A stretch of 63,903 nucleotides of DNA, filler included. It is 6 parts of 6 records of this genome, joined end to end, with 100 filler letters (N's around TTAATTAATTAA, not from the genome) between each part and the next. Parts side by side here need not be neighbours in the genome. Positions count along the whole stretch, not along the records: positions 1 to 11,959 come from DRR723986_6395; 5 more parts are not named here. One strand, written 5' to 3'. The translations under genes were made by a program, and so were the position numbers. Positions within the stretch are counted from its first letter, which is position 1, and each line of letters begins with the position of its first letter. The notes beneath the pieces were generated by a model. That model searched no databases, had not been told where the DNA came from, and was given only the letters and a program-made list of their open reading frames with translations. Below are positions 1 through 63,903 of the stretch, piece by piece.

Positions 1-30
1 GGTCGCAGGTTCGAATCCTGCCGTGGGTGC
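1..30 (+). tRNA. 3' part of tRNA-Arg(CCT) (attL; 5' part lies outside the contig)
   Basis: T-arm GCAGG-TTCGAAT-CCTGC followed by the acceptor 3' strand. Identity is inferred from the attR copy, which shows TTCCTAA. Confidence 0.75.
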
Positions 31-149
31 CTTTCAAAAACCTAGCGAATCGTTGGTTAAAACGATTACCTGGCCCATCGCCAGAGCGCACTTTTTCGAA
101 CCAGCAAAATGACAGACTGTCATTTTGCGAAGCGATTTGGAGCGCAATC

Positions 150-1385
150 ATGGCAAAGCGTCGGGGAATTCCTGGCTATCTGAAGCACTCAAGTGGCCAA
201 GCCAGAGTCTTGATCAACGGGAGGTCTTACTACCTAGGGAAGTATGGCAGCAAGGCCAGCAGGCAGCGGTACGACGCTCTCATTGCTGAGTGGTTAACAT
301 CCGGTCGAAGCCAAACGTTCGGCTTGGACGCTGGCAATCTAACTCTCGCCGACGTGATGGTCGGCTATCTCAAGCACTGCAAAGTTCACTACTCCGCGGG
401 GGTTGAATACAAGCACGTCAAGAGTGTTCTGCGCGTGGTCAACCAGCTGTACGCGACCGTCCTCGCGTGTGAATTTGGCCCCCAGCAATTCAAGGCAGTG
501 CGTCAGAAACTCATCGACGACCCTAAATGCCAATGGGCAAAACGTGACCTTAGGAAGACGGCGAAGCCGCTGTCACGGACCTACATTAACAGTCAGATGA
601 AACGTCTCACACGGATGTTTCGATGGTCGGCGGCGAATGGTGATGTTCCGCCTGATCTGTATCAGACCCTTAGGTTGATTCCGTCGCTGCAGCGTGGGCG
701 GACGGAGGCTCGAGAGGCCAAGAGCGTTGGGCCAGTCTCGATAGAAACGGTCCGAGCTACCCTTCCTTTTCTTCCGTCGGTGGTCGCGGACATGGTTCGG
801 CTTCACTACCTGGTGGCGGCCCGCCCGGCGGAGATCTGTGGCCTTACTCCAGAGATGATCGACCGAACTGGTGAGGTCTGGATCGCGAGGCTAAAGAATC
901 ACAAGACCGCGCGTCACGGGCGTGTTCGTGAGCTGCACTTCGGGCCAGCCGCTCAACAGATCCTCCGCCCTTATCTGGCAAGAGAACCAAACGCCAAGTT
1001 ATTCTCCCCCGTTGAATCTGAGGCGAATAGGCGTGCAGAGTTGTCTAAGGGACGGAAGACACCAGCGAACTGCGGGAATCGTCCAGGGTACTCAGAACGG
1101 GCTCGAGCTGGCCGTCCCGCAAAACGCCCGCCTGCCACGGAGTACAATCCTGGTAGCTACGCACGGGCTGTGCTGAGAGCAGCCAAGAAAGCAGGAGTCG
1201 AGCACTGGACACCCAACCAACTAAGACATGCTGGCGGGACACTGATCCGGTCACAGTACGGCTTAGAGCACTCACAAGCGATACTCGGGCATTCGAAGGC
1301 CGACATGACCGAACACTATGCAAAGGTCGATCAAGAGCGTGCGACTGAGGTAGCTAAGAACGATAGCGAACGACGAATAGACTGA
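150..1385 (+). CDS. int: Tyrosine recombinase/integrase
   Basis: Catalytic motifs AARPAE, NQLRH, LGHS and TEHYA; N-terminal arm-binding region (SSGQARV..YYLGKYGS); directly after the tRNA 3' end. ATG150 is preferred over the ORF start at 27. Confidence 0.95.
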   Translation: MAKRRGIPGYLKHSSGQARVLINGRSYYLGKYGSKASRQRYDALIAEWLTSGRSQTFGLDAGNLTLADVMVGYLKHCKVHYSAGVEYKHVKSVLRVVNQLYATVLACEFGPQQFKAVRQKLIDDPKCQWAKRDLRKTAKPLSRTYINSQMKRLTRMFRWSAANGDVPPDLYQTLRLIPSLQRGRTEAREAKSVGPVSIETVRATLPFLPSVVADMVRLHYLVAARPAEICGLTPEMIDRTGEVWIARLKNHKTARHGRVRELHFGPAAQQILRPYLAREPNAKLFSPVESEANRRAELSKGRKTPANCGNRPGYSERARAGRPAKRPPATEYNPGSYARAVLRAAKKAGVEHWTPNQLRHAGGTLIRSQYGLEHSQAILGHSKADMTEHYAKVDQERATEVAKNDSERRID

Positions 1386-1491
1386 TTAAATGTCGCCAGG
1401 GGCTTGATCACCCCGTGCTAGCCAGCCCGCGTTGTCCCGTAGCGACGCGGGTTTGGCTGACAGCGACATTCAAATCTACGGGAAAGAACAA

Positions 1492-2403
1492 ATGGAAGTG
1501 GTGATCGAGTCAACTAAGTTGATATCCGATGTCCAGCAGAGCAAACAGGTTGCGTGCTTACTGGAGGGCTACATTGAAATCATCGGAAACTACCTCGAAA
1601 TCGATGGAGAAGAGGATAACCGCAAGGAGCTTTTCCAGGAGTTCAATAAGAATTCTTCGGTGTTGTTCGGGCTACTGGGCGTGATTGCTAGGCGGACTTC
1701 ATACCTGTGGAACTTGAGAACAGGAGGCTTTGGCGAAGAGATTAAGGCTGCGGCCGGCCGACTTCCACCTGGGAAGCCAGAGTTCTTGCCGAGCGCTTTT
1801 CACTACCTTGTTCGGCAGTGCGTCGTGCTTCTGGAAGAATGTGAGAGTGCAACGCATGCACGAATCGACGGCGCAGATGACGAGCTCAGATTATTGGCAG
1901 AGCAAAAGGATATCGCACTTCAAGCTGAGTATTGGAACATCTTGAAGAACTCCGAGTGGCGAGAATTCGAATCCTGTGTGAAGCCAATGAGCCAAGTTAT
2001 TGAAGCAGTTAGCGCCAGCCTATGCAGCCCTCGAGAGACAATCGACAGAATTGAGGCTGAGGCTGCGAGGCTACCCGAAGACGAGAGTGAAGGGCCTGTT
2101 GCTCCTGGTAGCTGGAGAGGAAGTGATGGCAAAGTCCACTCCGGGATGAGGCCGATAGCTTGGAACCTTGCTGAATATCTTTGGAAAGCACGACGCAATT
2201 CGGCCACTATCGATGAGCTTGCTGCTCCATTGCTCGGCGACGCGGAGGAGTTTCTAGAAGAAAGCCAACTGAAGAACGCCCAGAGGACAGCAAACCAGTT
2301 TTTCAGAAGCTCCGGCCTGCCCATCCATATCGGCGTATCAACCACAAGCAACCCAACTCAGGCAACGCTAAAAAAGTTGGCGAGGTTTCGAAAAGAAACC
2401 TAA
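1492..2403 (+). CDS. Hypothetical protein with a C-terminal winged-helix-like region (possible regulator)
   Basis: Long ORF; the C-terminus (WNLAEYLWKARRNSATIDELA..LKNAQRTANQFF) resembles a wHTH. Start uncertain. Confidence 0.5.
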   Translation: MEVVIESTKLISDVQQSKQVACLLEGYIEIIGNYLEIDGEEDNRKELFQEFNKNSSVLFGLLGVIARRTSYLWNLRTGGFGEEIKAAAGRLPPGKPEFLPSAFHYLVRQCVVLLEECESATHARIDGADDELRLLAEQKDIALQAEYWNILKNSEWREFESCVKPMSQVIEAVSASLCSPRETIDRIEAEAARLPEDESEGPVAPGSWRGSDGKVHSGMRPIAWNLAEYLWKARRNSATIDELAAPLLGDAEEFLEESQLKNAQRTANQFFRSSGLPIHIGVSTTSNPTQATLKKLARFRKET

Positions 2404-2499
2404 AAGAAACCTAGACGAAACCTCCTGCTTGCAAGAATCCTTCGCAGTTAATGATTTCACGCCGCTTAGAAGGCACTCACTCGAACTCGGAGATTTGAC

Positions 2500-2751
2500 A
2501 TGCGAAGGAAGTTCATTCCAGTAGCTTCGGCAATTGAACAAGAGGCTGGATTACGCCCCTCACCGGCGACTCGCTGGCGATGGACAACCAAGGGAAGCGG
2601 TGGAGTCGTTCTTAAGACTTGGATGCTCGGCGGGAGACGAGTCACAACTCGTGAGGCTGTCCGTGAGTTCATCGAGCAACGAACGCGCGTCGCAACACCA
2701 AAACAAGCGAGGGACAACACACAGAAGGCACTAGCCGCAGAGCTGGCCTAA
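2500..2751 (+). CDS. DUF1580-like excisionase/HTH protein
   Basis: 83 aa with PSPATRWRWTTKG..LKTWMLGGRRVTTREAVREFI; GGAG RBS upstream. Confidence 0.8.
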   Translation: MRRKFIPVASAIEQEAGLRPSPATRWRWTTKGSGGVVLKTWMLGGRRVTTREAVREFIEQRTRVATPKQARDNTQKALAAELA

Positions 2752-2776
2752 GGAAGCAAAAAGGTGCCGAACCTCG

Positions 2777-3214
2777 ATGTGCGTCGAGGCTCGGCGATGG
2801 AAGATTGGGCAACCTTCAATCAGGATTCTACAAATGCACGAAGCGAGGGGCAAGCCGGAAGGCGATCGCCACACACCTGAGCAGTACAAGATTATCTCGG
2901 GGCGAATTTACAACCGGCGAAAGCAGATTCTTGGGGGGCAGGTGCCTAAAGGGGTGGATCAAGTTGATCCACCCATCGATTCGACCGCTGCCGAGGTGGC
3001 ATCAGAGCTTGGAATATCCCCTGGCACAGTCAAGCGTAATGGGCAGCGTGCCGAGGTACACGATGCGTTGCTTGAACAAGGCGACGTCGAAGCCGTTCTC
3101 GCGACTGCTAGGCGTCGTGCGGAGCTTAACTCGGCCCTCTTGCAGCTTGCCACGGTCGATGAGCGCCCTGCGGTTCTCCGGGCAATTCGTAGGTACAGCA
3201 AGGAGGCAATCTAA
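2777..3214 (+). CDS. HTH protein resembling the C-terminal part of phage ParB-like proteins (possibly truncated)
   Basis: TPEQ..GRIYNRRK and the HTH STAAEVASELGISPGTVKR; stop overlaps the next ATG (TAATG). Confidence 0.5.
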   Translation: MCVEARRWKIGQPSIRILQMHEARGKPEGDRHTPEQYKIISGRIYNRRKQILGGQVPKGVDQVDPPIDSTAAEVASELGISPGTVKRNGQRAEVHDALLEQGDVEAVLATARRRAELNSALLQLATVDERPAVLRAIRRYSKEAI

Positions 3215-3999
3215 TGGCCCGTATACGCACGATCAAACCTGAGTTCTGTACATCAGAGCAAATCGTCGAGTGCTCGGCGAGGGCTCGACTACTGTTCGTC
3301 ACCATGTGGTGCTTCTGCGACGATGCCGGTCGCCACCCAGCCAGCATCAAGCGACTCAAAATGGAGTGCTTTCCCGCAGACTCGCTCTCCGATGAGGACA
3401 TGAAAGCTCTAGTGGCGGAACTCTGCGACAACGACTTGCTTTCCGAATACGAACACGATGGGCAGCGATTCTGGCAGGTTACAGGTTGGCGAAAGCACCA
3501 GAAAATCGACCGCCCTACGTACAAACACGGCCCTTTCGAAGCAGACGGCAAGACCCCGAGGGCCCCCGAAATTCGTCGAACACTCGACGAGGCATCGACG
3601 AGCAATCAGCGAGCACTCGACGAGGCCTCACCCCCGGAAGGGAATGGAAGGGAGTCTAAGGGAATGGAGTCGAGTGGCATCGACGAAGAGTCGCCGAAGC
3701 CAACCAAGTCTAAACCGTCGAACGTACAGAAATCCCCTCCGTCTGTGGACCATGTTCGCCAGTACATGGCAGCCCAGAAATACCCAGACGATGCCGAAGC
3801 TTTCGTCGATCACTACACAGCCAATGGTTGGGTGCAGGGGCGTGGCAAACCAATCAAGGACTGGAAAGCCGCTGTACGCAACTGGCAACGAAACGACTTC
3901 CACCGGAAGCAAGCGAACGATGAGGCTGCACTACCACGCGCAGCCGACATCCAGAAAGAACCGCCCCGTGTTAAACCGAAAATGGAGCTTGCTCGATGA
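3214..3999 (+). CDS. Phage-type replication initiator (replisome organiser)
   Basis: N-terminus MARIRTIKPEF..ARLLF..WCFCDDAGR; C-terminus FVDHYTANGW..IKDWKAAVRNW; internal DNA repeats; followed by DnaB. Confidence 0.85.
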   Translation: MARIRTIKPEFCTSEQIVECSARARLLFVTMWCFCDDAGRHPASIKRLKMECFPADSLSDEDMKALVAELCDNDLLSEYEHDGQRFWQVTGWRKHQKIDRPTYKHGPFEADGKTPRAPEIRRTLDEASTSNQRALDEASPPEGNGRESKGMESSGIDEESPKPTKSKPSNVQKSPPSVDHVRQYMAAQKYPDDAEAFVDHYTANGWVQGRGKPIKDWKAAVRNWQRNDFHRKQANDEAALPRAADIQKEPPRVKPKMELAR

Positions 4000-5315
4000 C
4001 GGCTGAGAAAGACTACATCCAGCACACCAAGACTTGCGAAGAAGCTCTCATCGCTTGTGCATTGCTTGACCCGCAGCGCGCAGTTACCGAGGTACTCAGC
4101 ATCGTCATGCCAGAGGACTTTCGCGATGAAGACTTCGGGAACGTCTATCGAACGATCAGCGAATTGCACCAAGCAGGAATTCGCGCTGACAGCGACTCTG
4201 TGATCACGCAGCTTGCCAAGAAGGGTATCACGGCTGAGATCACCCCCGAGAAGCTCGGGCAAATTGTACAGCGACACACTGTGTCGAGTTCGCACACGAT
4301 TGACAATGCCGCGTACTACGCTGCCGAGGTTGCCCGGCTTGCGAGTCAACGTCGAGACATGGAGGTTGCTAAAAGTTTTCTATCACAGGAATTCCGGCTA
4401 GACCGCGATCGAACTAAGGAGCTGGAACGATTCGAGGCGGCGACAAAGGCTGAGCGACTAGCCGGCAGCGGCGACAGCGTGAAGATCTCCAAAGCCTTTT
4501 GTGATACAGCTGCGAGACACGCGTCCAGACCAAAGGATGAGGGGCCCGGTATTGCGACTGGCTTCCCCGACCTAGATTCAGCGATTGGCGGCGGACTGCA
4601 TAAAAGCACTTTGGTCTACTTAGGTGCTCGACTCGGGATAGGAAAGACAGCTCTGGCCCTCGCGATCGCTGCGTCAGTCACATCACGTGGGAAGAAAGTC
4701 TTGTTTTCGAGCTTGGAGATGACTGCGAATGAGCTTGCTGAACGCTTGGCGAGCGATCAGCTTGGAATCCCGTTTCGCCGTTTTAGCAACGGCGAACTTG
4801 AAACCGAAGACCTTGATGCAATAACGGCCTGTGCAAGCGAACTCGAAGACTGGGAACTTGAAATCGCCGACAGATCGAACCAGTCGATCGATTACATTCG
4901 TGCTCGGGCGTCCGTCATGGGCAACGTCGATTTGATTGTCATTGACAACCTGCAAATTCTTGCGCCAGTTGATGCTCGTGTTGAAAGGCGACACCAACTC
5001 ACCGCACTCGCGCAGAAGTGCAAGAGCCTCGCCAAGGATCTCGACTGTTGCGTGCTTCTCGTTGGACAACTGAATGCGGACGCGGAAGGAAGAGCCCCAA
5101 CGAAGCGAGATCTCTCCGAAGGTAAGCAAGTCCTTGAACCCGTACACACGGCCATGCTGCTGCATCGAGAGCGTGAAGGCGATGGCAGACTCTCGCGTCG
5201 CTTGGAGGTTCACGTCTCCAAGGCTCGAAGTGCAGAGGAGTGTGTTGTTGAACTGGATTTCGACGGCGCGTACCAACGAATCAGCGACCGCTCAGTCTGC
5301 TCAGAGCTTGGGTAG
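3996..5315 (+). CDS. dnaB: DnaB-like replicative helicase
   Basis: TGFPDLD, Walker A GARLGIGKT, SLEM, Walker B VIDNLQ, QLN and KAR motifs; ATGA overlap with the initiator. Confidence 0.92.
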   Translation: MTAEKDYIQHTKTCEEALIACALLDPQRAVTEVLSIVMPEDFRDEDFGNVYRTISELHQAGIRADSDSVITQLAKKGITAEITPEKLGQIVQRHTVSSSHTIDNAAYYAAEVARLASQRRDMEVAKSFLSQEFRLDRDRTKELERFEAATKAERLAGSGDSVKISKAFCDTAARHASRPKDEGPGIATGFPDLDSAIGGGLHKSTLVYLGARLGIGKTALALAIAASVTSRGKKVLFSSLEMTANELAERLASDQLGIPFRRFSNGELETEDLDAITACASELEDWELEIADRSNQSIDYIRARASVMGNVDLIVIDNLQILAPVDARVERRHQLTALAQKCKSLAKDLDCCVLLVGQLNADAEGRAPTKRDLSEGKQVLEPVHTAMLLHREREGDGRLSRRLEVHVSKARSAEECVVELDFDGAYQRISDRSVCSELG

Positions 5316-5324
5316 TTGGCATAG

Positions 5325-5999
5325 CTAGCCGACTCCTTGAAAGTACTCAAGAGTCGGGACTGCCTCGCAAAGGTCCTGAAACTCTTGCGAGCTCCGCCGA
5401 AGTGTTGACCTAAGCGACCTGAGTTTTCTGAGCGAATGCAAGGGCCGCAAGCCGCCCTTGTCGACCTTTACGCTGATGAGCCAAAGCATTTCCAGATATG
5501 CCAGCGAGGTGATAGGTGCAAGCGACTCCACCGCTATTTTGCGTCCCCTAACGGCTGATATGCCAAACTCCCTAAGGTTAGGAGTGCTCGTCAGAAAGCC
5601 GAGGTTCACTGGAGCTGCGACGTTCTCGATGAAAAGATACTCGAGCCCACTCAACGAAGCGATTGCGTTGAGGTCGGCTACTGACGGGGAACTTCCAAGA
5701 AACAGTGCCCTCAGATTCTTTGCGTTGCCAATTTCGCCTAGAGATTTCAGCGAGCTCCATTTGACGCTCAACGCTTCGAGTCGTGATGCATTTGCAGCCG
5801 CATCGAACAGCTCTTGCGATACCTTTGTCGAGAACATGATCGTGGTCGCGGGCACGCTAGGCAGAGCGTGAATCCACTTGTCGACTAACCGACGCTGGGC
5901 CGAAGCAGCAAGGCCCGTTTGCGTACACGCTATGTTGAGCACTTCTGATCCGTCGTAGTCTTCAACATTTTCTAATGCCGCTGGTATCTCACCTGACAT
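5325..5999 (-). CDS. Leucine-rich-repeat-like protein (cargo)
   Basis: Repeated LxxLxL units (LEALSV, LRALFL, LEYLFI, LREFGI, LEMLWL, LRSLRS). Start uncertain (5999 or up to 6050). Confidence 0.65.
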   Translation of the reverse strand: MSGEIPAALENVEDYDGSEVLNIACTQTGLAASAQRRLVDKWIHALPSVPATTIMFSTKVSQELFDAAANASRLEALSVKWSSLKSLGEIGNAKNLRALFLGSSPSVADLNAIASLSGLEYLFIENVAAPVNLGFLTSTPNLREFGISAVRGRKIAVESLAPITSLAYLEMLWLISVKVDKGGLRPLHSLRKLRSLRSTLRRSSQEFQDLCEAVPTLEYFQGVG

Positions 6000-6349
6000 C
6001 TGTCGAGCAGGCCAGTATCCGTAACGAAGTCTATCGGTGTCCGAATGCAACGTAAGCTCCCCAAGGTGGTAACGAGCTACAAAGCAGTAAAGCCTAATAG
6101 CTGCAACTTGTGATTACAAACAATGCGACGTTAGAGCCAGCGGGTCCTCATCAGCAGAACAACGAGATGCCCTCAACGGGAACAGTCCCTAATTACCACA
6201 ATCTTTCTTTATTTACTAGCTTACCTAAGCTTACACCTGCTTGATCTTCTGCATTTATATTCGCACTTCGGATTACTCGTTTGAACTTTCTCGAATCGAC
6301 GCGATCATGGTGTTCATAGCTGACACAATCGTGAACCAGGAGCCGTGCG

Positions 6350-6574
6350 ATGCAAAACATCGATAACCCAGACCGACTGATGAAAGTTGGGCCTACGTAC
6401 GAGCTTGTGACAGGCCACCCCGAACCCTCGAAGCAGACGCGATCAGCATGGGTCAGGAAAGGTCGGGGCGGGAGGCGGCTTTTGGTTACACGGTTGTGCG
6501 ATGGACTTTACACGACTCCGCGGCGGATGGCGGAGTTTTTGCAACTTGACCTTGTTCTGGAAGGCAGAAGATGA
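6350..6574 (+). CDS. Second, divergent DUF1580-like HTH protein
   Basis: PSKQTRSAWVRKGRGG..YTTPRRMAEFL aligns with the 2500-2751 protein; AGGAG RBS. Confidence 0.6.
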   Translation: MQNIDNPDRLMKVGPTYELVTGHPEPSKQTRSAWVRKGRGGRRLLVTRLCDGLYTTPRRMAEFLQLDLVLEGRR

Positions 6575-7008
6575 ACCTGATCAACAAACTAGCGGCGAAA
6601 GTGGCAAAACAGAAGGCTTCAGCAGAGGAGAGGCTTGCTGGTCTTCGAGCTGACTTCATCCAGGCGGCTTACTATGAGTCGTCGGGCGAAGACGCTTCAG
6701 ATCTCTCGCGAGCTGTGGAGGATGCGATTTCGGAAGGAGCGGTGTCTTCAGCGGAAATCGCCGAAATTCAACAAGCTGCATCGAAGCGGTACGAGCTGGA
6801 ATGTCGGGTGGCGAAAGAGCGGGAACTGCAGAAAGCTCGCCAAGAAACCGAACAGGATTTCGTTTCAATGACTAAGCGACACCGTGAGGAGCGCGAAGCA
6901 CTCTCCACCAAGCGGCACTTGGCTAAGACCGCCTACGCGAGCTGCCAGGAGTCGAAACAGCGCCTCCAGGATCTTGCGGGCGAGTTTCCAGAGCTTTTCG
7001 CGTTCTAG
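6571..7008 (+). CDS. Hypothetical coiled-coil protein
   Basis: 145 aa, rich in E/K/R/A and helical; ATGA coupling to the upstream gene. Confidence 0.7.
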   Translation: MNLINKLAAKVAKQKASAEERLAGLRADFIQAAYYESSGEDASDLSRAVEDAISEGAVSSAEIAEIQQAASKRYELECRVAKERELQKARQETEQDFVSMTKRHREEREALSTKRHLAKTAYASCQESKQRLQDLAGEFPELFAF

Positions 7009-7053
7009 GTCCGCAACATTCACGTTCCCTCCTGATCACCGAAAGTTAGACCG

Positions 7054-7359
7054 ATGAGTTCTCCCCAATTCGCGAGCTTGTTCCGGCGTGCCGGCAGCGC
7101 AGCCCAAGAACCAAAGCAAACCGACACCAACCAGCCTTCCACTCAATTCGCGAGCTTGTTTCGACGGGCCGGCAGCGCAGCTGGAAAGCCAAAGGCCCCG
7201 ATGCAGAACAGCACCAACAAGCTGTCGGGCATCGGTTCATCTGGGGCTGACACTGCAAGCGATGTTAACTTCAACAAGGTGCCAGATTCTCTTCAGTTTT
7301 CGAGCCTGTTTCGACAGGCAACGAACCCTGGCCGCCAGCTGGATTTCACCGCACGCTGA
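7054..7359 (+). CDS. Small protein with three QF(A/S)SLFR(R/Q)A repeats
   Basis: Repeats 1 and 2 differ only at synonymous third positions over 13 codons. Confidence 0.7.
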   Translation: MSSPQFASLFRRAGSAAQEPKQTDTNQPSTQFASLFRRAGSAAGKPKAPMQNSTNKLSGIGSSGADTASDVNFNKVPDSLQFSSLFRQATNPGRQLDFTAR

Positions 7360-7370
7360 GCAAAGCTTGC

Positions 7371-7424
7371 CGGAGCGGCTCGGGTCTGTATCGCCTTCCA
7401 TCGGGCTCGGGCTAGCTCCGTTTT
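7371..7424 (+). terminator. G-U-rich 18-bp hairpin followed by TTTT, upstream of the tape-measure gene
   Basis: 7371-7388 pairs with 7402-7420 (one bulged A, five G-U pairs), then T4. Confidence 0.5.
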
Positions 7425-7457
7425 GACACAAAACTTCAGAACACACGGTTGAGACAA

Positions 7458-9416
7458 ATGGCTAAACGAAAATTCGGCGAAGCTCAAGTCGAGGTGTCGA
7501 TTCGTGATCGTGTCGGCCAAGGACTCAAGGCGATAGAGCATCGCTTGAAGGCCTTTGCCATGCGGATGCGTGCGATCGGAGGAAGCATTGCTGGAGTCGG
7601 AACGATTGCTACCGGCGCATTTGGCGGAGTTGGCGCGGCTCTGCTCGGGGCGTCGAGCAAATTTGGAACTTTCGGCGATCAGATCCAGAAGACTTCGGCT
7701 CGGCTGAACACCAGTGCCAAGTTCTTGACCGGTCTCAAGTTTGCCGCTGAGCAGTCTGGTTCTAGCCTTGAGTCAGTCGCTAATGCGATGTTCAGAGCGA
7801 ATCGCCGGATTGCGAACGCTACGAAGGGCACAGGTCCCGCCGTGCGTGCGTTGAACGACCTCGGCCTCTCAGCAGACCAACTAAACAACCTGAGCACTGA
7901 GGACCGCTTCTTGGCGATCAGCGACGCTCTGGCGAATATGCAGAACGAGACGCTGGCCGCCCAATATGGGTTCGAGATCTTCGGTGACAACTTCCGCGAC
8001 ATCAAGCCTTTGATCGATGAAGGCTCGGACGGGATCCGCCAACTCACAAGCGAAGCTGAATCACTGGGGCTAACCCTCGGTGATAACGACGCCAACGGGG
8101 CGGCTGCATACGCGGACGCTATGAACCGAATGAAGCAATCCGTGACCGGAGCCGTTGTTCAGATAGGTGCAGCCCTTGCCCCCGCGATCAAATCAGCGGC
8201 GGCTATCTTCACTCGAGTCACCACTAGAGTGAGTCTTTTCATTCGGAAGAATCGGGGGCTTGTAGTCGCTGTCGGAGCGGCGACAGCGGTAGCGTTCACT
8301 TTCGGTGCCGCCTTAGCGGCAGCAGGTGTAACCATCGCGGGTGTAGGAGTGGCGGTTGGCGTGTTCGGGTCGGTCGTCAGTGCGGTTGGCGCAGCCCTCG
8401 CAGTCGTTGCAAAACCTTTGGCGATCGTTGCCGCTGCAGTTGGAGGGCTCGGCGGTGCAGCCCTATATGCTTCGGGCGGCTTCGCGAAACTAGGCAAAAT
8501 GTTCCTGTCTATCCGTGACACCGCAGTTCACGCGTGGAGTGGAATCACAGCAGCTCTGGCCAGCGGCGACTTGGCGATTGCCGGTGAAATTGGTTTTACG
8601 GCACTCAAGATTGCCTGGTTGAAAACGACCAATGACATGAAACAGGTGTACTTCGATGCTATCAACTACATCAAAGACATCTTCCTGGACCTGGGAGAAG
8701 GCACGATCCATTTGGGAGCGAACATCTACTTTGGCGTCGCCAAGTATTTTGACAAGCTCGCGAACTCTTTACTGACTGGATTCGACACCGCATTCACTTA
8801 CATTCGCGGCGGCATCGATCGAATTCAGACTTCGATATCGAAAGCGATAATTTCAGCGGGGCGATTCTTCGGTATGTTCTCGAAGGATGAAGCCGCTCAA
8901 GTTCAGTCCTCACTCGACGCCAACCTGGAGCGAAGAGCAGAGGAACGGGAGAAGGGACTTGGGCGGCGAATTGGCTCACTCGGACAAGAACTCTACCTTC
9001 GCGACCAGCAGAGGAAGAGCCAGGCTTCTGATTTCACTTCGGATACGATTAACCTGTTCAATGACCAGAAGCGACAACGGGCAGGGCCCGACCAGGAAGG
9101 CGTCGTGGCGGCCCAGGAGGAACTGGCAAGGCTCAACGCCAAACTAGCTTCTACGGTGCAGAAAGCTCGCCAGGATGCTGTCTCGGCTGCCAAGCTTCCC
9201 GGAGCGGGTGATCAGGGATTCGATCTTGCGGCGGTGTTTGGTGCTCAAGCTCAATCGCAAATAAAAGCTCGGGGGACAAGCAGTGCTGCTGCCGTCGCCG
9301 CCGGTGCGCTCGATATTGGTCGAAGCGATGACAAGATGCGAAAGCTAGTTGTGAACACCGACAAAAACAACAGGCTGATGCTTCGATTGATCAATAAGAG
9401 AGGTGGTTTTCGGTAA
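7458..9416 (+). CDS. Phage tail tape-measure-like protein (652 aa)
   Basis: A/G-rich helical protein; TMP-like core (GLKFAAEQSG, ALNDLGLSA, EIFG, PLIDEGSDGIRQLTSEAESLG); central hydrophobic stretch. Confidence 0.8.
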   Translation: MAKRKFGEAQVEVSIRDRVGQGLKAIEHRLKAFAMRMRAIGGSIAGVGTIATGAFGGVGAALLGASSKFGTFGDQIQKTSARLNTSAKFLTGLKFAAEQSGSSLESVANAMFRANRRIANATKGTGPAVRALNDLGLSADQLNNLSTEDRFLAISDALANMQNETLAAQYGFEIFGDNFRDIKPLIDEGSDGIRQLTSEAESLGLTLGDNDANGAAAYADAMNRMKQSVTGAVVQIGAALAPAIKSAAAIFTRVTTRVSLFIRKNRGLVVAVGAATAVAFTFGAALAAAGVTIAGVGVAVGVFGSVVSAVGAALAVVAKPLAIVAAAVGGLGGAALYASGGFAKLGKMFLSIRDTAVHAWSGITAALASGDLAIAGEIGFTALKIAWLKTTNDMKQVYFDAINYIKDIFLDLGEGTIHLGANIYFGVAKYFDKLANSLLTGFDTAFTYIRGGIDRIQTSISKAIISAGRFFGMFSKDEAAQVQSSLDANLERRAEEREKGLGRRIGSLGQELYLRDQQRKSQASDFTSDTINLFNDQKRQRAGPDQEGVVAAQEELARLNAKLASTVQKARQDAVSAAKLPGAGDQGFDLAAVFGAQAQSQIKARGTSSAAAVAAGALDIGRSDDKMRKLVVNTDKNNRLMLRLINKRGGFR

Positions 9417-9569
9417 AGATCAAGGCTCTTGCGGCCCGCGAATCTCTGTTTTCCACAAGAGGCCTCGTTCACAGCTCCAGCTTTTCCTGCAGTCCTTGCG
9501 AGGCTCACTGGCTCTAGTTCGGAAACTACTTAAAATGGAACGGCCCCACCTTCCAAAAGTAGTAGGCCC

Positions 9570-9890
9570 ATGCCTGGTCCAGAACCGTCCACCTATCAAG
9601 AAATCGTTGAAAGCCTAAGCGGCTCGCTGGACCTTGCTTTGTCGGGTTATTCGACGATTGAGGAACTGGACGCCTCTAACCGCATGAGCCATCTGAACGG
9701 TGACATCGACGACGAAGACTTCAATAGTGTTCGCGAAGTGGAGAAGCAGCTTGCCGATGTTTGGCTGAAGGCGGCAAAGGCGCTTCTGTTGGTCGTTCAC
9801 ATGGAACGATTGTTCGAAGGCGACTCAAGAGTCGCAGAGCTCGAAAAGCGAGTCGGGCTACTTCGAAGCCAACTGAAGAACTTGCATTAG
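9570..9890 (+). CDS. Hypothetical protein
   Basis: 106-aa ORF with ATG start filling the intergenic space. Confidence 0.5.
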   Translation: MPGPEPSTYQEIVESLSGSLDLALSGYSTIEELDASNRMSHLNGDIDDEDFNSVREVEKQLADVWLKAAKALLLVVHMERLFEGDSRVAELEKRVGLLRSQLKNLH

Positions 9891-9953
9891 CTCTATTCCC
9901 CCAGAAGTGCACGACGGCCAGTTCTAAAGCCGGGCGCTCCAGAATGGGTTTTG

Positions 9954-10199
9954 CTACTTTTCCTCGGCTCCTTTAGGACCTTGGGTTGCAACGCAGTGTC
10001 CATCTGCATATTCGAGTTCTTCGATGTACTCATCTAGTTCAGAGCGGCGATACTTCGGTCTCGCTGACAAGTAATGCACCACGCTTTTGATCTTTCCAGC
10101 GGCTTTGAGGTTGGATAGCTCGCTTGGCGAGATCCCCAAATACTCCGCCGCGTCTTCACGGCTCATTACTGCTGGCCAACGTTCAGACATTTCCATCAC
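9954..10199 (-). CDS. Excisionase-like HTH (HTH_17 type)
   Basis: MSREDAAEYLGIS..PKYRRSELDEYIE pattern. Confidence 0.75.
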   Translation of the reverse strand: MMEMSERWPAVMSREDAAEYLGISPSELSNLKAAGKIKSVVHYLSARPKYRRSELDEYIEELEYADGHCVATQGPKGAEEK

Positions 10200-10261
10200 C
10201 TCGCTCTGTTGGTTTGATACAATTCGCCAATTACGAAATCTACCACAAGCAAGGAAGCCTC

Positions 10262-10504
10262 ATGTCCCCTGCCGCCAAAGAACCAGACCAGTCCACATAT
10301 TCCGGTAGATTCGCCGCGAGGCTGAGGATGCTCAGAGAGAAGGCGGGGCTGAGCGTGGATGAGGTGGTGGCCAGTGCGGGAGTAGCCGCCAGAACGTACT
10401 ATGGCTGGGAAAATGGTTCGCGACAGCCTCCTTTTGACATCCTGCCAAAGCTAGCTGCCGCCCTAAAAGTTAAAACCCCGCGCACGTTAATGCCTACGGA
10501 GTAA
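10262..10504 (+). CDS. XRE-family HTH repressor
   Basis: RLRMLREKAGLS..YYGWENGSRQP..LAAALKV; ATG10262 follows AGGAAG. Confidence 0.88.
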   Translation: MSPAAKEPDQSTYSGRFAARLRMLREKAGLSVDEVVASAGVAARTYYGWENGSRQPPFDILPKLAAALKVKTPRTLMPTE

Positions 10505-10505
10505 T

Positions 10506-10557
10506 TTGCTCAAATTGAGCGAAGGGATATTGCTCAATTTGAGCGAGGCGTTACAAT
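10506..10557 (+). promoter_or_regulatory. Twin palindromic operators overlapping a sigma70-like promoter
   Basis: GCTCAAATTGAGC (10508-10520) and GCTCAATTTGAGC (10532-10544); -35 TTGCTC at 10530, -10 TACAAT at 10552, 16-bp spacer. Confidence 0.7.
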
Positions 10558-10592
10558 CGCTACCGTCACGTCGAAACAACCCAAATCATCTA

Positions 10593-10648
10593 AGCCCTGT
10601 TCGCTTCGCTGCGACGTGACAATTACAGCGAGGTGCCCAGGGTTTTTT
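10593..10648 (+). terminator. Leader terminator/attenuator hairpin
   Basis: AGCCCTG..TTCGCTG pairs with CAGCGAG..CAGGGTT and runs into the T-tract 10643-10648. Confidence 0.6.
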
Positions 10649-10732
10649 CGTGCCCTGATTCACCTCAGCGCATAAAAATGGCCCCGCAAGTGCGGCAACA
10701 CTTCGGAGCCCGGTTCTCAATTGGAGTGAACG

Positions 10733-11725
10733 ATGTCCATTGTTACAGCTGAACAGCCAGTCGTCAATGAAGTTGAAGACCAAATCTTCCGACGGCGGGC
10801 CCGTTGGGCACTTCGCAGAATGCTTGTGCTGATTGATGAGCTTGCTGTGAGTACGCGTTGGCTGTCGGTTAACGAAATCACGCAGGCCGTGAACGAGCGG
10901 CTCGGCGTCTCCTACATACCTAGAACATATGAACGAGACTTGTTCCTGCTTGAATCAGAGGAGCTTGTCGAGTCGCGTTCTGAGTGTCCATTTGGCCGCT
11001 TCTCGCGGACTCAAGTGCGAACTTGGCGACTACTCAAAGAGCGTTCCGAGGGGCTTCAGGAAGCCGCAATCAAGCTCGATGAGTCACTGGCCCCTGTAGA
11101 AGCCCAAGAGCCACTGTACGCGATTCTGATTCGCGACGAGAACGGCTGGCAAGTGTCGGATCACGATTCGATAAGCTTCCGAGACTTGCAAGGGCTAGTT
11201 GCTCAACTGGATGGCGAGTGGGCGATTGTTCCCTGCGACAGGATTGGAGAGTTTCTGCCTGATGAAGAACCCACGAGGGCTGCCTACGATGAAGCCGTGT
11301 TGTGGAAAGACAAGGTGGAAAGCATCGTCGATAGCTACGAATATGCCGAGATGGCGGTTCCGCGTACTCTTCGCGACGAACTCAATCGAGCTAGTGAGTC
11401 GAGCAGCAGGCTGCACGCCGAGTGGCGTTACCACAACCAGGAAGTTCCCGCGTACTTCTTAGAGTACAGGCCAAGCGAGAGTGAGCAACGGACGTTTCTT
11501 CCGCTGGAGCTCACAGATATGCGGCATGCGTTCTCACTGCTGGCCACAGCAGTCCATAGACGAGGGCACGTCCCTGTCATCTACAGGCTACCGGTCTCTG
11601 CCAAAGCGATCCGGCAGGGTCAAGTCATCTCTTTTGGCGAATGGCGGGGGGTGGCATACGACCACCTCATCAAGCGGGAACAAGAGCGTGAGGAGTACTG
11701 CCCCAGGTGCAAAGAACTCGCATAG
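10733..11725 (+). CDS. Hypothetical protein with an N-terminal winged HTH
   Basis: 330 aa; WLSVNEITQAVNERLGVSYIPRTYERDLFLL resembles a wHTH; GGAG RBS. Confidence 0.6.
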   Translation: MSIVTAEQPVVNEVEDQIFRRRARWALRRMLVLIDELAVSTRWLSVNEITQAVNERLGVSYIPRTYERDLFLLESEELVESRSECPFGRFSRTQVRTWRLLKERSEGLQEAAIKLDESLAPVEAQEPLYAILIRDENGWQVSDHDSISFRDLQGLVAQLDGEWAIVPCDRIGEFLPDEEPTRAAYDEAVLWKDKVESIVDSYEYAEMAVPRTLRDELNRASESSSRLHAEWRYHNQEVPAYFLEYRPSESEQRTFLPLELTDMRHAFSLLATAVHRRGHVPVIYRLPVSAKAIRQGQVISFGEWRGVAYDHLIKREQEREEYCPRCKELA

Positions 11726-11930
11726 CCACACGGCGATCACCCCCGGAAATTTGCACCGGTGCAACTTTGTTCTCAGTAAACTGACAAACTGTCATCTCAT
11801 ACTTCTCGGACTGTCACCACCCTGTTCAAAAAAGCGAAAAAACATGCAATACTCTGAAATGATATTGGGACGCCCAAAAGGGTGGTTTTTACAGGGGAAA
11901 AGTGCGTTTTCACCGGTGCTTTGGGGCATT

Positions 11931-11959
11931 TTCCTAAAGCTAAGGTCGCAGGTTCGAAT
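11931..11959 (+). repeat. attR: duplicated tRNA 3' half starting at the anticodon loop
   Basis: TTCCTAAAGCTAAGGTCGCAGGTTCGAAT contains the CCT anticodon loop and the start of the T-arm. No tRNA 5' half lies upstream. Confidence 0.8.
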
Positions 11960-12059
11960 NNNNNNNNNNNNNNNNNNNNNNNNNNNNNNNNNNNNNNNNN
12001 NNNTTAATTAATTAANNNNNNNNNNNNNNNNNNNNNNNNNNNNNNNNNNNNNNNNNNNN
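11960..12059. other. Artificial contig linker (also at 28500-28599, 37932-38031, 44051-44150 and 58631-58730)
   Basis: N-run + TTAATTAATTAA (stops in all six frames) + N-run, the same five times. Confidence 0.98.
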
Positions 12060-12132
12060 TTTATCGATGCTCATACGTGGGTCTCCTCTGTGAGCAGTTA
12101 CCACGTCAGCGCACAAAATTCAGGATAGTCCC
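12060..12132 (-). mobile_element. Left end of an IS256-family element (transposase start truncated by the contig edge)
   Basis: Minus strand reads GGGACTATCCTGAATTTTGTG (IS256-like terminal repeat), then GAGGAG RBS and ATG at 12074 (MSIDK). Confidence 0.65.
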
Positions 12133-12350
12133 GGAGTACGCGATACGGACTTCGAAGTTCAAGGCAGGGAAATTCAGACCCGGGGCTCGAGCGCTTGCAG
12201 CTCTCTGAACCGATGTGAACCCAGCCTTCCGAACAGCATACCGGCCCGTGGCGTCATGGAAGGCCACATTCAAAGGCCTGACACACGTCCGATCGGAGAC
12301 CCCGCAGAAAATCGAAGATAACGCTTGCCAAACAGGGGGCATCCACACAC
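12133..12350 (+). mobile_element. Right non-coding end of an IS110/IS1111-type element
   Basis: Ends in CTTGCCAAACAGGGGGCATCCACAC exactly where WYL homology stops; internal AGGCC..ACAC motif resembles IS1111 3' regions. Confidence 0.5.
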
Positions 12351-12671
12351 GATCCAGCTTTGCTCGGAGCTCAGCAGCCCCTGGTCAACCGCACGCAGCT
12401 GGGCAAAGTACTCCTCAGCGTCCGGGTTGAGATATTTGGGCTTAAAGTGCTTACCGCGCAGATACGTGCGCAGGCTCTTGTCATACACAAGGTTTCGCTT
12501 GGCCTGCTCAATGTAGGCGTTCAAGTCCAGCGAAGCTTGCTGTGTCGAAACCCCAAACGCGTCCATCAAGTCTCCTCGGTTTATCCGCCCCTGCCAAAAC
12601 AGGCGAAACTCGATGAACTCATATCGACGTTCTACACCCCAGTTCAGCTGCTTTCCCTTCTTGCGGGTCAC
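12351..12671 (-). pseudogene. N-terminal wHTH part of a WYL-domain (CapW/BrxR-like) regulator, interrupted by an IS
   Basis: WGVERRYEFIEFRLFWQGRINRGDLMDAFGVSTQQASLDL..YDKS; the frame runs into IS sequence after ..QSWI. Confidence 0.8.
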
Positions 12672-12777
12672 CCGGCGCCCTCACTTATATGTCACATTAC
12701 TACATGCGTCTAATTGTTTTACCCACTAGACCATTCGGCCGACGGAGCCTCAGGGGTAAGCGCGACGTCGAGGCCCT

Positions 12778-13080
12778 ATGCGGCGAGGCTTGACGGCTGA
12801 GGAGCTCCCGATAACGAATGATGACTTCATCGATCCCACCCACGCTGAGTTGATCCGTCTCTGCGAACAGATGCTCGATCGCGACCGTCCGGTCATTGCA
12901 GCAGCTCTGAAGGGCGTGATCACCGGTGACGTCTTTCGAGGCGTTGATGGATCCTGGTGGACGAAGGGGGAGGACCCAGATAGCCGCGAGTTGAGCAGGC
13001 TGCTGCCGAAGATCGAGAAAGAGATGGACGATCTCGAGAGGTGGTGGTCAAACTTCCGCAAGGTACGACAGGAAGGCTAA
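12778..13080 (+). CDS. Hypothetical protein
   Basis: 100-aa ORF converging on the nucleotidyltransferase gene. Confidence 0.4.
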   Translation: MRRGLTAEELPITNDDFIDPTHAELIRLCEQMLDRDRPVIAAALKGVITGDVFRGVDGSWWTKGEDPDSRELSRLLPKIEKEMDDLERWWSNFRKVRQEG

Positions 13081-13617
13081 TGCGGATTTTCGCGTTGCAT
13101 CATCTATCTCCGTTGCGGCCAAACGATCCGCAACTGTTTTGATGTCCAATGGCCGGCATCGATGCCGCTCCTGGATATAGGCGATATCCTTCTCATCGAG
13201 GCGGGCCAGCTTCGAGACGACGAGATCCTCGGGGGAGGGGGCGATCGCGGTCACTGTGGCACCATCCAGCTGAACAGCGAGGTGGATCACGCGATCCTGC
13301 CATCCCGGCGGCAGAGTGGCAGTGTTGGCGTCTACACCGTCGATGTAGAAGCCATGGGCTTCGTGAAACATCGATCCCCAACCGAAAAGAGCGTTGATCT
13401 CTTCCGAAGCCTCATCGCCAGGGTGGTCCTGCTCCCATCCTAGCCAGTTGATCGGGTAAGCATCAATCTCACCGGAGGTCCGCATCAATACGGGAGCATC
13501 AGGCCATTCGAGAAGGGCAGACTGGCTGCCGATGATCACGACAGTGTCAGTGCGAAAATGAGTCGAGAGCGCGCGAACAGCGCGCTCAAGATCTTCGATC
13601 GTGCGGACTTCACTCAC
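13048..13617 (-). CDS. DUF6036-like nucleotidyltransferase
   Basis: IIGSQS, SGEIDAY, FHEAHGFYIDGV, LPPGW and DLVVSKLARLDEKD; GTG start overlaps the upstream stop. Confidence 0.75.
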   Translation of the reverse strand: MSEVRTIEDLERAVRALSTHFRTDTVVIIGSQSALLEWPDAPVLMRTSGEIDAYPINWLGWEQDHPGDEASEEINALFGWGSMFHEAHGFYIDGVDANTATLPPGWQDRVIHLAVQLDGATVTAIAPSPEDLVVSKLARLDEKDIAYIQERHRCRPLDIKTVADRLAATEIDDATRKSALAFLSYLAEV

Positions 13618-13987
13618 CGTAGACCGGTGTCCGCATCTTCGGGATCTTTCCCTTCTTCGCGATTTTCCATACTCTCTTCCGGATCGTTGGATCCTTGAGG
13701 TCAGCAACGGAGAAGAAGGGAGAGCTGACGCGTAGGCGGGTCATTTGGGACGACCGGGACGTGATCATCTTACGGACCTCTTCCGGCGTGCGATCCAGGA
13801 TCTCCAGCCACTCCTGGCTGCTGCTCAAGGAGCGAGGGCCTGTCGACAGCGTACGCTTGACAGTCTCGATCAGCTCGGGCTGCTGCGAGATACGACGAGC
13901 CACCAGGCGATGCATCAAAAGCTTCGCCCGGTCGTTCACCATCTCAGTGTTGACCTTCTGGTAGGTCACAGCAGACCCTTTCAGCAC
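13610..13987 (-). CDS. Small partner protein of the nucleotidyltransferase (possible antitoxin)
   Basis: LLMHRLVARRI..EWLEIL..RLRVSSPF; overlaps the downstream gene by 8 nt. Confidence 0.6.
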   Translation of the reverse strand: MLKGSAVTYQKVNTEMVNDRAKLLMHRLVARRISQQPELIETVKRTLSTGPRSLSSSQEWLEILDRTPEEVRKMITSRSSQMTRLRVSSPFFSVADLKDPTIRKRVWKIAKKGKIPKMRTPVYGE

Positions 13988-14059
13988 GAGAATACCCTGA
14001 CCATATAAGCATTTCCTTGGGTTTCAGGCAAGACCCCAGCGGATCAGATAGAGGTGGTC

Positions 14060-14285
14060 TGGATATCACGTCCGAAGTCGCGCCGAAGCCAAGATGCGCT
14101 GCCTGAAATCCTTCGGCGAGTGCATCACCGCGAGAGACCCTGGCCGCCAGACCGCCAACATCCACATTCGCGTTGCCCTTACGCACAGCTTTAATGCCCT
14201 CGGCACCGCCGAGATCGACCGCCTGACCTGAACCTGAAGGGGGAAGGGGAAGTCACCCCTCAAGCCGCCATTCTGCAACGACACC
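14060..14285 (+). mobile_element. IS5-family (IS903-like) remnant: transposase C-terminus and right end
   Basis: Encodes EAKMRCLKSFGECITARDPGRQTANIHIRVAL..FNALGTAEI, then TTCTGCAACGACACC, a degenerate terminal repeat. Confidence 0.75.
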
Positions 14286-14370
14286 CCAGGGCTATTAGGA
14301 TATCGTTGCGCTATGCCCTTACCGCCGCTTTGACGATTGCTGCCTCTTAAATCCAGCCCCTTCGGAAATC

Positions 14371-14756
14371 CGTTACAGACCTGAATTTACTGCGATTTTT
14401 ACTACAGGCAGGCTACCCACTAACAAAAACCGCCAAAAAGCGAAATTATTTTTGACAAACCCAACGGCGTCATAAAAATTAAACCGTTTAAAAACAAGTA
14501 TGTAACAGTGTTACATGATGTTACACTTTAAGTAACGGCTGTAAGTTTCTGATTTACCATCCCTAAATGTATGTATGTATGTATGTAACATATAAATATA
14601 TAAATATAAATAGAGAGAGATCTTCATCCACAACCCCACCTGTACCCCCCCTTATATATTTTCGTCGGGCGTTACAGGCGTTACAGCGTTACATGGATAT
14701 TTTATTAATATAATTCAATCGCTTAGGTCGTAACGAGCTTGTCTTGGCAGCGTTAC
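14371..14756. repeat. Cluster of GTTAC/GTAAC repeats around an AT-rich core (iteron/origin-like)
   Basis: About 11 copies in both orientations flanking the (TATG)n and TATAAATA tracts. Confidence 0.6.
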
Positions 14757-15001
14757 GAGGAGTGAATGGAGCCCAATTTCGCTCTCCTGCCGTTGCTTTG
14801 AAGTCAAAAATTCGGCTTGAGCTACTACCGTCCGCTCGCCGCGCGGCTCGACGCCCTCGAGCCACGTCTTGCGGGAAGCCGGGGGTTGGAAGACCTGCGC
14901 CGCAAGATCGCCGTACTGGAGGCCGGGCGCGGGCAGTTCGGCTACGAGATGTTCGTGCTGGAGCGACTTTGATCCCACCCGGCACCAGAAAGGATCGAGA
15001 C

Positions 15002-15540
15002 ATGGACACTTCAACGGATTACACAACGCACGCCGAGGTAATTGCCGCGCTCTTCGAGGCCACCTTCTCCGCCTCGGAGGGCGCAGAGGAAGGCGCGGTG
15101 ATCGGCGCCCTCGCGCGCCGTCTGGTCGCGGAAACGCCGGCCGAGGATCTGCGCGTCTTCACCGCCTGGGGGGCGGCACGCTTGTCGGCGGCATCTTCTT
15201 CACGCGCCTCACCTTCGAGGGCGATCCGCGCCGGGTCTTCAAGATGACCCCAGTGGCCTTGGCAACGGTAAATCAGGGCAAGGGAATAGGGCAGCGGCTG
15301 ATCGCCCACGGCCTTGATGCGCTCCGGCGGGAGGACGTGGAAATCGCGGTCACCAATGCCGATCCGGCCTTCTACGGCCGCGTGGGCCTCGAGCCTGTCT
15401 CGGCGGCCGACCTGTCGGCGCCCCAGCCGCTCAACCAGCCGCAGAGCTGGATCGCGCAATCCCTGACTGACGCGCCATTGACGCCTCTGCGTGGTCCCGC
15501 CCGCTGCGTTGCCGCCTTCGACGACCACGCGCTCTGGTAG
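15002..15540 (+). pseudogene. GNAT acetyltransferase, frameshifted
   Basis: N-terminus (MDTSTDY..VFTAW) and C-terminus (PVALATVNQGKGIGQRLI..PAFYGRVG) are in different frames; the switch falls at the G-run near 15170. Confidence 0.75.
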
Positions 15541-15659
15541 ATCGTTCGCGACAACTCCGCCTTCCTGCTGGGCGCCGCGAGCCCACGGCGCTGGAACGCC
15601 TCGGTTGGTGCCCAGCCTTCGCAAGCCAGATCGACGCAGACGCCATAACCGCGACGCCC

Positions 15660-16010
15660 CTGGTGCGTGTCGTTGGAGTGCACCGCGGCGGTTTGCAGGT
15701 GGCGGGCGACGAGATCAACGAGACCATCCCGCCAGGACCGGACGCCAAGGAGGTCGACTGGCTGCTCTACGATCGCGTCACCCCCAGTCCAGCCGCGTTC
15801 TGGAGCGCAAGAGCCTGATCGAGCGCCGCGCACCGGGGACGGGCCGCGAGGTGCAGCTGATCCCGGCGAACATCGACACGGTCTTCGTCGTCACCTCCTG
15901 CAACGCGGATTTCAACATCGCGCGGCTGGAGCGCTACGTCGTGCTCGCTTTCGAAGCCGGGATCGAGCTGGTGAACGTGCTGACCAAGGCCGATCTCATT
16001 GGCCGCACGG
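15660..16010 (+). pseudogene. RsgA-like GTPase fragment
   Basis: QLIPANIDTVFVV..FNIARLERY..VLTKADL, truncated before the Walker A motif. Confidence 0.75.
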
Positions 16011-16154
16011 CGCCCCGATCTTCCCTGAGCACACTTACCCAAAGATGTGGATAACTCAGCCACACGGCATCCAATGAAAATGACAACAGCACAAGATATA
16101 CGCTATGGTCGGCCTTGCTTAACACCTTTAGCCGCAAAAAGCTCGAAACGTAAG

Positions 16155-17429
16155 ATGACTATAGAACTTGCTCTTGTCACTGGATTTGGCTTCATCAGCG
16201 ATGAAAATCTCCTTCAGCTCCCCCGGAGCAAAGTTCAAGATATTCGCTCTAGAATGAATTCTTCTCCGTTAACATGCAAAGGATATTGCGCCGCGTGCAG
16301 CGAACGAGTCTTTTTAAGATACGGAATAGAGAAAAAAATTAGCCCGCACTTTGTACATTTTTCGGGCGTTGGCGATGGATGCATTTACAAAGATTCGACC
16401 AAAAAAGAGAACGAAATTAGAGCAGAAATTTTCGAAGGGCGCCAAGAATCACCCGCGCACAAAGCGATGTGCAAAGAAGTCGCTCAACTCTGCATGCTTG
16501 ATAAGCGATATATTGAAGGAACAGCAACACTCAATGTATTTTACAAGTCAGAGCACCAGGGAAGAGGCCTGTATCCAGATGTAAAAGCAGAATTTGAGGG
16601 GCTAGGAGAGTTTGTTTTTGAAATTCAGCTCGCCCCAATGACACCTCTAGAAATTCAAAAGCGAACAGATTTTTACATCAAATCCGGCGTGCATTTGATA
16701 TGGGTTCTTCCAACTTCAGACCGCTCTGCTTTTCAGCGAGCTTACATTTCCGACATAGCAAGCCTCGCCAAGGGAAATGTGTTTTATTTTGACCGTGACG
16801 CACGAGATGCCACTGTTTTCCTAAAGCGTTTGCATATTTGCGCTATTTGGCAGAATTCTGATCAATCGATTTCGAAAAAAGTCATCCCCATCGATGATCT
16901 TAACTTCCCTCCAGGACACCTTCCATATTACGTAAATGCATTTGGAAAAGAGATTTTCGATTTGGCGGAAGAGCGTCGCGACTACGTATTAAGCAACTAT
17001 ATCGTCCAGGATGAGTGCTATGAGCTTATGCCATTCGAAATCTTCCCCGGATGGGATATCAGGGATAGCTACAAAAACGATCGTTTTATTAAAGCTGCTT
17101 TTTCGATTTTGTCTTATGCGGAGGGACATATGAAAAATTACCTTAATTCGCAACCAAACCTCAAATCTGCGTTAGATAGTTATTTGAATTCTTGGGACGG
17201 AAAAGAACATGCCGCTTTCATTAAAAAAATGTTAGAGTGCACACAAGCAAAACACTATGTTAGCGATTCTGTCTGGAAAAAGTTGGACCATCCGGACGCT
17301 AAATCAGAGATCAATCTCTTGGATCCTTTCGTTTCCCATGTGTATGGGATGTTTCCCGAGGTCTTTCGCGATGAACATCGTCACCTTTCAAAAAACGATA
17401 GCATTTTGCCGGCCTGGGCAATGCCATGA
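16155..17429 (+). CDS. CoiA-like/DUF6035-like nuclease
   Basis: CAAC..PHFVHF..C N-terminal module; GRQESPAH; PD..EIQL nuclease motif; visibly AT-rich. Confidence 0.7.
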   Translation: MTIELALVTGFGFISDENLLQLPRSKVQDIRSRMNSSPLTCKGYCAACSERVFLRYGIEKKISPHFVHFSGVGDGCIYKDSTKKENEIRAEIFEGRQESPAHKAMCKEVAQLCMLDKRYIEGTATLNVFYKSEHQGRGLYPDVKAEFEGLGEFVFEIQLAPMTPLEIQKRTDFYIKSGVHLIWVLPTSDRSAFQRAYISDIASLAKGNVFYFDRDARDATVFLKRLHICAIWQNSDQSISKKVIPIDDLNFPPGHLPYYVNAFGKEIFDLAEERRDYVLSNYIVQDECYELMPFEIFPGWDIRDSYKNDRFIKAAFSILSYAEGHMKNYLNSQPNLKSALDSYLNSWDGKEHAAFIKKMLECTQAKHYVSDSVWKKLDHPDAKSEINLLDPFVSHVYGMFPEVFRDEHRHLSKNDSILPAWAMP

Positions 17430-17511
17430 GCCCCTTCGGTTCCAGAGTTGACCTCATGGCGCCCACGCGTAGTATGTGACAAACTTTTTCACGATTACGA
17501 CGTGAGGGCCC

Positions 17512-17946
17512 ATGACAGATCAGAGCGACGAAGACGGCGCGGCGTTCTTTTTGAATGACGACATACCACCTTTTGCACAGAAAATTCAACATCTTACGCA
17601 CAAGAGCAACATGCGGCAAGCTGAAGTCGCGCGCCGCGCTGGTATGACGAGAGATGCTTTTCACAGGTATTTCAGCGGAAAGACCCGGCCGCCAGCCGAC
17701 AAGCTTCTCGCGCTCGCGGAGGTCTTCGGCGTGCGCCCCGAAGACATAGACGACGGCGCCAGCGCAGCGGAGCTTGAGCTCGCTCGCATCCATGGAAAAA
17801 CGAAATCGAGAGAGATCCGAGAGTCATACCGTCTCGCGCCGCCGAGCGACGGCGACACGCAGAAGGTCAGGCTAATGTGCGACTTGGATCTGGACATAGA
17901 AGACGCGATGAAAGTTGTGCAGATTTTGAATAAATACAGCGCTTAG
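17512..17946 (+). CDS. XRE-family HTH regulator
   Basis: MRQAEVARRAGMTRDAFHRYFSGKTRP..LAEVFGV. Confidence 0.85.
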   Translation: MTDQSDEDGAAFFLNDDIPPFAQKIQHLTHKSNMRQAEVARRAGMTRDAFHRYFSGKTRPPADKLLALAEVFGVRPEDIDDGASAAELELARIHGKTKSREIRESYRLAPPSDGDTQKVRLMCDLDLDIEDAMKVVQILNKYSA

Positions 17947-17986
17947 AAAAGAAAAAAGGGGGGGGCTGAAGCCCCCCCCTTCCCTT
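17946..17986. terminator. Hairpin terminator between convergent genes
   Basis: A-tract followed by GGGGGGGGCT-GA-AGCCCCCCCC. Confidence 0.6.
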
Positions 17987-18074
17987 CTCGGCGGGATTTT
18001 TCCTCTCGAATTTTTGCCAACGGTCACTGAATCTCTCTTGCGTTGCAGTCGGAAGCGCTTCGATGCGGTCGAGA

Positions 18075-18488
18075 TCAGCGGAAAATCAGCGCGCTGAAGA
18101 GAGCCATCGTCGCGACGGAGACCAGCACCAGCCAGCCGGTCCACGAGCACATAAGATAGACCAAGGGGAACATCGGAACGACGATCGCAATACCAGAGAG
18201 CCACGCCAGACCCCACATGCCGAAGGTGGCGAGGAGCGCGATAATCTTGAGGAAACGCGGGAAAGCATAGATTTCATCGACGAAGCGCGACGCGATGAAG
18301 AGATAGAGCAGAGCCGACCCGATATGGAGAAGATGCGTCTGAGAGTAGGCCTCGACGAGACGCCAGGACCCCCTGTCGCGCGGACGGAATTCGCCGGAGA
18401 TCAGGACGAGGTCGTAGAGCGTATACGCGTATGCGTAAGCCGCGAGAGCGATGAGCAGAACGCCGCTTGTCATCTGGATTTTGGACAT
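18075..18488 (-). CDS. Small multi-pass membrane protein
   Basis: About four hydrophobic segments; 14 nt downstream of the AAA+ gene. Confidence 0.6.
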   Translation of the reverse strand: MSKIQMTSGVLLIALAAYAYAYTLYDLVLISGEFRPRDRGSWRLVEAYSQTHLLHIGSALLYLFIASRFVDEIYAFPRFLKIIALLATFGMWGLAWLSGIAIVVPMFPLVYLMCSWTGWLVLVSVATMALFSALIFR

Positions 18489-18502
18489 TTTCTTGAACCT
18501 TT

Positions 18503-19621
18503 TCAGTTAAGTAATGGGCGCGACATGCGTTCTCGCGCGCTGTTCAAAACCCTCGAAACTGTCCGAAGATCGACTCTCCGACCGTCGCGCAGAAGACCCC
18601 CAATGACGCGCTCGCAGGCTTCAACGACGTCCCCCTCGAGACCGAGCGAAGCTCCCTCAGAGCGACAGAACGCTAGGACCTGCGCGCGGGTCAGCTCTTC
18701 CAGCCGGACAACGGTAAGGCGGGAGCGCAGCGCCGGCGGAACGCCGTGCAGGCTGTTCGACGTGAAGATCCATGAAACCCCGGAAAGATCAAACTTCAGG
18801 CCGAAATACGGACAGACCCAAGCGCGCGCAGTGGTCCGCTCGAGCATGCCGAGGAGGACTGAGTGCAGACCGCTCATGCTTGATCCGGACGCTGTCGCGA
18901 TGCGCTCTGATCCGGCGTCAAGCTCATCAACGATCGCGAGAGGGTTCGCGATGTGACTCGAGAGAATGCCGCTCACGACGCGGCCCGGCGAGCCATTACT
19001 CCATCTATGATCGCTCCCCTGCAGCTCAAAGACGCCTCCGGTCGCCGAGGCGTCGACTTCGATCTCCGGAAGTCCGGCGAGCTCTGCGAGACGTCGGGCC
19101 CACGACGACTTCCCGAGGCCCGGCGGCCCCAGGGCGACGATCGGATCGAAGCCGAGCGAGCGTCCATCAGACGTTCGTCGTTTTGTTAATCTCCAGACGG
19201 CTTCCGTCAGACGCTGGAGCCAGGGAAACTCCGTATGTAGCTGCGCGAAAATCTCGTCGACATCATCCAAACTCGCACAGACCGCGCGCGAGTTCCGCGC
19301 GAGCTCGAGAAGGTCTCCCTTGGCTTCTTTCGAGAGCTTCGGCGGCAACGGCGTCTGTGGCTTTCTCAGTTTCGCGACAACATGCGCGACATGAAGCAGC
19401 CTACGGCGCTGTTTTTCATCAAGGAATTCAAGGAAAACTGGATAATCTTGGACGGAGACGCCGAGGCGAACTGCGCTCTGAACGCGGTGCCACGCCATCG
19501 CATCAGGCAAGACACGCGCTTGACGCTTCGCGATGATCCGCCGCTCGACTGCGTCCGCGATCTCACGCGCGCTCAGCTCATGCACAATGAGCTCGACAAC
19601 TTTTTCCCGACGGTAATCCAC
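18503..19621 (-). CDS. AAA+ ATPase (Lon-like ATPase domain, no protease domain)
   Basis: Walker A GPPGLGKS, Walker B IVDELD, WIFTSN and ALRSRL. Confidence 0.85.
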   Translation of the reverse strand: MDYRREKVVELIVHELSAREIADAVERRIIAKRQARVLPDAMAWHRVQSAVRLGVSVQDYPVFLEFLDEKQRRRLLHVAHVVAKLRKPQTPLPPKLSKEAKGDLLELARNSRAVCASLDDVDEIFAQLHTEFPWLQRLTEAVWRLTKRRTSDGRSLGFDPIVALGPPGLGKSSWARRLAELAGLPEIEVDASATGGVFELQGSDHRWSNGSPGRVVSGILSSHIANPLAIVDELDAGSERIATASGSSMSGLHSVLLGMLERTTARAWVCPYFGLKFDLSGVSWIFTSNSLHGVPPALRSRLTVVRLEELTRAQVLAFCRSEGASLGLEGDVVEACERVIGGLLRDGRRVDLRTVSRVLNSARERMSRPLLN

Positions 19622-19706
19622 AATCTCAACCTTTTGTCTTATTGTTTTACGATTTTTCGTCGTTTATATTATCTTTCACACGCTGCTACGCAATGAGAAA
19701 AATTCA

Positions 19707-19970
19707 ATGGACACGACTTTTCTGCTACTGGCTCGCTACTCCGGTCGAGCTGTCATTCCCCTCGAACTGGTCTGTGAAGACTTCTTCTCGCATCTCTCGC
19801 CTGCGAAGCTCTCAGCGAAAGTTGACCGGGGCGAAATCCGGCTCCCGATCGTCCGGATCGAGCAGTCGCAGAAAGCCGCGCGCGGCGTCCACGTTGCGGA
19901 CCTGGCTGCGTGGATCGATGAGCGGCGCCGGGTCGCTCTTCACGAGTGCCAGGCTTTTCACGGTCCTTGA
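19707..19970 (+). CDS. Pyocin activator PrtN-family protein
   Basis: MDTTFLLLARYSGRAVIPLELVCEDFFSHL..SQKAARGVHVADLAAWIDERR. Confidence 0.9.
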   Translation: MDTTFLLLARYSGRAVIPLELVCEDFFSHLSPAKLSAKVDRGEIRLPIVRIEQSQKAARGVHVADLAAWIDERRRVALHECQAFHGP

Positions 19971-20171
19971 GATGGCCTTCGGGCCTACATCTCGGCCAGC
20001 CAGGACTACGAAGACGGCGGCCGGGACTACACGCCGGTACTACAGAAAAAGGCCACCCAGTCGGGTGGCCTTCTGCGTTCTCGGGGCACTGCTGACGCGC
20101 TCGGGCCTATTTTCGGCCTACACAAATTCTGCACACTCGAAAAAGCCCTTTTTTTCTTTGACCTCTTGACC

Positions 20172-20252
20172 TCGGTCGGTCCAATCCATCATCGGAGCAA
20201 CGGATAGGCGGGCGGCGCGGTTTGTATCTGCGATTGTGGAACTTTGTGCCAT
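20172..20252 (-). pseudogene. dusA: Displaced 5' end of dusA (att site of a dusA-integrated island)
   Basis: Translates as MAQSSTIADTNRAARLSVAPMMDWTDR, then leaves DusA sequence. Confidence 0.88.
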
Positions 20253-20399
20253 TTTGTGTCTGTCGCCCTTGATTTGCCGTCGCCCATGATTTGCCCCGGG
20301 GCCGCGTTGCGCGCGGTGCAGGGCCGTTTAGCAAGAAACACAGATGTTTAAAAGACAGCGCCGCCAAACGCAGCGACGCCCGGCGAATGTGGGGCCGGT

Positions 20400-21089
20400 T
20401 TATTTTTGCAAGGCTTCGCGCAGCGATTTTGGCGGTTGCTGGACATTGTGCAGATCTAACGAGGCGACAAGATCCAGCAGGTGGTTTTTCATCAATTCCT
20501 CGGCCGTTGCTGCATCTTTTTTGGCAAAAGCATCTAGCAAAGCATGATGCGCCTGGGTTTCGCACAGGGCGGCGCGGCGGCGCCAGTATAGCGCGATGAT
20601 CAGCGACGAGCGCGAGATCAATTCGGAAATAAAGGTTTCGATGGTGGATTGGTCTGCGATACGCGCGATTTCCACATGGAATTGCCCCGACAGAAACAGC
20701 GCGCGCCCGTTTTCGCCGGCATCCAGGGCTGCGTGTTCGTCGTGGATATTGGCCTGCAGCAGCGCCAGGTTTTTATCGCTCATCCGCAAGGCGGCGGAAT
20801 GGGCTGTGCGCGGTTCCAGCAGGGCGCGGGCCTCGAATACCTCGCGGGCCTCGCGGATTGATGGCTGGGCAACAAAGGCCCCGCGATTGCGCCTTAATTC
20901 AACCAAACGGCGGTGTGACAGCGCCAAAAGGGCGGCGCGCACGATGGTGCGGCTGATCCCATAGGCATCGCCCAGCTCGTCTTCGCCCAGCTTCGTTCCG
21001 GGCGGCAAGCGGTGTTCGTGGATCGCGCGTTCGAGATCGGCTGCCACCGTTTCGCTGGTCCAGGGTTTTATCGCCTCGGTCGCTGTCAT
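20400..21089 (-). CDS. GntR/FCD transcriptional regulator
   Basis: LPPGTKLGEDELGDAYGISRTIVRAAL, RNRGAFV and an FCD domain. Confidence 0.92.
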   Translation of the reverse strand: MTATEAIKPWTSETVAADLERAIHEHRLPPGTKLGEDELGDAYGISRTIVRAALLALSHRRLVELRRNRGAFVAQPSIREAREVFEARALLEPRTAHSAALRMSDKNLALLQANIHDEHAALDAGENGRALFLSGQFHVEIARIADQSTIETFISELISRSSLIIALYWRRRAALCETQAHHALLDAFAKKDAATAEELMKNHLLDLVASLDLHNVQQPPKSLREALQK

Positions 21090-21182
21090 GCGCACCACCT
21101 TGCTTGCTTTGTTGCGTCTTTGTTGTCGTGATTCGACGCAGGTAGAACAAGCCTAGCGCGTCGGGACATCATTTTTAACATC

Positions 21183-21194
21183 ATTGTATACAAT
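21183..21194. promoter_or_regulatory. Probable GntR operator
   Basis: Perfect palindrome ATTGTATACAAT between the divergent gntR gene and the ABC operon. Confidence 0.65.
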
Positions 21195-21340
21195 TTTGTT
21201 CCTTTTTATGTGCACAGCATCGCAGCTTTCGCCAAAAATTTGGGCGGCGGCAGTTTTCCCCCCTGCACCGCCGCGAAAATGCTGCCCACGCCGGGCCTGT
21301 GCCACGCAGGGTGTGTGCACAACGCAGCACGGGGGGCCTG

Positions 21341-22315
21341 ATGCGAACGGGATATGATCTGGAACTGGTGCACCTGACCAAGCGATACGGCAACACGGTG
21401 GCTGTGCGCGATCTGAACCATGTTTTTGTAAAGGGCAGCTATGTTTGCCTGCTGGGGCCATCGGGCTGCGGCAAATCTTCAACCCTGCGGATGATCGCCG
21501 GGCATGAAGAGGTCAGCGAAGGCGCGATTGTGCTGGACGGGCATGACATTTCCGCCATGGCGCCCGCGCAGCGCGGCACCGCGATGATGTTTCAAAGCTA
21601 CGCGCTGTTTCCGCATCTGTCTGTGCGCGACAACGTGGCGTTTTCACTGCGCATGAAGGGGGTTGATAAGCCCACGCGCCATGCCCGTGCAAACGCGCTG
21701 TTAGAGCTGGTGGATATGACCGCCTATGCCGATCGCCTGCCTGCGCAATTGTCGGGTGGGCAACAGCAGCGCGTGGCCTTGGCCCGGGCGCTGGTGACCC
21801 AGCCCAAGGTTTTGTTGTTGGACGAGCCCCTGTCGGCGCTGGATCCTTTCTTGCGCATCCGCATGCGCGCCGAGCTGAAAAAACTGCAGCGCGAATTGGG
21901 CATCACCTTTATCCACGTGACCCATGGCCAAGACGAGGCACTGGCCCTGGCCGACGAGATCGTGGTGATGAACAATGCCGTGATCGAACAGGCCGGCCCC
22001 GCGCGCGCGGTTTGGGCCACCCCCAACACCGAATTTGTCGCGCGCTTTATCGGCGGGCACAATGTGATCAGCCTGCCCGGCGGCAAGGCCACCGTGCGCG
22101 CTGATGCCGTGGCCCTGGCCGATACAGGCCTGGCCGCCACCGTGACGGCCGTGGAATATCAAGGCGCCTCTGTCGCGGTCACCACCCAAACTGAGGCGGG
22201 CGACGAGGTGCTGGCCCTGCTGCCGGAAGAGCAGTTTTTTCATTCACCCAAATCCCCAGGCGATGCCGTGCGGCTGGCCTGGGACGAGGGGCGGCTACAC
22301 CGCCTCCGGGCTTAA
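21341..22315 (+). CDS. ABC transporter ATPase (PotA-like)
   Basis: GPSGCGKS, LSGGQQQR, LLLDEP and HVTH. Confidence 0.95.
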   Translation: MRTGYDLELVHLTKRYGNTVAVRDLNHVFVKGSYVCLLGPSGCGKSSTLRMIAGHEEVSEGAIVLDGHDISAMAPAQRGTAMMFQSYALFPHLSVRDNVAFSLRMKGVDKPTRHARANALLELVDMTAYADRLPAQLSGGQQQRVALARALVTQPKVLLLDEPLSALDPFLRIRMRAELKKLQRELGITFIHVTHGQDEALALADEIVVMNNAVIEQAGPARAVWATPNTEFVARFIGGHNVISLPGGKATVRADAVALADTGLAATVTAVEYQGASVAVTTQTEAGDEVLALLPEEQFFHSPKSPGDAVRLAWDEGRLHRLRA

Positions 22316-22363
22316 GCGCCCCCTTAATCCATCCCTTTAAGTTCAACAGAAAGGACTGAGACT

Positions 22364-23635
22364 ATGGCAAAACCCAAGGTAGGCTATTCCCGCCGATCGT
22401 TTCTAAAAACCAGCGGCGCCGCTATGGCGGCATCGGCACTGCCCGCGCCCATGCTTTGGGCGCAGGACACCAAAAACATCGTTTTGCGCCAGTTTGGCAC
22501 CGGCGTCAGCAACCTGAATGACGTGGCCAATAAGGTAAAAGAAGACCTAGGCTTTACCCTGGAAATGACGGCCCTGGACAGCGACAGCGTGACCCAACGC
22601 GCCGCCACCCAGCCCGACAGCTTTGACATTGCCGATATCGAATATTGGATCTGAAAAAAGGTCTGGCCCACCGGCAACCTGCAAGCGATGGACACATCGA
22701 AAATTGCCAATTACGACAAGATCGTGGGCATTTTCCGCAGCGGCAAGCTGACACCACAATCAACCATCGCGCAGGGCACCACGCCGCATACGGTGGGCTT
22801 TGTCGAGGGCCCCGGTGGCACATCGTTTGCCGATACCGAAACCGGCTGGATGACCCTGATACCGACGATCTATAACGCCGATACGCTTGGGATCCGCCCC
22901 GATCTGATCGGGCGCCCGATTGACAGCTGGACCGAGCTGTTGAACCCCGAATTCAAAGGCAAGGCATCGATCCTGGATATCTCGTCGATCGGCATCATGG
23001 ATATGGCCATGGTCTGCGAAGCGATGGGCGAGATCCAATATGGCGACAAGGGCAATATGACCCGCGAAGAGATCGACAAAACCATGGCGATCTTTACCGA
23101 GGCCAAGCAAAATGGCCAGTTCCGCGCCTTTTGGAAAACCTTTGATGAATCTGTCAACCTGATGGCCTCGGGCGAGGTGGTGATCCAGTCGATGTGGTCG
23201 CCCGCCATCACGGCGGTAAAATCGCGCGGTATCGACTGTGTCTACCAGCCGCTGAAAGAGGGCTATCGCAGCTGGGGCGGCGGCATTGGCCTGTCGTCGT
23301 CGCTGTCGGGTATCGAGCTGGACGCGGCTTATGAGTATATCAACTGGTATTTGTCGGGCTGGGTTGGCGGCTATTTGATGCGCCAGGGCTATTATTCGGC
23401 CGTGCCGGAAACCTCGAAAAACTTCATGTCGGAAAACGAATGGGGCTACTGGTTCGAGGGCAAGCCTGCCACGGGTGATATCACCTCGCCCACGGGCGAT
23501 GTATTGGCCAAGGCCGGCGCGCTGCGCGATGGCGGCTCGTTCACCGAGCGCATGGGGGCTGTGGCCTGCTGGAACGCGGTTATGGACGAAAACCAGTATA
23601 TGGTGCGCAAGTGGAATGAATTTATCGCCGCCTAA
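22364..23635 (+). CDS. Tat-exported PotD/PotF-like binding protein with one in-frame TGA at 22652-22654
   Basis: SRRSFLK Tat motif; ORFs 22364-22654 and 22688-23635 are in the same frame (..EYWI*KKVWPTGNLQAMD..). Confidence 0.85.
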
Positions 23636-23645
23636 GCGCGGCCCC

Positions 23646-23737
23646 TGTGGGGGGCAGACTGCCCCCCACACCCCGCCACCCAGTGGGGGGCAGTCTGCCC
23701 CCCACACCCCCCTGAGAGTATTTCAAGCAAGATGAAG
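23646..23737. repeat. Tandem REP-like palindromes
   Basis: GTGGGGGGCAG(A/T)CTGCCCCCCAC at 23647-23669 and 23683-23705, intergenic within the operon. Confidence 0.8.
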
Positions 23738-23750
23738 AGGGTGCAGGCCC

Positions 23751-24617
23751 ATGGGCGCTGATTTTTTGCGGAACAGGCATGTTTTAGGCTGGCTGCAAGC
23801 CGCGCCGCTGACACTGGTTCTTCTGGGCTTTTTGATGGCGCCGATCGTGATGATTGTGATGGTCAGCTTTTGGGGTGCAACGGAATTTTCGATCTATCCT
23901 GCGTTTTTGTGGGACAATTACGATTTTTTGTTGTCCTCGCCCGTGACCTACAAGGTGTTTTGGGCGACGTTTAGATATGCTTTCATCACATGGGCGCTGA
24001 CGCTGGTCATTGGCTTTACCGTGGCCTATTTTCTGGCCTTTCATGTGCGCAGCCTAACCTTTCAGATCGCGCTGTTTTTACTGTGCACGATCCCGTTTTG
24101 GACATCGAACATCATTCGCATGATCAGCTGGATTCCGTTTTTGGGGCGTAATGGCATTGCCAACCAGACGCTGATCAGCTGGGGCGTGATTGATGAGCCG
24201 CTGGAATGGCTACTTTATTCCGATTTCTCGGTGATCTTGGCCTTTGTGCATTTATACACGCTGTTTATGGTGGTGCCGATTTTCAACACCATGATGCGGA
24301 TCGACAGATCGCTTTTGGAGGCCGCGCGCGACAATGGGGCCTCGGGGGTGCAGACGCTGGTGCATGTGATTGTGCCGCTGACCAAGCCGGGCATTATGAT
24401 TGGCACGATTTTCGTGGTGACGCTGGTGATGGGTGATTTCATCACGGTGCGCTTCATGTCGGGCTCGCAACGGGCCAATGTCGGGCGGTTGATTTCCAAT
24501 GATATCGGGTTGCTGCAATACCCATCGGCTGCGGCCACGGCGGTGGTGCTTTTGTGCACTGTGCTGATCGTGATCGCGATCTTGCTGCGCTTTGTAAATA
24601 TCCGAAAGGAGCTTTGA
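23751..24617 (+). CDS. ABC permease (PotB-like)
   Basis: TM helices and EAA motif LLEAARDNGAS. Confidence 0.93.
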   Translation: MGADFLRNRHVLGWLQAAPLTLVLLGFLMAPIVMIVMVSFWGATEFSIYPAFLWDNYDFLLSSPVTYKVFWATFRYAFITWALTLVIGFTVAYFLAFHVRSLTFQIALFLLCTIPFWTSNIIRMISWIPFLGRNGIANQTLISWGVIDEPLEWLLYSDFSVILAFVHLYTLFMVVPIFNTMMRIDRSLLEAARDNGASGVQTLVHVIVPLTKPGIMIGTIFVVTLVMGDFITVRFMSGSQRANVGRLISNDIGLLQYPSAAATAVVLLCTVLIVIAILLRFVNIRKEL

Positions 24618-24618
24618 G

Positions 24619-25455
24619 ATGGACCGCCGCCCCCGCAGCTTTTACGTGCTGGCCGCCTTTTTTGCCCTGTTCGTTTTGTTTCTCTATGGCCCCATCCTGA
24701 CCATTGGCATTTTAAGCTTTCAGGGCCCCGAAGGTGGGCTGACCTTTCCAATGAATGGCCTGTCTTTGCATTGGTTTCGCGCGTTGTTTCAGCAACAAGC
24801 GGTGGGCGATATCTGGGGGGCCTTTGGGCGCAGCACGACGCTGGGTTTGATGGTGATGATCACCACTGTTGTGGTCTCGGTTATGGGCGGGCTGGCCTTT
24901 CGCAAGCGGTTTTATGGATCTACCCTGGTGTTTTATGCCACCATCACATCGCTGGTGATCCCGTCGATCCTGATTTCGCTGGGCGTTGGGCTGATCTTTA
25001 CCCAGCTTGGGCTGAAGATTCATTGGGCGAGCTCGGGGTTTGGGGCGCAATTGACATGGACCCTGCCCTTTGGCCTGCTGATCATGTTCGCAGTCTTTAA
25101 CCGCTTTGACAAAAGCTATGAAGAAGCGGCCCGCGACCAAGGCGCCAGCGCATGGCAAACCATCCGCTATGTTGTGTTGCCCATTATCGCACCTTCGCTG
25201 ATCGGTGTTGCGCTATTTGGCTTTACGCTGAGCTACGACGAATTTGCCCGCACCCTTTTGACGGCGGGCAGCTATAACACCCTACCGCTGGAAATTTTCG
25301 GGATGACCACGAATGTGACCACCCCGGTGATCTATGCATTGGGCACGCTGACCACGCTGTTTTCCTTTCTTGTGATCGGGGCCTTTCTGTTGGGCACCTG
25401 GGTCATTGGCCGGCGCCGGGCGCGGCTGGGGTCAGATGCGGGGAGCGCCCTATGA
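24619..25455 (+). CDS. ABC permease (PotC-like)
   Basis: YEEAARDQGAS and FTLSYDEF. Confidence 0.93.
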   Translation: MDRRPRSFYVLAAFFALFVLFLYGPILTIGILSFQGPEGGLTFPMNGLSLHWFRALFQQQAVGDIWGAFGRSTTLGLMVMITTVVVSVMGGLAFRKRFYGSTLVFYATITSLVIPSILISLGVGLIFTQLGLKIHWASSGFGAQLTWTLPFGLLIMFAVFNRFDKSYEEAARDQGASAWQTIRYVVLPIIAPSLIGVALFGFTLSYDEFARTLLTAGSYNTLPLEIFGMTTNVTTPVIYALGTLTTLFSFLVIGAFLLGTWVIGRRRARLGSDAGSAL

Positions 25456-26096
25456 AGATCGCCTATATCAATCCCAATTCGACCGCCAGCATGACCCAAG
25501 GCATCGTTGCAACTGCGCGCGCGGCCCTGCCTGAGGCCCAGATCTTTGGCCTGACAAATACATCCGCGCCCGCCGCCATTCAGGGCAAGGCAGATGGCGA
25601 TGCCGCCCTACCGGGCTTGTTGGCGCTATTGCCAGAGGCGCGGGCGCTGGGGGCGGATGCGATTGTGATTGCCTGTTTCGACGACACAGGCTTGGCCCAG
25701 GCGCGGGCGCGTGCCGGGTGCCCGGTGCTGGGCATCGGGCAGGCCAGCTTTGTGATGGCGGGGTTGCTTGGGCTGCGCTTTTCGGTGATCACCTCGCTGG
25801 CTGTGTCGATCCCGGTGATCGAGGGGAACATCCACGATCAAGGCTTTTCAGGGCATTGCGTTTCTGTGCGGGCAAGCGGGCTGCCGGTTTTGACCATCGA
25901 CAAAGGCGGCCCCGATGTGATCGACCATCTTGCCGCTGACATTTCTGCCGCCCAAACCCAAGGCGCTGCCTGCGCTATTTTGGGTTGTGCGGGTATGGCC
26001 CATCTTGCGCCGCAGCTGGGCGCGCGCGCGGGCATTCCGCTGATTGAAGGGGTTGGTGCATCTGCCAGGTTGGCCAGGGCCGTGGTGGGCAGATAG
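25452..26096 (+). CDS. Asp/Glu/hydantoin racemase family protein
   Basis: INPNST, IACFDD and LGCAGM. Confidence 0.9.
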   Translation: MKIAYINPNSTASMTQGIVATARAALPEAQIFGLTNTSAPAAIQGKADGDAALPGLLALLPEARALGADAIVIACFDDTGLAQARARAGCPVLGIGQASFVMAGLLGLRFSVITSLAVSIPVIEGNIHDQGFSGHCVSVRASGLPVLTIDKGGPDVIDHLAADISAAQTQGAACAILGCAGMAHLAPQLGARAGIPLIEGVGASARLARAVVGR

Positions 26097-26217
26097 GCCC
26101 CTGCCCGCGCATTTTATGATCTGGCCAAAGCCAGGGCCGCACAGGCAAAGCGTGTTTTTGATATAGATCAATTCCGGGCCATGGGTTGTGGGCTACATCC
26201 ACGGCTGGGAGGATAAC

Positions 26218-27177
26218 ATGATCAAAACACATGCTGTCAAAACACATGCTGATCGTGTCTTTGAAAGCCTGCGCAGCTCAACGGCTGCGGCAAGATCTGC
26301 TGTGGCTGCCTCGTGGCGGCGCAGTTTTGATCACTATGGGCTTGACCCAATGCAACGCACAGCCGCGCCTTTGCTGGATGAACGCGCGCTTTTGCGCCAA
26401 AAAGAGGCTGCTGGCCGGTTGATGCACATGGCCGAGCCGCGTTTGGACGCACTGTTTTCAATGATCGCCCATTGCGGTGCGGCGGTGTTTTTGACCGATA
26501 AGAACGGGGTGGTTTTGTCTGGGCGCACGCGCACGGGCGATCAGGCGGCCTTTCGCAGTTGGGGGTTAGAGCCTGGCCGCGACTGGAGCGAGGCCGCACA
26601 GGGCACGAATGGCATCGGCACCTGCCTTGCAGAAAGGCGCGCGGTGATTATCCACCGTGACGAACATTTCATGGCGCAAAACACCGCCATGAGCTGCATC
26701 GATGCGCCCGTTTTTGGGCCAGATGGCGCCTTGGTGGGGGCATTAGATGTGTCTTCTGCCCGGGCAGACCAGACCGAAAGCATGAACCAATTGATCGCCG
26801 CGATGGTGATCCGCCTGTCGATCCAGCTGGAAACCGACCTGTTTCGCGCCGAATTCAAAGACCACCGCATTTTGATGACGGGGCAGGAAACCACCGGGGC
26901 GCATCTTTTGGCGGTGGATTGTGATGATATCGTTATTGGCGCCACCCGGGCGGCGCGGCACGCGTTTGGGATTGCGCGCGAGGGCCAGTTTGACAAGCGG
27001 CCGCTGCGCGATTTGACGGGCGAGGCCTCGGTCGGGTTGCAAGGGGCTGAACGCGGTGCCGTTTTGCGCGCCATCACCCGGGCCGATGGCAACCTGTCAG
27101 AGGCGGCGCGCGCCCTGGGTATTGGGCGCGCCACGCTTTACCGGCGGATGAAACGGCTGGGGATCAGCGAAAAATAG
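26218..27177 (+). CDS. GAF + Fis-HTH activator (AcoR-like, lacking the AAA domain)
   Basis: [13 protein letters not shown] and [25 protein letters not shown]. Confidence 0.88.
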
Positions 27178-27183
27178 GGATTG

Positions 27184-27203
27184 CTGTCTCAATTCTGAGA
27201 CAG
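27184..27203. promoter_or_regulatory. Probable binding site of the GAF-Fis activator
   Basis: Inverted repeat CTGTCTCA-ATTC-TGAGACAG upstream of the aldehyde dehydrogenase gene. Confidence 0.6.
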
Positions 27204-27316
27204 ATCACCGCCGCCGCCGCCCGCGGCTGGCTGACAGGCGGGCTGTGTCTGGTTTTCTGTGGCCCTGTCGCGGCCCCTTGGCGCGCGCATCGATAAAACC
27301 CAGGAGGAGAATTCAC

Positions 27317-28499
27317 ATGAACGAGATGACCGAGATTGCAACCAGCTACACCTCGCCCTTTAAACTGCGCTATGACAATTTCATCGGTGGCCGGTCTGTT
27401 GCGCCGGTGAATGGGCGGTATTTCGACAACATCACCCCCATCAGCGGTGAAAAAGTGTGCGAAGTTGCCCGCTCGGACGCGGCCGATATCGAGCTGGCGC
27501 TCGATGCTGCCCATGCCGCAAAGGGCGCGTGGGGCAAAACCTCGGCGGCTGAGCGTTCGAATATCTTGCTAAAAATCGCCGATCGGATCGAAGAAAACCT
27601 GGAACTGATCGCAACCGCTGAAACATGGGACAACGGCAAGCCCATCCGCGAAACCATGGCAGCCGATATTCCGCTGTCGGTCGACCATTTCCGCTATTTT
27701 GCCGGGGTTCTGCGCGCCCAAGAAGGCAATATGTCAGAGATCGACCATGACACGGTCGCCTACCATTTCCACGAACCTCTGGGCGTGGTGGGGCAGATCA
27801 TACCGTGGAATTTCTCGGTTTTGATGGCGGCGTGGAAACTGGCCCCTGCCCTGGCGGCTGGCAACTGTATTGTGCTGAAACCTGCCGAACAAACGCCTGC
27901 CGCGATCATGGTGTTGGTTGAAACCATCGCCGATCTTTTGCCGGCGGGCGTGCTGAATGTGGTGAATGGCTATGGCGCCGAGGTGGGCGCGCCGCTGGCC
28001 TCTAGCGCGCGCATCGCCAAGATCGCCTTTACCGGATCGACCGAGACAGGGCGCAAAATCATGCAGGCGGCCACGCAAAACCTGATACCGGTGACGCTGG
28101 AATTGGGGGGCAAATCGCCCAATATCTTCTTTTCCGACGTGATGGCCGAAGATGACGCCTTTCTTGACAAGGCGGTCGAAGGGTTTGTGCTATTTGCCTT
28201 TAACCAAGGCGAGGTCTGCACCTGCCCAAGCCGCGCCTTGATCCAAGAGGATATCTACGAAGAATTCATCAAACGCGCCATTGCCCGGGTCGAGGCCATT
28301 ACCCGCGGTGATCCGCGCGATATGAACACCATGGTGGGCGCTCAGGCCAGTGCTGAACAGCAGGAAAAAATCCTGTCCTACCTGAGCATCGGCGTAGAAG
28401 AGGGCGCCGAGGTGCTAACGGGTGGCAGCGCAGAAACCATTCCGGGGCTGGAAAACGGGTTTTATATCAAGCCGACCATCCTGAAAGGCCACAACAAGA
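27317..28499 (+). CDS. Aldehyde dehydrogenase (AldB/ExaC-like), 3' truncated
   Basis: [19 protein letters not shown] and NQGEVCTC. Confidence 0.95.
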
Positions 28500-28599
28500 N
28501 NNNNNNNNNNNNNNNNNNNNNNNNNNNNNNNNNNNNNNNNNNNTTAATTAATTAANNNNNNNNNNNNNNNNNNNNNNNNNNNNNNNNNNNNNNNNNNNN

Positions 28600-29121
28600 G
28601 GCATTCGGGATCTCGATGATCTTGTCGCATTTCATCACATCACACCGCACACGCGCCACGCGGGTGTTGGCCTTGTCGTTCATAAAGATGAAGCGACCGT
28701 CATACACCCCATCGGTGAACGACATATGGGGGTGGTGCAAATCGCCGTTGTCATACATTTCCTTGCCATTCGCGGCGAGGAATTCTTTGGTTTCCGGCAA
28801 CAGACCTTCGGTCAGGATTTTGCGCGACTCGTTTGTCTGACCCCAGCCAGTGGCAGAGCAGCGGTTGAAGACGGGCACGCGCATGAATTCACGCATGGAT
28901 GGCACACCAAGAATGCGCAATTCGCCTGTTTGGCCTGACGACCAGAAACCATAATAGTCGTCCAGTTCACCGGGCTCCAAGGCAACTTTGGCGGCCGCAC
29001 TGGCCTCTTTCGCGCTCATCAGGGTCGAGCCAACACCAGCGGCGGCGGCAACCGCGCCTGTGGCAGTCGCGCCCAGCAGGCCGCGGCGGGTGACGTTCAG
29101 TTTGTTTTCGTGATCCGACAT
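28600..29121 (-). CDS. nosZ: Nitrous oxide reductase, clade I (5' part)
   Basis: Tat motif [30 protein letters not shown] and DKANTRVAR. Confidence 0.97.
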
Positions 29122-29132
29122 GATTTCCTCCT

Positions 29133-31313
29133 TTAGGAAATAGGTGTCTGTTTGGCGTTTGGATGGTTCGCCGGGGGTTGCCCGAGAGGCATCTTGAGGT
29201 CAGCAGACCCAACCTTGGCGCGGCGTTTGACCTGTTTGATCACGACCGGGCATTTGCTCTCGGATTGATAGAGAACCTGACAGTGCAGGCAGTTTACGCA
29301 TTCGTTCGGGTTGATCTCGCCGGTGGGGTGGATCGCCTGAACGGGACACTCGTTAGAACACGTCTGGCAGGGGCTTCCGCATTCTTTGTAGCGCTTGAGC
29401 CAATCGAACATGCGGATCCGTGCGGGGATCGCCAGTGCACCGCCGAGCGGGCAGATGTAGCGACAGTAGAACCGTTCGATAAACAGGTTCGCCACCAGCA
29501 ACAGCACGGCAAAGACGACAAACGGCCAATCGCGCATGAACTTGAGGATGATTGCGGTTTTGAACGGTTCGATCTCGGCATAGGTTTCGGCCAGCGGGAT
29601 CGACACCATGCTCAGACCAAACAAACCCAAAAAGATCATGTACTTGAGCGGCCACAGACGTTCGTGCAAGCCCCAAGGCAGAGTCCATTGTGGTACGTTG
29701 AATGCGCGCGCAATCTTGTTGGTCAGTTCCTGCAAGGCACCGAACGGGCAAAGCCAGCCGCAATAGGCACCCCGCCCCCAAAAGAGCAGGGCAGCCGCAA
29801 TCGCGAACCATTGGATGAACACCAGCGGGTCCAGCAAGAAGGCATCCCAAGTGAACCCACCGCTGCGCAGGCTGCCAGCCAGCGCCATCAGGTTCACAAC
29901 CGACAGCTGGGCGTTGGCATACCAGCCAAGGAACACCAAAGAGACCGTCAGATACCCGATGCGGAACCAATAGAAGGCTCGGGCATTCATGGTCGCGTGG
30001 AACTGAAAGAAAAAGACCCCGGTCAGCACCAAAAGCATGACACCCAAGATTGCGATCTCGACTGTTTTGTCTTTCCAGATCCGTTGCCACAGGGCCGCCT
30101 TGGCTGCGGATTCATCTGTCGCGCTGTCGATTACCGCGGGCGCGGCAAGGGGCAGCAGATATTGTTCAGGCAGTTTGTAGCCCAGATCAAAGGTCAGGAA
30201 CGTCTTTTCGACCGCCCCCACTGCGCGCTGCGCCAGCAATTGCAGGCGGAACGGCTCGGCCGCGTCGAATTCTGCATCTGCGGGGATTTTAAACAGGTCC
30301 AGTTCAGTGAACGTTGGGCTGTCATCCGTGGCAAGATCCCCCAAACGGCGTTGCTGACGGTCAAAGAAGCGAACCGCGTTGTCGCCTTGGATCAACTGAA
30401 TGCGATCAAAGATACCGCCGCGCACATAGCCAGACCCTTTGAACGAATAGGCACCGCGCCCCAGAACCAAAATCGCCTGTTCACCGGGTTCTAGCCATTT
30501 GGTCAGATTGGCATATTCCGCCTCGCCCAACAGGGACAACCCGATTGAGGGCACGGAAACCAAGGCCACATGCATGTCGATATAAGTATCGTCAGGATCG
30601 CCGGGTTCGGGACGTTTGATCGCGCGCGCATCGCCGGTTGCCTCAAAGGCCGCGTTGATCTGGCCGATGTCCAGCGTCATCCGGCGTACAGAGCCATCAC
30701 CAGACAGCGTCGCCCAATCGTTGACCTCTTGGTTGGCCATATCGAGTTCGCGCTTGGGCCCGGTTGCAACCTGCGCAGACAAGCCCCCCAACCCAAGGGC
30801 GCGCGCCACTTTGATACCGCCCCGCACAAGGCTGTCGTCGATGATCATGATCGTCACGGTCGCGCCTGAAATGATATCCAGATCGTGCGCTTCACCGCCT
30901 GTTGCGGCTTCGGCTTTCAGGTCCAGACCTGTGTACCCTTCGGTCAGCGCGACCATTTTGGAATTTGGAATACCAATCAAGACGATCGGTTCTGAGTGTT
31001 TGACCAATTTGACCCCGGCCAACACCGCGTCATCATCAATGGCCGCAACCACATGGATCGGTTTGCCCGAATACCCGGTTGTTCCAACAAAATCAGAGGT
31101 CAGAAAGGCCCACGCGACCGTTTCACCGCCCTTAAGCACGGGGGCAACTTTGACGTCGTCTCGGACCGGGCCAAAAGCATCTGCTCCGGGCACTAGCTCA
31201 GCGGGTTCAATGTCAGGGAGAAAGCTGGCGAGGCTATCGGCTTGAGCGGTCAGTGCCGCGCAGCAGAAAGCGAAAGAGGCCAGTAAAATATGGATTGCGC
31301 GTCTTACGTCCAC
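29133..31313 (-). CDS. nosR: NosR FMN/Fe-S membrane protein
   Basis: [12 protein letters not shown] site, CGWLCP and CRYICP motifs, C-terminal 4Fe-4S motifs; upstream of nosZ. Confidence 0.96.
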
Positions 31314-31792
31314 AGCGCACCTCCGATGTTCTGGATTGATGCGATGGACGCGCGCAGGGCGCGTTCGGTGATATTTTGGGGCGCAACCGGCGGTCCGCGT
31401 GTGTCAGGCCAGTATTGCGCAGGATTGACGATCAGACATTGCGCTGCCTTTGACAGGTCATCGCGACCCACAGCGACATGCATATCTACCCGCGAGAGAG
31501 TGGACGGATCGGCGACATCAGCCAACGCACACAGCGCGCAGGCCTGACATTTAGGGCACGGATCCGTGACAGGTTCCGGTTGATCCCCGGAATAGTCGAC
31601 TTGGATCATAACCGGGCCTTGCTCGGCGCAAATCTCGATCCAAGCAGAATTGTTCGCTTGCGCGGCGACTGGAAACAAAAGCTGAAAGATCAATGCGAAA
31701 ATCGCCAAGCCACCGCACAGCGCGCGCAGCAAAGCGGGGCGCAAAAGTGCGTCCTTGGCTTGTGCAATGCGTTGTAGAGCGGACAGGGGCAT
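31304..31792 (-). CDS. DUF2946-like Cys-rich protein
   Basis: Hydrophobic N-terminus, IEICAEQG, CPKCQACALC and RGPP; start uncertain. Confidence 0.7.
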   Translation of the reverse strand: MPLSALQRIAQAKDALLRPALLRALCGGLAIFALIFQLLFPVAAQANNSAWIEICAEQGPVMIQVDYSGDQPEPVTDPCPKCQACALCALADVADPSTLSRVDMHVAVGRDDLSKAAQCLIVNPAQYWPDTRGPPVAPQNITERALRASIASIQNIGGALWT

Positions 31793-31850
31793 TCGAAGAT
31801 TCCAACGGGTTCAGTCCCCTGTTCCATAGAGGGGTCAGGAACCCTTGGAC

Positions 31851-31864
31851 TTGATCGAAGTCAG
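31851..31864. promoter_or_regulatory. Imperfect FNR/DNR box upstream of the nos operon
   Basis: TTGAT-CGAA-GTCAG versus consensus TTGAT-N4-ATCAA. Confidence 0.5.
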
Positions 31865-32148
31865 GCCAGGCCGAGATTTTTTGGAAAAAGCGACACATTC
31901 AAGTCTTTGTATTCATTGAATTCTCAAGCTCTTAATGTCAGGCTTTGGCTGGCTCAGAGCGCATTATCTCTCACTTCGCCAAGGGCTTAGAGCCATTGGA
32001 ACGCCTAACCGTAGGCTTCTGGTCCAAGGCGGTTTTTGCAGGAAGAAAAGCTAGGTGCGCTGCGGCGGTGTTTGGCCTAATTTAGATCGAAACAAGATAA
32101 GACGGGCCACCAGTGAGTGCGCTCAGGGCAATATAGGAATCGAGCAAC

Positions 32149-32853
32149 TTGGCATACGAATCACAAAAAATCGTCGCCCGAGAGTCGTTGCTGTTGCGAT
32201 CTTTACCCGACCCGCACGTGGACACATTGCTGAGTCAGGCGCGCTGGCAACATTATGATCGTGGCGAGAACATCTTTCTGCAGGAAGAGACCTCACAAGC
32301 GATCCACGTTGTGATTGATGGCTGGGTCAAACTGTTCCGCATTGCCCCAACTGGGTCCGAAGCCGTGGTCAGCGTCTTTACCCGGGGGGAAAGCTTTGGC
32401 GAGGCGGTCGCGCTGCGCAATTTGCCCTATCCGGTTTCGGCCGAGGCCGTCACCGCCTGCGAGGTCATGCATATCCCATCGTCTGCGGTCATTTCGCTGA
32501 TCAAACAGGACCCTGAAATCGGTGTCTCTATTTTGGCATCCGCCTTTACGCACCTACATTCGCTGGTTTCGCAGTTGGAACAACTAAAGGCCCGGACTGG
32601 GGCGCAACGGGTTGCGGAGTTCCTGTTGAACCTCTGCGCGCCTAACGCTCAGCAGTGTGACGTTACCCTGCCATACGACAAAATGCTGATTGCAGCGCGT
32701 TTGGGGATGAAACCCGAAAGCCTCTCGCGGGCGTTTATCCGGCTGAAGCCTGTCGGTGTGTCCGTCAAGAAAAACCATGCTGAAATCAGCGATACCGTTA
32801 AACTGCGTGAATACGCCGATGCCGACCCCGCATACAGTTGGAGCAAACCATGA
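32149..32853 (+). CDS. Crp/Fnr-family regulator (DNR/NnrR-like)
   Basis: cNMP-binding fold (GESFGEA) and HTH LGMKPESLSR; no N-terminal Cys cluster. Confidence 0.9.
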   Translation: MAYESQKIVARESLLLRSLPDPHVDTLLSQARWQHYDRGENIFLQEETSQAIHVVIDGWVKLFRIAPTGSEAVVSVFTRGESFGEAVALRNLPYPVSAEAVTACEVMHIPSSAVISLIKQDPEIGVSILASAFTHLHSLVSQLEQLKARTGAQRVAEFLLNLCAPNAQQCDVTLPYDKMLIAARLGMKPESLSRAFIRLKPVGVSVKKNHAEISDTVKLREYADADPAYSWSKP

Positions 32854-33413
32854 CCACACAGCTAGACACCGTTCTGAACGCAATTGACACCGCCAACGCA
32901 GCTGATCCCCGACAGGACGAAGGCCAGCCCGAGGCGCTGCTGTATGGCCATCGGATGAGCGCCGAGCTGGACCGCCTGTTCCCAGAGGCCAGTGATTTGC
33001 TGCGTATCGCGGCCCGCGGCCAACACGTCGAGCGGTGGACGCTGGCGCGCAGCGAATTCCCTGAGGGGCGCACCGGATATCTGACATGGCGCAAAGCGCT
33101 GGCTGTGCATCACGCCGACATCGTCACCGCCATGATGCAGGATGCCGGATATTCTGGCGATGATCGCGACACCGTCGGAGGGATGTTGCGCAAAGAAGGC
33201 ATCAAGCGCGACCCGCAGGTCCAAGCATTGGAAGACGTGATTTGTTTTGTGTTCCTGAAATGGTACTTTGCGCCCTTTGCCGCCAAGCACACGCCAGAGA
33301 AAATTCAACGGATCGTGGAAAAGACCGCACGCAAAATGTCAGCCAAAGAACGCGCGCGTGTTCTGGATGAATTTGACCTGCCCACAGACCTGGCCGATGC
33401 GTTCAAAATCTAG
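32850..33413 (+). CDS. DUF4202 protein
   Basis: IDTANAADP, AARGQHVERW, GYLTWR and LEDVICFVFL. Confidence 0.85.
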   Translation: MTTQLDTVLNAIDTANAADPRQDEGQPEALLYGHRMSAELDRLFPEASDLLRIAARGQHVERWTLARSEFPEGRTGYLTWRKALAVHHADIVTAMMQDAGYSGDDRDTVGGMLRKEGIKRDPQVQALEDVICFVFLKWYFAPFAAKHTPEKIQRIVEKTARKMSAKERARVLDEFDLPTDLADAFKI

Positions 33414-33564
33414 GGGAGCAACGCGCCAAATCTGGACCACCCTCGCGCCAGGATAAGAAAGGATGACTTTTTCTGGCGTTCTTTCTGTGGGTTACGATAG
33501 ACCCAATCCCAATCATCTCGTAAGCTAATTGGAATTTTTCCGATATCGTGCTTCAGGATTTGAA

Positions 33565-34785
33565 ATGGAACATTACGTCCTCTACCTTGCGATTGTCATT
33601 CTGGGATACTGCCTGTTTGCCGGCAAAATGTCCGAATGGGCGATCACCATGCCAATGGTTTTTCTGTCCTTTGGCATTTTCGTGGGGTTGCAGGGTATTA
33701 TCCTAAATCACGAAACGGCCGAACAATTTCACCTTTTGGCCGAGCTAACGCTTTCGATGTTGCTATTTGCCGACGCGACCCAATTGCGGCGCAGTGCGCT
33801 AGAGAAAGTCGGGGAACGCACCGCGCGCATGCTCTTGCTGGGTCTGCCCATCGCGATCCTGTTAGGGACCGTTTTGAATGTCATCCTGTTGCCAGATTGG
33901 CCCCTATGGGAGGCCTGTTTGCTGGCCGCCCTGCTGGCCCCCACCGACGCGGCCCTTGGGCAGGCCATTCAATCCAATCAGAAAATCCCGATCGCCTTTC
34001 GCAATGCCATGAATGCCGAAAGCGGGTTGAATGACGGCTTGGCGCTGCCGTTTGTGATCTTTTTTGCTGGCCTTGCGATTGAACGCACCGCCGAGGCGAA
34101 CGCAGACGGGACGCTGGCCCATCTTCTGGCCACTCAGATCGGGTTGGGCGCGCTGGCAGGCATTGCCGTTGGTTGCGCCGTTGGCATCGCGCGGAATTTC
34201 TCGCTGAAACATAAATTGATGGACGTAGGTTTGGCGCGGGTGGGCATTTTGGCTGCCGTGGGTGTCACCTATTTCGCTGCCGAACACATCGGCGGAAATT
34301 CGTTTGTTGCGGTTTTTGTTTCAGGCATTGCCTTTGCCAACACGGCCAAAGGCAGCGTGCACCAAGCCCGCGAATTTATCGAGGGCGACGGTCAGTTTCT
34401 GGCGATCCTCAGCTTTTTCTTTATCGGGGCTTTATTTGTGCCCGAAGCACTGAACCACGCGACCTGGGTCAGTTTGGTGGTTGTGTGTCTGTCGCTTGTT
34501 CTGGTGCGCCCAATCGCAATCTGGTTGTCTTTGATCGGAACCGACACTACCCCAAATGAACGGCTGTTTTACGGCTGGTTTGGGCCACGCGGGTTGGCCA
34601 CCGCCCTGTTTGCCGTTTTCGTCGCCATGGATTTCGAAGGGTTGACGCGGATCAATGATATCATGGTCATTTCCATGATGGCCGTTGTCGTATCCGCCTT
34701 TGTCCATGGTATTTCGGCCAAATGGGCCCCGCAGATTTTTCGCCTTGGCGCGGCGGCTCAATCAAACCATCAGGACCGCCCGTAA
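33565..34785 (+). CDS. Cation:proton antiporter (CPA1)
   Basis: LAPTDAAL, ESGLNDG and WFGPRGLA. Confidence 0.9.
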   Translation: MEHYVLYLAIVILGYCLFAGKMSEWAITMPMVFLSFGIFVGLQGIILNHETAEQFHLLAELTLSMLLFADATQLRRSALEKVGERTARMLLLGLPIAILLGTVLNVILLPDWPLWEACLLAALLAPTDAALGQAIQSNQKIPIAFRNAMNAESGLNDGLALPFVIFFAGLAIERTAEANADGTLAHLLATQIGLGALAGIAVGCAVGIARNFSLKHKLMDVGLARVGILAAVGVTYFAAEHIGGNSFVAVFVSGIAFANTAKGSVHQAREFIEGDGQFLAILSFFFIGALFVPEALNHATWVSLVVVCLSLVLVRPIAIWLSLIGTDTTPNERLFYGWFGPRGLATALFAVFVAMDFEGLTRINDIMVISMMAVVVSAFVHGISAKWAPQIFRLGAAAQSNHQDRP

Positions 34786-35480
34786 TGTTGGACATACGCA
34801 AAGAAAGCCAAAGCACCACCAATGGATATCATTGGAGCGCCCTGCTCATCATGTTGCTGGCTTCAATCCTTTTGGAGCCTCTGTTTGGGTCATCCTTTGC
34901 AATCGAGTTGACCAGCCTTGCTCTGATTGAACTGACCCTTGTTGGTGCCATTTTCTTTAGTCTGAAAGATCTGAGGGTCCGTCTGATCGGGGCTATCCTT
35001 ACCTTGATCTGGTTTGGATGCAGTCTGGCGGCGATGTTGAATGGGCACCTGAATGGGGTTGTCACGTTGATTTCGACGGGGATGATCATCGCCGCACCTA
35101 TCATGACCTTTCGGGCCTTGTTGGCCCGTGATCAAGGGGATTTTGAAACCTTGGTCGGTGGTGTGTTCGGCTATCTGTTACTGGCCGTGGTCTGGGCCAT
35201 GTTCTATTCTCATATGATCCGCTGGCAGCCCGGTTCGATCGAATTTGTTGGCGATCACGACCTCTGGACTTCGATGGTGTATTTCAGCCTCGTGACCCTG
35301 ACGAGCCTTGGGTATGGTGACATCTTGCCCATTCACCCCCTCGCCCGGATCGCAGCCGGATTGCAGGCGGTTGTTGGCGTTTTGTACATAGCCGTGATGA
35401 TCGGCAGCATTGTGGGCAACTATCGGATCGAAAAGTTTGAATCCGAAGAAGCCGACGCATCGACCACCCCCCCGAATTGA
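34785..35480 (+). CDS. Potassium channel family protein
   Basis: Selectivity filter YFSLVTLTSLGYGDI. Confidence 0.9.
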   Translation: MLDIRKESQSTTNGYHWSALLIMLLASILLEPLFGSSFAIELTSLALIELTLVGAIFFSLKDLRVRLIGAILTLIWFGCSLAAMLNGHLNGVVTLISTGMIIAAPIMTFRALLARDQGDFETLVGGVFGYLLLAVVWAMFYSHMIRWQPGSIEFVGDHDLWTSMVYFSLVTLTSLGYGDILPIHPLARIAAGLQAVVGVLYIAVMIGSIVGNYRIEKFESEEADASTTPPN

Positions 35481-35612
35481 CCGCCCGCGCCCTATTGGGG
35501 GGACATGACTGTGTTCAGCGCAGGCTGAGGCATGTCTTTTCTTGTGGGCAGTCATAGGGAACCGGTAAGGGCACGACGAGTGGAAGGGGGCGGATGCCCG
35601 CCCCGCCTCACA

Positions 35613-36434
35613 TCAGCTGTTGGGGCGCACGCGCGCCGCTGTCTTATCCGCAAAAGCCGCCAGACGTTCACGCGCGGCGGGCTGCGTATTCACAACCCCT
35701 GCAACAACCGCTTCGGAATAGGCCGCATCAAAGGACGACATGTTCTGCATGTGGCTGATGGCGGAACAGATGGCAAAGTTGGTCAGCGGCAGGTTTTGTG
35801 CGGCTCGGCGCGCCAATTCCATCGCCTTGTCCATGCTGGACCCTTCGACGATGTATTGTGCCAAACCGAGATCTACGGCTTCTTGACCCTGATACACACG
35901 CCCCGTGAGCATCATGTCGATCATACGTGCCTTGCCGACCAGATCGGCCACGCGAATGGTTGCGCCGCCTCCGGTAAACAACCCACGCTGCCCCTCGGGC
36001 AGGCCGAAATAGGTGGATTGATCCATCACACGGATATGGGCCGAGCTGGCCAATTCAAGACCACCGCCGACAACAGCACCTTGCAGGGCTGCAATCACAG
36101 GCACCCCACCATATTCCATTTTGTTAAACGCCTCGTGCCAACGCAAACACACATGCATGAAATCGGCGGGGCTGCGGTCCGCATCATGATGTTCGATCAG
36201 GTCGAGACCGGCGCAGAAGTGATCACCGGACCCCGCCAGAACCACCGCTTTGACCCCGGCGCGCGGTGCGGTGGCAAAGAAATCCACCAGCTCGTCAATC
36301 GTGGCCAGATCCAAGGCGTTGCGTTTCGTCGGGCGGTTCAGAGTTACAACCCAAACGCCGTCGTCATGGACATCAAAGGCGAGGTTTTCAAAGCGGGACT
36401 GGTCGATTTCAACGGTCATTTTCGTGTCTTTCAA
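35613..36434 (-). CDS. Crotonase/enoyl-CoA hydratase family protein
   Basis: [14 protein letters not shown] and LPEGQRG. Confidence 0.92.
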
Positions 36435-36505
36435 CTGAGTGCGGTCTGCGCCGCAAAATAGGGGGGATGCAAGGCGCCCATGGGTTTGGGCGCCGTTTTC
36501 AACGG

Positions 36506-37931
36506 TCAGAGAATAGCGGTCAAAAGGCTGTCACCGCCGTCGAGAATACGGTCGCGTTGTACCCCGGCATCGGTCAGGACGTGATCAGCATAGAACCGGG
36601 CAGAGGCCACTTTTGCCGCCATAAAGTCGGGATCTTCGCCCCGGGCGAGGGCTGCCTCTGCCACCAACAAAGCGCGTGCCAATTGCCAACCCGCAACCAG
36701 ATTACCCGCCAACATCAGATAGGGGACACCCGCACCGAATACCGAATTCATGTTCTCAGACGCTGTTTCGACCAAGTGTGCGACAACGTCCTGAAACGCC
36801 AAACGCGCAGCGCCTAGGCGTTTGGCGACGACCTGTGCCTGATCTGACCCTTTGGCCAATTCTTGTTCGGTTTCTTCGATCAAAGCGGCAAATTTCAACG
36901 CCGTCGCCCCGCGATCCCGCAGGGTTTTACGCCCAACCAGATCATTGGCCTGAATAGCTGTGGTGCCTTCGTAGATCGGCAGGATACGCGCATCGCGATA
37001 GTGCTGCGCCGCGCCGGTCTCTTCGATAAAGCCCATACCGCCATGGACCTGCACGCCCATCGAGGCGACCTCGACACCGGATTCAGTGCAATACCCTTTG
37101 ACCAAGGGCGTCAGGAATTCACCCATCGCGGTGGCGTGCGCGCGCGCCTCGGCCGTATCGGAATGACGGGCCAGATCCTGCCAGCCAGCCGCATAAGCCG
37201 CCATTGCACGGCCCCCTTCGGTCAACACCCGCATCCGTGCCAGCAAACGCCGCACGTCTGGGTGATGGACGATCGTAACCGCATCCCGCGATGATCCGTC
37301 CACGGGGCGGCTTTGCACCCGGTCATTGGCATAGGCCAGCGCCTGCTGGTAAGCACGTTCCGCGATTGCAACGCCTTGCAAACCAACGCCAAAACGGGCG
37401 GAGTTCATCATCTCGAACATATATTCGAGGCCTGAATTCTCTTCGCCGATCAGATAACCAGTCGCCTCTTCGAATTCCAGAACCGCCGTTGGGCTCGCTT
37501 TGATCCCCAGTTTGTGTTCGACACTGACACAGCGCACCGAGTTGCGCTCGCCCGGCGTACCCTCAGGCGTGACAAAGAACTTGGGCACCAAGAACAGGCT
37601 GATCCCTTTTACACCTGCGGGCGCATCCGGGGTGCGGGCCAGCACCAAATGCACGGTGTTTTCGGACATGTCATGCTCACCATAGGTGATAAAGATCTTG
37701 GTGCCCGAAACCGTATAGGTCCCGTCCTCTTGCCGGTTGGCCCGGCTGCGCAACAAGGCAAGATCGCTGCCCGCTTGTGGTTCCGTCAGGTTCATCGTGC
37801 CGGTCCATTTGCCGGACACAAGATTTTCAAGGTAGACCGATTTCATGTCGTCAGACCCTGCGGTCAACAACGCTTCGATCGCGCCATCTGTCAGCAAGGG
37901 GCACAGGGCAAAGCTCATGTTCGCGGCGTTC
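36506..37931 (-). CDS. Acyl-CoA dehydrogenase (5' truncated)
   Basis: [24 protein letters not shown] and IYEGT. Confidence 0.95.
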
Positions 37932-38031
37932 NNNNNNNNNNNNNNNNNNNNNNNNNNNNNNNNNNNNNNNNNNNNTTAATTAATTAANNNNNNNNNNNNN
38001 NNNNNNNNNNNNNNNNNNNNNNNNNNNNNNN

Positions 38032-38681
38032 GCATTGTGGGCGAAAGCGGTTCGGGCAAAAGCACATTGGCCATGGCGATGATGCGGCTGATCCGCTCGG
38101 AAGGGGGCATCACCTATGCTGGCCAAGATGTGCGCGCCTGGTCTACCAAAACCCTGCGCCACCTGCGCCGCGAAATGCAGATTGTGTTTCAAGATCCGTT
38201 CGGCAGCCTGAGCCCGCGCATGACCTGCGAACAGATCATCGCCGAAGGGCTGGGCGTGCATGGCGTGCCAGATGGCCGCAAACCGCGCGAATTGGTGGCC
38301 GAAATCATGCAAGAGGTGGGGCTAGACCCGGCCACTATGCACCGCTACCCGCACGAATTTTCCGGTGGTCAGCGCCAGCGTATCGCGATTGCCCGCGCCA
38401 TGATTTTGCGCCCGAAACTGGTGGTTTTAGACGAACCCACAAGCGCGCTGGATATGACGGTGCAGGTGCAGATCGTGGATCTGCTGCGCGATCTGCAGGG
38501 GAAATACGGGCTGGCTTATTTGTTTATCAGCCACGATTTGAACGTGGTGCGCGCCATGAGCCACAAGATTGTTGTGATGAAACAGGGCGATATCGTCGAA
38601 GCGGGGCCCGCCGAACAGGTGTTTGAGGCCCCGCAATCAGACTATACGCGCCGCCTGCTGGCGGCGGCGCTAAACCACTAA
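38032..38681 (+). CDS. Peptide ABC transporter ATPase (YejF-like), 5' truncated
   Basis: GESGSGKS, FSGGQRQR and LDEPT. Confidence 0.9.
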
Positions 38682-38690
38682 GCACCCGCC

Positions 38691-40046
38691 CTAAATGGCC
38701 GAGCTGTGCCCCGCTTTGCTAAGGTCATAGGCATCAAAGGCACGCGCCACCATACGCGCCAGCGGGCGTGCGGCGGGCGGAATAAACAGCCCCTCTGGTG
38801 ACAGGTGCAACAGCCCGTCAAAGGCCTGCGCCACCGGCTGCAACAGCGCCTCGATTTGCCTGTCAGACAGGCCAAAGCTGTCTTTCAGTTCTTGTGCATC
38901 GATGCGAAAATCACACATCAATGCCTCGATTATGCGGGCGCGCATGATGTCTTGGCCGGTAAAGATATGTCCACGCGCAGTGGAAAACTGCCCTGCGCGT
39001 ATCGCCGCCACATGCGCCGAGGTGGCAGGCGCATTTTGCGCATAGCCTTGTGGAAAGCGCGAAATCGACGATGCGCCAACGCCAATCAGCACTTGGGCCG
39101 GGTCATCGGTGTAGCCCTGAAAATTACGCCGCAGCGTGCCGGCCTTCAGCGCGCGCGCCATGCTATCATCGGGGCGGGCGAAATGATCGATGCCGATTTC
39201 GGTGTAACCATCCCACACAAACAGCCGCTGGGCGGTTTCAAACAGCGCCAAGCGCTCTTCTGGGGTGGGCAGCGCATCAGACGGGATCATTTGCTGGCGC
39301 TTTGCCATCCATGGCACATGGGCATAGCCATAAAGCGCCACGCGATCCGGGTTGAAACTAAGGAGCTTTTGCACGGTGTCGGTAATGCGGGCATGGGTTT
39401 GATTGGGCAGGCCGAATAATATGTCGGCGTTCAGGCTGTGCACACCGCGGGCGCGAATCATATCTACAGCGTTGCGGGTGGTTTCAAACCCTTGCAGGCG
39501 GCCAATGGTTTTCTGGATGTCTTCATCGAAATCCTGAATGCCAATCGAGGCGCGGTTCATGCCTGCTGCGGCCAGGGCATCTAGGCGGGCGGCATCAATC
39601 TCGTTTGGGTCAATCTCGACTGAAAATTCCGCGTCTTTGGCCAGGGGGGCCATGGCAAAAATGCTGGCGGCCAGATCGGCCATCATATCGGCGGGCATCA
39701 AGGTTGGCGTGCCGCCCCCCCAATGCAGCCGCGACAGCGTAACGCCCTTTGGCAGGTGTTGGCCCAAAAGCGCCAGTTCCTGTTTCAGCGTTTCGGCATA
39801 GGCGCGCACGGGTTCCGGGCTTTGGGTGCCTTGGGTGCGACAGGCGCAAAACCAACACAACCGCCGGCAAAAGGGCACGTGCAAATAAAGCGAGATCTGG
39901 TCTCCGGGCTGAATTGCCCCGATCCAGTGCGAAAATTCGCTGGGCCCTACGTTTGGCGAAAAATGCGGCGCGGTCGGGTAACTGGTGTACCGCGGCACTT
40001 TGGCATCGAACAGACCTAGCTTTGCGAGTTGCGTTTTTGAAACCAT
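38691..40046 (-). CDS. hemN: Oxygen-independent coproporphyrinogen III oxidase
   Basis: PRYTSYP, radical-SAM motif CRRLCWFC, GGGTP and RRNFQGY. Confidence 0.96.
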   Translation of the reverse strand: MVSKTQLAKLGLFDAKVPRYTSYPTAPHFSPNVGPSEFSHWIGAIQPGDQISLYLHVPFCRRLCWFCACRTQGTQSPEPVRAYAETLKQELALLGQHLPKGVTLSRLHWGGGTPTLMPADMMADLAASIFAMAPLAKDAEFSVEIDPNEIDAARLDALAAAGMNRASIGIQDFDEDIQKTIGRLQGFETTRNAVDMIRARGVHSLNADILFGLPNQTHARITDTVQKLLSFNPDRVALYGYAHVPWMAKRQQMIPSDALPTPEERLALFETAQRLFVWDGYTEIGIDHFARPDDSMARALKAGTLRRNFQGYTDDPAQVLIGVGASSISRFPQGYAQNAPATSAHVAAIRAGQFSTARGHIFTGQDIMRARIIEALMCDFRIDAQELKDSFGLSDRQIEALLQPVAQAFDGLLHLSPEGLFIPPAARPLARMVARAFDAYDLSKAGHSSAI

Positions 40047-40082
40047 GGGCCTAGCGTTAAACCGATGGGGCAGGGGTGGACT

Positions 40083-40096
40083 TTGACCCAGATCAA
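40083..40096. promoter_or_regulatory. FNR box between hemN and fnrL
   Basis: TTGAC-CCAG-ATCAA. Confidence 0.85.
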
Positions 40097-40112
40097 GCGC
40101 GCGAAGATAAAC

Positions 40113-40859
40113 ATGTTGAATGATCATAGCAGCTCGGTCACCCAAGAGTGCAGTGAGTGCCCTATTCGCCATCGGGCGGTGTGTGCACGCTGCGAAGTGG
40201 ATGAACTGGAGCGATTAGAAGAAATTAAATATTACCGCTCATTTCAGGCGGGCCAGACCATTGTGTGGTCGGGCGATAAGATGGAGTTTGTGGGCTCGGT
40301 CGTTTCAGGCATCGCCACGCTGACCCAAACCATGGAAGATGGGCGCACCCAGATGGTGGGCCTGTTGTTGCCCAGCGATTTTGTCGGGCGGCCGGGGCGC
40401 GATGGCGCGGCTTATGATGTGGTGGCCACCACCGATTTGGTCATGTGCTGTTTTCGCAAAAGGCCGTTCGAAGATATGATGGGGCGCACCCCGCATATCG
40501 CCCATCGCCTGCTGGAAATGACCCTGGACGAGCTGGATGCCGCCCGCGAATGGATGCTGGTCTTGGGGCGCAAAACCGCGCGCGAAAAGATTGCATCGCT
40601 GCTGTCTATCATTGCGCGGCGCGATGCCTCGCTAAATCTGCGCCCGGCGCGGGGGGCTTTGGTGTTTGATCTGCCCCTGACCCGCGAAGCGATGGCCGAT
40701 TACCTGGGCCTAACGCTGGAAACGGTCAGCCGCCAGATTTCGGCACTGAAACGCGATGGCGTGATCACGCTGGAAGGCAAGCGCCATGTCACCGTGCCCG
40801 ATTTTGCGCGCCTGTTGGAAGAGGCGGGCGATGACACAGATGGCGGTATGCTGTCCTAA
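40113..40859 (+). CDS. fnrL: FnrL anaerobic regulator
   Basis: N-terminal CSECPIRHRAVC and HTH ADYLGLTLETVSR. Confidence 0.95.
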   Translation: MLNDHSSSVTQECSECPIRHRAVCARCEVDELERLEEIKYYRSFQAGQTIVWSGDKMEFVGSVVSGIATLTQTMEDGRTQMVGLLLPSDFVGRPGRDGAAYDVVATTDLVMCCFRKRPFEDMMGRTPHIAHRLLEMTLDELDAAREWMLVLGRKTAREKIASLLSIIARRDASLNLRPARGALVFDLPLTREAMADYLGLTLETVSRQISALKRDGVITLEGKRHVTVPDFARLLEEAGDDTDGGMLS

Positions 40860-40917
40860 GCGGTTTGCCAATTGGGGTATCGCTGATAAATAGTGCCCCA
40901 GAATTGGGGGGCACGGT

Positions 40918-42192
40918 ATGAGCGAACAGCATGTTTTAATCGCAGGCGGTGGCATTGGCGGCATGGCATTGGCGCTGACACTGCATCAAATCGGTGTGCC
41001 CTGCACCGTGTTCGAGGCGGTGCCCCAGATCAAGCCGCTGGGCGTGGGCATCAACCTGCAGCCCAATGCCGTGCGCGAGCTGTTCGATCTTGGGATTGGC
41101 GCCGATATGCTGGGCCAGGTGGGCCTGCCAGCGCTGGAATGGGCCTTGGTGGGGCGCAATGGCAACGATATTCACGCCGAACCGCGGGGTTTGAAGGCGG
41201 GCTATCATTGGCCCCAATATGCGGTGCACCGTGGCGCTTTGCAGATGATGCTATATCAGCTTGTGCAGCAGCGGCTTGGGCCGGATGCGGTGCAAACCGG
41301 CCTGCGTGCCGTGGGTTATGCGCAAACCGAGGCGGGCGTTACCCTGCAGCTGCGCGATGCGGCGGGGCAGATGCATGAAAAAACCGGCAGCTTGCTGGTG
41401 GGGGCCGATGGGCTGCATTCGGCCTTGCGGGCGCAGATGTATCCAGATCAGCCGCCCATTCAGTGGGGCGGCGCCATTTTGTGGCGCGGCGTGACGCGGG
41501 CCGCGCCCATTCGCACAGGCTCGTCCTTTGTGGGGCTGGGCACGCATAAACACCGGATGGTGATTTACCCCATTTCCGCCCCCGATGCCGATGGGCTGGC
41601 CACAATCAACTGGATCGCCGAGCAAACGGTAGACAATTCCGCCGGCTGGGAGGGCGACTGGAACCGCAAGGTGGATATCGCGCGGTTCATCCACCATTTC
41701 GAGGGCTGGAATTACGATTGGCTGGATGTGCCCGCCCTGATCCGTGGCGCCAGCGAGGTGTTTGAATACCCGATGATCGACCGCGACCCGGTGCCAAGCT
41801 GGGTTGATGGGCGCGTGGCGCTGCTGGGTGATGCGGCGCATGTGATGTATCCTACCGGCTCGAACGGGGCGTCGCAGGCCATTATTGATGGCCGGGTTTT
41901 GGGGGCAAAGCTGCTGGCGCATGGGCTGACGCCGCGCGCGCTGGCCGCCTATGATGCGCAGCTTTGCCAGCCTGTATCAGAGCTGGTGTTGCGCAACCGC
42001 GGGGCGGGCCCGTTTGGCCTGTTGAACCTGGTAGATGAACGCTGCGGCGGTGTTTTTGACGATATCAATACCGTCATCCCGCAGGACGAGCGCGATGCCT
42101 TTATGGCGGGCTATAAGGCCGCGGCGGGCTTTGCGATAGAGCGGTTGAATGCCAGCCCGCCCACCATAGCGCCAGGTGCGCGGCTGGCCTAA
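40918..42192 (+). CDS. Flavin-dependent monooxygenase/oxidoreductase
   Basis: GGGIGG, VGADG and LLGDAAH motifs. Confidence 0.92.
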   Translation: MSEQHVLIAGGGIGGMALALTLHQIGVPCTVFEAVPQIKPLGVGINLQPNAVRELFDLGIGADMLGQVGLPALEWALVGRNGNDIHAEPRGLKAGYHWPQYAVHRGALQMMLYQLVQQRLGPDAVQTGLRAVGYAQTEAGVTLQLRDAAGQMHEKTGSLLVGADGLHSALRAQMYPDQPPIQWGGAILWRGVTRAAPIRTGSSFVGLGTHKHRMVIYPISAPDADGLATINWIAEQTVDNSAGWEGDWNRKVDIARFIHHFEGWNYDWLDVPALIRGASEVFEYPMIDRDPVPSWVDGRVALLGDAAHVMYPTGSNGASQAIIDGRVLGAKLLAHGLTPRALAAYDAQLCQPVSELVLRNRGAGPFGLLNLVDERCGGVFDDINTVIPQDERDAFMAGYKAAAGFAIERLNASPPTIAPGARLA

Positions 42193-42261
42193 ACAGGCTG
42201 GCCTGAACAAGGTGGCCGGGCGGTGCCGTGGCGCCGCCCAACTGGTGCAGTGGTTTTGGGC

Positions 42262-43101
42262 TTAATGCGCCATGAAAACCGGAATTTCAGATTGTTCCAG
42301 CATATAGCGCGTGGCGCCGCCCAAAATGGCCTCGCGAAAGCGCGAATGCCCATAGGCGCCCATCACCACCAAATCTGCGCCAATATCTTTGGCATGGCGC
42401 AGCAAGATATCTGACACGCGCGGCATGGTTTTTGACAAAACATCAATCTCGCAACGCACCCCGTGGCGGGCCAGATATTGCGACAGCTGGCCGCCCGGGT
42501 CGCTGCGATTGGGGCCATGCACGGGTGGATCTATCACAACCACATGCACCTCTTGTGCAGCTTGCAACAGCGGCAAGGCCGCGCGCGCGGCGTTCAGCGC
42601 CTCGGCGCTTTCGTTCCAGGCCAAGGCAATTTTCTGCGGTGCGGTGATTTGGTGGGTTTGGTCTGGCACCATCAAAACCGGGGCTTGGCCCTCGAACAGC
42701 GCCGCCTCGATCACCGGCTCTAATTCGGCGCCACGGTTTTCGCCATAGGGGCGTGGCAGCACAACCAAATCGGCAAAGCGCGCATGCGCTGCGACATGAC
42801 GGGCAACATCGGCCAGCTGGGCAACGCCCGCTTCGGTGCCATAGCGCAGGCCGCTGATGCCCAGCTGCGCCTTGACGGCGGTTTCAATCGCTGTGGCCTC
42901 GGCTTGGGCGCGTTCGATGCTTTCTTGCAAGATCATGGCATTTGCCCCGGCATAGTAATAGCCGCTTTGGCTGCGATCGACGCCCAGGCACAACACATCT
43001 AGATGGGCATCTTGGGCCGTGGCCAGGCAAGTGGCCTGCGCCAAAACCGGCGCAATTAACGCTTCATCGGTCAGAACTGAAAACAACGATTTATAAGCCA
43101 T
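42262..43101 (-). CDS. Universal stress protein
   Basis: DLVVMGAYGHSRFREAILGGAT. Confidence 0.92.
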   Translation of the reverse strand: MAYKSLFSVLTDEALIAPVLAQATCLATAQDAHLDVLCLGVDRSQSGYYYAGANAMILQESIERAQAEATAIETAVKAQLGISGLRYGTEAGVAQLADVARHVAAHARFADLVVLPRPYGENRGAELEPVIEAALFEGQAPVLMVPDQTHQITAPQKIALAWNESAEALNAARAALPLLQAAQEVHVVVIDPPVHGPNRSDPGGQLSQYLARHGVRCEIDVLSKTMPRVSDILLRHAKDIGADLVVMGAYGHSRFREAILGGATRYMLEQSEIPVFMAH

Positions 43102-43184
43102 GTTTCTTTCCTCCGTTGCGGGCCTTGGGTTTTGGCAAGGCCCGGTTCATGCCCAAGATTAGGCCCGCAGGGGGCGGCCGCGCT

Positions 43185-43230
43185 TTGATTGTGGTCAAGC
43201 AATCGGTGCCCAGCCTTTGATGCAGATCAA
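43185..43230. promoter_or_regulatory. Two FNR boxes between usp and ccoN
   Basis: TTGATTGTGGTCAA (43185-43198) and the perfect consensus TTGATGCAGATCAA (43217-43230). Confidence 0.9.
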
Positions 43231-43323
43231 GGCACGCCGCCCGTATCAGACGCATTAAGCACCCAGTCTAAACAAGCCCACGTGCGCATACGAATCGCGT
43301 GGGGCCAGACGAAGGGACGCAAA

Positions 43324-44050
43324 ATGTTGAATTATATCAAGCTGATCGCGCTTGGTTTGATCACGCTTTTGGCGATGATCGGGGCCAATTATGCGCGCGA
43401 TTTGGCATATCAGGTCAATGCACTGACCGTCGCATTGGTTGCGGCGGGCATGTTTTTATGGACGCTTCGCAACACCGGCGAAACCGCGGCTTACCGCGAT
43501 GTTTCGGGTGAATATATGGATGGCGTTGTGCGCGCCGGGGTTATTGCCACCGCTCTTTGGGGCGTTGTTGGCTTTCTGGTGGGGGTTACGATTGCCTTTC
43601 AGCTGGCCTTTCCGGTGCTTAATTTTGAATGGGCGCAGGGCTATCTGAATTTTGGCAAATTGCGTCCTTTGCACACCTCGGCGGTGATTTTTGCCTTTGG
43701 CGGCAACGCGCTGATTGCAACCTCGTTTTACGTGGTGCAGCGCACCAGCGCGGCGCGGCTGTGGGGCGGAAACCTGGCTTGGTTTGTGTTTTGGGGCTTC
43801 CAGCTGGTGATCGTGCTGGCCGCCACTGGCTATATTCTGGGCGCAACCCAATCGAAAGAATATGCCGAGCCTGAATGGTATGTCGATTGGTGGCTGACCA
43901 TCGTTTGGGTCGCCTATCTGGCGGTTTTCATGGGCACGATCGTAAAGCGCAAAGAGCCGCATATTTATGTGGCAAACTGGTTTTACCTGTCGTTCATCAT
44001 CACCGTTGCCATGCTGCATTTGGTCAACAACCTGTCGATCCCGGTGTCGA
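43324..44050 (+). CDS. ccoN: cbb3-type cytochrome c oxidase subunit I (3' truncated)
   Basis: [27 protein letters not shown] and HIYVANWF. Confidence 0.97.
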
Positions 44051-44150
44051 NNNNNNNNNNNNNNNNNNNNNNNNNNNNNNNNNNNNNNNNNNNNTTAATT
44101 AATTAANNNNNNNNNNNNNNNNNNNNNNNNNNNNNNNNNNNNNNNNNNNN

Positions 44151-44279
44151 AATGGGTTTCTGCGGGTTGCCTTCCAGCATATCTTCGGTGATTGCATCAA
44201 TTTTGCTTTGGTCAAACTCAGCCCTGCGGGCGGTTGTGACATATATTTCTGCGATTTTGACCGGTATTACTTTGAGCAT
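44151..44279 (-). CDS. Small ParB-N-like protein (3' truncated)
   Basis: MLKVIPVKIAEIYV..KIDAITEDMLEGNPQKPI; AGGA RBS. Confidence 0.5.
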
Positions 44280-44315
44280 TTTTTATCCTGTTGTTTGTGC
44301 ACTGTTGCTTTGTGC

Positions 44316-45056
44316 CTAAAATTCTTTCAACACAAGGCGGTAGCCGATGTCGAGGGTGTCTTTCTCTAACAAGTGGCCGTATTTTTCCGCCCACACCCCT
44401 GAACGCAGCTCTTCCTGCAATGTTGCTAACGGTTCTGAAATAGTATTCAGCTTAGCGAAAGTGGAAATGGCTGCGCGAACCAGGGGGTTCAAATAGGCCT
44501 GCGGCCGTCGCCAATAGGCCCCGAGAAAACCATCTGTGCAGTCATGCGGCACAGGAATGGTGGTGATGGTGACTTTTCCCAGAATGCGCTCAAACTCAGT
44601 GAGTTTGGGCATGATGGGTTGGTCCAGCTCAACAATTTCGGGCAAATAGTCCGCCAGCCAAAAATAGGGCGCGGTTGGGTCGAACGTCAAAATAACAAGG
44701 CGTTTTTTTGCCACGCGTTGCATCTCCCGCAGGCCCGCTTCAAAGTTTGACCAGTGATGCACTGTGAGAATCGCCATGGCGGCTTCGAACTGGTTGTCGT
44801 CAAAAGGCATATTTTCGGCGGTGCCCTCAATAACCTTGGCGGCACCCGCTGGGCGCTGGCGGATCATTTCAATGGAAGGCTCCAGCGCCGTTAGGGCTCT
44901 GTCTGTTGGTTCATAAGACCCGGTTCCCGCGCCAACATTGACAACAGATTTGGTATTCCCAAGCGCGCCGTTGATGGCCTGCGCGATACGGGGATCGGGC
45001 TTGCGCAGGTTGGCATAGCCAACACCGATGGTGTTATAAAGCTGCTTCATGGTCAT
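44316..45056 (-). CDS. Class I SAM methyltransferase
   Basis: VNVGAGTG, AENMPF and TVHHW. Confidence 0.9.
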   Translation of the reverse strand: MTMKQLYNTIGVGYANLRKPDPRIAQAINGALGNTKSVVNVGAGTGSYEPTDRALTALEPSIEMIRQRPAGAAKVIEGTAENMPFDDNQFEAAMAILTVHHWSNFEAGLREMQRVAKKRLVILTFDPTAPYFWLADYLPEIVELDQPIMPKLTEFERILGKVTITTIPVPHDCTDGFLGAYWRRPQAYLNPLVRAAISTFAKLNTISEPLATLQEELRSGVWAEKYGHLLEKDTLDIGYRLVLKEF

Positions 45057-45222
45057 AGATTAACGCTTTGGTTTGATGCAGGCCAGTAGTTTCATTATGT
45101 GCTTTCGGTGGTTGTTTTGCAGGATGGTGAACACTGGCTCTCAAAACTGTGGCACCCAGAAACATTTATTATTTCATCGACAAAATATTGCCCTTAATGC
45201 TGTGGCTTAGTATCGTTTTGCA

Positions 45223-46326
45223 ATGAGTGATGCGGTAACAGCAGTGAATGACGACCAAAAGACACGCAGTAGTGTGATAAAAAGCAGTGCAATGCTGCTG
45301 TTATGCGCTGTTGTGCTGGCGGGTTGTTCGCTTGGCCGTACATCGCCGGCAGACATAAAGCCGGTGTTTCGGGTGCTGAACTCGCCGCTACCGGTGCCCA
45401 GCCCGCGCTGGAACCCACGCAGGCAATATGCCAATGCTGCTACAACCATTAGCGCGCGGGCCAACACGCGGGTGCGCTCTGTGGGTAAGCCTGCACTGAT
45501 AAAGCCAACCATTCCAAAGGCCCAAACGCCTGTCTCGGGCAGGGTTATCACGGTCAGCAGAGGCGACACGCTATATTCCCTAGCGCGAAAAAACGGTGTG
45601 CCGGTGCGCAGCATGGTTGCGGCAAATGGCTTACGCGCGCCCTATACGCTGGCAATTGGCCAAAAGCTGCAGGTGCCTGTTGCGTTGCAACATACGGTGC
45701 GTAAGGGCGAAACCGGTTACGGTATTTCACGGCGTTACGGCGTGAATATTACGGCGCTGATGCGTGAGAACGGTATCCGCAAGCCCTACCGTTTATCTGT
45801 AGGGCAAGTGCTGACCTTGCCAGGGGGGGCACAGCCAGCTGCTTCAAGCGCGCGGCAAACTGCTTCGGCCAGCACCCCCAAGCCCGCTGCACGTGGAAGG
45901 GTGGTGCCAACACCAGCGCCCCCCGCGCGCAGCAGTAGCGGGTTTAGTTGGCCCGTAGACGGCAAGCTGGCGTCGCGTTTTGGCCCCAAAGAAGGGGGGC
46001 TGCATAATGATGGTATCAATATTCTTGCTAAACAGGGTACGCCGGTGCGCTCGGCGGAATCAGGCGTTGTGGTTTATGCTTCCAATGCCCTTGAAGGCTA
46101 CGGCAATTTGCTTTTGCTGAAACATGCGGATGGCTGGCTAACCGCTTATGCCCATAATGAGCGATTGCTGGTGAACAAAGGCGATAAAATTACAAAAGGG
46201 CAGGTGATTGCCCGGGTGGGCTCAACTGGCGGGGTTTCAGATCCGCAGCTGCATTTCGAAATTCGCAAGGGCAGGCGGGCGCTAGACCCGTTAGATTACT
46301 TGCGTGGCAGCGTTGCCGCACGGTAA
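45223..46326 (+). CDS. nlpD: LysM/M23 lipoprotein (NlpD-like)
   Basis: Lipobox LAGC, two LysM domains and M23 motifs HNDGINI, YAH and QLHFEIR. Confidence 0.88.
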   Translation: MSDAVTAVNDDQKTRSSVIKSSAMLLLCAVVLAGCSLGRTSPADIKPVFRVLNSPLPVPSPRWNPRRQYANAATTISARANTRVRSVGKPALIKPTIPKAQTPVSGRVITVSRGDTLYSLARKNGVPVRSMVAANGLRAPYTLAIGQKLQVPVALQHTVRKGETGYGISRRYGVNITALMRENGIRKPYRLSVGQVLTLPGGAQPAASSARQTASASTPKPAARGRVVPTPAPPARSSSGFSWPVDGKLASRFGPKEGGLHNDGINILAKQGTPVRSAESGVVVYASNALEGYGNLLLLKHADGWLTAYAHNERLLVNKGDKITKGQVIARVGSTGGVSDPQLHFEIRKGRRALDPLDYLRGSVAAR

Positions 46327-46477
46327 CGGGTATTGACTATGCGGGGCGATTGGCGCCTGCGACCTATACTGTAAGCCTTATTTTTCTAAACATTTTCTGA
46401 AATTGCGTTTGGCAAGCCTGTGCGTACCCTCCATGATGCATAGCAGATTGGGAAAACACCGGTATAGGGAGTTTTGT

Positions 46478-46915
46478 GTGTTTGAAATTATACTCATTGT
46501 TGGCATTGGCATGATTGGCGGCATAGCCGTTGGCACTCAGGCGCAGATTGCCGGCGTTATGTCGGAACGTATTGGCGGTACAGCCGCAAGTGTGGTTGTG
46601 CATGCAGGCGGGCTTATTGCATCACTTGTGTTGCTGGTGGCGCGGGGCGGAGAACAAATTCATGAATGGCGCAGCCTGACATGGTATATGTTGGGCAGCG
46701 GGATTTTCGGGCTGATTTTGTATCTTTCCTTAAGTCAAACAGTGCCCAAACTAGGCGCTACATCTGCGATCACGCTCATTATAGCAGGCCAATTGCTGGC
46801 GGGTGTTGCTATTGACCACTTCGGTATTTTTGGTGTGGAAATACGTAGCATTGACCTGAACAAGGTTGTGGCGGCCCTATTGGTGATGGGTGGTGCCTAC
46901 CTTATGATTCGCTAG
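46478..46915 (+). CDS. DMT-family (YdcZ-like) membrane protein
   Basis: Hydrophobic; AGQLLAGVAIDHFG. Confidence 0.85.
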   Translation: MFEIILIVGIGMIGGIAVGTQAQIAGVMSERIGGTAASVVVHAGGLIASLVLLVARGGEQIHEWRSLTWYMLGSGIFGLILYLSLSQTVPKLGATSAITLIIAGQLLAGVAIDHFGIFGVEIRSIDLNKVVAALLVMGGAYLMIR

Positions 46916-47001
46916 AGACTGGCAGCATGTCAAAGATAACAGCCACGTGAATAGGCATTGGCCAGCAACAGATGTAAACTTTATTTTTTTGGGAGGGCTT
47001 T

Positions 47002-47883
47002 ATGTGTAACGAACAAACAGAATTAGACAATGACGGTTTTGCGGCGAGTGGTGGAACGCTCAACCGGCGCGACTTTAGTAAGTTAAGTACGGCGGCAATT
47101 TTGACACTGATGGCACCGGCCAGTGCGCTGGGCCAGGAAGCGGTTGAAGAATCAACCGTGATGGTCGACATGCCTGACGGCGCGTCTGATTGCTACTATG
47201 TGCGGCCTTCTTCAGGTAAGCACCCTGCAGTATTAATCTGGCCTGATATCAGAGGCTTACGAAATGCTTTTAAAGCAATGGGTAAGCGTATGGCCATGCA
47301 GGGTTACTCGGTTTTGGTGGTGAACCCCTTCTACCGGGATGCAAAAGCACCTGTAGTGCCAGAGGGCGCTAGCTTCCGTGACCCAGATACCCGCAAGCTG
47401 CTTATCGGCATGGCGCGCAAGTTGACGCAGGATGCCAGTATGTCTGATGCTCGCGCTTACATCAGTTTTCTCGATGCGCAAGATGCCGTGGACACAAACA
47501 GAAAAGTTGGCACCATGGGGTACTGTATGGGTGGCCCCCTCATAATGCGCACGGCTGGTGCTGTGCCTGAACGCGTTGGTGCCGCGGCATCTTTCCACGG
47601 CGGCGGCATTGTAACCGACCGCGACGACAGCCCGCATTTGCTTATCCCGCAATCGCCCGCCCATGTATTGCATGCCATTGCGGAAAACGATGACGAGCGC
47701 GGCCCTGAAGCCAAGCACGTGCTGGCGGCAGCCTATAAGGCAGCGGGAATCCCGGCAGAAATTGAGGTTTATGAGGGCACGCTGCACGGTTGGTGCCCGC
47801 CCGACAGCACGGTTTACAACGAAGCACAAGCTGAAAGGGCCTGGGCGAGGGTGAGTGCGCTGTTTGAGCGTGCTCTTGCTTAG
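47002..47883 (+). CDS. Dienelactone hydrolase family protein with a Tat-like leader
   Basis: NRRDF, GYCMGG and HGW. Confidence 0.9.
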   Translation: MCNEQTELDNDGFAASGGTLNRRDFSKLSTAAILTLMAPASALGQEAVEESTVMVDMPDGASDCYYVRPSSGKHPAVLIWPDIRGLRNAFKAMGKRMAMQGYSVLVVNPFYRDAKAPVVPEGASFRDPDTRKLLIGMARKLTQDASMSDARAYISFLDAQDAVDTNRKVGTMGYCMGGPLIMRTAGAVPERVGAAASFHGGGIVTDRDDSPHLLIPQSPAHVLHAIAENDDERGPEAKHVLAAAYKAAGIPAEIEVYEGTLHGWCPPDSTVYNEAQAERAWARVSALFERALA

Positions 47884-47902
47884 AAAATTACCAGAATAAG
47901 GG

Positions 47903-48808
47903 CTAGAAGCGAACCTTCTGGCCCATTTCACCGGCAAGGTTTTGCACGAATTGCCATGCGGTACGGCCAGAGCGGTTGCCGCGGGTTTTAGACCAGTTCA
48001 ATGCGGCGGCGCGCCAATCCTCCCCCGGTGAGAGGGTAAAGGCGGCCAAATACCCCTCAATAATCGCAAGATATTCGCTCTGGTCACATGGATGAAACCC
48101 AAGCCACAAGCCAAACCTGTCCGACAGCGCTATGGTTTCGTCCATTGCTTCGTTGGGGTGAATGCCGGTTGCAGTTTCCTGGTCAATCATCTGGCGGGGC
48201 AGCATATGGCGACGGTTAGAGGTTGCGTAAAAAATTACGTTATCAGGCCTACCTTCTAGGCCACCTTCCAGAACGGATTTTAGCGCCTTAAAGTCTTGGT
48301 CGGGCCGATTGAAGGACAAGTCATCGCAGAACAAGATGCTGGATCGATGCCATTTACGCAAGATGGCCAACAAGGTCGGCAATGCCGAGATATCCTCGCG
48401 GTGAATTTCTACGAGAGCAGGCGGGAAATCAGCAGTTTCCGCTAAATGCTTGTGTATAGCCTTTACCAGCGTGCTTTTGCCCATACCGCGTGCGCCCCAC
48501 AGAAGTGCGTTGTTGGCACTAAACCCCTCGTTAAAGCGTATTGTGTTGTCCAACAGGGTTTGTTTGGCTTGGTCGATGCCCAGCAGTAGCTTGAGCGACG
48601 GCGCGGCGACATGATCCACGTAATTCAGTGTGTTTTTATTCGCGTTATAGACAAAGGCATTTGCTTCTATTTCAATCGAGGAGTCAGGCGGTTCAGGCGA
48701 GGCGGGTCGCATAAGACCTGCCGCTAGCTGCTCAACCGCTTTCGTGAGACGCTTTATCTCTGTTAAGGTGTCTTGAGGTAAATTATTACTTTTGGCCACT
48801 TGCAACAT
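47903..48808 (-). CDS. DUF815 AAA ATPase
   Basis: WGARGMGKS, FCDDLSF, YATSNRRH and LSDRFG. Confidence 0.9.
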   Translation of the reverse strand: MLQVAKSNNLPQDTLTEIKRLTKAVEQLAAGLMRPASPEPPDSSIEIEANAFVYNANKNTLNYVDHVAAPSLKLLLGIDQAKQTLLDNTIRFNEGFSANNALLWGARGMGKSTLVKAIHKHLAETADFPPALVEIHREDISALPTLLAILRKWHRSSILFCDDLSFNRPDQDFKALKSVLEGGLEGRPDNVIFYATSNRRHMLPRQMIDQETATGIHPNEAMDETIALSDRFGLWLGFHPCDQSEYLAIIEGYLAAFTLSPGEDWRAAALNWSKTRGNRSGRTAWQFVQNLAGEMGQKVRF

Positions 48809-48993
48809 CCTGTTCGCTAACCCATGTTGAAGTGAACTAGTATCACGGGAAAATGCCGGTTGCGAGCGCGGCTTTTGTTGCAATTGGCCTTTAAGTGGCT
48901 ATAGTCCCGCCGATGGTTGAGAAATAGCCGGAAATCGCGCAGGTTTGTGCCGACTACCTTACAACCGGCAGAATTGAATAAAGGTATCTAATT

Positions 48994-49335
48994 ATGTTGT
49001 TTTCTACAGCTGCATATGCGCAAGGCGCAGGCGCACCCGCTGGCCCCGGCTTGATTGAAAGCCTGGCACCTTTGGTTTTGATTGTTGTTATTTTCTGGTT
49101 TCTTATTTTGCGTCCACAGCAGAAGAAGATGAAAGAACACAAGGAAATGGTTAACAAGGTTAGTCGCGGCGACACTGTCGTAACCGCTGGCGGCCTGATC
49201 GGTAAGGTTGCCAAAGTGAAAGACGAAACCGAAGTTGAAGTAGATTTTGGTGAAGGCATTCGCATCCGCGTTATGAAAAGTACGCTTGCTGATGTTCGTG
49301 TTAAGGGCGAGCCTGCGAAAACTGACGATAAATAA
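48994..49335 (+). CDS. yajC: Preprotein translocase subunit YajC
   Basis: FLILRPQQKK and GDTVVTAGG. Confidence 0.95.
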   Translation: MLFSTAAYAQGAGAPAGPGLIESLAPLVLIVVIFWFLILRPQQKKMKEHKEMVNKVSRGDTVVTAGGLIGKVAKVKDETEVEVDFGEGIRIRVMKSTLADVRVKGEPAKTDDK

Positions 49336-49418
49336 TGCCAGCCGGGCACCTAATTACTGCCCAGTTTTGTTTGCGGTTTTAGCCTCATAAAAATAGCCGC
49401 ATGAGTAGGGGACGAAGA

Positions 49419-51047
49419 ATGCTCAACTTTCCACGCTGGAAAGTCATTATGATCGCATTTGTATGCCTGTTCGGCATATTTACTGCGCTGCCAAACTTTC
49501 TTTCTGAAAACCAGCGAGATGGATTACCCGGCTTTATGCCTGCCCAAACGCTAAGCTTGGGTCTTGATCTACAGGGTGGCGTGCATTTGCTGTACGGTGC
49601 GCAAACTGAGGAAGTGGTGGCGGCACGCCTAGCCAACTTGGCCGATCAAATCCGCGACTTGAGCCGGGACGAGGGCAGGCGCCGCGATATCACGCGTGCT
49701 GAACGAGCAACCTTTAGCAATGTTAGTGTCGACGGCCAGTCCGTGAAAGCAACGTTGCGCAACCCTGATCTAACAGATCGTGGCCGTGAACTGTTGTTGC
49801 CGTTATCGCAGTCTCAAGTGGGTGGCACTAATCCACTTGGTGGCGGTATTCAGGAAGTAACACTGGAACGTAACGGCCCAACTTTTACTCTTACCCTAAC
49901 GGACCAAGGCATTGAGTTCCAAAAACGCGATGCCATTGCGCGTGCCATGCAGGTTATTCGTAAGCGTGTTGATCCGTCAGGCACCAAAGAGATTACCTTG
50001 CAGCCCCAAGGCAGTGACCGAATTATTCTGGAAGTGCCCGGCGCCGATGACCCGGAAGAAATTAAGCGTTTGATTGGCAAAACCGCGAAATTGTCGTTCC
50101 ATGATGTCATCACTGGGCTTTCTGCAGACGATATTGCAAACGGTAGGCTGCGTCCGCGCCAAAAGGCGTTGCCTTTGCGTGACGGCGGCATGGTCGTTAT
50201 CAATGAGCGGGTTATTGTTTCTGGTGACGACCTAACAGATGCCAAGCCTTCGTTTGATCAAGGCGGTCAGCCAGTTGTGGCCTTCACTTTCAATCTGTCA
50301 GGCTCAAAGCGCTTTGGCACCCATACCGCTAACAATGTGGGCAGGCCATTTGCCATTGTGCTTGATGATGTAGTTTTAAGCGCGCCGTCAATTAATGGCC
50401 CAATTTTGGGTGGTAGTGGTATCATTACTGGTGTGGGTGACATTGCTGAGGTGAACGAGCTTTCTACGCTTCTCAAGGCTGGCGCGCTGCCGGTTAAACT
50501 AACGGTACTGGCTGAACGCACCGTTGGCCCTGATTTAGGCGCAGACAATATTGAAGCTGGCAGCATGGCGGCGATGATTGGCTTCATTGCGGTTATTATT
50601 TACATGGTTGCGAGTTATGGCCGGTTTGGCTTGGCCGCAAATATTGCGCTCATCACCAATCTAGTGCTGATCACTGGGGTGCTGAGTCTGTTTCAGGCAA
50701 CGCTTACCTTGCCGGGTATTGCAGGCATTGTGCTAACCATTGGTATGGCGGTTGATGCCAACGTGCTTATTTTTGAACGTATTCGGGAAGAACAGCGGGC
50801 AGGGGCCAAGCCGTTTCAAGCCATGGAACGTGGGTATGGCCAAGCCTTTTCAACCATTATGGATGCCAATATCACCACCTTCATTGCGGCGGCGGTGCTG
50901 TATTTCCTTGGGTCTGGCCCCGTTCAGGGCTTTGCCGTAACGCTTGGGATCGGTATTTTAACGTCCATGTTCACGGCGGTTGTTTTGACCCGCTATGTTT
51001 TGTCCTCCTGGTTGAAGCGCGCGCGCCCAGCCACGTTGCCGATTTAA
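49419..51047 (+). CDS. secD: Protein translocase subunit SecD
   Basis: LGLDLQGG, VGPDLG and GMAVDANVLIFERIREE. Confidence 0.97.
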   Translation: MLNFPRWKVIMIAFVCLFGIFTALPNFLSENQRDGLPGFMPAQTLSLGLDLQGGVHLLYGAQTEEVVAARLANLADQIRDLSRDEGRRRDITRAERATFSNVSVDGQSVKATLRNPDLTDRGRELLLPLSQSQVGGTNPLGGGIQEVTLERNGPTFTLTLTDQGIEFQKRDAIARAMQVIRKRVDPSGTKEITLQPQGSDRIILEVPGADDPEEIKRLIGKTAKLSFHDVITGLSADDIANGRLRPRQKALPLRDGGMVVINERVIVSGDDLTDAKPSFDQGGQPVVAFTFNLSGSKRFGTHTANNVGRPFAIVLDDVVLSAPSINGPILGGSGIITGVGDIAEVNELSTLLKAGALPVKLTVLAERTVGPDLGADNIEAGSMAAMIGFIAVIIYMVASYGRFGLAANIALITNLVLITGVLSLFQATLTLPGIAGIVLTIGMAVDANVLIFERIREEQRAGAKPFQAMERGYGQAFSTIMDANITTFIAAAVLYFLGSGPVQGFAVTLGIGILTSMFTAVVLTRYVLSSWLKRARPATLPI

Positions 51048-51059
51048 GGAGCCAGGGTT

Positions 51060-52031
51060 ATGTTGTTAAAACTTCTCCCTAGTGAGACAAAAATCAAATT
51101 TCTTGGCATGCGCAAAATTGCAGCGGCCTTCTCAATTTTGCTGGCAATTGGCTCGCTTGGCTTGTTTGCGGTTGAAAGCCTGAATTATGGCATTGACTTC
51201 AAAGGCGGCATGACCGTTGAAGTGGGTTACGAGGAAAAAGCCGTGCCACTGGCAGAAATTCGCGAAATTATGAGCGGTTTGAACCTTGGGGACGTGTCGG
51301 TTAAGCAGTTTGGTGCGCCTAATGATGTGCTAATCCGCATTGAGCGCCAACCCGGCGATGATGAAGCGCAAAGCGTTGCCATGACAGGCGTTCGGGCAGC
51401 CCTTGCGGCCGCATTGCCAGACCTGATTTACCGGCAAGGCAACATTATTGGCCCGGTAGTTTCTGCAGAGCTGAAAGAAGACGGCGCACTGGCGGTTACT
51501 GTCGCGATCATCATGGTGTTGATGTACATCTGGTTTCGGTTTGAATGGCAGTTTGGCTTGGGTGCAGTTATTGCCCTAGTACATGACATTGTGCTGACGA
51601 TTGGCTTTTTCGCAGTAACCCGACTTGAGTTTAACCTGTCGATCATCGCGGCCCTTTTGACCATTGTTGGTTACAGCCTGAATGACACGGTGGTGGTGTA
51701 TGACCGCGTGCGGGAAAATATTCGTAAATACCGCAAGATGGATATGGAAGATGTACTGAACCTGTCTCTTAACCAAACGCTTAGCCGCACGGTTATGACC
51801 TCGGTTACGACACTTTTAGCGTTGTTGGCGCTGTTCTTCCTGGGCGGCGAAGTTATTCGCGGCTTTACCGCAGCGATGATTTGGGGTGTTGTGATTGGTA
51901 CATACAGTTCGATATTTGTAGCATCACCTTTGTTGATGTTCTTCAAAATTCGGCGCGAGTCGATGATTTTGAACGACGAAAAAGACCCAACCGTGGATAA
52001 ATCCCGTCCGGGTCAATTCAGCGATATTTAA
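51060..52031 (+). CDS. secF: Protein translocase subunit SecF
   Basis: GIDFKGG and GYSLNDTVVVYDRVREN. Confidence 0.97.
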   Translation: MLLKLLPSETKIKFLGMRKIAAAFSILLAIGSLGLFAVESLNYGIDFKGGMTVEVGYEEKAVPLAEIREIMSGLNLGDVSVKQFGAPNDVLIRIERQPGDDEAQSVAMTGVRAALAAALPDLIYRQGNIIGPVVSAELKEDGALAVTVAIIMVLMYIWFRFEWQFGLGAVIALVHDIVLTIGFFAVTRLEFNLSIIAALLTIVGYSLNDTVVVYDRVRENIRKYRKMDMEDVLNLSLNQTLSRTVMTSVTTLLALLALFFLGGEVIRGFTAAMIWGVVIGTYSSIFVASPLLMFFKIRRESMILNDEKDPTVDKSRPGQFSDI

Positions 52032-52051
52032 GCAGCGATTCGAGGCTCAAT

Positions 52052-52456
52052 GTGGCAGAGAAAATCCAGTCATCGGGCATTTCCCTAACACTTGAGAGCC
52101 CGGAAGAGGTGCTTTTGGTGGAGGCTTACGGTGACGGCGGCTTTCGCCTTATGGAGAAGCGCGTTGAAGGCAGCGTGTTTGTTCGGGAAAGCGGTTTCTT
52201 TCCATTTGCTGTTGAAACACTTGATGAGCTTACGGCAGGCGACATAGATCAGGCCCTTGCGCCTTATGAAATGCCGGAAATTCTGATTATTGGCACAGGC
52301 GCTGATATGGCTTTGTTGCCAAAGGAGTTGCGGTTGCATTTGGATAAGAACGGTATTGGTTATGACGTGATGAGTACGGGGGCGGCTGCCCGCACTTATA
52401 ATGTTCTGACCATAGAAGGGCGGAATGTGGCGGCACTATTGCTTCAAGTACCTTAA
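52052..52456 (+). CDS. Mth938-like protein
   Basis: YGDGGF, LIIGTG and MSTGAAARTYNVL. Confidence 0.9.
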   Translation: MAEKIQSSGISLTLESPEEVLLVEAYGDGGFRLMEKRVEGSVFVRESGFFPFAVETLDELTAGDIDQALAPYEMPEILIIGTGADMALLPKELRLHLDKNGIGYDVMSTGAAARTYNVLTIEGRNVAALLLQVP

Positions 52457-52577
52457 TCAACGGTTGTTTTTTCTTAGCTTATGGTTTGTGTTCACAATTG
52501 CGTAATCTGGCCTTGTCATGCTTTAGTAAGTAGGGCATCATGGATGCAATAGTATAACAATAATATGACATAGGTTT

Positions 52578-52964
52578 ATGGAAGTCCTGATGGCCAATGA
52601 TAGCTCAAGCGTTAAAAAACCTTTGATTACTGCGGTAATTGTGCCGTTATTTGTTATGTTTGCCGCTTTTTCCGCATCGGCTCTTAGCGACACCACTGAA
52701 AAAATGCCTCGCATGACTTTCGACAGTATTGGCTCCATGTTACAAGATATGGACCGTGAGAATTCACAAGCTGACATGGAGCATTATACACTTTCGTCTG
52801 GTACTGAGCATAATCGAAGTCAGTCTTGCAAAGACGAGGCACGGGCGAGGGCACAAATGACAGAAGAGCAAATTCGCGCCACTATAGCTTCGATGGAAGC
52901 GCAGTGGATGGCTTCTGCCATATCGGAGGATATGGTTGAAGAAACATCGGTTAGCCGGCCTTAA
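52578..52964 (+). CDS. Hypothetical exported protein
   Basis: Signal-peptide-like N-terminus. Confidence 0.55.
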   Translation: MEVLMANDSSSVKKPLITAVIVPLFVMFAAFSASALSDTTEKMPRMTFDSIGSMLQDMDRENSQADMEHYTLSSGTEHNRSQSCKDEARARAQMTEEQIRATIASMEAQWMASAISEDMVEETSVSRP

Positions 52965-53139
52965 CCAACAAACTCGTCTCTTACCCAACAATTTAGACAT
53001 AATCAGGCGGGGCTAATTCTGCTTTTTTGCGATTTTTTGACCGTGATCGTTCAACAGCCTTGACCTTCGAGCCGATATGGCTTTGAAACACTGTAAGAAC
53101 GTTTTGATCCTTAACAGGACTTCACAGGTATACTAAGCC

Positions 53140-54363
53140 ATGTCACAGAATGATTTTTACCGCATCCGCCGGTTGCCACCTTATTTGTTTGCTGAAGTAA
53201 ATGAAATGAAAGCCGCCGCGCGCGCTCGCGGTGAGGACATCATTGACTTTGGTATGGGCAACCCCGACCTGCCGACACCGCAGCATATTGTCGATAAACT
53301 CAAAGAAACCGCTGATAACAAGCGGGCGCATGGCTATTCCACATCAAGGGGTATTCCGGGGCTTCGAAAGGCCTTGGCGGGTTATTATGATCGCCGGTTT
53401 GGTGTAACCATTGACCCCGATACAGAAGCGGTGGTGACCCTTGGTTCCAAAGAGGGGCTGGCGAACCTTGCACAGGCGATTACAGCGCCCGGTGATGTTA
53501 TTCTGGTGCCAAATCCCAGTTTTCCCATCCACCCATACGGCTTCATGATTGCGGGTGCATCTGTCCGTCATATGCCTATGGGACCAGACCATGACTTTAT
53601 GACCGAACTATCTCGCGCGGTGCAGCACAGCGTGCCCAGCCCGAGCGCTGTTATCCTCTGTTACCCGGGTAATCCGACAGCAGAAGTGGTGGATCTTGAG
53701 TTTTACCGCGAAGTGGTGGAGTTTTGCCGCAAGAAAGGCATTTGGATACTGTCCGACATTGCCTATGCCGAAATTTATTTTGATGATAACCCGCCACCGT
53801 CCATTTTGCAGGTTCCGGGCGCACGTGATATCGCCATCGAATTTACGTCTATGTCGAAAACATACTCAATGGCCGGCTGGCGCGTTGGCTTTGGCGTGGG
53901 TAATAAAGATCTGGTGGGCGCCTTAACGCGGGTTAAAAGCTATTTAGATTACGGCGCGTTCACGCCAATACAGGTGGCTGCGACCGCCGCTTTCAATGGC
54001 CCGCAGGACTGTATTGAACTGCACCGACAAACCTATAAATCACGCCGCGATGTGCTTATTGAGGGGTTGGCGGGCGCAGGTTGGCCAGTGCCCAGCCCAA
54101 AAGCATCTATGTTTGCGTGGGCACCGCTGCCTGAGGCTTTCCGGGAAGTTGGATCTATGGCCTTTACCAAAATGTTGTTGCAGCATGCGAAAGTGGCGGT
54201 TGCGCCAGGTGTGGGCTTCGGGGAGTACGGCGAAGGCTATGTGCGCATTGGGCTTGTAGAGAATGAACACCGAATTCGCCAAGCCGTGCGCAACATTAAG
54301 AAGTTTATGGCCGACAGAGATAAGCATTTAGCGGCGTGGCGCAAAGACAATGTCGCTGGCTAA
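53140..54363 (+). CDS. Class I PLP aminotransferase (AlaC/LL-DAP aminotransferase-like)
   Basis: GMGNPD, PGNPT, DIAY and SMSKTYSMAGWRVG. Confidence 0.92.
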   Translation: MSQNDFYRIRRLPPYLFAEVNEMKAAARARGEDIIDFGMGNPDLPTPQHIVDKLKETADNKRAHGYSTSRGIPGLRKALAGYYDRRFGVTIDPDTEAVVTLGSKEGLANLAQAITAPGDVILVPNPSFPIHPYGFMIAGASVRHMPMGPDHDFMTELSRAVQHSVPSPSAVILCYPGNPTAEVVDLEFYREVVEFCRKKGIWILSDIAYAEIYFDDNPPPSILQVPGARDIAIEFTSMSKTYSMAGWRVGFGVGNKDLVGALTRVKSYLDYGAFTPIQVAATAAFNGPQDCIELHRQTYKSRRDVLIEGLAGAGWPVPSPKASMFAWAPLPEAFREVGSMAFTKMLLQHAKVAVAPGVGFGEYGEGYVRIGLVENEHRIRQAVRNIKKFMADRDKHLAAWRKDNVAG

Positions 54364-54389
54364 GCATTAAGAACAGAAAGAATCAGCGA

Positions 54390-55694
54390 ATGAACATACA
54401 AAATCGTACCCCCCTTAGGCTCGGCATTGCAGGCCTTGGTACCGTTGGTGTTGGCGTGGTCAATATCGTACAGGGCAGTGCGGGTATGCTGTCTGCTCGT
54501 GCTGGGCAGGATATTGTGATCACGGCGGTTTCCGCGCGGGATAAAAACCGGGACCGCGGCATCAATGTTTCTGGTTATAGATGGCACGACAATGCAGTAG
54601 ACCTCGCACGCGACGACACTGTGGATGTTGTTGTGGAATTGATGGGCGGCAGTGATGGCCCGGCGTATAATCTGGCGAAAGCATGCCTTGCTGCTGGTAA
54701 GCCCTTTATTACTGCGAACAAGGCACTTATTGCCACCCACGGCAAGGAGTTAGCGGAACTGGCTGAATCCAACGATGCGGCTATGCGGTTTGAGGCAGCC
54801 GTTGCTGGCGGTATACCGGTAGTGAAAGCTTTGATGGAAGGTCTTTCTGCAAATAAAATCAGTGGCTTGTATGGCATTCTTAATGGAACATGTAATTATA
54901 TACTAACGCGTATGGAGCGTGAAAAACTTGCCTTTGCAGACGTGTTGGCAGAGGCACAGAAAATTGGGTATGCAGAGGCAGACCCCACTTTCGATATTGA
55001 TGGCATTGATACCGCGCACAAAACCGCAATCTTGGCCGCAGTCGCTTTTGGCATCGCGCCGGACTTGGGCAATCTGCCCACGGAAGGGATCCGGCATATT
55101 GCGCCAGTTGATATCGAATATGCCACTGAACTTGGTTATCGAATCAAGTTGCTAGGTGTCGCACAGCAGACCGAAGAGGGCATAAAAGTGAGTGTGCACC
55201 CTGCAATGGTGCCGCTTTCATCGCCACTTGCAGGCGTTATGGATGCCACCAACGCGGTTGTCATCACCGGAGATCAAGTAGGCCAAACCGCTTATGAAGG
55301 TGCAGGTGCCGGGCAGGGCCCAACAGCTTCATCAGTAATGGCTGACGTGATTGACATCGCTCGGGGTGTGAATTATCCGCCGCTCGGTGTGCCTGTTAGC
55401 CAACTGAAGCAATTGCCTTATTTGGAGTCAGGCAGCCAAAAAGGTACCTATTATATACGCCTACGGGTTACTGATGTACCAGGTGTCATGGCGGAAATTA
55501 CTAAGTCTTTAGCAGCAGAAACCGTATCGATTGAAAGTATGATACAAAGGGACCATGCGGCCGAAGGCAGTGTGTATGTTGTGTTAACCACGCACAAGAC
55601 CACTGAACAGTCTGCAATTGCTGCACTCAGCCATTTCAACGCAATGGATTGTGTGTTAGAGAGCCCGGCAATGTTAAGAATTGAGACGGCATAA
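54390..55694 (+). CDS. hom: Homoserine dehydrogenase
   Basis: GLGTVG, EAAVAGGIP, GILNGTCNYIL and an ACT domain. Confidence 0.96.
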   Translation: MNIQNRTPLRLGIAGLGTVGVGVVNIVQGSAGMLSARAGQDIVITAVSARDKNRDRGINVSGYRWHDNAVDLARDDTVDVVVELMGGSDGPAYNLAKACLAAGKPFITANKALIATHGKELAELAESNDAAMRFEAAVAGGIPVVKALMEGLSANKISGLYGILNGTCNYILTRMEREKLAFADVLAEAQKIGYAEADPTFDIDGIDTAHKTAILAAVAFGIAPDLGNLPTEGIRHIAPVDIEYATELGYRIKLLGVAQQTEEGIKVSVHPAMVPLSSPLAGVMDATNAVVITGDQVGQTAYEGAGAGQGPTASSVMADVIDIARGVNYPPLGVPVSQLKQLPYLESGSQKGTYYIRLRVTDVPGVMAEITKSLAAETVSIESMIQRDHAAEGSVYVVLTTHKTTEQSAIAALSHFNAMDCVLESPAMLRIETA

Positions 55695-55702
55695 TCAGGG
55701 GA

Positions 55703-56677
55703 ATGTCCATGTCAGCTAGCGCGCTTAATCGCACACTTGTTTTAGAAGTTGTTCGCGTCACCGAGGCCGGTGCCATCGCAGCCAGTGCCTTAAATGGTCG
55801 AGGTGATGAAAAAGCAGCAGATGCCGCCGCTGTTGAAGCGATGCGGCTTGCTTTTAATAGCCTGCATATTGATGGCCGGGTGGTTATAGGTGAGGGCGAA
55901 CGCGACGAAGCACCCATGCTGTTCATCGGCGAAGAAGTAGGTGCAGGCGGTGTAGCGGTTGATATCGCACTAGACCCGCTGGAAGGTACCACTATTTGCG
56001 CGAAGGCCATGCCCAATGCACTTGCGGTTGTTGCCATTTCCGAGCGTGGCGGCCTCTTGAATGCCCCGGACGTTTACATGGACAAAATCGCAGTAGGCGG
56101 CGGTTTGCCAGACGGCGTGATTGATCTGGATAAATCAGCCACTGAAAATGTTAAGGCGGTTGCAGCAGCCAAGGGCAAAAGCGTTGAAGCCATGATGGTT
56201 TGTGTTCTTGATCGCCCACGCCACGCTAAGCTTATTAAAGAGCTGCGCGGCATTGGGTGTGGTGTTGCACTTATTGGAGACGGTGACGTTGCCGGTGTTA
56301 TTGCCACCACCGACGAAAAAACCGGTATTGACCTTTACATCGGCTCAGGCGGTGCGCCTGAAGGAGTGTTGGCAGCGGCAGCATTGCGCTGTATTGGCGG
56401 CCAAATGCAGGGTCGTTTGTTGTTCCGCAATGACGATGAGCGCGCGCGCGCGCGCAAATGGGGCATTGAGGACCTAGACCGCAAATACACCATGATGGAC
56501 ATGGCGTCTGGTGATGTAATCTTTGCTGCAACAGGTGTTACGGACGGTTCTATGCTCAAAGGCGTGCATCGCACCCCTGAGGGCATCACCACCGATACTG
56601 TGACCATGCGGTCGCGCTCAAAAACCATTCGCCGTGTGGAAACCCTTCATGGGTACGATAAAGAGGAACTCGGTTGA
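55703..56677 (+). CDS. glpX: Fructose-1,6-bisphosphatase class II
   Basis: VIGEGERDEAPML, DPLEGT and GGAPEGV. Confidence 0.96.
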   Translation: MSMSASALNRTLVLEVVRVTEAGAIAASALNGRGDEKAADAAAVEAMRLAFNSLHIDGRVVIGEGERDEAPMLFIGEEVGAGGVAVDIALDPLEGTTICAKAMPNALAVVAISERGGLLNAPDVYMDKIAVGGGLPDGVIDLDKSATENVKAVAAAKGKSVEAMMVCVLDRPRHAKLIKELRGIGCGVALIGDGDVAGVIATTDEKTGIDLYIGSGGAPEGVLAAAALRCIGGQMQGRLLFRNDDERARARKWGIEDLDRKYTMMDMASGDVIFAATGVTDGSMLKGVHRTPEGITTDTVTMRSRSKTIRRVETLHGYDKEELG

Positions 56678-58497
56678 CGAACACGCCTTCTAGCGAAAAT
56701 TCGCCCGACCTTCCAGACGCATTATTAGGCGTTACAAACTCTGCCTTGGGCCAGCGCTGGCTGCAGCGACCCTTTATAGATCGTCATGCGCAAGCTATTT
56801 CTGACCAGCTAGGCGTGTCGTTAACAGTGGGGCAGTTGATAGCCGGGCGCGGCGTTTCTGTTGATGATGCGGCGGTGTTTTTTAAACCTTCCCTGCGCGA
56901 CCTTATGCCTGACCCGGCAAGTATTCTGGATATGACAAACGGTGCACGCCGCATTATTCGCGCCATTGAGTCGGGAGAGAAAATCGCTGTTTTCGGCGAC
57001 TATGACGTTGACGGTGCCACCTCAAGTGCTTTGCTCACCCGATATTTCAAAGCCCTCGGCGTTCCTATACGGGTATATATTCCTGACCGCATGGTGGAAG
57101 GCTATGGCCCTAATGCGGCGGCGATGGAAAGCCTGCGCCGCGAAGGCATTGACCTAGTGATTACGGTTGACTGCGGTACGCTGTCGTTTGAGCCGCTGAA
57201 AGCCGCGAAAGACATGGGCCTTGATGTAATTGTGGTGGACCACCATAAGGCCGAGCCAACGCTGCCTGATGTTACGGCACTGATTAACCCCAACCGGCTG
57301 GACGATGAAAGTGGACAGGGTCAACTGGCAGCAGTGGGTGTAGCCTTTATGCTGGCGGTTGAAGTGAACAAGCTGTTGCGCGAAGCCGATTGGTTCAACA
57401 AACAGCGCCCAGAGCCAGACTTGCGGCTTCTCCTCGATATCGTCGCTCTTGGCACTGTGTGCGATGTGGTGCCCCTAACCGGTGTTAACCGAGCGCTGGT
57501 GACACAAGGCCTTAAGGTAATGGCCCAGCGCCGTAATGTGGGTATAAACGCCCTTGCTGATGTAGGGCGCGTTTCTGAGGCGCCCGGAACCTATCATGCC
57601 GGTTTTGTGCTTGGCCCTAGGGTTAATGCTGGTGGCCGTGTGGGTGAGGCTGGGCTGGGTGCACGATTGCTGGCTACTGATAACCCTGCAGAAGCGCGCC
57701 AAATTGCGGAAAAACTTGATGAATATAATGGGGATCGCCGCGTTATTGAAGCTCAAGTGCTGAAAGAGGCACTAGCGCAAGTGGAAGCCAGCGTTAGTGT
57801 GGAAGGTGCACCCGATACGGTCGTTATTGCCTGCGGTGAAGGCTGGCACGCGGGTGTTATCGGCATTGTGGCCAGTCGCCTGAAGGATAAATACCGCTTG
57901 CCGACGCTGGTAATTGCCATGGAAAGTGGTGAAGGAAAGGGCTCGGCCCGCTCCATCAGCGGTGTTGACCTGGGTGCGGCAGTTATTGAGGCGCAGCACA
58001 AAGGATTGCTGATCAAAGGCGGGGGGCATGCCATGGCGGCGGGCCTAACGGTAGCAGCAGACAAGGTTGAAGCTCTAAGTGCTTTCCTGCGCGACCATAT
58101 GCGCGCATCTGTGAAAAAGGCTGCCAGTTCACAAGCACTAAAAATAGATACGGTTATCGCCCTGTCGGGCGCTACGGCAGACTTGATTGATGAAATTGAT
58201 CAAGTCGGACCGTTTGGTGCAGGAAACCCAAGCCCGCATTTTGCCATACCCGAGGTTGACCTGTTGAAAGCTGACCGGGTAGGCGAAAATCATCTGCGGT
58301 GCATTTTCAAATCAAAAGATGGTAGCAGCATTAAGGCGATGGCCTTCAGGCAAGCTGATGAGCCTTTGGGCCATTTACTGCAAACCGGTATTGGCAGGCG
58401 CTTTCACATTGCTGGCAAACTGAAGAAAGACACCTGGGCTGGGGGCGGTAAAGTGGAGATTACGCTGGATGACGTGGCGCTTATCGGCGCGCCCTAG
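56674..58497 (+). CDS. recJ: Single-stranded DNA exonuclease RecJ
   Basis: GDYDVDG, TVDCG, DHH, GSARS and GGHAMAAG. Confidence 0.97.
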   Translation: MTNTPSSENSPDLPDALLGVTNSALGQRWLQRPFIDRHAQAISDQLGVSLTVGQLIAGRGVSVDDAAVFFKPSLRDLMPDPASILDMTNGARRIIRAIESGEKIAVFGDYDVDGATSSALLTRYFKALGVPIRVYIPDRMVEGYGPNAAAMESLRREGIDLVITVDCGTLSFEPLKAAKDMGLDVIVVDHHKAEPTLPDVTALINPNRLDDESGQGQLAAVGVAFMLAVEVNKLLREADWFNKQRPEPDLRLLLDIVALGTVCDVVPLTGVNRALVTQGLKVMAQRRNVGINALADVGRVSEAPGTYHAGFVLGPRVNAGGRVGEAGLGARLLATDNPAEARQIAEKLDEYNGDRRVIEAQVLKEALAQVEASVSVEGAPDTVVIACGEGWHAGVIGIVASRLKDKYRLPTLVIAMESGEGKGSARSISGVDLGAAVIEAQHKGLLIKGGGHAMAAGLTVAADKVEALSAFLRDHMRASVKKAASSQALKIDTVIALSGATADLIDEIDQVGPFGAGNPSPHFAIPEVDLLKADRVGENHLRCIFKSKDGSSIKAMAFRQADEPLGHLLQTGIGRRFHIAGKLKKDTWAGGGKVEITLDDVALIGAP

Positions 58498-58601
58498 CGG
58501 GGTGCACGTAGGTTGCTACTTTGACCTTGGTATAAAAAAGCAAAAATAGGTTGACCCGGCGAGGGTGGCTGGGTATCTAGGCGTCCGTTGTGCGCTACAG
58601 T

Positions 58602-58630
58602 GGTCCCTTCGTCTAGTGGCCTAGGACGCT
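58602..58630 (+). tRNA. 5' part of a probable tRNA-Glu (truncated before the anticodon)
   Basis: GGTCCCTTCGTCTAGTGGCCTAGGAC matches the tRNA-Glu acceptor and D-arm pattern. Confidence 0.75.
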
Positions 58631-58730
58631 NNNNNNNNNNNNNNNNNNNNNNNNNNNNNNNNNNNNNNNNNNNNTTAATTAATTAANNNNNNNNNNNNNN
58701 NNNNNNNNNNNNNNNNNNNNNNNNNNNNNN

Positions 58731-59163
58731 CAACCTGCGCAACGGCTCGAAATTGAACGAACGCTTCCGCAGCGCCGACAAGGTGGAACGGGTCCGGCTG
58801 GAACAGAAGGACCAGCAGTTCCTGTATGAAACCGACGGTATGCTGGTATTCATGGACACAGAAACCTACGAACAGATCGAACTGCCTGCCGAATTGCTTG
58901 GCGATCGCCGTCCGTTCCTGCAAGACGGCATGACGATCGTGGTGGAATTCCACGATGCTGAGGCCCTGAACGCCACCGTTCCGCAGAAGGTCACGTGCAA
59001 GATCGTCGAGACCGAACCGGTGGTCAAAGGCCAGACCGCGGCCAACAGCTTCAAGCCCGCAATCCTTGACAATGGCGTCAAGGTCATGGTGCCGCCCTTT
59101 GTCGGCCAGGACGAGATGATCGTCGTGAACACCGAAACGATGGAATATTCCGAACGCGCCTGA
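58731..59163 (+). CDS. efp: Elongation factor P (5' truncated)
   Basis: [22 protein letters not shown] and EYSERA. Confidence 0.95.
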
Positions 59164-59253
59164 GGCGAGGAGCCAAGGTCGTTCAAGGATCTTGGCGACG
59201 TTCCAGAATGCTCACTGCCCGGTCTCTGTCCAAGGGATCGGGCGGTTTCCGTT

Positions 59254-60093
59254 TCAGCGGGCCCCACCCCAAGGGGATTTGCGATCCACCCGGCGCTGGC
59301 CCGCGCGCGGCACGCGGGTGCTGTCGGGGCTTTCATCCTGAAAGCCGCCCTGCCGACTGCCGGTCGACTGATATGAGCGCGGAGGTTCCTGATTGCGCGC
59401 CGCATGCGGGGGTAGCCCGTGATTGAGCTGCCAGAACCCCGGCCCGCCGCGCCGCAGCCATGCAGGCAGGATCAGCACAACCCCGGCGATAAAGCCACCT
59501 GCATGCGCCCAATAGGCAACACCACCGCCCGCAGCCTCTGACGCTGCGCCGCTGACAAGTTGCAGGCCGAACCAAAGACCCAGCATCAGCCAGGCGGGCA
59601 CGGTGATGATCTTGAAGAACACGAAAATGATCAGGGCAAGATCCACCCGAGCCCGCGGGAACAGCAGCAGATAGCCCCCCATTACCCCGGCAATCGCGCC
59701 GGATGCGCCAACCATGGGAACAGTCGAGGACGGATCCGCCGCCATCTGCGCGAAGGCCGCCGCAACGCCACCGGCGAGATAGAACAGCAGATAGCCCAGA
59801 TGCCCCAGCTGATCCTCCATATTATCGCCGAAGATGTAGAGAAACAGCATATTCCCGATGATATGCATCCAGCCGCCATGCAGGAACATCGAAGTGATGA
59901 TGGTATGCAGTTCCGCCCCCTGGGACGCCTCGGCCGGAACCAGGGCCCAATCCATGTAGAAGGCCATCAACTGTCGTTCCTGATCACCCAGGCTGGGAAA
60001 ATAGCTGAGGAACACCGCGACGTTGATCGCAATCAGCGCCCAGGTGACGAAAGGGGTCCGTTCGGACGGATTATGGTCGCGGATTGGAAACAT
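59254..60093 (-). CDS. Rhomboid intramembrane protease
   Basis: HGGWMHIIGNM, GASGA and AHAGG. Confidence 0.93.
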   Translation of the reverse strand: MFPIRDHNPSERTPFVTWALIAINVAVFLSYFPSLGDQERQLMAFYMDWALVPAEASQGAELHTIITSMFLHGGWMHIIGNMLFLYIFGDNMEDQLGHLGYLLFYLAGGVAAAFAQMAADPSSTVPMVGASGAIAGVMGGYLLLFPRARVDLALIIFVFFKIITVPAWLMLGLWFGLQLVSGAASEAAGGGVAYWAHAGGFIAGVVLILPAWLRRGGPGFWQLNHGLPPHAARNQEPPRSYQSTGSRQGGFQDESPDSTRVPRAGQRRVDRKSPWGGAR

Positions 60094-60140
60094 GGGGCCC
60101 AGATTGGCCCCTCACGCCACAAGGTCAAGAGCCTGTTGCG

Positions 60141-61292
60141 TTATTCGACATCCCGCGCGGCAAGCGCCAGACGGATTTCACGCCGCACCAGCCTGCGCAC
60201 ATTGCGCGTGATGCGAACGCCCATCTCGCCCTGAAGCTCATCTCGGACGACCTCGGCGATGATCTCTCGCAAAGCTGCTTCATCCACAAAGCTTTCGCCG
60301 TCATCGGGGAAAGTGAACGGGCTTTCGCCCAGATCCTCGACATCTTCCGGCGACGCGGATGGCGCATCGGGTTCCCCTGCGTCGGAGGCGAGGAAATCAG
60401 TCACGACCTCATCGGCCTCGGCTTCGGCGTCGGCCTCCGCTTGAAGGATCCCAGCCAGCTCTGCCGCAACCTGTTGTGCCACATCCTCGGCAATGACCGT
60501 CTCCCTGTCCGGCACAGCATCTTCGTCAATCTGTTGTCGGCTTTCGGACCGGGCGCGGACGATCTCGACCTTCACGCGCGGCGTCTCTTCAGGCGTGTTT
60601 TCACCCGGATCTGCATGTGCCGCGCGGGATTCGGCCAATTCCAGTGTTGGCGTTGGCAGATCGCCATCCTGCATGGCCGCGTTGTCTTCCTCCGGCTCAT
60701 AGTCGCTGACGCTCGACGTGCTGCGAATGAATGAAAGCGGCACATCCGGAAAGCTGTCGTCCAGCGTGTCCTCAACCGCGCTCGCTGCGTCGTGCAACAG
60801 GGCCTCGGTCACGTCGATCGGGTCTGTCAGCCCGTCATCCGCCCCGGAAGGCGCATCCTCGTCAGATGGTGAAATCCCTGCTTCCCACTGATCGGCCTGC
60901 AACTGCGGGTCCGGCGCGTGATCTTCGGACGTATCCGGCAACGAATCGGACTCGGGGACCGCTTCGGCCCAAAGCTCTTTCGCCCAATCGGCGCCGTCAT
61001 CGCGGGCGATATCGGGGTTTTCATTTTCGGACTGTGGCCCCGGCCATTTCTCCTCGGCGCGCGGAGTGATCGGAACCCACGGATCCTCGGGGTCCGTCAC
61101 GCGCAATGCCGGTGTCAGGATAAGCCGGTCACTTGCCGCTGCGACCTGTGGCTCTGCAATTTCGGGCGTTGTGGCTGGCGGCTCTTGTGCACGGGCGGGT
61201 TCGGACCGTGCCGGCGGCTGATGCTCGGATACGAGTCGCCTGATCGAGGACAGAACATCCTCGATCTCATCGGATTTCGCCGCATCTGCCAT
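60141..61292 (-). CDS. PopZ-like acidic polar protein
   Basis: IEDVLSSIRRLV N-terminal helix, a long P/E/D-rich linker and C-terminal helices; follows pcm-tolC. Confidence 0.7.
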   Translation of the reverse strand: MADAAKSDEIEDVLSSIRRLVSEHQPPARSEPARAQEPPATTPEIAEPQVAAASDRLILTPALRVTDPEDPWVPITPRAEEKWPGPQSENENPDIARDDGADWAKELWAEAVPESDSLPDTSEDHAPDPQLQADQWEAGISPSDEDAPSGADDGLTDPIDVTEALLHDAASAVEDTLDDSFPDVPLSFIRSTSSVSDYEPEEDNAAMQDGDLPTPTLELAESRAAHADPGENTPEETPRVKVEIVRARSESRQQIDEDAVPDRETVIAEDVAQQVAAELAGILQAEADAEAEADEVVTDFLASDAGEPDAPSASPEDVEDLGESPFTFPDDGESFVDEAALREIIAEVVRDELQGEMGVRITRNVRRLVRREIRLALAARDVE

Positions 61293-61409
61293 AAGCACCA
61301 CTCCGCTCTTGCCGCACCTGCCCCGGGGCACAAGGGTTTGTTTTCCCGGCAGGATAGACTCAGCGGGCCGTTCGGGCAATGGATAGCTAAACTTGCGCCT
61401 ATTGTTGCA

Positions 61410-62786
61410 TCAATCGCGCCCGTAGCGTTCCAGCAAGGCGTCCAGTTGTTGGCCCTGACGAGAGATAGGCCGCATCGGTGCGCCGCTGACCGCGTTGTAG
61501 TATTCGGTCGGGTCGTATTCCGGCACGTCGAGCCCCAGATGTTCGACAGTCAAAAGCCCCATGGCGGCCAGCAAACCATAGCTAGCGGTGTACAAAGAGG
61601 TCTGTGCCTCGATCAAGCCGATCCGGGCCTCCAGCAAGTCCTGTTCCGCATCCAGCACATCCAGTGTGGTCCGGGCGCCAAGCGAGGCTTCCTCCTGAAT
61701 CCCACGAAATGCCAATTGGCTGGCGCGGATCTGTTGCTGAGACGCCTGGATAGAGGCCGAGGCAATACGGATTTGCGCATATGCATTGCCGATTCCCTGC
61801 AAAACCTCGCGGGTGGCATAGTTCAGCTCGGCCTGGGTCGCGTGCAGCGTCGCCAGCGCAATCCGTTCGGCGGACGCCAGGCGCCCGCCCGCGTAAAGCG
61901 GCTGCGTCAGTTCGATGCTCAGCCGGGTGGAGCCTTCGCCGCCTGCCGACGGCGCCGGATCGAACCCGGTCGAGGCCGTCACATTCACCTCGGGTCCATA
62001 GTCAGTACGAGCCGCCGCGAGGCTGAGCTCATCCGCACGTGCTTCGTGCTGGAGCGACAGGATCGACGGATGAGAGACCCGCGCAATCGCAATGGCCTCG
62101 TCTTCGGAGGACGGCAAAGTCGGGAAACCGCCGGGGCCGGTCAGCCCGTTGGGAGCGCGCCCCACGGCTATCTCAAAGAGTTCCCGGTCGATCATCAACG
62201 CGCCTTGCGCCGCAACCAGGGCGCCACGCGCCTGCGCCAGCTGCGCTTCGGCCTGCGCCACGTCCGTTCGGGTCGCTTCGCCCACCTCGAACCGGTCTTC
62301 GGCGGCGCGCAACTGCTGTGTGATCACCCGGACGTTGCTTTCGCGGACCTGCACGACCTGCATGTCCCGCCAGATCTGCATGTAGGCCGTCACCGCGTCC
62401 AGCAGAACCCGCTGTTCAAGGTTAACAAGGCCCTGACGTGCCGCCAGAACGGTTTCCTGCGCGGCATCGCGGGCCAGACGGCGGCCACCGCCGTCATAGA
62501 CCAGCATCGAGGCCACAAGGCTGAGCCGGTCGGTCTGGCGGTCGGCCGGAATATCCCATTGCGACGACGCCACGAAGGACAGGACAGGCCGCAAGCCCGC
62601 GACCTGCTGTGCAACGCTTTCGTCCTGAAGCCGCAGGAGATAGCGGTTCTGCTCAAGGAGATCAGAGTTTCTGTAGGCATCGGCCAACGCATCGGACAGC
62701 CCGTCTGCACTTGCCGTCAAGGGCGATAATGCGGCACTGACCGCGATGGCCGTGGCGGCCAGATGTCTCAAGATCGTCGCACGCAT
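61410..62786 (-). CDS. TolC-family outer membrane protein
   Basis: RFEVGEATRTDVAQAEA and GARTTLDVLDAEQ. Confidence 0.93.
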   Translation of the reverse strand: MRATILRHLAATAIAVSAALSPLTASADGLSDALADAYRNSDLLEQNRYLLRLQDESVAQQVAGLRPVLSFVASSQWDIPADRQTDRLSLVASMLVYDGGGRRLARDAAQETVLAARQGLVNLEQRVLLDAVTAYMQIWRDMQVVQVRESNVRVITQQLRAAEDRFEVGEATRTDVAQAEAQLAQARGALVAAQGALMIDRELFEIAVGRAPNGLTGPGGFPTLPSSEDEAIAIARVSHPSILSLQHEARADELSLAAARTDYGPEVNVTASTGFDPAPSAGGEGSTRLSIELTQPLYAGGRLASAERIALATLHATQAELNYATREVLQGIGNAYAQIRIASASIQASQQQIRASQLAFRGIQEEASLGARTTLDVLDAEQDLLEARIGLIEAQTSLYTASYGLLAAMGLLTVEHLGLDVPEYDPTEYYNAVSGAPMRPISRQGQQLDALLERYGRD

Positions 62787-62836
62787 ATGTTCTTTCCCCC
62801 GGTCACGCCCCCCGGTGGGAAACCCGGGGATACCTT

Positions 62837-63490
62837 TTATAAGACGAAACCCGACTGCTTTGTGAAGCCGGGAAGAACAGGTGCCGTGGCGTTAAAGGCC
62901 ATGCGCCAGTTCATCTTGCCATCCAATTTGTGCCCGATCCGACATTCTCCAAGGGCACCGTCCATGAAAATCGCCGCAATGCGGCCGCCATCCTTGAGTT
63001 GGTCGGTCAGGGCTGCAGGAATAACCTCGACCCCGCCCTCGACGCAGATCACATCAAAAGGCCCATGCTTGGCGCTGCCGGCAACCAATGCGCCCTCGAT
63101 CACGGCCACGTTGTCCACGCCCTGTTCACCCAGGGTGGATTGTGCGTCTTCTGCCATGCCCTCGATCTCTTCGACGGCCACGACCGCTTCGGCCAGATGT
63201 GCCAGAACCGCTGCGGAATAACCAAGCCCGCACCCAAGATCCAGCACCAGTTCGTCCTGTCCGACATTCAGGGCATCCAGCATCTTGCCCTGTGTGCGCG
63301 GCTCCAGCACGGTGCGGCCACCAGGCAGCAGGACGTTTTCGCCCACATAGGCGACGTTACGCAGCGATTCAGGCAGATAGGCCTCGCGCGCGACGGTCAG
63401 CATGGCTTCGATGATATTGAACTTCGTCACGTCCTGCGGGCGGACCTGAGTGTCAACCATCACGGTGCGGAGAGTTGCGAAATCTTGCAT
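62837..63490 (-). CDS. pcm: Protein-L-isoaspartate O-methyltransferase
   Basis: [23 protein letters not shown] and QLKDGGR. Confidence 0.9.
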
Positions 63491-63657
63491 GTGCGAACCC
63501 GGGAAGCTTGTTGTTTCGCCCCTCTTGCCACAGCGCGCCAGCAGGGGCAACGGACAAGCCGCCGCGCGCGTCCTGCGTAAAGACCAGCGATGCAGAAACA
63601 GCGCATGCGCGGTTGCATCACGCAAAGCGTTCGAGCTAAATGCTCAGACACCACGCA

Positions 63658-63737
63658 GGCGAGTTGGCGGAGTGGTCGAACGCAACGGTTTGCAAAACCG
63701 TATTCCATCACCGGTTCGAATCCGGTACTCGCCTCCA
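63658..63737 (+). tRNA. tRNA-Cys(GCA), atypical (enlarged D-loop and variable region)
   Basis: Acceptor GGCGAGT/ACTCGCC, T73, CCA; anticodon arm ACGGT-TTGCAAA-ACCGT; T-arm ACCGG-TTCGAAT-CCGGT. Confidence 0.85.
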
Positions 63738-63876
63738 GGTTTCAACCATTCGAGCGATCCAGTGCTACACGACATCGCGGCTGAAATCGGCCGCGGGGGA
63801 ACCACACTCATCTCGATCAAAAGAGCCGCTTGCACAAACACCACGAATGGGGCAAAAGCGCGCCAACACCACCGGC

Positions 63877-63903
63877 GGCGAGTTGGCGGAGTGGTGACGC
63901 AGC
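63877..63903 (+). tRNA. Second probable tRNA-Cys, 5' part (truncated by the window end)
   Basis: First 19 nt are identical to the 63658 copy, then a shorter, normal-looking D-loop. Confidence 0.75.

Follow-up and report, generated by a model that had tools for sequence, protein, structure and literature searches.

The 63,903-nt window, that is, the whole stretch of DNA that was analysed, is made up of six contigs separated by N/TTAATTAATTAA spacers, and positions 1-11959 are the whole of the first contig. This contig holds 16 ORFs, nearly all on the plus strand, and its features are as follows.

1..31, plus strand: 3' part of a tRNA (T arm, acceptor 3' strand and discriminator), read from the sequence; presumed right part of the att core, with 1-16 recurring at the other end
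150..1385, plus strand: tyrosine integrase (PF00589 2.1e-13; phrog_1 3.8e-25)
1432..2403, plus strand: 323-aa protein, predicted to be mostly helical, no family match
2500..2751, plus strand: small DUF1580 protein (PF07618 5.1e-20)
2777..3214, plus strand: 145-aa protein with a weak sigma-70 region-4-like helix-turn-helix (PF08281 9.3e-05, below the cut-off; phrog_3282 8.4e-04)
3214..3999, plus strand: phage-type replication initiator (phrog_1408 3.5e-33; 26 IMG/VR relatives)
3996..5315, plus strand: DnaB-family replicative helicase (PF03796 3.2e-48; PF00772 1.5e-12; phrog_19 3.2e-66)
5325..6050, minus strand: 241-aa leucine-rich-repeat-like protein (PF23598 2.7e-05, 23.5 bits against a cut-off of 40)
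6350-6574, 6571-7008 and 7054-7359, plus strand: three small ORFs upstream of the tape-measure gene, no family matches
7449..9416, plus strand: intact tail tape-measure protein (TMP), 655 aa (phrog_9483 8.7e-34)
9570..9890, plus strand: 106-aa protein, no matches
10124..10504, plus strand: XRE/Cro-CI-type helix-turn-helix regulator (PF13560, HTH_31, 5e-12; PF01381 2.4e-10; phrog_2328 4.7e-10)
10733..11725, plus strand: 330-aa protein, N-terminal half conserved, two homologues only, one source-named as an Aureliella MAG
11932..11959, plus strand: presumed left part of the att core (U33, anticodon CCT, 3' anticodon stem, variable loop, T stem and T loop) by in-register reading, 11944-11959 being a copy of 1-16

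A sequence-only reading had described a complete element, integrated at a tRNA-Arg gene and bounded by a tRNA-derived direct repeat. A repeat search of the contig bears out the exact 16-nt repeat (copies 1-16 and 11944-11959) and its spacing of 11,943. However, because 1-11959 is a whole contig, the repeat is the 16-nt overlap of the contig's own ends, inside a tRNA T arm, and since the contig stands alone, integration and completeness are things that we infer rather than see. Contig 1-11959 contains no flanking chromosome, intact tRNA gene or attB, and ARAGORN found no whole tRNA at 1..31 or across the joined ends. The assignment to tRNA-Arg comes from the 12 nt preceding the right-hand repeat, which in register give U33, the anticodon CCT, the 3' anticodon stem and the variable loop, so that the target is probably tRNA-Arg(CCT). 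By analogy with two sibling elements described below, which have integrases of the same family and 45-nt repeats beginning at tRNA position 33, the att core would likewise start at that position. The contig is compatible alike with an integrated copy, an excised circle and an assembly broken at the repeat. Reads across the ends had been proposed as a check; the sole public run containing the element has about 2x coverage and contigs of 151-259 nt, none of which spans the ends.

The integrase frame is open from GTG 27, and the start at ATG 150 agrees with relatives. The motifs claimed earlier were located as ARPAE, LRHAG, LGHS and EHYAK at residues 265, 399, 420 and 429, which we take to hold the catalytic Arg, Arg, His and Tyr, and in 5/5 relatives' loci the integrase gene comes immediately after the 3' end of a tRNA gene. 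A planctomycete host, also suggested from the sequence, is reasonable: DUF1580 is present in 5/5 Planctomycetota genomes and 0/14 control genomes, integrase relatives occur in 60/401 sampled Planctomycetota genomes, and TMP relatives in 41/401, with three candidates scored per genome. The other five contigs of the window hold no evidence on the host. Several DUF1580 copies in Planctomycetota genomes lie 1-3 kb from integrase relatives; the protein is planctomycete-restricted and travels with the integrase family of the element, and it might act as an excisionase or regulator. The initiator and DnaB genes and the XRE regulator were as the sequence-only reading had them, and two copies of a 20-nt repeat inside the initiator gene (3577-3596 and 3610-3629) are a possible iteron.

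The leucine-rich-repeat-like protein, the sole large minus-strand gene, is an accessory gene. The 323-aa protein has zero matches in Pfam, PHROG, PADLOC, NCBIfam and PDB and no homologue among 8,000 candidates scored, and its AF2 model (pLDDT 39.9) is too poor for a fold search, as is that of the 330-aa protein (pLDDT 46.7). For the N-terminal half of the latter, Atlas matches below 0.8 give a lead, and only a lead, to a winged-helix fold.

The long uninterrupted TMP-like ORF proved to be well founded. Counted from TTG 7449 it encodes 655 aa, the start at ATG 7458 agreeing with relatives, and it has a central glycine/alanine-rich hydrophobic segment at approximately residues 236-342. The protein matches 15 PHROG families, 12 of them annotated TMP, and has 125 homologues, among which P0001 and P0002 are 48-51% identical to it; the family profile matches the solved 80alpha TMP at 9.5e-08. 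Clustering of 1,503 ORFs from 98 loci gave the usual module order of TerL, portal, protease-capsid fusion, connectors, major tail protein, TMP and distal-tail genes, and the cluster representatives matched PHROGs for capsid/protease (6.7e-83), portal (4.6e-62), TerL (1.1e-32) and major tail protein (2.3e-10). In phage modules the family is flanked by tail genes on one side and distal-tail genes on the other, and the element TMP is a genuine tail-module gene, belonging to a family of siphovirus-like phages of Planctomycetota.

In the 11.9-kb element this gene is an orphan. When 15 element proteins were compared by tblastn with 110 related loci, the TMP was matched in 109 and no other protein in any, and again the TMP alone was matched in 16 genome regions; blastn of the element against all 215 loci gave no match outside the tRNA end and the coding region of the TMP. 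The three small ORFs at 6350..7359, one of which (7054-7359) has a 58-nt internal repeat, occupy the usual place of tail chaperones, with no similarity detected. Nine ORFs (six without a match, two weakly matched and an overlapping frame at 9403-9618) gave hhalign probabilities of at most 1.9% against 10 tail and connector clusters, and neither a tail assembly chaperone nor a baseplate hub was recognised beside the TMP. Scanned with Pfam and PHROGs, the 16 ORFs gave no match to any family of capsid, portal, terminase, tail-tube or lysis proteins, in agreement with the sequence-only reading. This statement is valid only within the reach of these tools because 8/16 ORFs have no family match, and with both AF2 models poor a divergent capsid or scaffold gene may be among them.

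Examination of each TMP locus over approximately 10-14 kb either side uncovered three further elements of this kind, all with tRNA-derived repeats at both ends and all on long contigs (16 kb to 3.3 Mb). L171 (genome G211) is bounded by copies of a 45-nt tRNA-Val repeat at a spacing of 11,732 bp; it encodes a TMP of 630 aa, an integrase and an O-like initiator. In L172 (G068) the repeat, also 45 nt, is from tRNA-Pro and the spacing 15,120 bp; besides a 590-aa TMP, this element has an integrase, DUF1580, primase, DnaB-like helicase, RuvC and a neck-like protein, and it keeps a neck or tail-completion gene next to the TMP. L208 (G156) lies between copies of a 43-nt tRNA-Arg(TCT) repeat spaced at 16,575 bp and has genes for an integrase, an initiator, DnaB and a TMP of 559 aa. 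The repeats of all three, with flanks, are perfect, and none of the three has an ORF matching capsid, portal, TerL or tail-tube clusters or PHROGs. A recurring class of small elements with an integrase, a replication module and a TMP, and with no detectable capsid or terminase, therefore does exist in Planctomycetota, much as had been supposed. The initiator-DnaB pair was also taken to set this class apart, which fails for L172 with its primase and DnaB-like helicase. All three sibling genomes also contain a TMP in phage context (L173; L144 and L145; L192), and the element TMPs are 26-43% identical to these over 179-310 aligned residues. In the TMP tree the element proteins fall in three separate places, two of them inside clades with phage-context TMPs (local supports 0.82-1.0).

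The most likely explanation, which we hold to be somewhat better than an even bet, is that the 11.9-kb element is a phage satellite that places its own TMP into helper tails. It would be one discrete mobile element of approximately 11.9 kb in a Planctomycetota host, with a tyrosine integrase directed at the 3' half (anticodon loop through 3' end) of a tRNA gene that we read as tRNA-Arg(CCT). The phage-type initiator and DnaB helicase would permit autonomous replication under the control of the HTH proteins. When a helper phage of the siphovirus-like Planctomycetota lineage grows in the cell, the element would excise and replicate, and its DNA would be packaged in helper capsids. In the tails of element-carrying particles its TMP would take the place of the helper TMP, giving chimeric tails as for the Vibrio PLEs, and helper yield may also fall. 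No helper, particle or excision junction was seen for the 11.9-kb copy.

It is conceivable, if rather unlikely, that the locus is instead a defence island in which the TMP, or an unassigned partner, acts as a decoy and poisons the assembly of tails when phages of the local lineage infect; it would protect the host population, and the element's own transfer would not require it. Defence genes are often carried by mobile elements, and the divergence of the element TMPs from those of co-resident phages is what a dominant-negative subunit might show. Interference with tail assembly is moreover a published defence strategy, in the Tai systems (PMC11364771) and in Rta of PLE11 (PMC12987554). However, the latter report has the PLE TMP serving the satellite's own transfer while a separate protein interferes (PMC12987554), the four elements have intact full-length TMPs (559-655 aa), as fits a structural role, and no known defence family was detected in the element, PADLOC giving generic HTH matches and three marginal ones (E 3e-4 or weaker). 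There is a small chance that the element is an integrative plasmid-like one with no helper, its TMP-like protein recruited to work outside the virion, for example as a membrane channel or in the cell envelope. That the element has replication and integration genes of its own would suit this, as would the long hydrophobic TMP segment and the failure to find a terminase small subunit, pac site or cos site in the element; on the other hand, none of the 16 ORFs was recognised as a conjugation, relaxase or partition gene, the TMPs of the 11.9-kb element and L171 nest among phage-context TMPs, L172 retains its neck or tail-completion gene, and a prophage of the same TMP family is present in every sibling genome.

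Descent by deletion from a 40-kb temperate phage, with the TMP retained by chance, is about as improbable. All recognisable modules are phage-derived, an initiator gene next to DnaB, as in 23/26 viral loci, is a module standard in phages, and the same integrase family serves an apparent larger prophage, L173, where it lies at tRNA-Arg(CCG) with tail-module genes including a TMP approximately 15 kb away, and with no att repeat within the 20 kb of sequence examined. Such decay would nevertheless need at least two deletions, one either side of an ORF left intact, and would have had to end in the same way at each of four different tRNA sites, the three flanked copies all having perfect 43-45-nt repeats. 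Little non-coding space remains in the element, and neither tblastn with 31 cluster families nor hhalign uncovered any remnant of a head or tail gene. Recurrence of the layout in three att-bounded elements, with a phage-context TMP in all three genomes, argues for a recurring class rather than a decayed prophage. Least probable by far is a chimeric contig joined via the conserved tRNA T arm, such that the 11.9-kb unit was never one molecule. Both ends do lie in a 16-nt stretch common to many tRNAs, and contigs of other organisms part from the sequence at positions 22, 35 and 74. Against this, GC is uniform (0.535-0.55), nearly all genes share one strand, layout and size match the three elements inside long contigs, and the contig ends would mark the element boundary and not an internal join.

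As a phage satellite, the element can be set beside several known kinds. PICIs, cf-PICIs and P4-like satellites (summarised in PMC12822802) are 10-17 kb and att-bounded, with a terminal integrase, their own replication genes, a regulator and a helper-dependent particle. The element resembles them in size, presumed att-bounded integration, an integrase at one end, replication genes, a regulator and a presumed need of a helper for the particle. Unlike them, it has no recognised terminase small subunit, capsid-size or capsid-forming genes, Psu/Sid or primase-helicase fusion; its replication relies on an initiator plus DnaB, and its only recognisable virion gene is a tail gene.

Satellites that substitute the TMP have been demonstrated experimentally only in cholera bacteria. 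The PLEs differ from the 11.9-kb element in host phylum, in their capsid-remodelling genes and in integrase type, and their helpers have contractile tails whereas the helper lineage here would be siphovirus-like. PLE1, PLE4 and PLE11, satellites of ICP1 in Vibrio cholerae, are likewise small and integrative, with a diverged TMP of their own (20% identity between the PLE11 and ICP1 proteins) and most tail genes absent, although a tail chaperone and baseplate hub, neither recognised here, lie next to their tmp (PMC12987554). Their TMPs are built into PLE virions, and tmp deletion lowers transduction by 96-99.9%; substitution into helper-built tails is demonstrated for PLEs (PMC12987554) and proposed from genes for the 11.9-kb element. 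The novelty assumed at the outset is lowered by this precedent, since the same report describes satellite TMPs forming chimeric tails for all PLEs and putative tmp genes in PLE-like elements and cf-PICIs (PMC12987554). The EPIPs of Mycolicibacterium aichiense are also small satellites with a reported TMP, suspected of altering helper tails, and the 11.9-kb element is distinguished from them by an integrase that is a tyrosine recombinase (PMC12822802).

The element fills the entire first contig of the window (positions 1-11959) and carries integration, replication and regulatory genes together with one intact tail gene, a combination that recurs elsewhere. Sixteen of its open reading frames (ORFs) were scanned with Pfam and PHROGs, and the families recognised are listed below.

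Genes of the element with a family match
Tyrosine integrase (PF00589, 2.1e-13; phrog_1, 3.8e-25)
2500-2751, DUF1580 protein (5.1e-20)
Sigma-70 region-4-like helix-turn-helix (HTH) protein (weak match)
Replication initiator (phrog_1408, 3.5e-33)
DnaB helicase (PF03796, 3.2e-48)
Leucine-rich-repeat protein, minus strand (weak match)
7449-9416, plus strand, tail tape-measure protein (TMP), 655 aa (15 PHROG families, 12 of them annotated TMP; best 8.7e-34)
XRE-type regulator (5e-12)

Eight of the 16 ORFs matched no family in either collection, and no capsid, portal, terminase, tail-tube, baseplate or lysis family was found among the set. NCBIfam models added nothing past DnaB, the integrase and generic HTH matches. 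The two largest proteins without a family are encoded at 1432-2403, for which no homologues were found, and at 10733-11725, which has two homologues only; their AF2 models (pLDDT 39.9 and 46.7, respectively) were both too poor for use, the ESM Atlas returned only unnamed clusters or scores below 0.8, and sequence searches of the PDB, confined to four function-less ORFs and the TMP, gave nothing meaningful. Scans for promoters and terminators performed no better than chance (6 versus 4.5 and 15 versus 13.1, respectively, in shuffled sequence). A 20-nt repeat, none being expected by chance, is present in two copies 33 nt apart within the initiator gene (3577-3596 and 3610-3629). These copies are possible origin iterons, which are also found inside the initiator gene in the case of lambda O. 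Directly upstream of the TMP gene, a 101-aa ORF contains a 58-nt repeat (81% identity; 7059-7116 and 7137-7194) that yields a peptide motif repeated thrice, and another ORF (7088-7426) overlaps it in a different frame.

By sequence, the TMP of the element belongs to the siphovirus-type TMP families. Its PHROG matches extend over residues 24-318 (8.7e-34) and 19-492 (6.2e-33), and a profile of the family matches the solved TMP of phage 80alpha (6v8i; 9.5e-08); on the other side, no match was obtained to Pfam PF10145 or to any NCBIfam TMP model. There are 125 homologues at E <=0.001, mostly of 600-690 aa and at best 51% identical. The homologue with this identity, P0001, is encoded on a contig of 12,898 nt, and another, P0006, on one of 12,254 nt. 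A relative of the TMP is encoded in 41 of the 401 Planctomycetota genomes sampled, and IMG/VR contributes at least 438 stretches with one. Clustering of 1,503 ORFs from 98 TMP loci revealed a conserved order of TerL, portal, protease-capsid fusion, connector-sized proteins, major tail protein, TMP and conserved distal genes, with PHROG support for the identities of TerL (1.1e-32), portal (4.6e-62), protease-capsid (6.7e-83) and major tail protein (2.3e-10). The sequence-only description of this protein as tape-measure-like is thus borne out by the 12 PHROG TMP families, by the 80alpha profile match and by the tail-module context of the family.

The element's own copy is an orphan with respect to this context. 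Neighbours belonging to the phage clusters flank 105 of the 129 TMPs that were placed in a tree, and they are not found beside the element's TMP or, as tail-module neighbours, anywhere in the window. When 15 element proteins were compared by tblastn with 110 loci, the TMP found a match in 109 and the remaining proteins in none; 16 genome regions gave the same outcome, with the TMP alone matched. Comparison by hhalign of the nine ORFs lacking a firm family with ten tail and connector clusters gave probabilities of at most 1.9%. The closest TMP of known context, that of the phage-context locus L001 (45% identity over 570 residues), adjoins a distal-tail cluster and a terminase, and this locus otherwise has nothing in common with the element.

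Relatives of the integrase are encoded in 60 of the 401 Planctomycetota genomes. In all five loci examined, a tRNA gene (Val, Pro, Arg-CCG, Met and Met) immediately precedes that of the integrase, and two of the five have 45-nt repeats that run from tRNA position 33 to the 3' end. By crossing integrase with TMP matches and scanning for flanking repeats, three complete elements were found inside longer contigs. Elements of the general kind for which the sequence-only reading had advised a search, att-bounded in Planctomycetota and with integrase, replication genes and TMP but without a recognisable capsid gene, do exist.

Sibling elements
L171 (genome G211), unit 11,732 bp: 45-nt tRNA-Val repeat (positions 33-77); integrase, O-like initiator, 630-aa TMP
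L172 (genome G068), unit 15,120 bp: 45-nt tRNA-Pro repeat (positions 33-77); integrase, DUF1580, primase, DnaB-like helicase, RuvC, 590-aa TMP, with a neck/tail-completion-like protein just upstream of the TMP (phrog_5, 1e-21)
L208 (genome G156), unit 16,575 bp: 43-nt repeat of the 5' half of tRNA-Arg(TCT); different tyrosine integrase, initiator, DnaB, 559-aa TMP, endonuclease

The site geometry of L208 is distinct, its core being the tRNA 5' half versus the 3'-half cores of the other elements; the sequences concerned are at 2430-2507 and 19040-19082, and transcription of its integrase (527 aa) leads away from the tRNA. No ORF of the three siblings matched capsid, portal, terminase or tail-tube clusters or PHROGs (PHROGs being applied to ten ORFs per element and BLAST alone to the remainder). 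tRNA-derived repeats bound the siblings, and would also bound the element; apart from the neck-like gene of L172, none of the four has a recognisable virion gene other than the TMP.

The same integrase family is also found at a tRNA-Arg(CCG) gene in the locus L173, with a TMP and other tail-module genes at a distance of about 15 kb; no att repeat was found in the 20 kb examined, and this integrase looks like one bordering a larger prophage. The element and its siblings are mosaics: their integrase family also serves apparent full-size prophages, their replication module is of a standard phage type and their TMP appears to derive from the local phage lineage.

A further ten TMP loci have no recognisable phage neighbours and are not counted as elements. 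No integrase was found in any of the ten, flanking repeats were found in none of the seven that were scanned (L151, L191, L194, L196, L201, L202 and L002, with L211 and L212 outside the scan) and a neck-like gene is near the TMP in four, for which reasons these loci may be divergent phages. One of them, which bears both the labels L002 and L214 (genome G002, contig C9, about 217-225 kb), encodes a 758-aa TMP with 36% identity to that of the element, rising to 48% in the best tblastn segment of 262 residues. Genes for a DnaB-like helicase and an O-like initiator come before this TMP, and one for an HNH endonuclease comes after it. Neither a phage head or tail cluster nor a flanking repeat was found at this locus, which may be another element of the class.

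The boundaries of the element itself have to be read from contig ends. Five spacers (N44 + TTAATTAATTAA + N44; 11960-12059, 28500-28599, 37932-38031, 44051-44150 and 58631-58730) separate six concatenated contigs, so that features close to them mark contig ends and not continuous DNA. The direct repeat claimed for both ends stands as 16 identical bases at 1-16 and 11944-11959 (unit 11,943), with no longer terminal overlap, but it is an overlap of the contig's own ends without chromosomal flank. A tRNA T arm and 3' acceptor strand can be read at 1-31, and the 12 bases preceding the right-hand repeat correspond, in register, to U33, the anticodon CCT, the 3' strand of the anticodon stem and the first variable-loop base. 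ARAGORN detected no tRNA within the contig or across its joined ends, which rules out a circle bearing an intact tRNA gene. Partial tRNA pieces in the absence of a whole tRNA would mean that the 5' half has been replaced by element-side sequence, as expected of attP or attR, and this reading is supported by the siblings with the same integrase, whose 45-nt cores start at the anticodon loop, exactly where the right end of the element turns tRNA-like. The att structure of this copy is accordingly an interpretation of two partial pieces.

The single public sequencing run that contains the element (6% of sampled words, about 2x) yielded six perfect pieces of 151-247 nt and no joints, and is therefore uninformative on the junction. 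With one mismatch allowed, the left-end 31-mer matched only one of the 401 Planctomycetota genomes, G312, and this match was rejected as attB: it, too, is part of a tRNA-like sequence, has a TCT anticodon loop and is situated at the end of a contig. The exact host is therefore not among these genomes. The piece falls within the last 60 bases of locus L215 (G312, contig C2), continues to the 3' end but has no 5' half, lies 10 bases from the locus end and looks like the attR of another such element.

In a FastTree phylogeny of the 129 TMPs, those of the element type occupy three separate places, which suggests repeated capture from local phage lineages. The element TMP groups with two homologues, P0001 and P0002 (support 1.0), and then with that of L001 (0.82); the L171 TMP falls inside a six-leaf clade (0.92) whose other members are all phage-context; and the TMPs of L172 and L208 pair with each other (1.0) within a divergent clade. 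All three sibling-bearing genomes also contain a phage-context TMP, with which the sibling TMPs are 26-43% identical over 179-310 aligned residues. Relatives of the initiator were found in 26 IMG/VR loci, adjoining DnaB in 23 and accompanied by this TMP in none; initiator and DnaB together form a module that is standard in phages. No IMG/VR relative of the integrase was found by the method used. Separately, a single 85,891-nt IMG/VR contig carries two TMP homologues (L069 and L078) about 23 kb apart, which could represent tandem prophages or a misassembly.

The distribution of DUF1580 (five of five Planctomycetota genomes, none of 14 controls) the frequency of integrase and TMP relatives in that phylum and the source names of the closest relatives, which are those of Planctomycetota MAGs, point to Planctomycetota as the probable host phylum. 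DUF1580 genes lie 1-3 kb from integrase relatives in several genomes, examples being L172, L174, G002:C39 and G068:C2, and their product may act with integrases of this family as an excisionase or regulator. Neither phage clusters 0-30, as signs of a helper, nor element proteins were found in the rest of the window (12060-63903); lacking relatives of the element or of phage modules, these contigs are uninformative on the host. From translation alone, the contigs other than that of the element seem to encode ordinary housekeeping proteins such as SecD, RecJ and homoserine dehydrogenase. In the last two (44151-63903), an aminotransferase, a TolC-like protein and a LysM/M23 peptidase seem to accompany these three; the two contigs may stem from a different organism to that of the element.

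What kind of entity is this? It is a putatively discrete integrative unit, far smaller (11,943 bp) than a phage, that brings its own integrase, initiator and DnaB; its recognisable virion gene set is incomplete, there being no virion-module match besides the TMP in 16 ORFs, eight of them without family. On balance, we consider that the element is probably a phage satellite that relies on helper-built tails. During growth of a local siphovirus-like helper it would excise and replicate, its DNA would be packaged by helper proteins, and its TMP would take the position of the helper TMP as the tails are assembled. Against this reading, no packaging gene was found in the element, nor by blastn any cos or pac site in common with the phage loci, and no tail chaperone or hub was recognised beside the TMP. 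The same gene inventory might instead describe a defence island that jams tails; PADLOC detected no known defence system, only generic HTH matches, and we regard this as unlikely.

Two further rivals are a decayed prophage, against which the TMP is intact and the gene combination recurs, and an integrative element independent of any helper, which the integrase and replication genes would suit; both readings appear improbable to a similar degree. That the contig is an assembly artefact seems scarcely credible. Discreteness is deduced from contig ends for the element and seen directly in L171, L172 and L208.

A broader extension of the satellite reading, which we put forward only tentatively as a possibility, is that Planctomycetota hold lineage-spanning minimalist satellites in which the TMP, repeatedly captured locally, is the sole helper-exploiting tool, with no capsid-remodelling or packaging gene. 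Were this true, a satellite could turn helper-built particles to its own use simply by exchanging the protein that acts as tail ruler and DNA conduit. The satellite TMP might mark the tails that join satellite-filled heads, or might admit satellite DNA to cells in which a resident helper prophage bars the entry route that depends on the helper TMP.

A full-text literature search, judged by title and abstract, found no description of phage satellites in Planctomycetota. If the satellite assignment is confirmed, phages and their parasites would be seen to contend repeatedly over the tail ruler protein, and integrase plus replication genes plus TMP, without capsid or terminase and in less than 20 kb, would offer a signature for satellite-finding tools.

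In the sources consulted, satellite-encoded TMPs were first shown to work in 2025-26 and in one system, the Vibrio cholerae satellite PLE with its helper phage ICP1. [quoted passage not shown] The TMP substitution proposed here would be the mechanism demonstrated in PLE. In PLE, however, tmp is accompanied by genes for a tail assembly chaperone and baseplate hub (PMC12987554), whereas the element, which is barer and probably from a different phylum, has the TMP without other recognisable virion genes; membership of the PLE family is not claimed. Its ORFs at 6350-7359 scored at most 1.9% against the cluster in the chaperone position of the phage loci, in an hhalign comparison of single sequences that is a weak test. 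Unlike PICIs and cf-PICIs, the element has no match in PHROGs or Pfam to a terminase small subunit, capsid-morphogenesis gene or capsid module, and it replicates with an initiator and DnaB rather than a primase-replicase. The EPIPs of Mycolicibacterium combine a TMP and a serine integrase with several genes for heads and packaging, namely those for terminase small subunit, adaptor, stopper and scaffold/capsid (PMC12822802); only the TMP is shared with the element, whose integrase is a tyrosine recombinase. By their defining genes, the element is outside the PLE, PICI, cf-PICI, P4 and EPIP families, and together with its three siblings it suggests that the same TMP strategy operates, in a barer form, in a distant phylum.

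Follow-up and report, generated by a model that had tools for sequence, protein, structure and literature searches.

Why does a small integrative element carry a tape measure protein (TMP) as its only virion gene, and what are the three small genes in front of it for? The locus lies in the first contig of the window, by which we mean the whole stretch of 63,903 nucleotides that was analysed; it consists of several contigs joined, with an N/TTAATTAA spacer at 11960-12059. Contig 1 has the identical 16 nt of a tRNA-like T-arm at its start and finish, and thus the entire element, a unit of 11,943 bp at positions 1-11959, is in view. It probably belongs to a planctomycete bacterium. The GC content of the contig is 55% and drops to 46% in the spacer 6051-6349 and to 37% at 6200-6300. 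Behind this AT-rich spacer the first-pass annotation had placed four closely spaced, co-oriented genes, and ORFs of 74, 145, 101 and 652 aa are indeed found there (Table 1). ORF74 and ORF145 overlap by 4 nt, and the gaps are 45 nt between ORF145 and ORF101 and 98 nt between ORF101 and the TMP gene. No sigma-70 consensus was found upstream of ORF74 in 6051..6349, and Rfam gave no match in 1-11959. A search of sequencing runs returned one DNA run (share 0.07), whose contigs reached 7 of the 30 bins without showing a joint; no RNA run holding the element was among the matches listed.

Table 1. Features of the integrative element, in window positions
Feature	Position	Strand	Evidence
Left 16-nt terminal repeat, att core, T-arm of tRNA 3′ half (tRNA identity uncertain)	1..16	+	
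Tyrosine integrase, start probably ATG 150	27..1385	+	Pfam PF00589 E 2e-13
323-aa accessory protein	1432..2403	+	no clear match (Pfam, PHROG, PADLOC)
DUF1580 HTH protein, AlpA/excisionase-like position	2500..2751	+	Pfam PF07618 E 5e-20
HTH protein	2777..3214	+	Sigma70_r4_2 E 9e-5, under cut-off
Phage-type replication initiator	3214..3999	+	phrog_1408 E 3.5e-33
DnaB-like helicase	3996..5315	+	Pfam PF03796 E 3e-48
Leucine-rich-repeat-like cargo gene	5325..6050	-	LRR_14 E 2.7e-5, under cut-off
AT-richer spacer, presumably with the promoter of the four genes	6051..6349	.	GC drop
ORF74, diverged DUF1580-like HTH that presumably regulates the four genes	6350..6574	+	DUF1580 homologue profile
ORF145, all-helical coiled-coil protein	6571..7008	+	structure model, homologue family
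ORF101, mostly disordered triple-repeat protein	7054..7359	+	repeat pattern, model
G+C-rich hairpin then UUUU, weak candidate attenuator	7370..7420	+	z = -1.97
TMP, 652 aa counted from ATG, intact	7458..9416	+	PHROG TMP match
106-aa helical ORF	9570..9890	+	ORF call
HTH_17 (Cro/excisionase-like) protein, divergent from next gene	9954..10199	-	Pfam PF12728 E 8e-8
XRE/CI-like repressor	10262..10504	+	Pfam HTH_31 E 1.5e-12
330-aa ORF	10733..11725	+	weak N-terminal PADLOC match
Right 16-nt terminal repeat copy	11944..11959	+	identical to left copy

The element encodes an integrase (40% identical to that of the sister element L208), a DUF1580 regulator, a replication initiator and DnaB, and a profile scan of its ORFs identified the TMP as the sole virion gene. 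PHROG and family profile scans revealed no complete virion or lysis module among these ORFs, the family profile scan no chaperone, tube or tail-tip gene, and Pfam, PHROG and profile scans no terminase small subunit or capsid gene. Since the terminase small subunit was not found, packaging is left unexplained. Gram-negative AlpA-type PICIs possess a tRNA-targeting tyrosine integrase, an AlpA-like HTH protein and a replication module on 10-16 kb, and no complete virion module. Our element resembles them in integrase type, HTH, replication module, size and incomplete virion set: an integrase is combined with an att repeat from the 3′ end of a tRNA on a unit whose length falls within the PICI range of ~10-20 kb, as in the sister elements, and an AlpA-like regulator (DUF1580) with an initiator and DnaB. 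It differs from PICIs and cf-PICIs in that it has no capsid or terminase gene, in the DUF1580 protein at the position of AlpA and in its planctomycete-like host. The satellite/helper setting implied at first is supported.

The identification of the 652-aa protein as a TMP is confirmed by matches to 15 PHROG families (best TMP E 8e-34); there is no Pfam match. Its length is close to the family median of 663 aa, and of 160 metagenome/viral loci with a homologue, counted with duplicates, 142 have a tube and/or tip gene close to it. The N-terminal assembly motif is kept (operon-TMP profile, E 1e-9). The C-terminal profile of the operon TMPs misses the window TMP, yet G606 in this motif is invariant across 22 aligned homologues. 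A phylogeny had been proposed as a check, and in the N-terminal tree the window TMP groups at 99% support with the phages L003, L004, L005 and L008, which carry a separate scaffold-position gene. For the closest TMPs (P0001-P0009) the gene context is seen only for L001/L234, where it consists of TMP, tip genes and terminase; viral contigs were searched for the context of this clade without success. Cultured phages give partial TMP matches only (0 of 112 records cover 80%). Judged by its sequence, the TMP is full-length and intact and stems from a planctomycete siphophage family.

Is such a lone TMP an isolated case? We retrieved 80 TMP regions from related genomes, which fall into 52 virion operons, 9 tip-only or cut regions, 8 with an orphan TMP and integrase by rule, and 11 others, four of which (L227, L229, L252 and L261) proved on reading to be integrase/replicase elements. 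Besides that of the window there are thus 13 small TMP elements, 12 from the 80 fetched regions plus L002. An att repeat of 25-55 bp encloses the TMP in 7 of the 9 tRNA-linked elements, with the copies 9.7-16.4 kb apart. A single origin of 10 satellite TMPs is rejected by the AU test (p-AU 1.75e-32), and therefore these TMPs have been captured repeatedly. Their lengths spread from 414 to 895 aa, plus two truncated copies in L262 (256 aa) and L268 (159 aa), which indicate that decay does occur. Both terminal motifs of the operon TMPs are kept in 7 of 15 satellite TMPs (433-854 aa), and conserved ends around a variable middle fit a working ruler. A chaperone-position gene, of the ordinary kind, is present in only one sister element, L254. 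TMPs recaptured in 13 further elements, at differing lengths and mostly without a chaperone, imply that the strategy evolves again and again. These elements form a natural series to ask what minimum lets a satellite re-rule the tail of its helper. Our literature search, which covered mostly non-subscription papers in their main text, brought up no report of a planctomycete satellite with a TMP.

TMP-bearing satellites have already been published, namely PLEs, cf-PICIs and EPIPs. To our knowledge, Vibrio PLEs are the only satellites for which experiments demonstrate control over tail assembly; for EPIPs it is suggested. The PLE of Vibrio cholerae encodes its own TMP and no tail tube, and its chimeric tails were demonstrated by EM, blot and mass spectrometry (PMC12987554). 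The same paper states that all PLEs encode the TMP together with a chaperone, calls it unknown why and how the satellite TMP is preferred, and points in Extended Data Fig. 10 to further tmp-bearing satellites, including cf-PICIs with a putative tmp. Our element shares the satellite-encoded TMP and the missing tail tube. Unlike the element, PLEs also bring their own chaperone and baseplate hub and exploit a lytic phage with a contractile tail; the element has a lone TMP, which is of siphophage type, on a backbone unrelated to theirs. The EPIPs found in Mycolicibacterium aichiense are ~11 kb long, encode a TMP and no tail proteins, and are reported to have a tail length different from that of the helper (PMC12822802). 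The element is similar in size (~11 kb), in the presence of a TMP and in the absence of tail proteins. EPIPs also have a serine integrase, a terminase small subunit, a head-tail adaptor and a stopper, none of which was found in our element.

We suggest, with somewhat better than even confidence, that the element is a PICI-like, tRNA-integrating satellite whose four genes form a morphogenesis-hijacking unit and which gives rise to chimeric tails. Induction of a helper of the TMP's phage family would let the satellite excise and replicate. Then the satellite TMP would be threaded into tails built from the tube, chaperone and tip proteins of the helper. The outcome would be chimeric satellite tails of ~70-100 nm, that is, the PLE strategy minus the PLE's own chaperone and hub. 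In parallel the motif array of ORF101 could bind the helper major capsid protein, so that head assembly is redirected or blocked in the manner of SaPI CpmB. There is no known route for selective TMP incorporation, because the element has no chaperone whereas all PLEs pair their TMP with one.

Alternatively, the satellite TMP could be a dominant-negative decoy that poisons the tail assembly of the helper or of a superinfecting phage instead of being the satellite's own ruler. It would co-assemble with or titrate the helper chaperone and tail tip, as interference or defence. The missing chaperone and tip genes, the scattered TMP lengths with their two truncated copies, and a 151-codon ORF weakly similar to the TMP C-terminus (E 0.2) behind the ORF145 homologue of L341 would agree with such a role, and tail-assembly-blocking defences have been reported (PMC10884400, PMC11364771). 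However, a decoy has no need of both TMP ends, which are kept in 7 of 15 cases, the window TMP is close to the family median in length, PADLOC gives no match for it, and a satellite needs tails of its own. We therefore regard the decoy as unlikely.

ORF74 does not reach the gathering score of Pfam DUF1580 (PF07618). Across 40 aa it shares 38% identity with the DUF1580 protein of the same element, and an E-value of 2.4e-6 against a profile of 9 DUF1580 homologues (among 15 proteins) upholds its first label as DUF1580-like. A DUF1580 gene is also located directly 5′ to the ORF145 homologue in L341, and ORF74 presumably regulates the four-gene unit. The coiled-coil label of ORF145 is likewise borne out by the structure model, which consists of three helices (3-38, 43-54 and 60-138; mean pLDDT 92). 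ORF145 has a conserved C-terminal P-x-L-F motif and belongs to a family of small planctomycete integrative elements. The small genes had been expected to stay next to TMP homologues. This is not so: a sure TMP adjoins an ORF145 homologue at 1 of 9 loci, L363 is an element with an ORF145 homologue and without TMP, and none of the searches made for ORF101 gave a homologue. The four-gene arrangement as a whole is not conserved.

For ORF145 we found no homologue by word index or in viral contigs, no fold match at E<=0.001 (Foldseek, viral and PDB) and no clear match to a solved structure; the best VIA match (Z 6.4) is to generic coiled coils. A PADLOC match to AbiEi (E 6e-4) falls on the coiled coil and was dismissed, and we discarded membership in the common A4 family of coiled coils, for which hhalign gave E 0.16 and the iterated profile missed ORF145. 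The nearest named Atlas cluster is Psu, at 0.81 and within the chance range; Psu (PF07455) and Sid are absent from the Pfam, Foldseek and VIA matches listed. A complex prediction for TMP and ORF145, made without alignments, scored 0.00 and counts neither way. In P4, Psu and Sid are all-helical coiled-coil satellite proteins whose genes follow that of a small regulator in a late unit. ORF145, an all-helical coiled coil behind the small regulator ORF74, is similar in this respect. We tentatively consider it a second head-related coiled-coil factor with a Psu/Sid/CpmB-like role, although we would not call this likely.

ORF101 contains three copies of QF[AS]SLFR[RQ]A at residues 5-13, 31-39 and 81-89. 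Between repeats 1 and 2, 4 of 39 nt have changed, in each case at a silent third position (chance ~0.004), and repeat 3 is in frame with the others. Thus ORF101 is very likely coding; one antisense frame across repeats 1 and 2 is likewise unchanged. An iteron (DNA-level) role of the repeats was rejected in view of the silent changes. The single-sequence model has a pLDDT of 58. Word index, Atlas and motif scans of 330 sequences gave no homologue, and the codon pattern found no match in viral contigs.

The likeness of ORF101 to scaffold proteins was spotted first and tested afterwards; the discovery p is 0.008 and the held-out p values are ~0.02-0.08. Among 15 element proteins ORF101 ranks top against a profile of 17 C-terminal tails (discovery set; 8 of 1000 shuffles as high) and again first against 21 held-out tails (76 of 1000). 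In 6 of the 21 held-out proteins the best site of the motif falls within the final 25 residues, compared with a mean of 2.1 for shuffled motifs, of which 6 of 300 do as well; with 7 non-scaffold ORFs still in the held-out set, the count had been 7 of 28, equalled by 11 of 200 shuffles. In L008, the tail of the scaffold-position protein reads FESLFS. We note that 'scaffold', 'chaperone' and 'tip' are positional labels in the helper family, where PHROG matches exist only for the capsid and tail-tube proteins. The similarity of the ORF101 repeat to the C-terminal tail that the putative scaffold protein has in related phages suggests a capsid-hijacking mimic. SaPI1 CpmB bears the capsid-binding C-terminal motif of its helper's scaffold (PMC5644958). 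The principle proposed for ORF101, a scaffold C-terminal motif on a satellite protein, would be analogous. Unlike ORF101, CpmB folds into a helical dimer in which each chain carries a single motif, and the two proteins are not related in sequence; ORF101 is disordered and would bind through three motif copies in one chain. That ORF101 competes for the major capsid protein via its three scaffold-tail-like motifs and so redirects or blocks heads is in our view plausible, at a little less than an even chance. A more ambitious reading, in which both ends of the helper virion are hijacked with minimal parts, is doubtful. It would combine a chaperone-free TMP swap with ORF101 as a multivalent, linker-length-defined tether leading to small or aborted heads, a short-motif array taking the place of a folded scaffold. 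If ORF101 is a triple scaffold-tail mimic, this would be a new architecture for capsid redirection.

The first-pass annotation had instead suggested that the small proteins may be TMP chaperones or inhibitors. ORF145, ORF101 or both would then assist the satellite TMP as non-canonical chaperones or, in the manner of Rta, inhibit that of the helper. Both genes lie directly upstream of the TMP gene in the same orientation, ORF101 occupies the position of the L254 chaperone, and several sister elements have coiled-coil-looking genes (judged by eye) 1-2 genes upstream of the TMP; Rta of PLE11 was likewise without recognisable homologue (PMC12987554). We nevertheless consider this improbable. Neither protein matches the chaperone-position genes of the family, ORF145 homologues occur without TMP (L363) and beside a normal chaperone (L254), and the ORF101 motif points to the head rather than the tail. 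The A4 coiled-coil family occurs in 33 of 301 genomes and a TMP in 0 of 8 A4 regions read through. For a G/GT frameshift, too, 6571-7460 lacks a slippery site of the type XXXYYYZ, and the ORFs are separated by two in-frame stops.

Equally improbable to us is that the TMP is a passenger prophage fragment or the element a decayed prophage. The truncated TMPs of L262 and L268 and the tip-only remnants in the same genomes (L212, L257) would fit, and chance pick-up would likewise yield polyphyly. But a TMP without other tail genes recurs in 13 separate small elements, the att ends of seven elements are precise, and the window TMP is intact, has non-phage genes on either side and shows no trace of the tail genes that would normally adjoin it. 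Very improbable, finally, is the earlier proposal that the TMP has been turned into a membrane channel or a factor for superinfection exclusion: its hydrophobic stretches at residues 233-251 and 267-339 total 107 residues, below the median of 139 for 98 family ORFs, almost all of which come from intact tail operons, so that they need no new function, and the conserved N-terminal assembly motif is still present.

As a minor observation, the hairpin between ORF101 and the TMP start is matched in stability by 9 of 200 shuffles.

The first contig of the window is a complete small integrative element which carries one intact virion gene, coding for a tape measure protein (TMP). The contig begins and ends with the same 16 nt, which lie within the T-arm of a tRNA-like 3′ half; the tRNA itself received no more than a weak call in a relaxed ARAGORN search. 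Given these identical ends, the contig is an integrative element in full length (11,943 bp), either as a circle or cut at attL and attR. The window joins several unrelated contigs; an N/TTAATTAA spacer follows the element, and by eye the later parts look alphaproteobacterial, without relation to it. Besides the four proteins considered here, the element codes for a tyrosine integrase and a DUF1580 protein, a replication initiator of phage type, a helicase (DnaB), an LRR-like cargo protein and a divergent HTH_17/XRE pair. The LRR-like gene has a weak homologue (E = 9e-5) beside the integrase of L354, a region fetched from a relative. The two genomes with the closest TMPs are recorded as Planctomycetaceae and Planctomycetota, and the host is therefore probably a planctomycete.

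The first-pass annotation had described four genes behind an AT-rich region, and this description holds. The upstream spacer has 46% GC and is AT-richer, and the four open reading frames are present, the first two overlapping by 4 nt and the next ones spaced by 45 and 98 nt. ORF74 is an HTH protein, DUF1580-like but diverged, and ORF145 is predicted to be all-helical. The 652-aa protein is indeed a TMP (PHROG, E = 8e-34); of its 128 homologues in databases, the eight best are 39–51% identical and 649–667 aa long. ORF101, predicted to be mostly disordered, carries the sequence QF[AS]SLFR[RQ]A three times, always in frame. Copies 1 and 2 differ at four silent positions only, so it is the peptide that is conserved and not the DNA. 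A weak hairpin (z = −1.97) lies between ORF101 and tmp and might perhaps reduce TMP output.

We collected 160 TMP loci from metagenome and viral contigs (the best 80 of 403 and the best 80 of 335, duplicates included). In 142 of them a tail tube and/or tip gene is near, and the remaining 18 are mostly short contigs. The gene order in the related phages is terminase, portal, protease/scaffold, capsid, head-tail, tube, chaperone, TMP, tip, with capsid and tube confirmed by PHROG and the remaining labels positional. Profiles of all these genes recover the TMP alone from the window element. Among TMPs whose context is known, the closest (L001/L234, G001:C79) is followed by two tip genes, two ORFs, the terminase large subunit and, by eye, TIR-like genes, with neither tube nor chaperone upstream. 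In a prophage of the same genome (L256, C377) the order is rearranged to terminase, portal, TMP, tip, with head-tail, tube and chaperone genes further downstream.

Coordinates of the features discussed (plain numbers are window positions; L numbers denote regions fetched from relatives)
Feature	Position	Strand	Remark
Element (first contig)	1-11959		
Spacer	11960-12059		
LRR-like gene	5325-6050	opposite	between replication and TMP units, typical cargo slot
ORF74	6350-6574	+	
ORF145	6571-7008	+	
ORF101	7054-7359	+	
TMP gene	7458-9416	+	
HTH/WYL-type regulator start (by eye) and DUF6036 nucleotidyltransferase with upstream partner	12270-13987		next contig; toxin-antitoxin-like
tRNA-Cys	63658-63737		end of window
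TMP element beside a seemingly interrupted gene	L002:3090-4420 (G002)		gene presumably of comM/yifB type
Two Phage_capsid genes	L227:10543-13793		Pfam E 6e-32 and 6e-56; orphan-TMP element, cf-PICI-like
Integrase-primase element	L341:9062-10518 (G045:C9)		DUF1580, ORF145 homologue, 151-codon ORF
Gene upstream of ORF145 homologue	L344:1263-1820		
Gene upstream of ORF145 homologue	L345:1328-2158		
Gene upstream of ORF145 homologue	L346:1182-1802		
Gene upstream of ORF145 homologue	L354:7921-8607		
Metalloprotease-like and A4 pair	L217:10813-12567		

Similar elements have captured a TMP repeatedly, as a comparison of sequences demonstrates. Among 301 genomes (the family of G001) 87 contained TMP matches, and 80 regions were taken from these, most matches in frames above 1000 aa being left out. 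By rule these are 52 virion operons, 9 tip-only or cut regions, 8 orphan TMPs with an integrase and 11 others. Reading of the last class adds L227, L229, L252 and L261 (integrase by eye), and L002 comes from a separate search outside the 80 regions, which makes 13 TMP elements besides that of the window. Integrase, HTH of AlpA/DUF1580 type and primase or DnaB occur in them in differing combinations; L002 has no recognised integrase. Nine adjoin a tRNA gene, and in seven a duplicated tRNA end of 25–55 bp, 9.7–16.4 kb away, encloses the TMP (of the other two, one has only 15 bp duplicated and one no duplication). The seemingly interrupted gene beside the L002 element is possibly a non-tRNA insertion site. 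L254 has an added chaperone-position gene, and a small terminase is present in L229 and, by eye, in L268. In a tree of 41 proteins, including 10 satellite TMPs of the window TMP's family (the set omits three that belong to a different family and two truncated copies), a single origin of the satellite TMPs is rejected (p-AU = 1.75e-32), and a FastTree of 88 proteins agrees. The window TMP groups with L003, L004, L005, L008 and L083 (SH-aLRT 99). Seven of 15 satellite TMPs have kept both terminal motifs, at lengths between 433 and 854 aa; two copies are truncated, and the window TMP matches the N-terminal profile only.

TMPs set the tail length. The element probably works like a tail-modifying satellite of the PLE/EPIP type on a PICI-like backbone. 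The helper-derived tails of PLEs contain the satellite's own TMP, and its deletion costs 96–99.9% of transfer (PMC12987554); EPIPs carry a TMP, and their tails are longer than the helper's (PMC12822802). By analogy to PLEs, the element's TMP would go into tails derived from a helper, presumably a phage of the same planctomycete siphophage family, whose chaperone it would borrow. At 0.105 nm per residue (lower value, PLE data) to 0.15 nm (upper value, first-pass annotation) the tail would measure about 70–100 nm, some 4–11 nm more than with the 581–611-aa TMPs of the nearest phages. The element is not a PLE, as chaperone and hub are absent, nor an EPIP, as integrase type and head genes differ; by gene content it has the layout of a PICI except for a packaging gene, none of which was found in the element. 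A literature search found nothing on TMP-bearing satellites of this sort in planctomycetes. That the element's TMP serves as a decoy appears rather unlikely to us.

The small proteins had also been proposed to be non-canonical chaperones or inhibitors of the helper's TMP. Two homologues of ORF145 are found in databases and nine in six genomes; they share a C-terminal P-x-L-F-like motif, and an integrase gene (profile) is near six. Long downstream context exists for three. L254 has the homologue with a TMP and a normal chaperone, and L363 lacks a TMP. In L341 DUF1580 lies directly upstream of the homologue; the two ends of the downstream 151-codon ORF show a faint likeness to TMP termini (E = 0.2 with the C-terminal profile), and this ORF may be a mini-TMP or a remnant. 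Thus, the small genes are not conserved as a TMP module, gene position alone speaks for chaperones or inhibitors, and we regard this role as very unlikely. We give equally little credit to the TMP being a passenger gene. A membrane role, read from the hydrophobic segment, is highly improbable, because this segment is ordinary for the family, with 107 residues against a median of 139. Fold searches gave no match for ORF145, and the Atlas gave Psu as a weak lead. By eye, the four genes tabulated upstream of ORF145 homologues share a C-terminal helical domain of about 45 residues; the gene in the corresponding slot of L254 contains FKSLFS, like the scaffold-position tails described below.

Along with a TMP that would enter helper-derived tails, ORF101, and perhaps ORF145 too, might act on the head. 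ORF101 had no homologue in any of the sequence searches. In one subtype of the related phages, to which L003, L004, L005 and L008 from the group of the window TMP all belong, a distinct gene of some 380 codons lies in scaffold position, after the portal gene and before the capsid gene. The proteins it encodes carry a short motif at their C-terminus (FESLFS in L008, WASLFK in L270, FASMFN in L369). The 80-alpha scaffold binds the capsid protein through its last 16 residues; CpmB, a satellite protein, bears the same motif and outcompetes the scaffold (PMC5644958). When the 15 element proteins were scored with a profile of 17 non-redundant tails that did not include ORF101, ORF101 came first with 8.2 bits, a score reached by 8 of 1000 shuffles. 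Because the likeness had been noticed before testing, further phages of this kind were fetched as a held-out set. In 7 of 28 non-redundant upstream ORFs from this new set, the ORF101 motif had its best score within the last 25 residues (shuffled motifs did as well in 11 of 200 cases). After removal of seven ORFs not matching the scaffold profile, this was so in 6 of 21 (6 of 300). A profile of 21 held-out tails again placed ORF101 first, its score being reached by 76 of 1000 shuffles. A pattern drawn up by hand afterwards fits 12 of 48 tails and each of the three ORF101 repeats, against 0.27% of background windows. The likeness thus has modest, repeatable support, short of proof.

A metalloprotease-like gene and, behind it, a coiled-coil gene (family A4, about 240 codons) recur together in mobile DNA of planctomycetes, whether or not a TMP is present. 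Besides L217, the pair was seen in L221, L252, L307, L309, L311, L316, L319 and L322, and A4 occurs in 33 of the 301 genomes.
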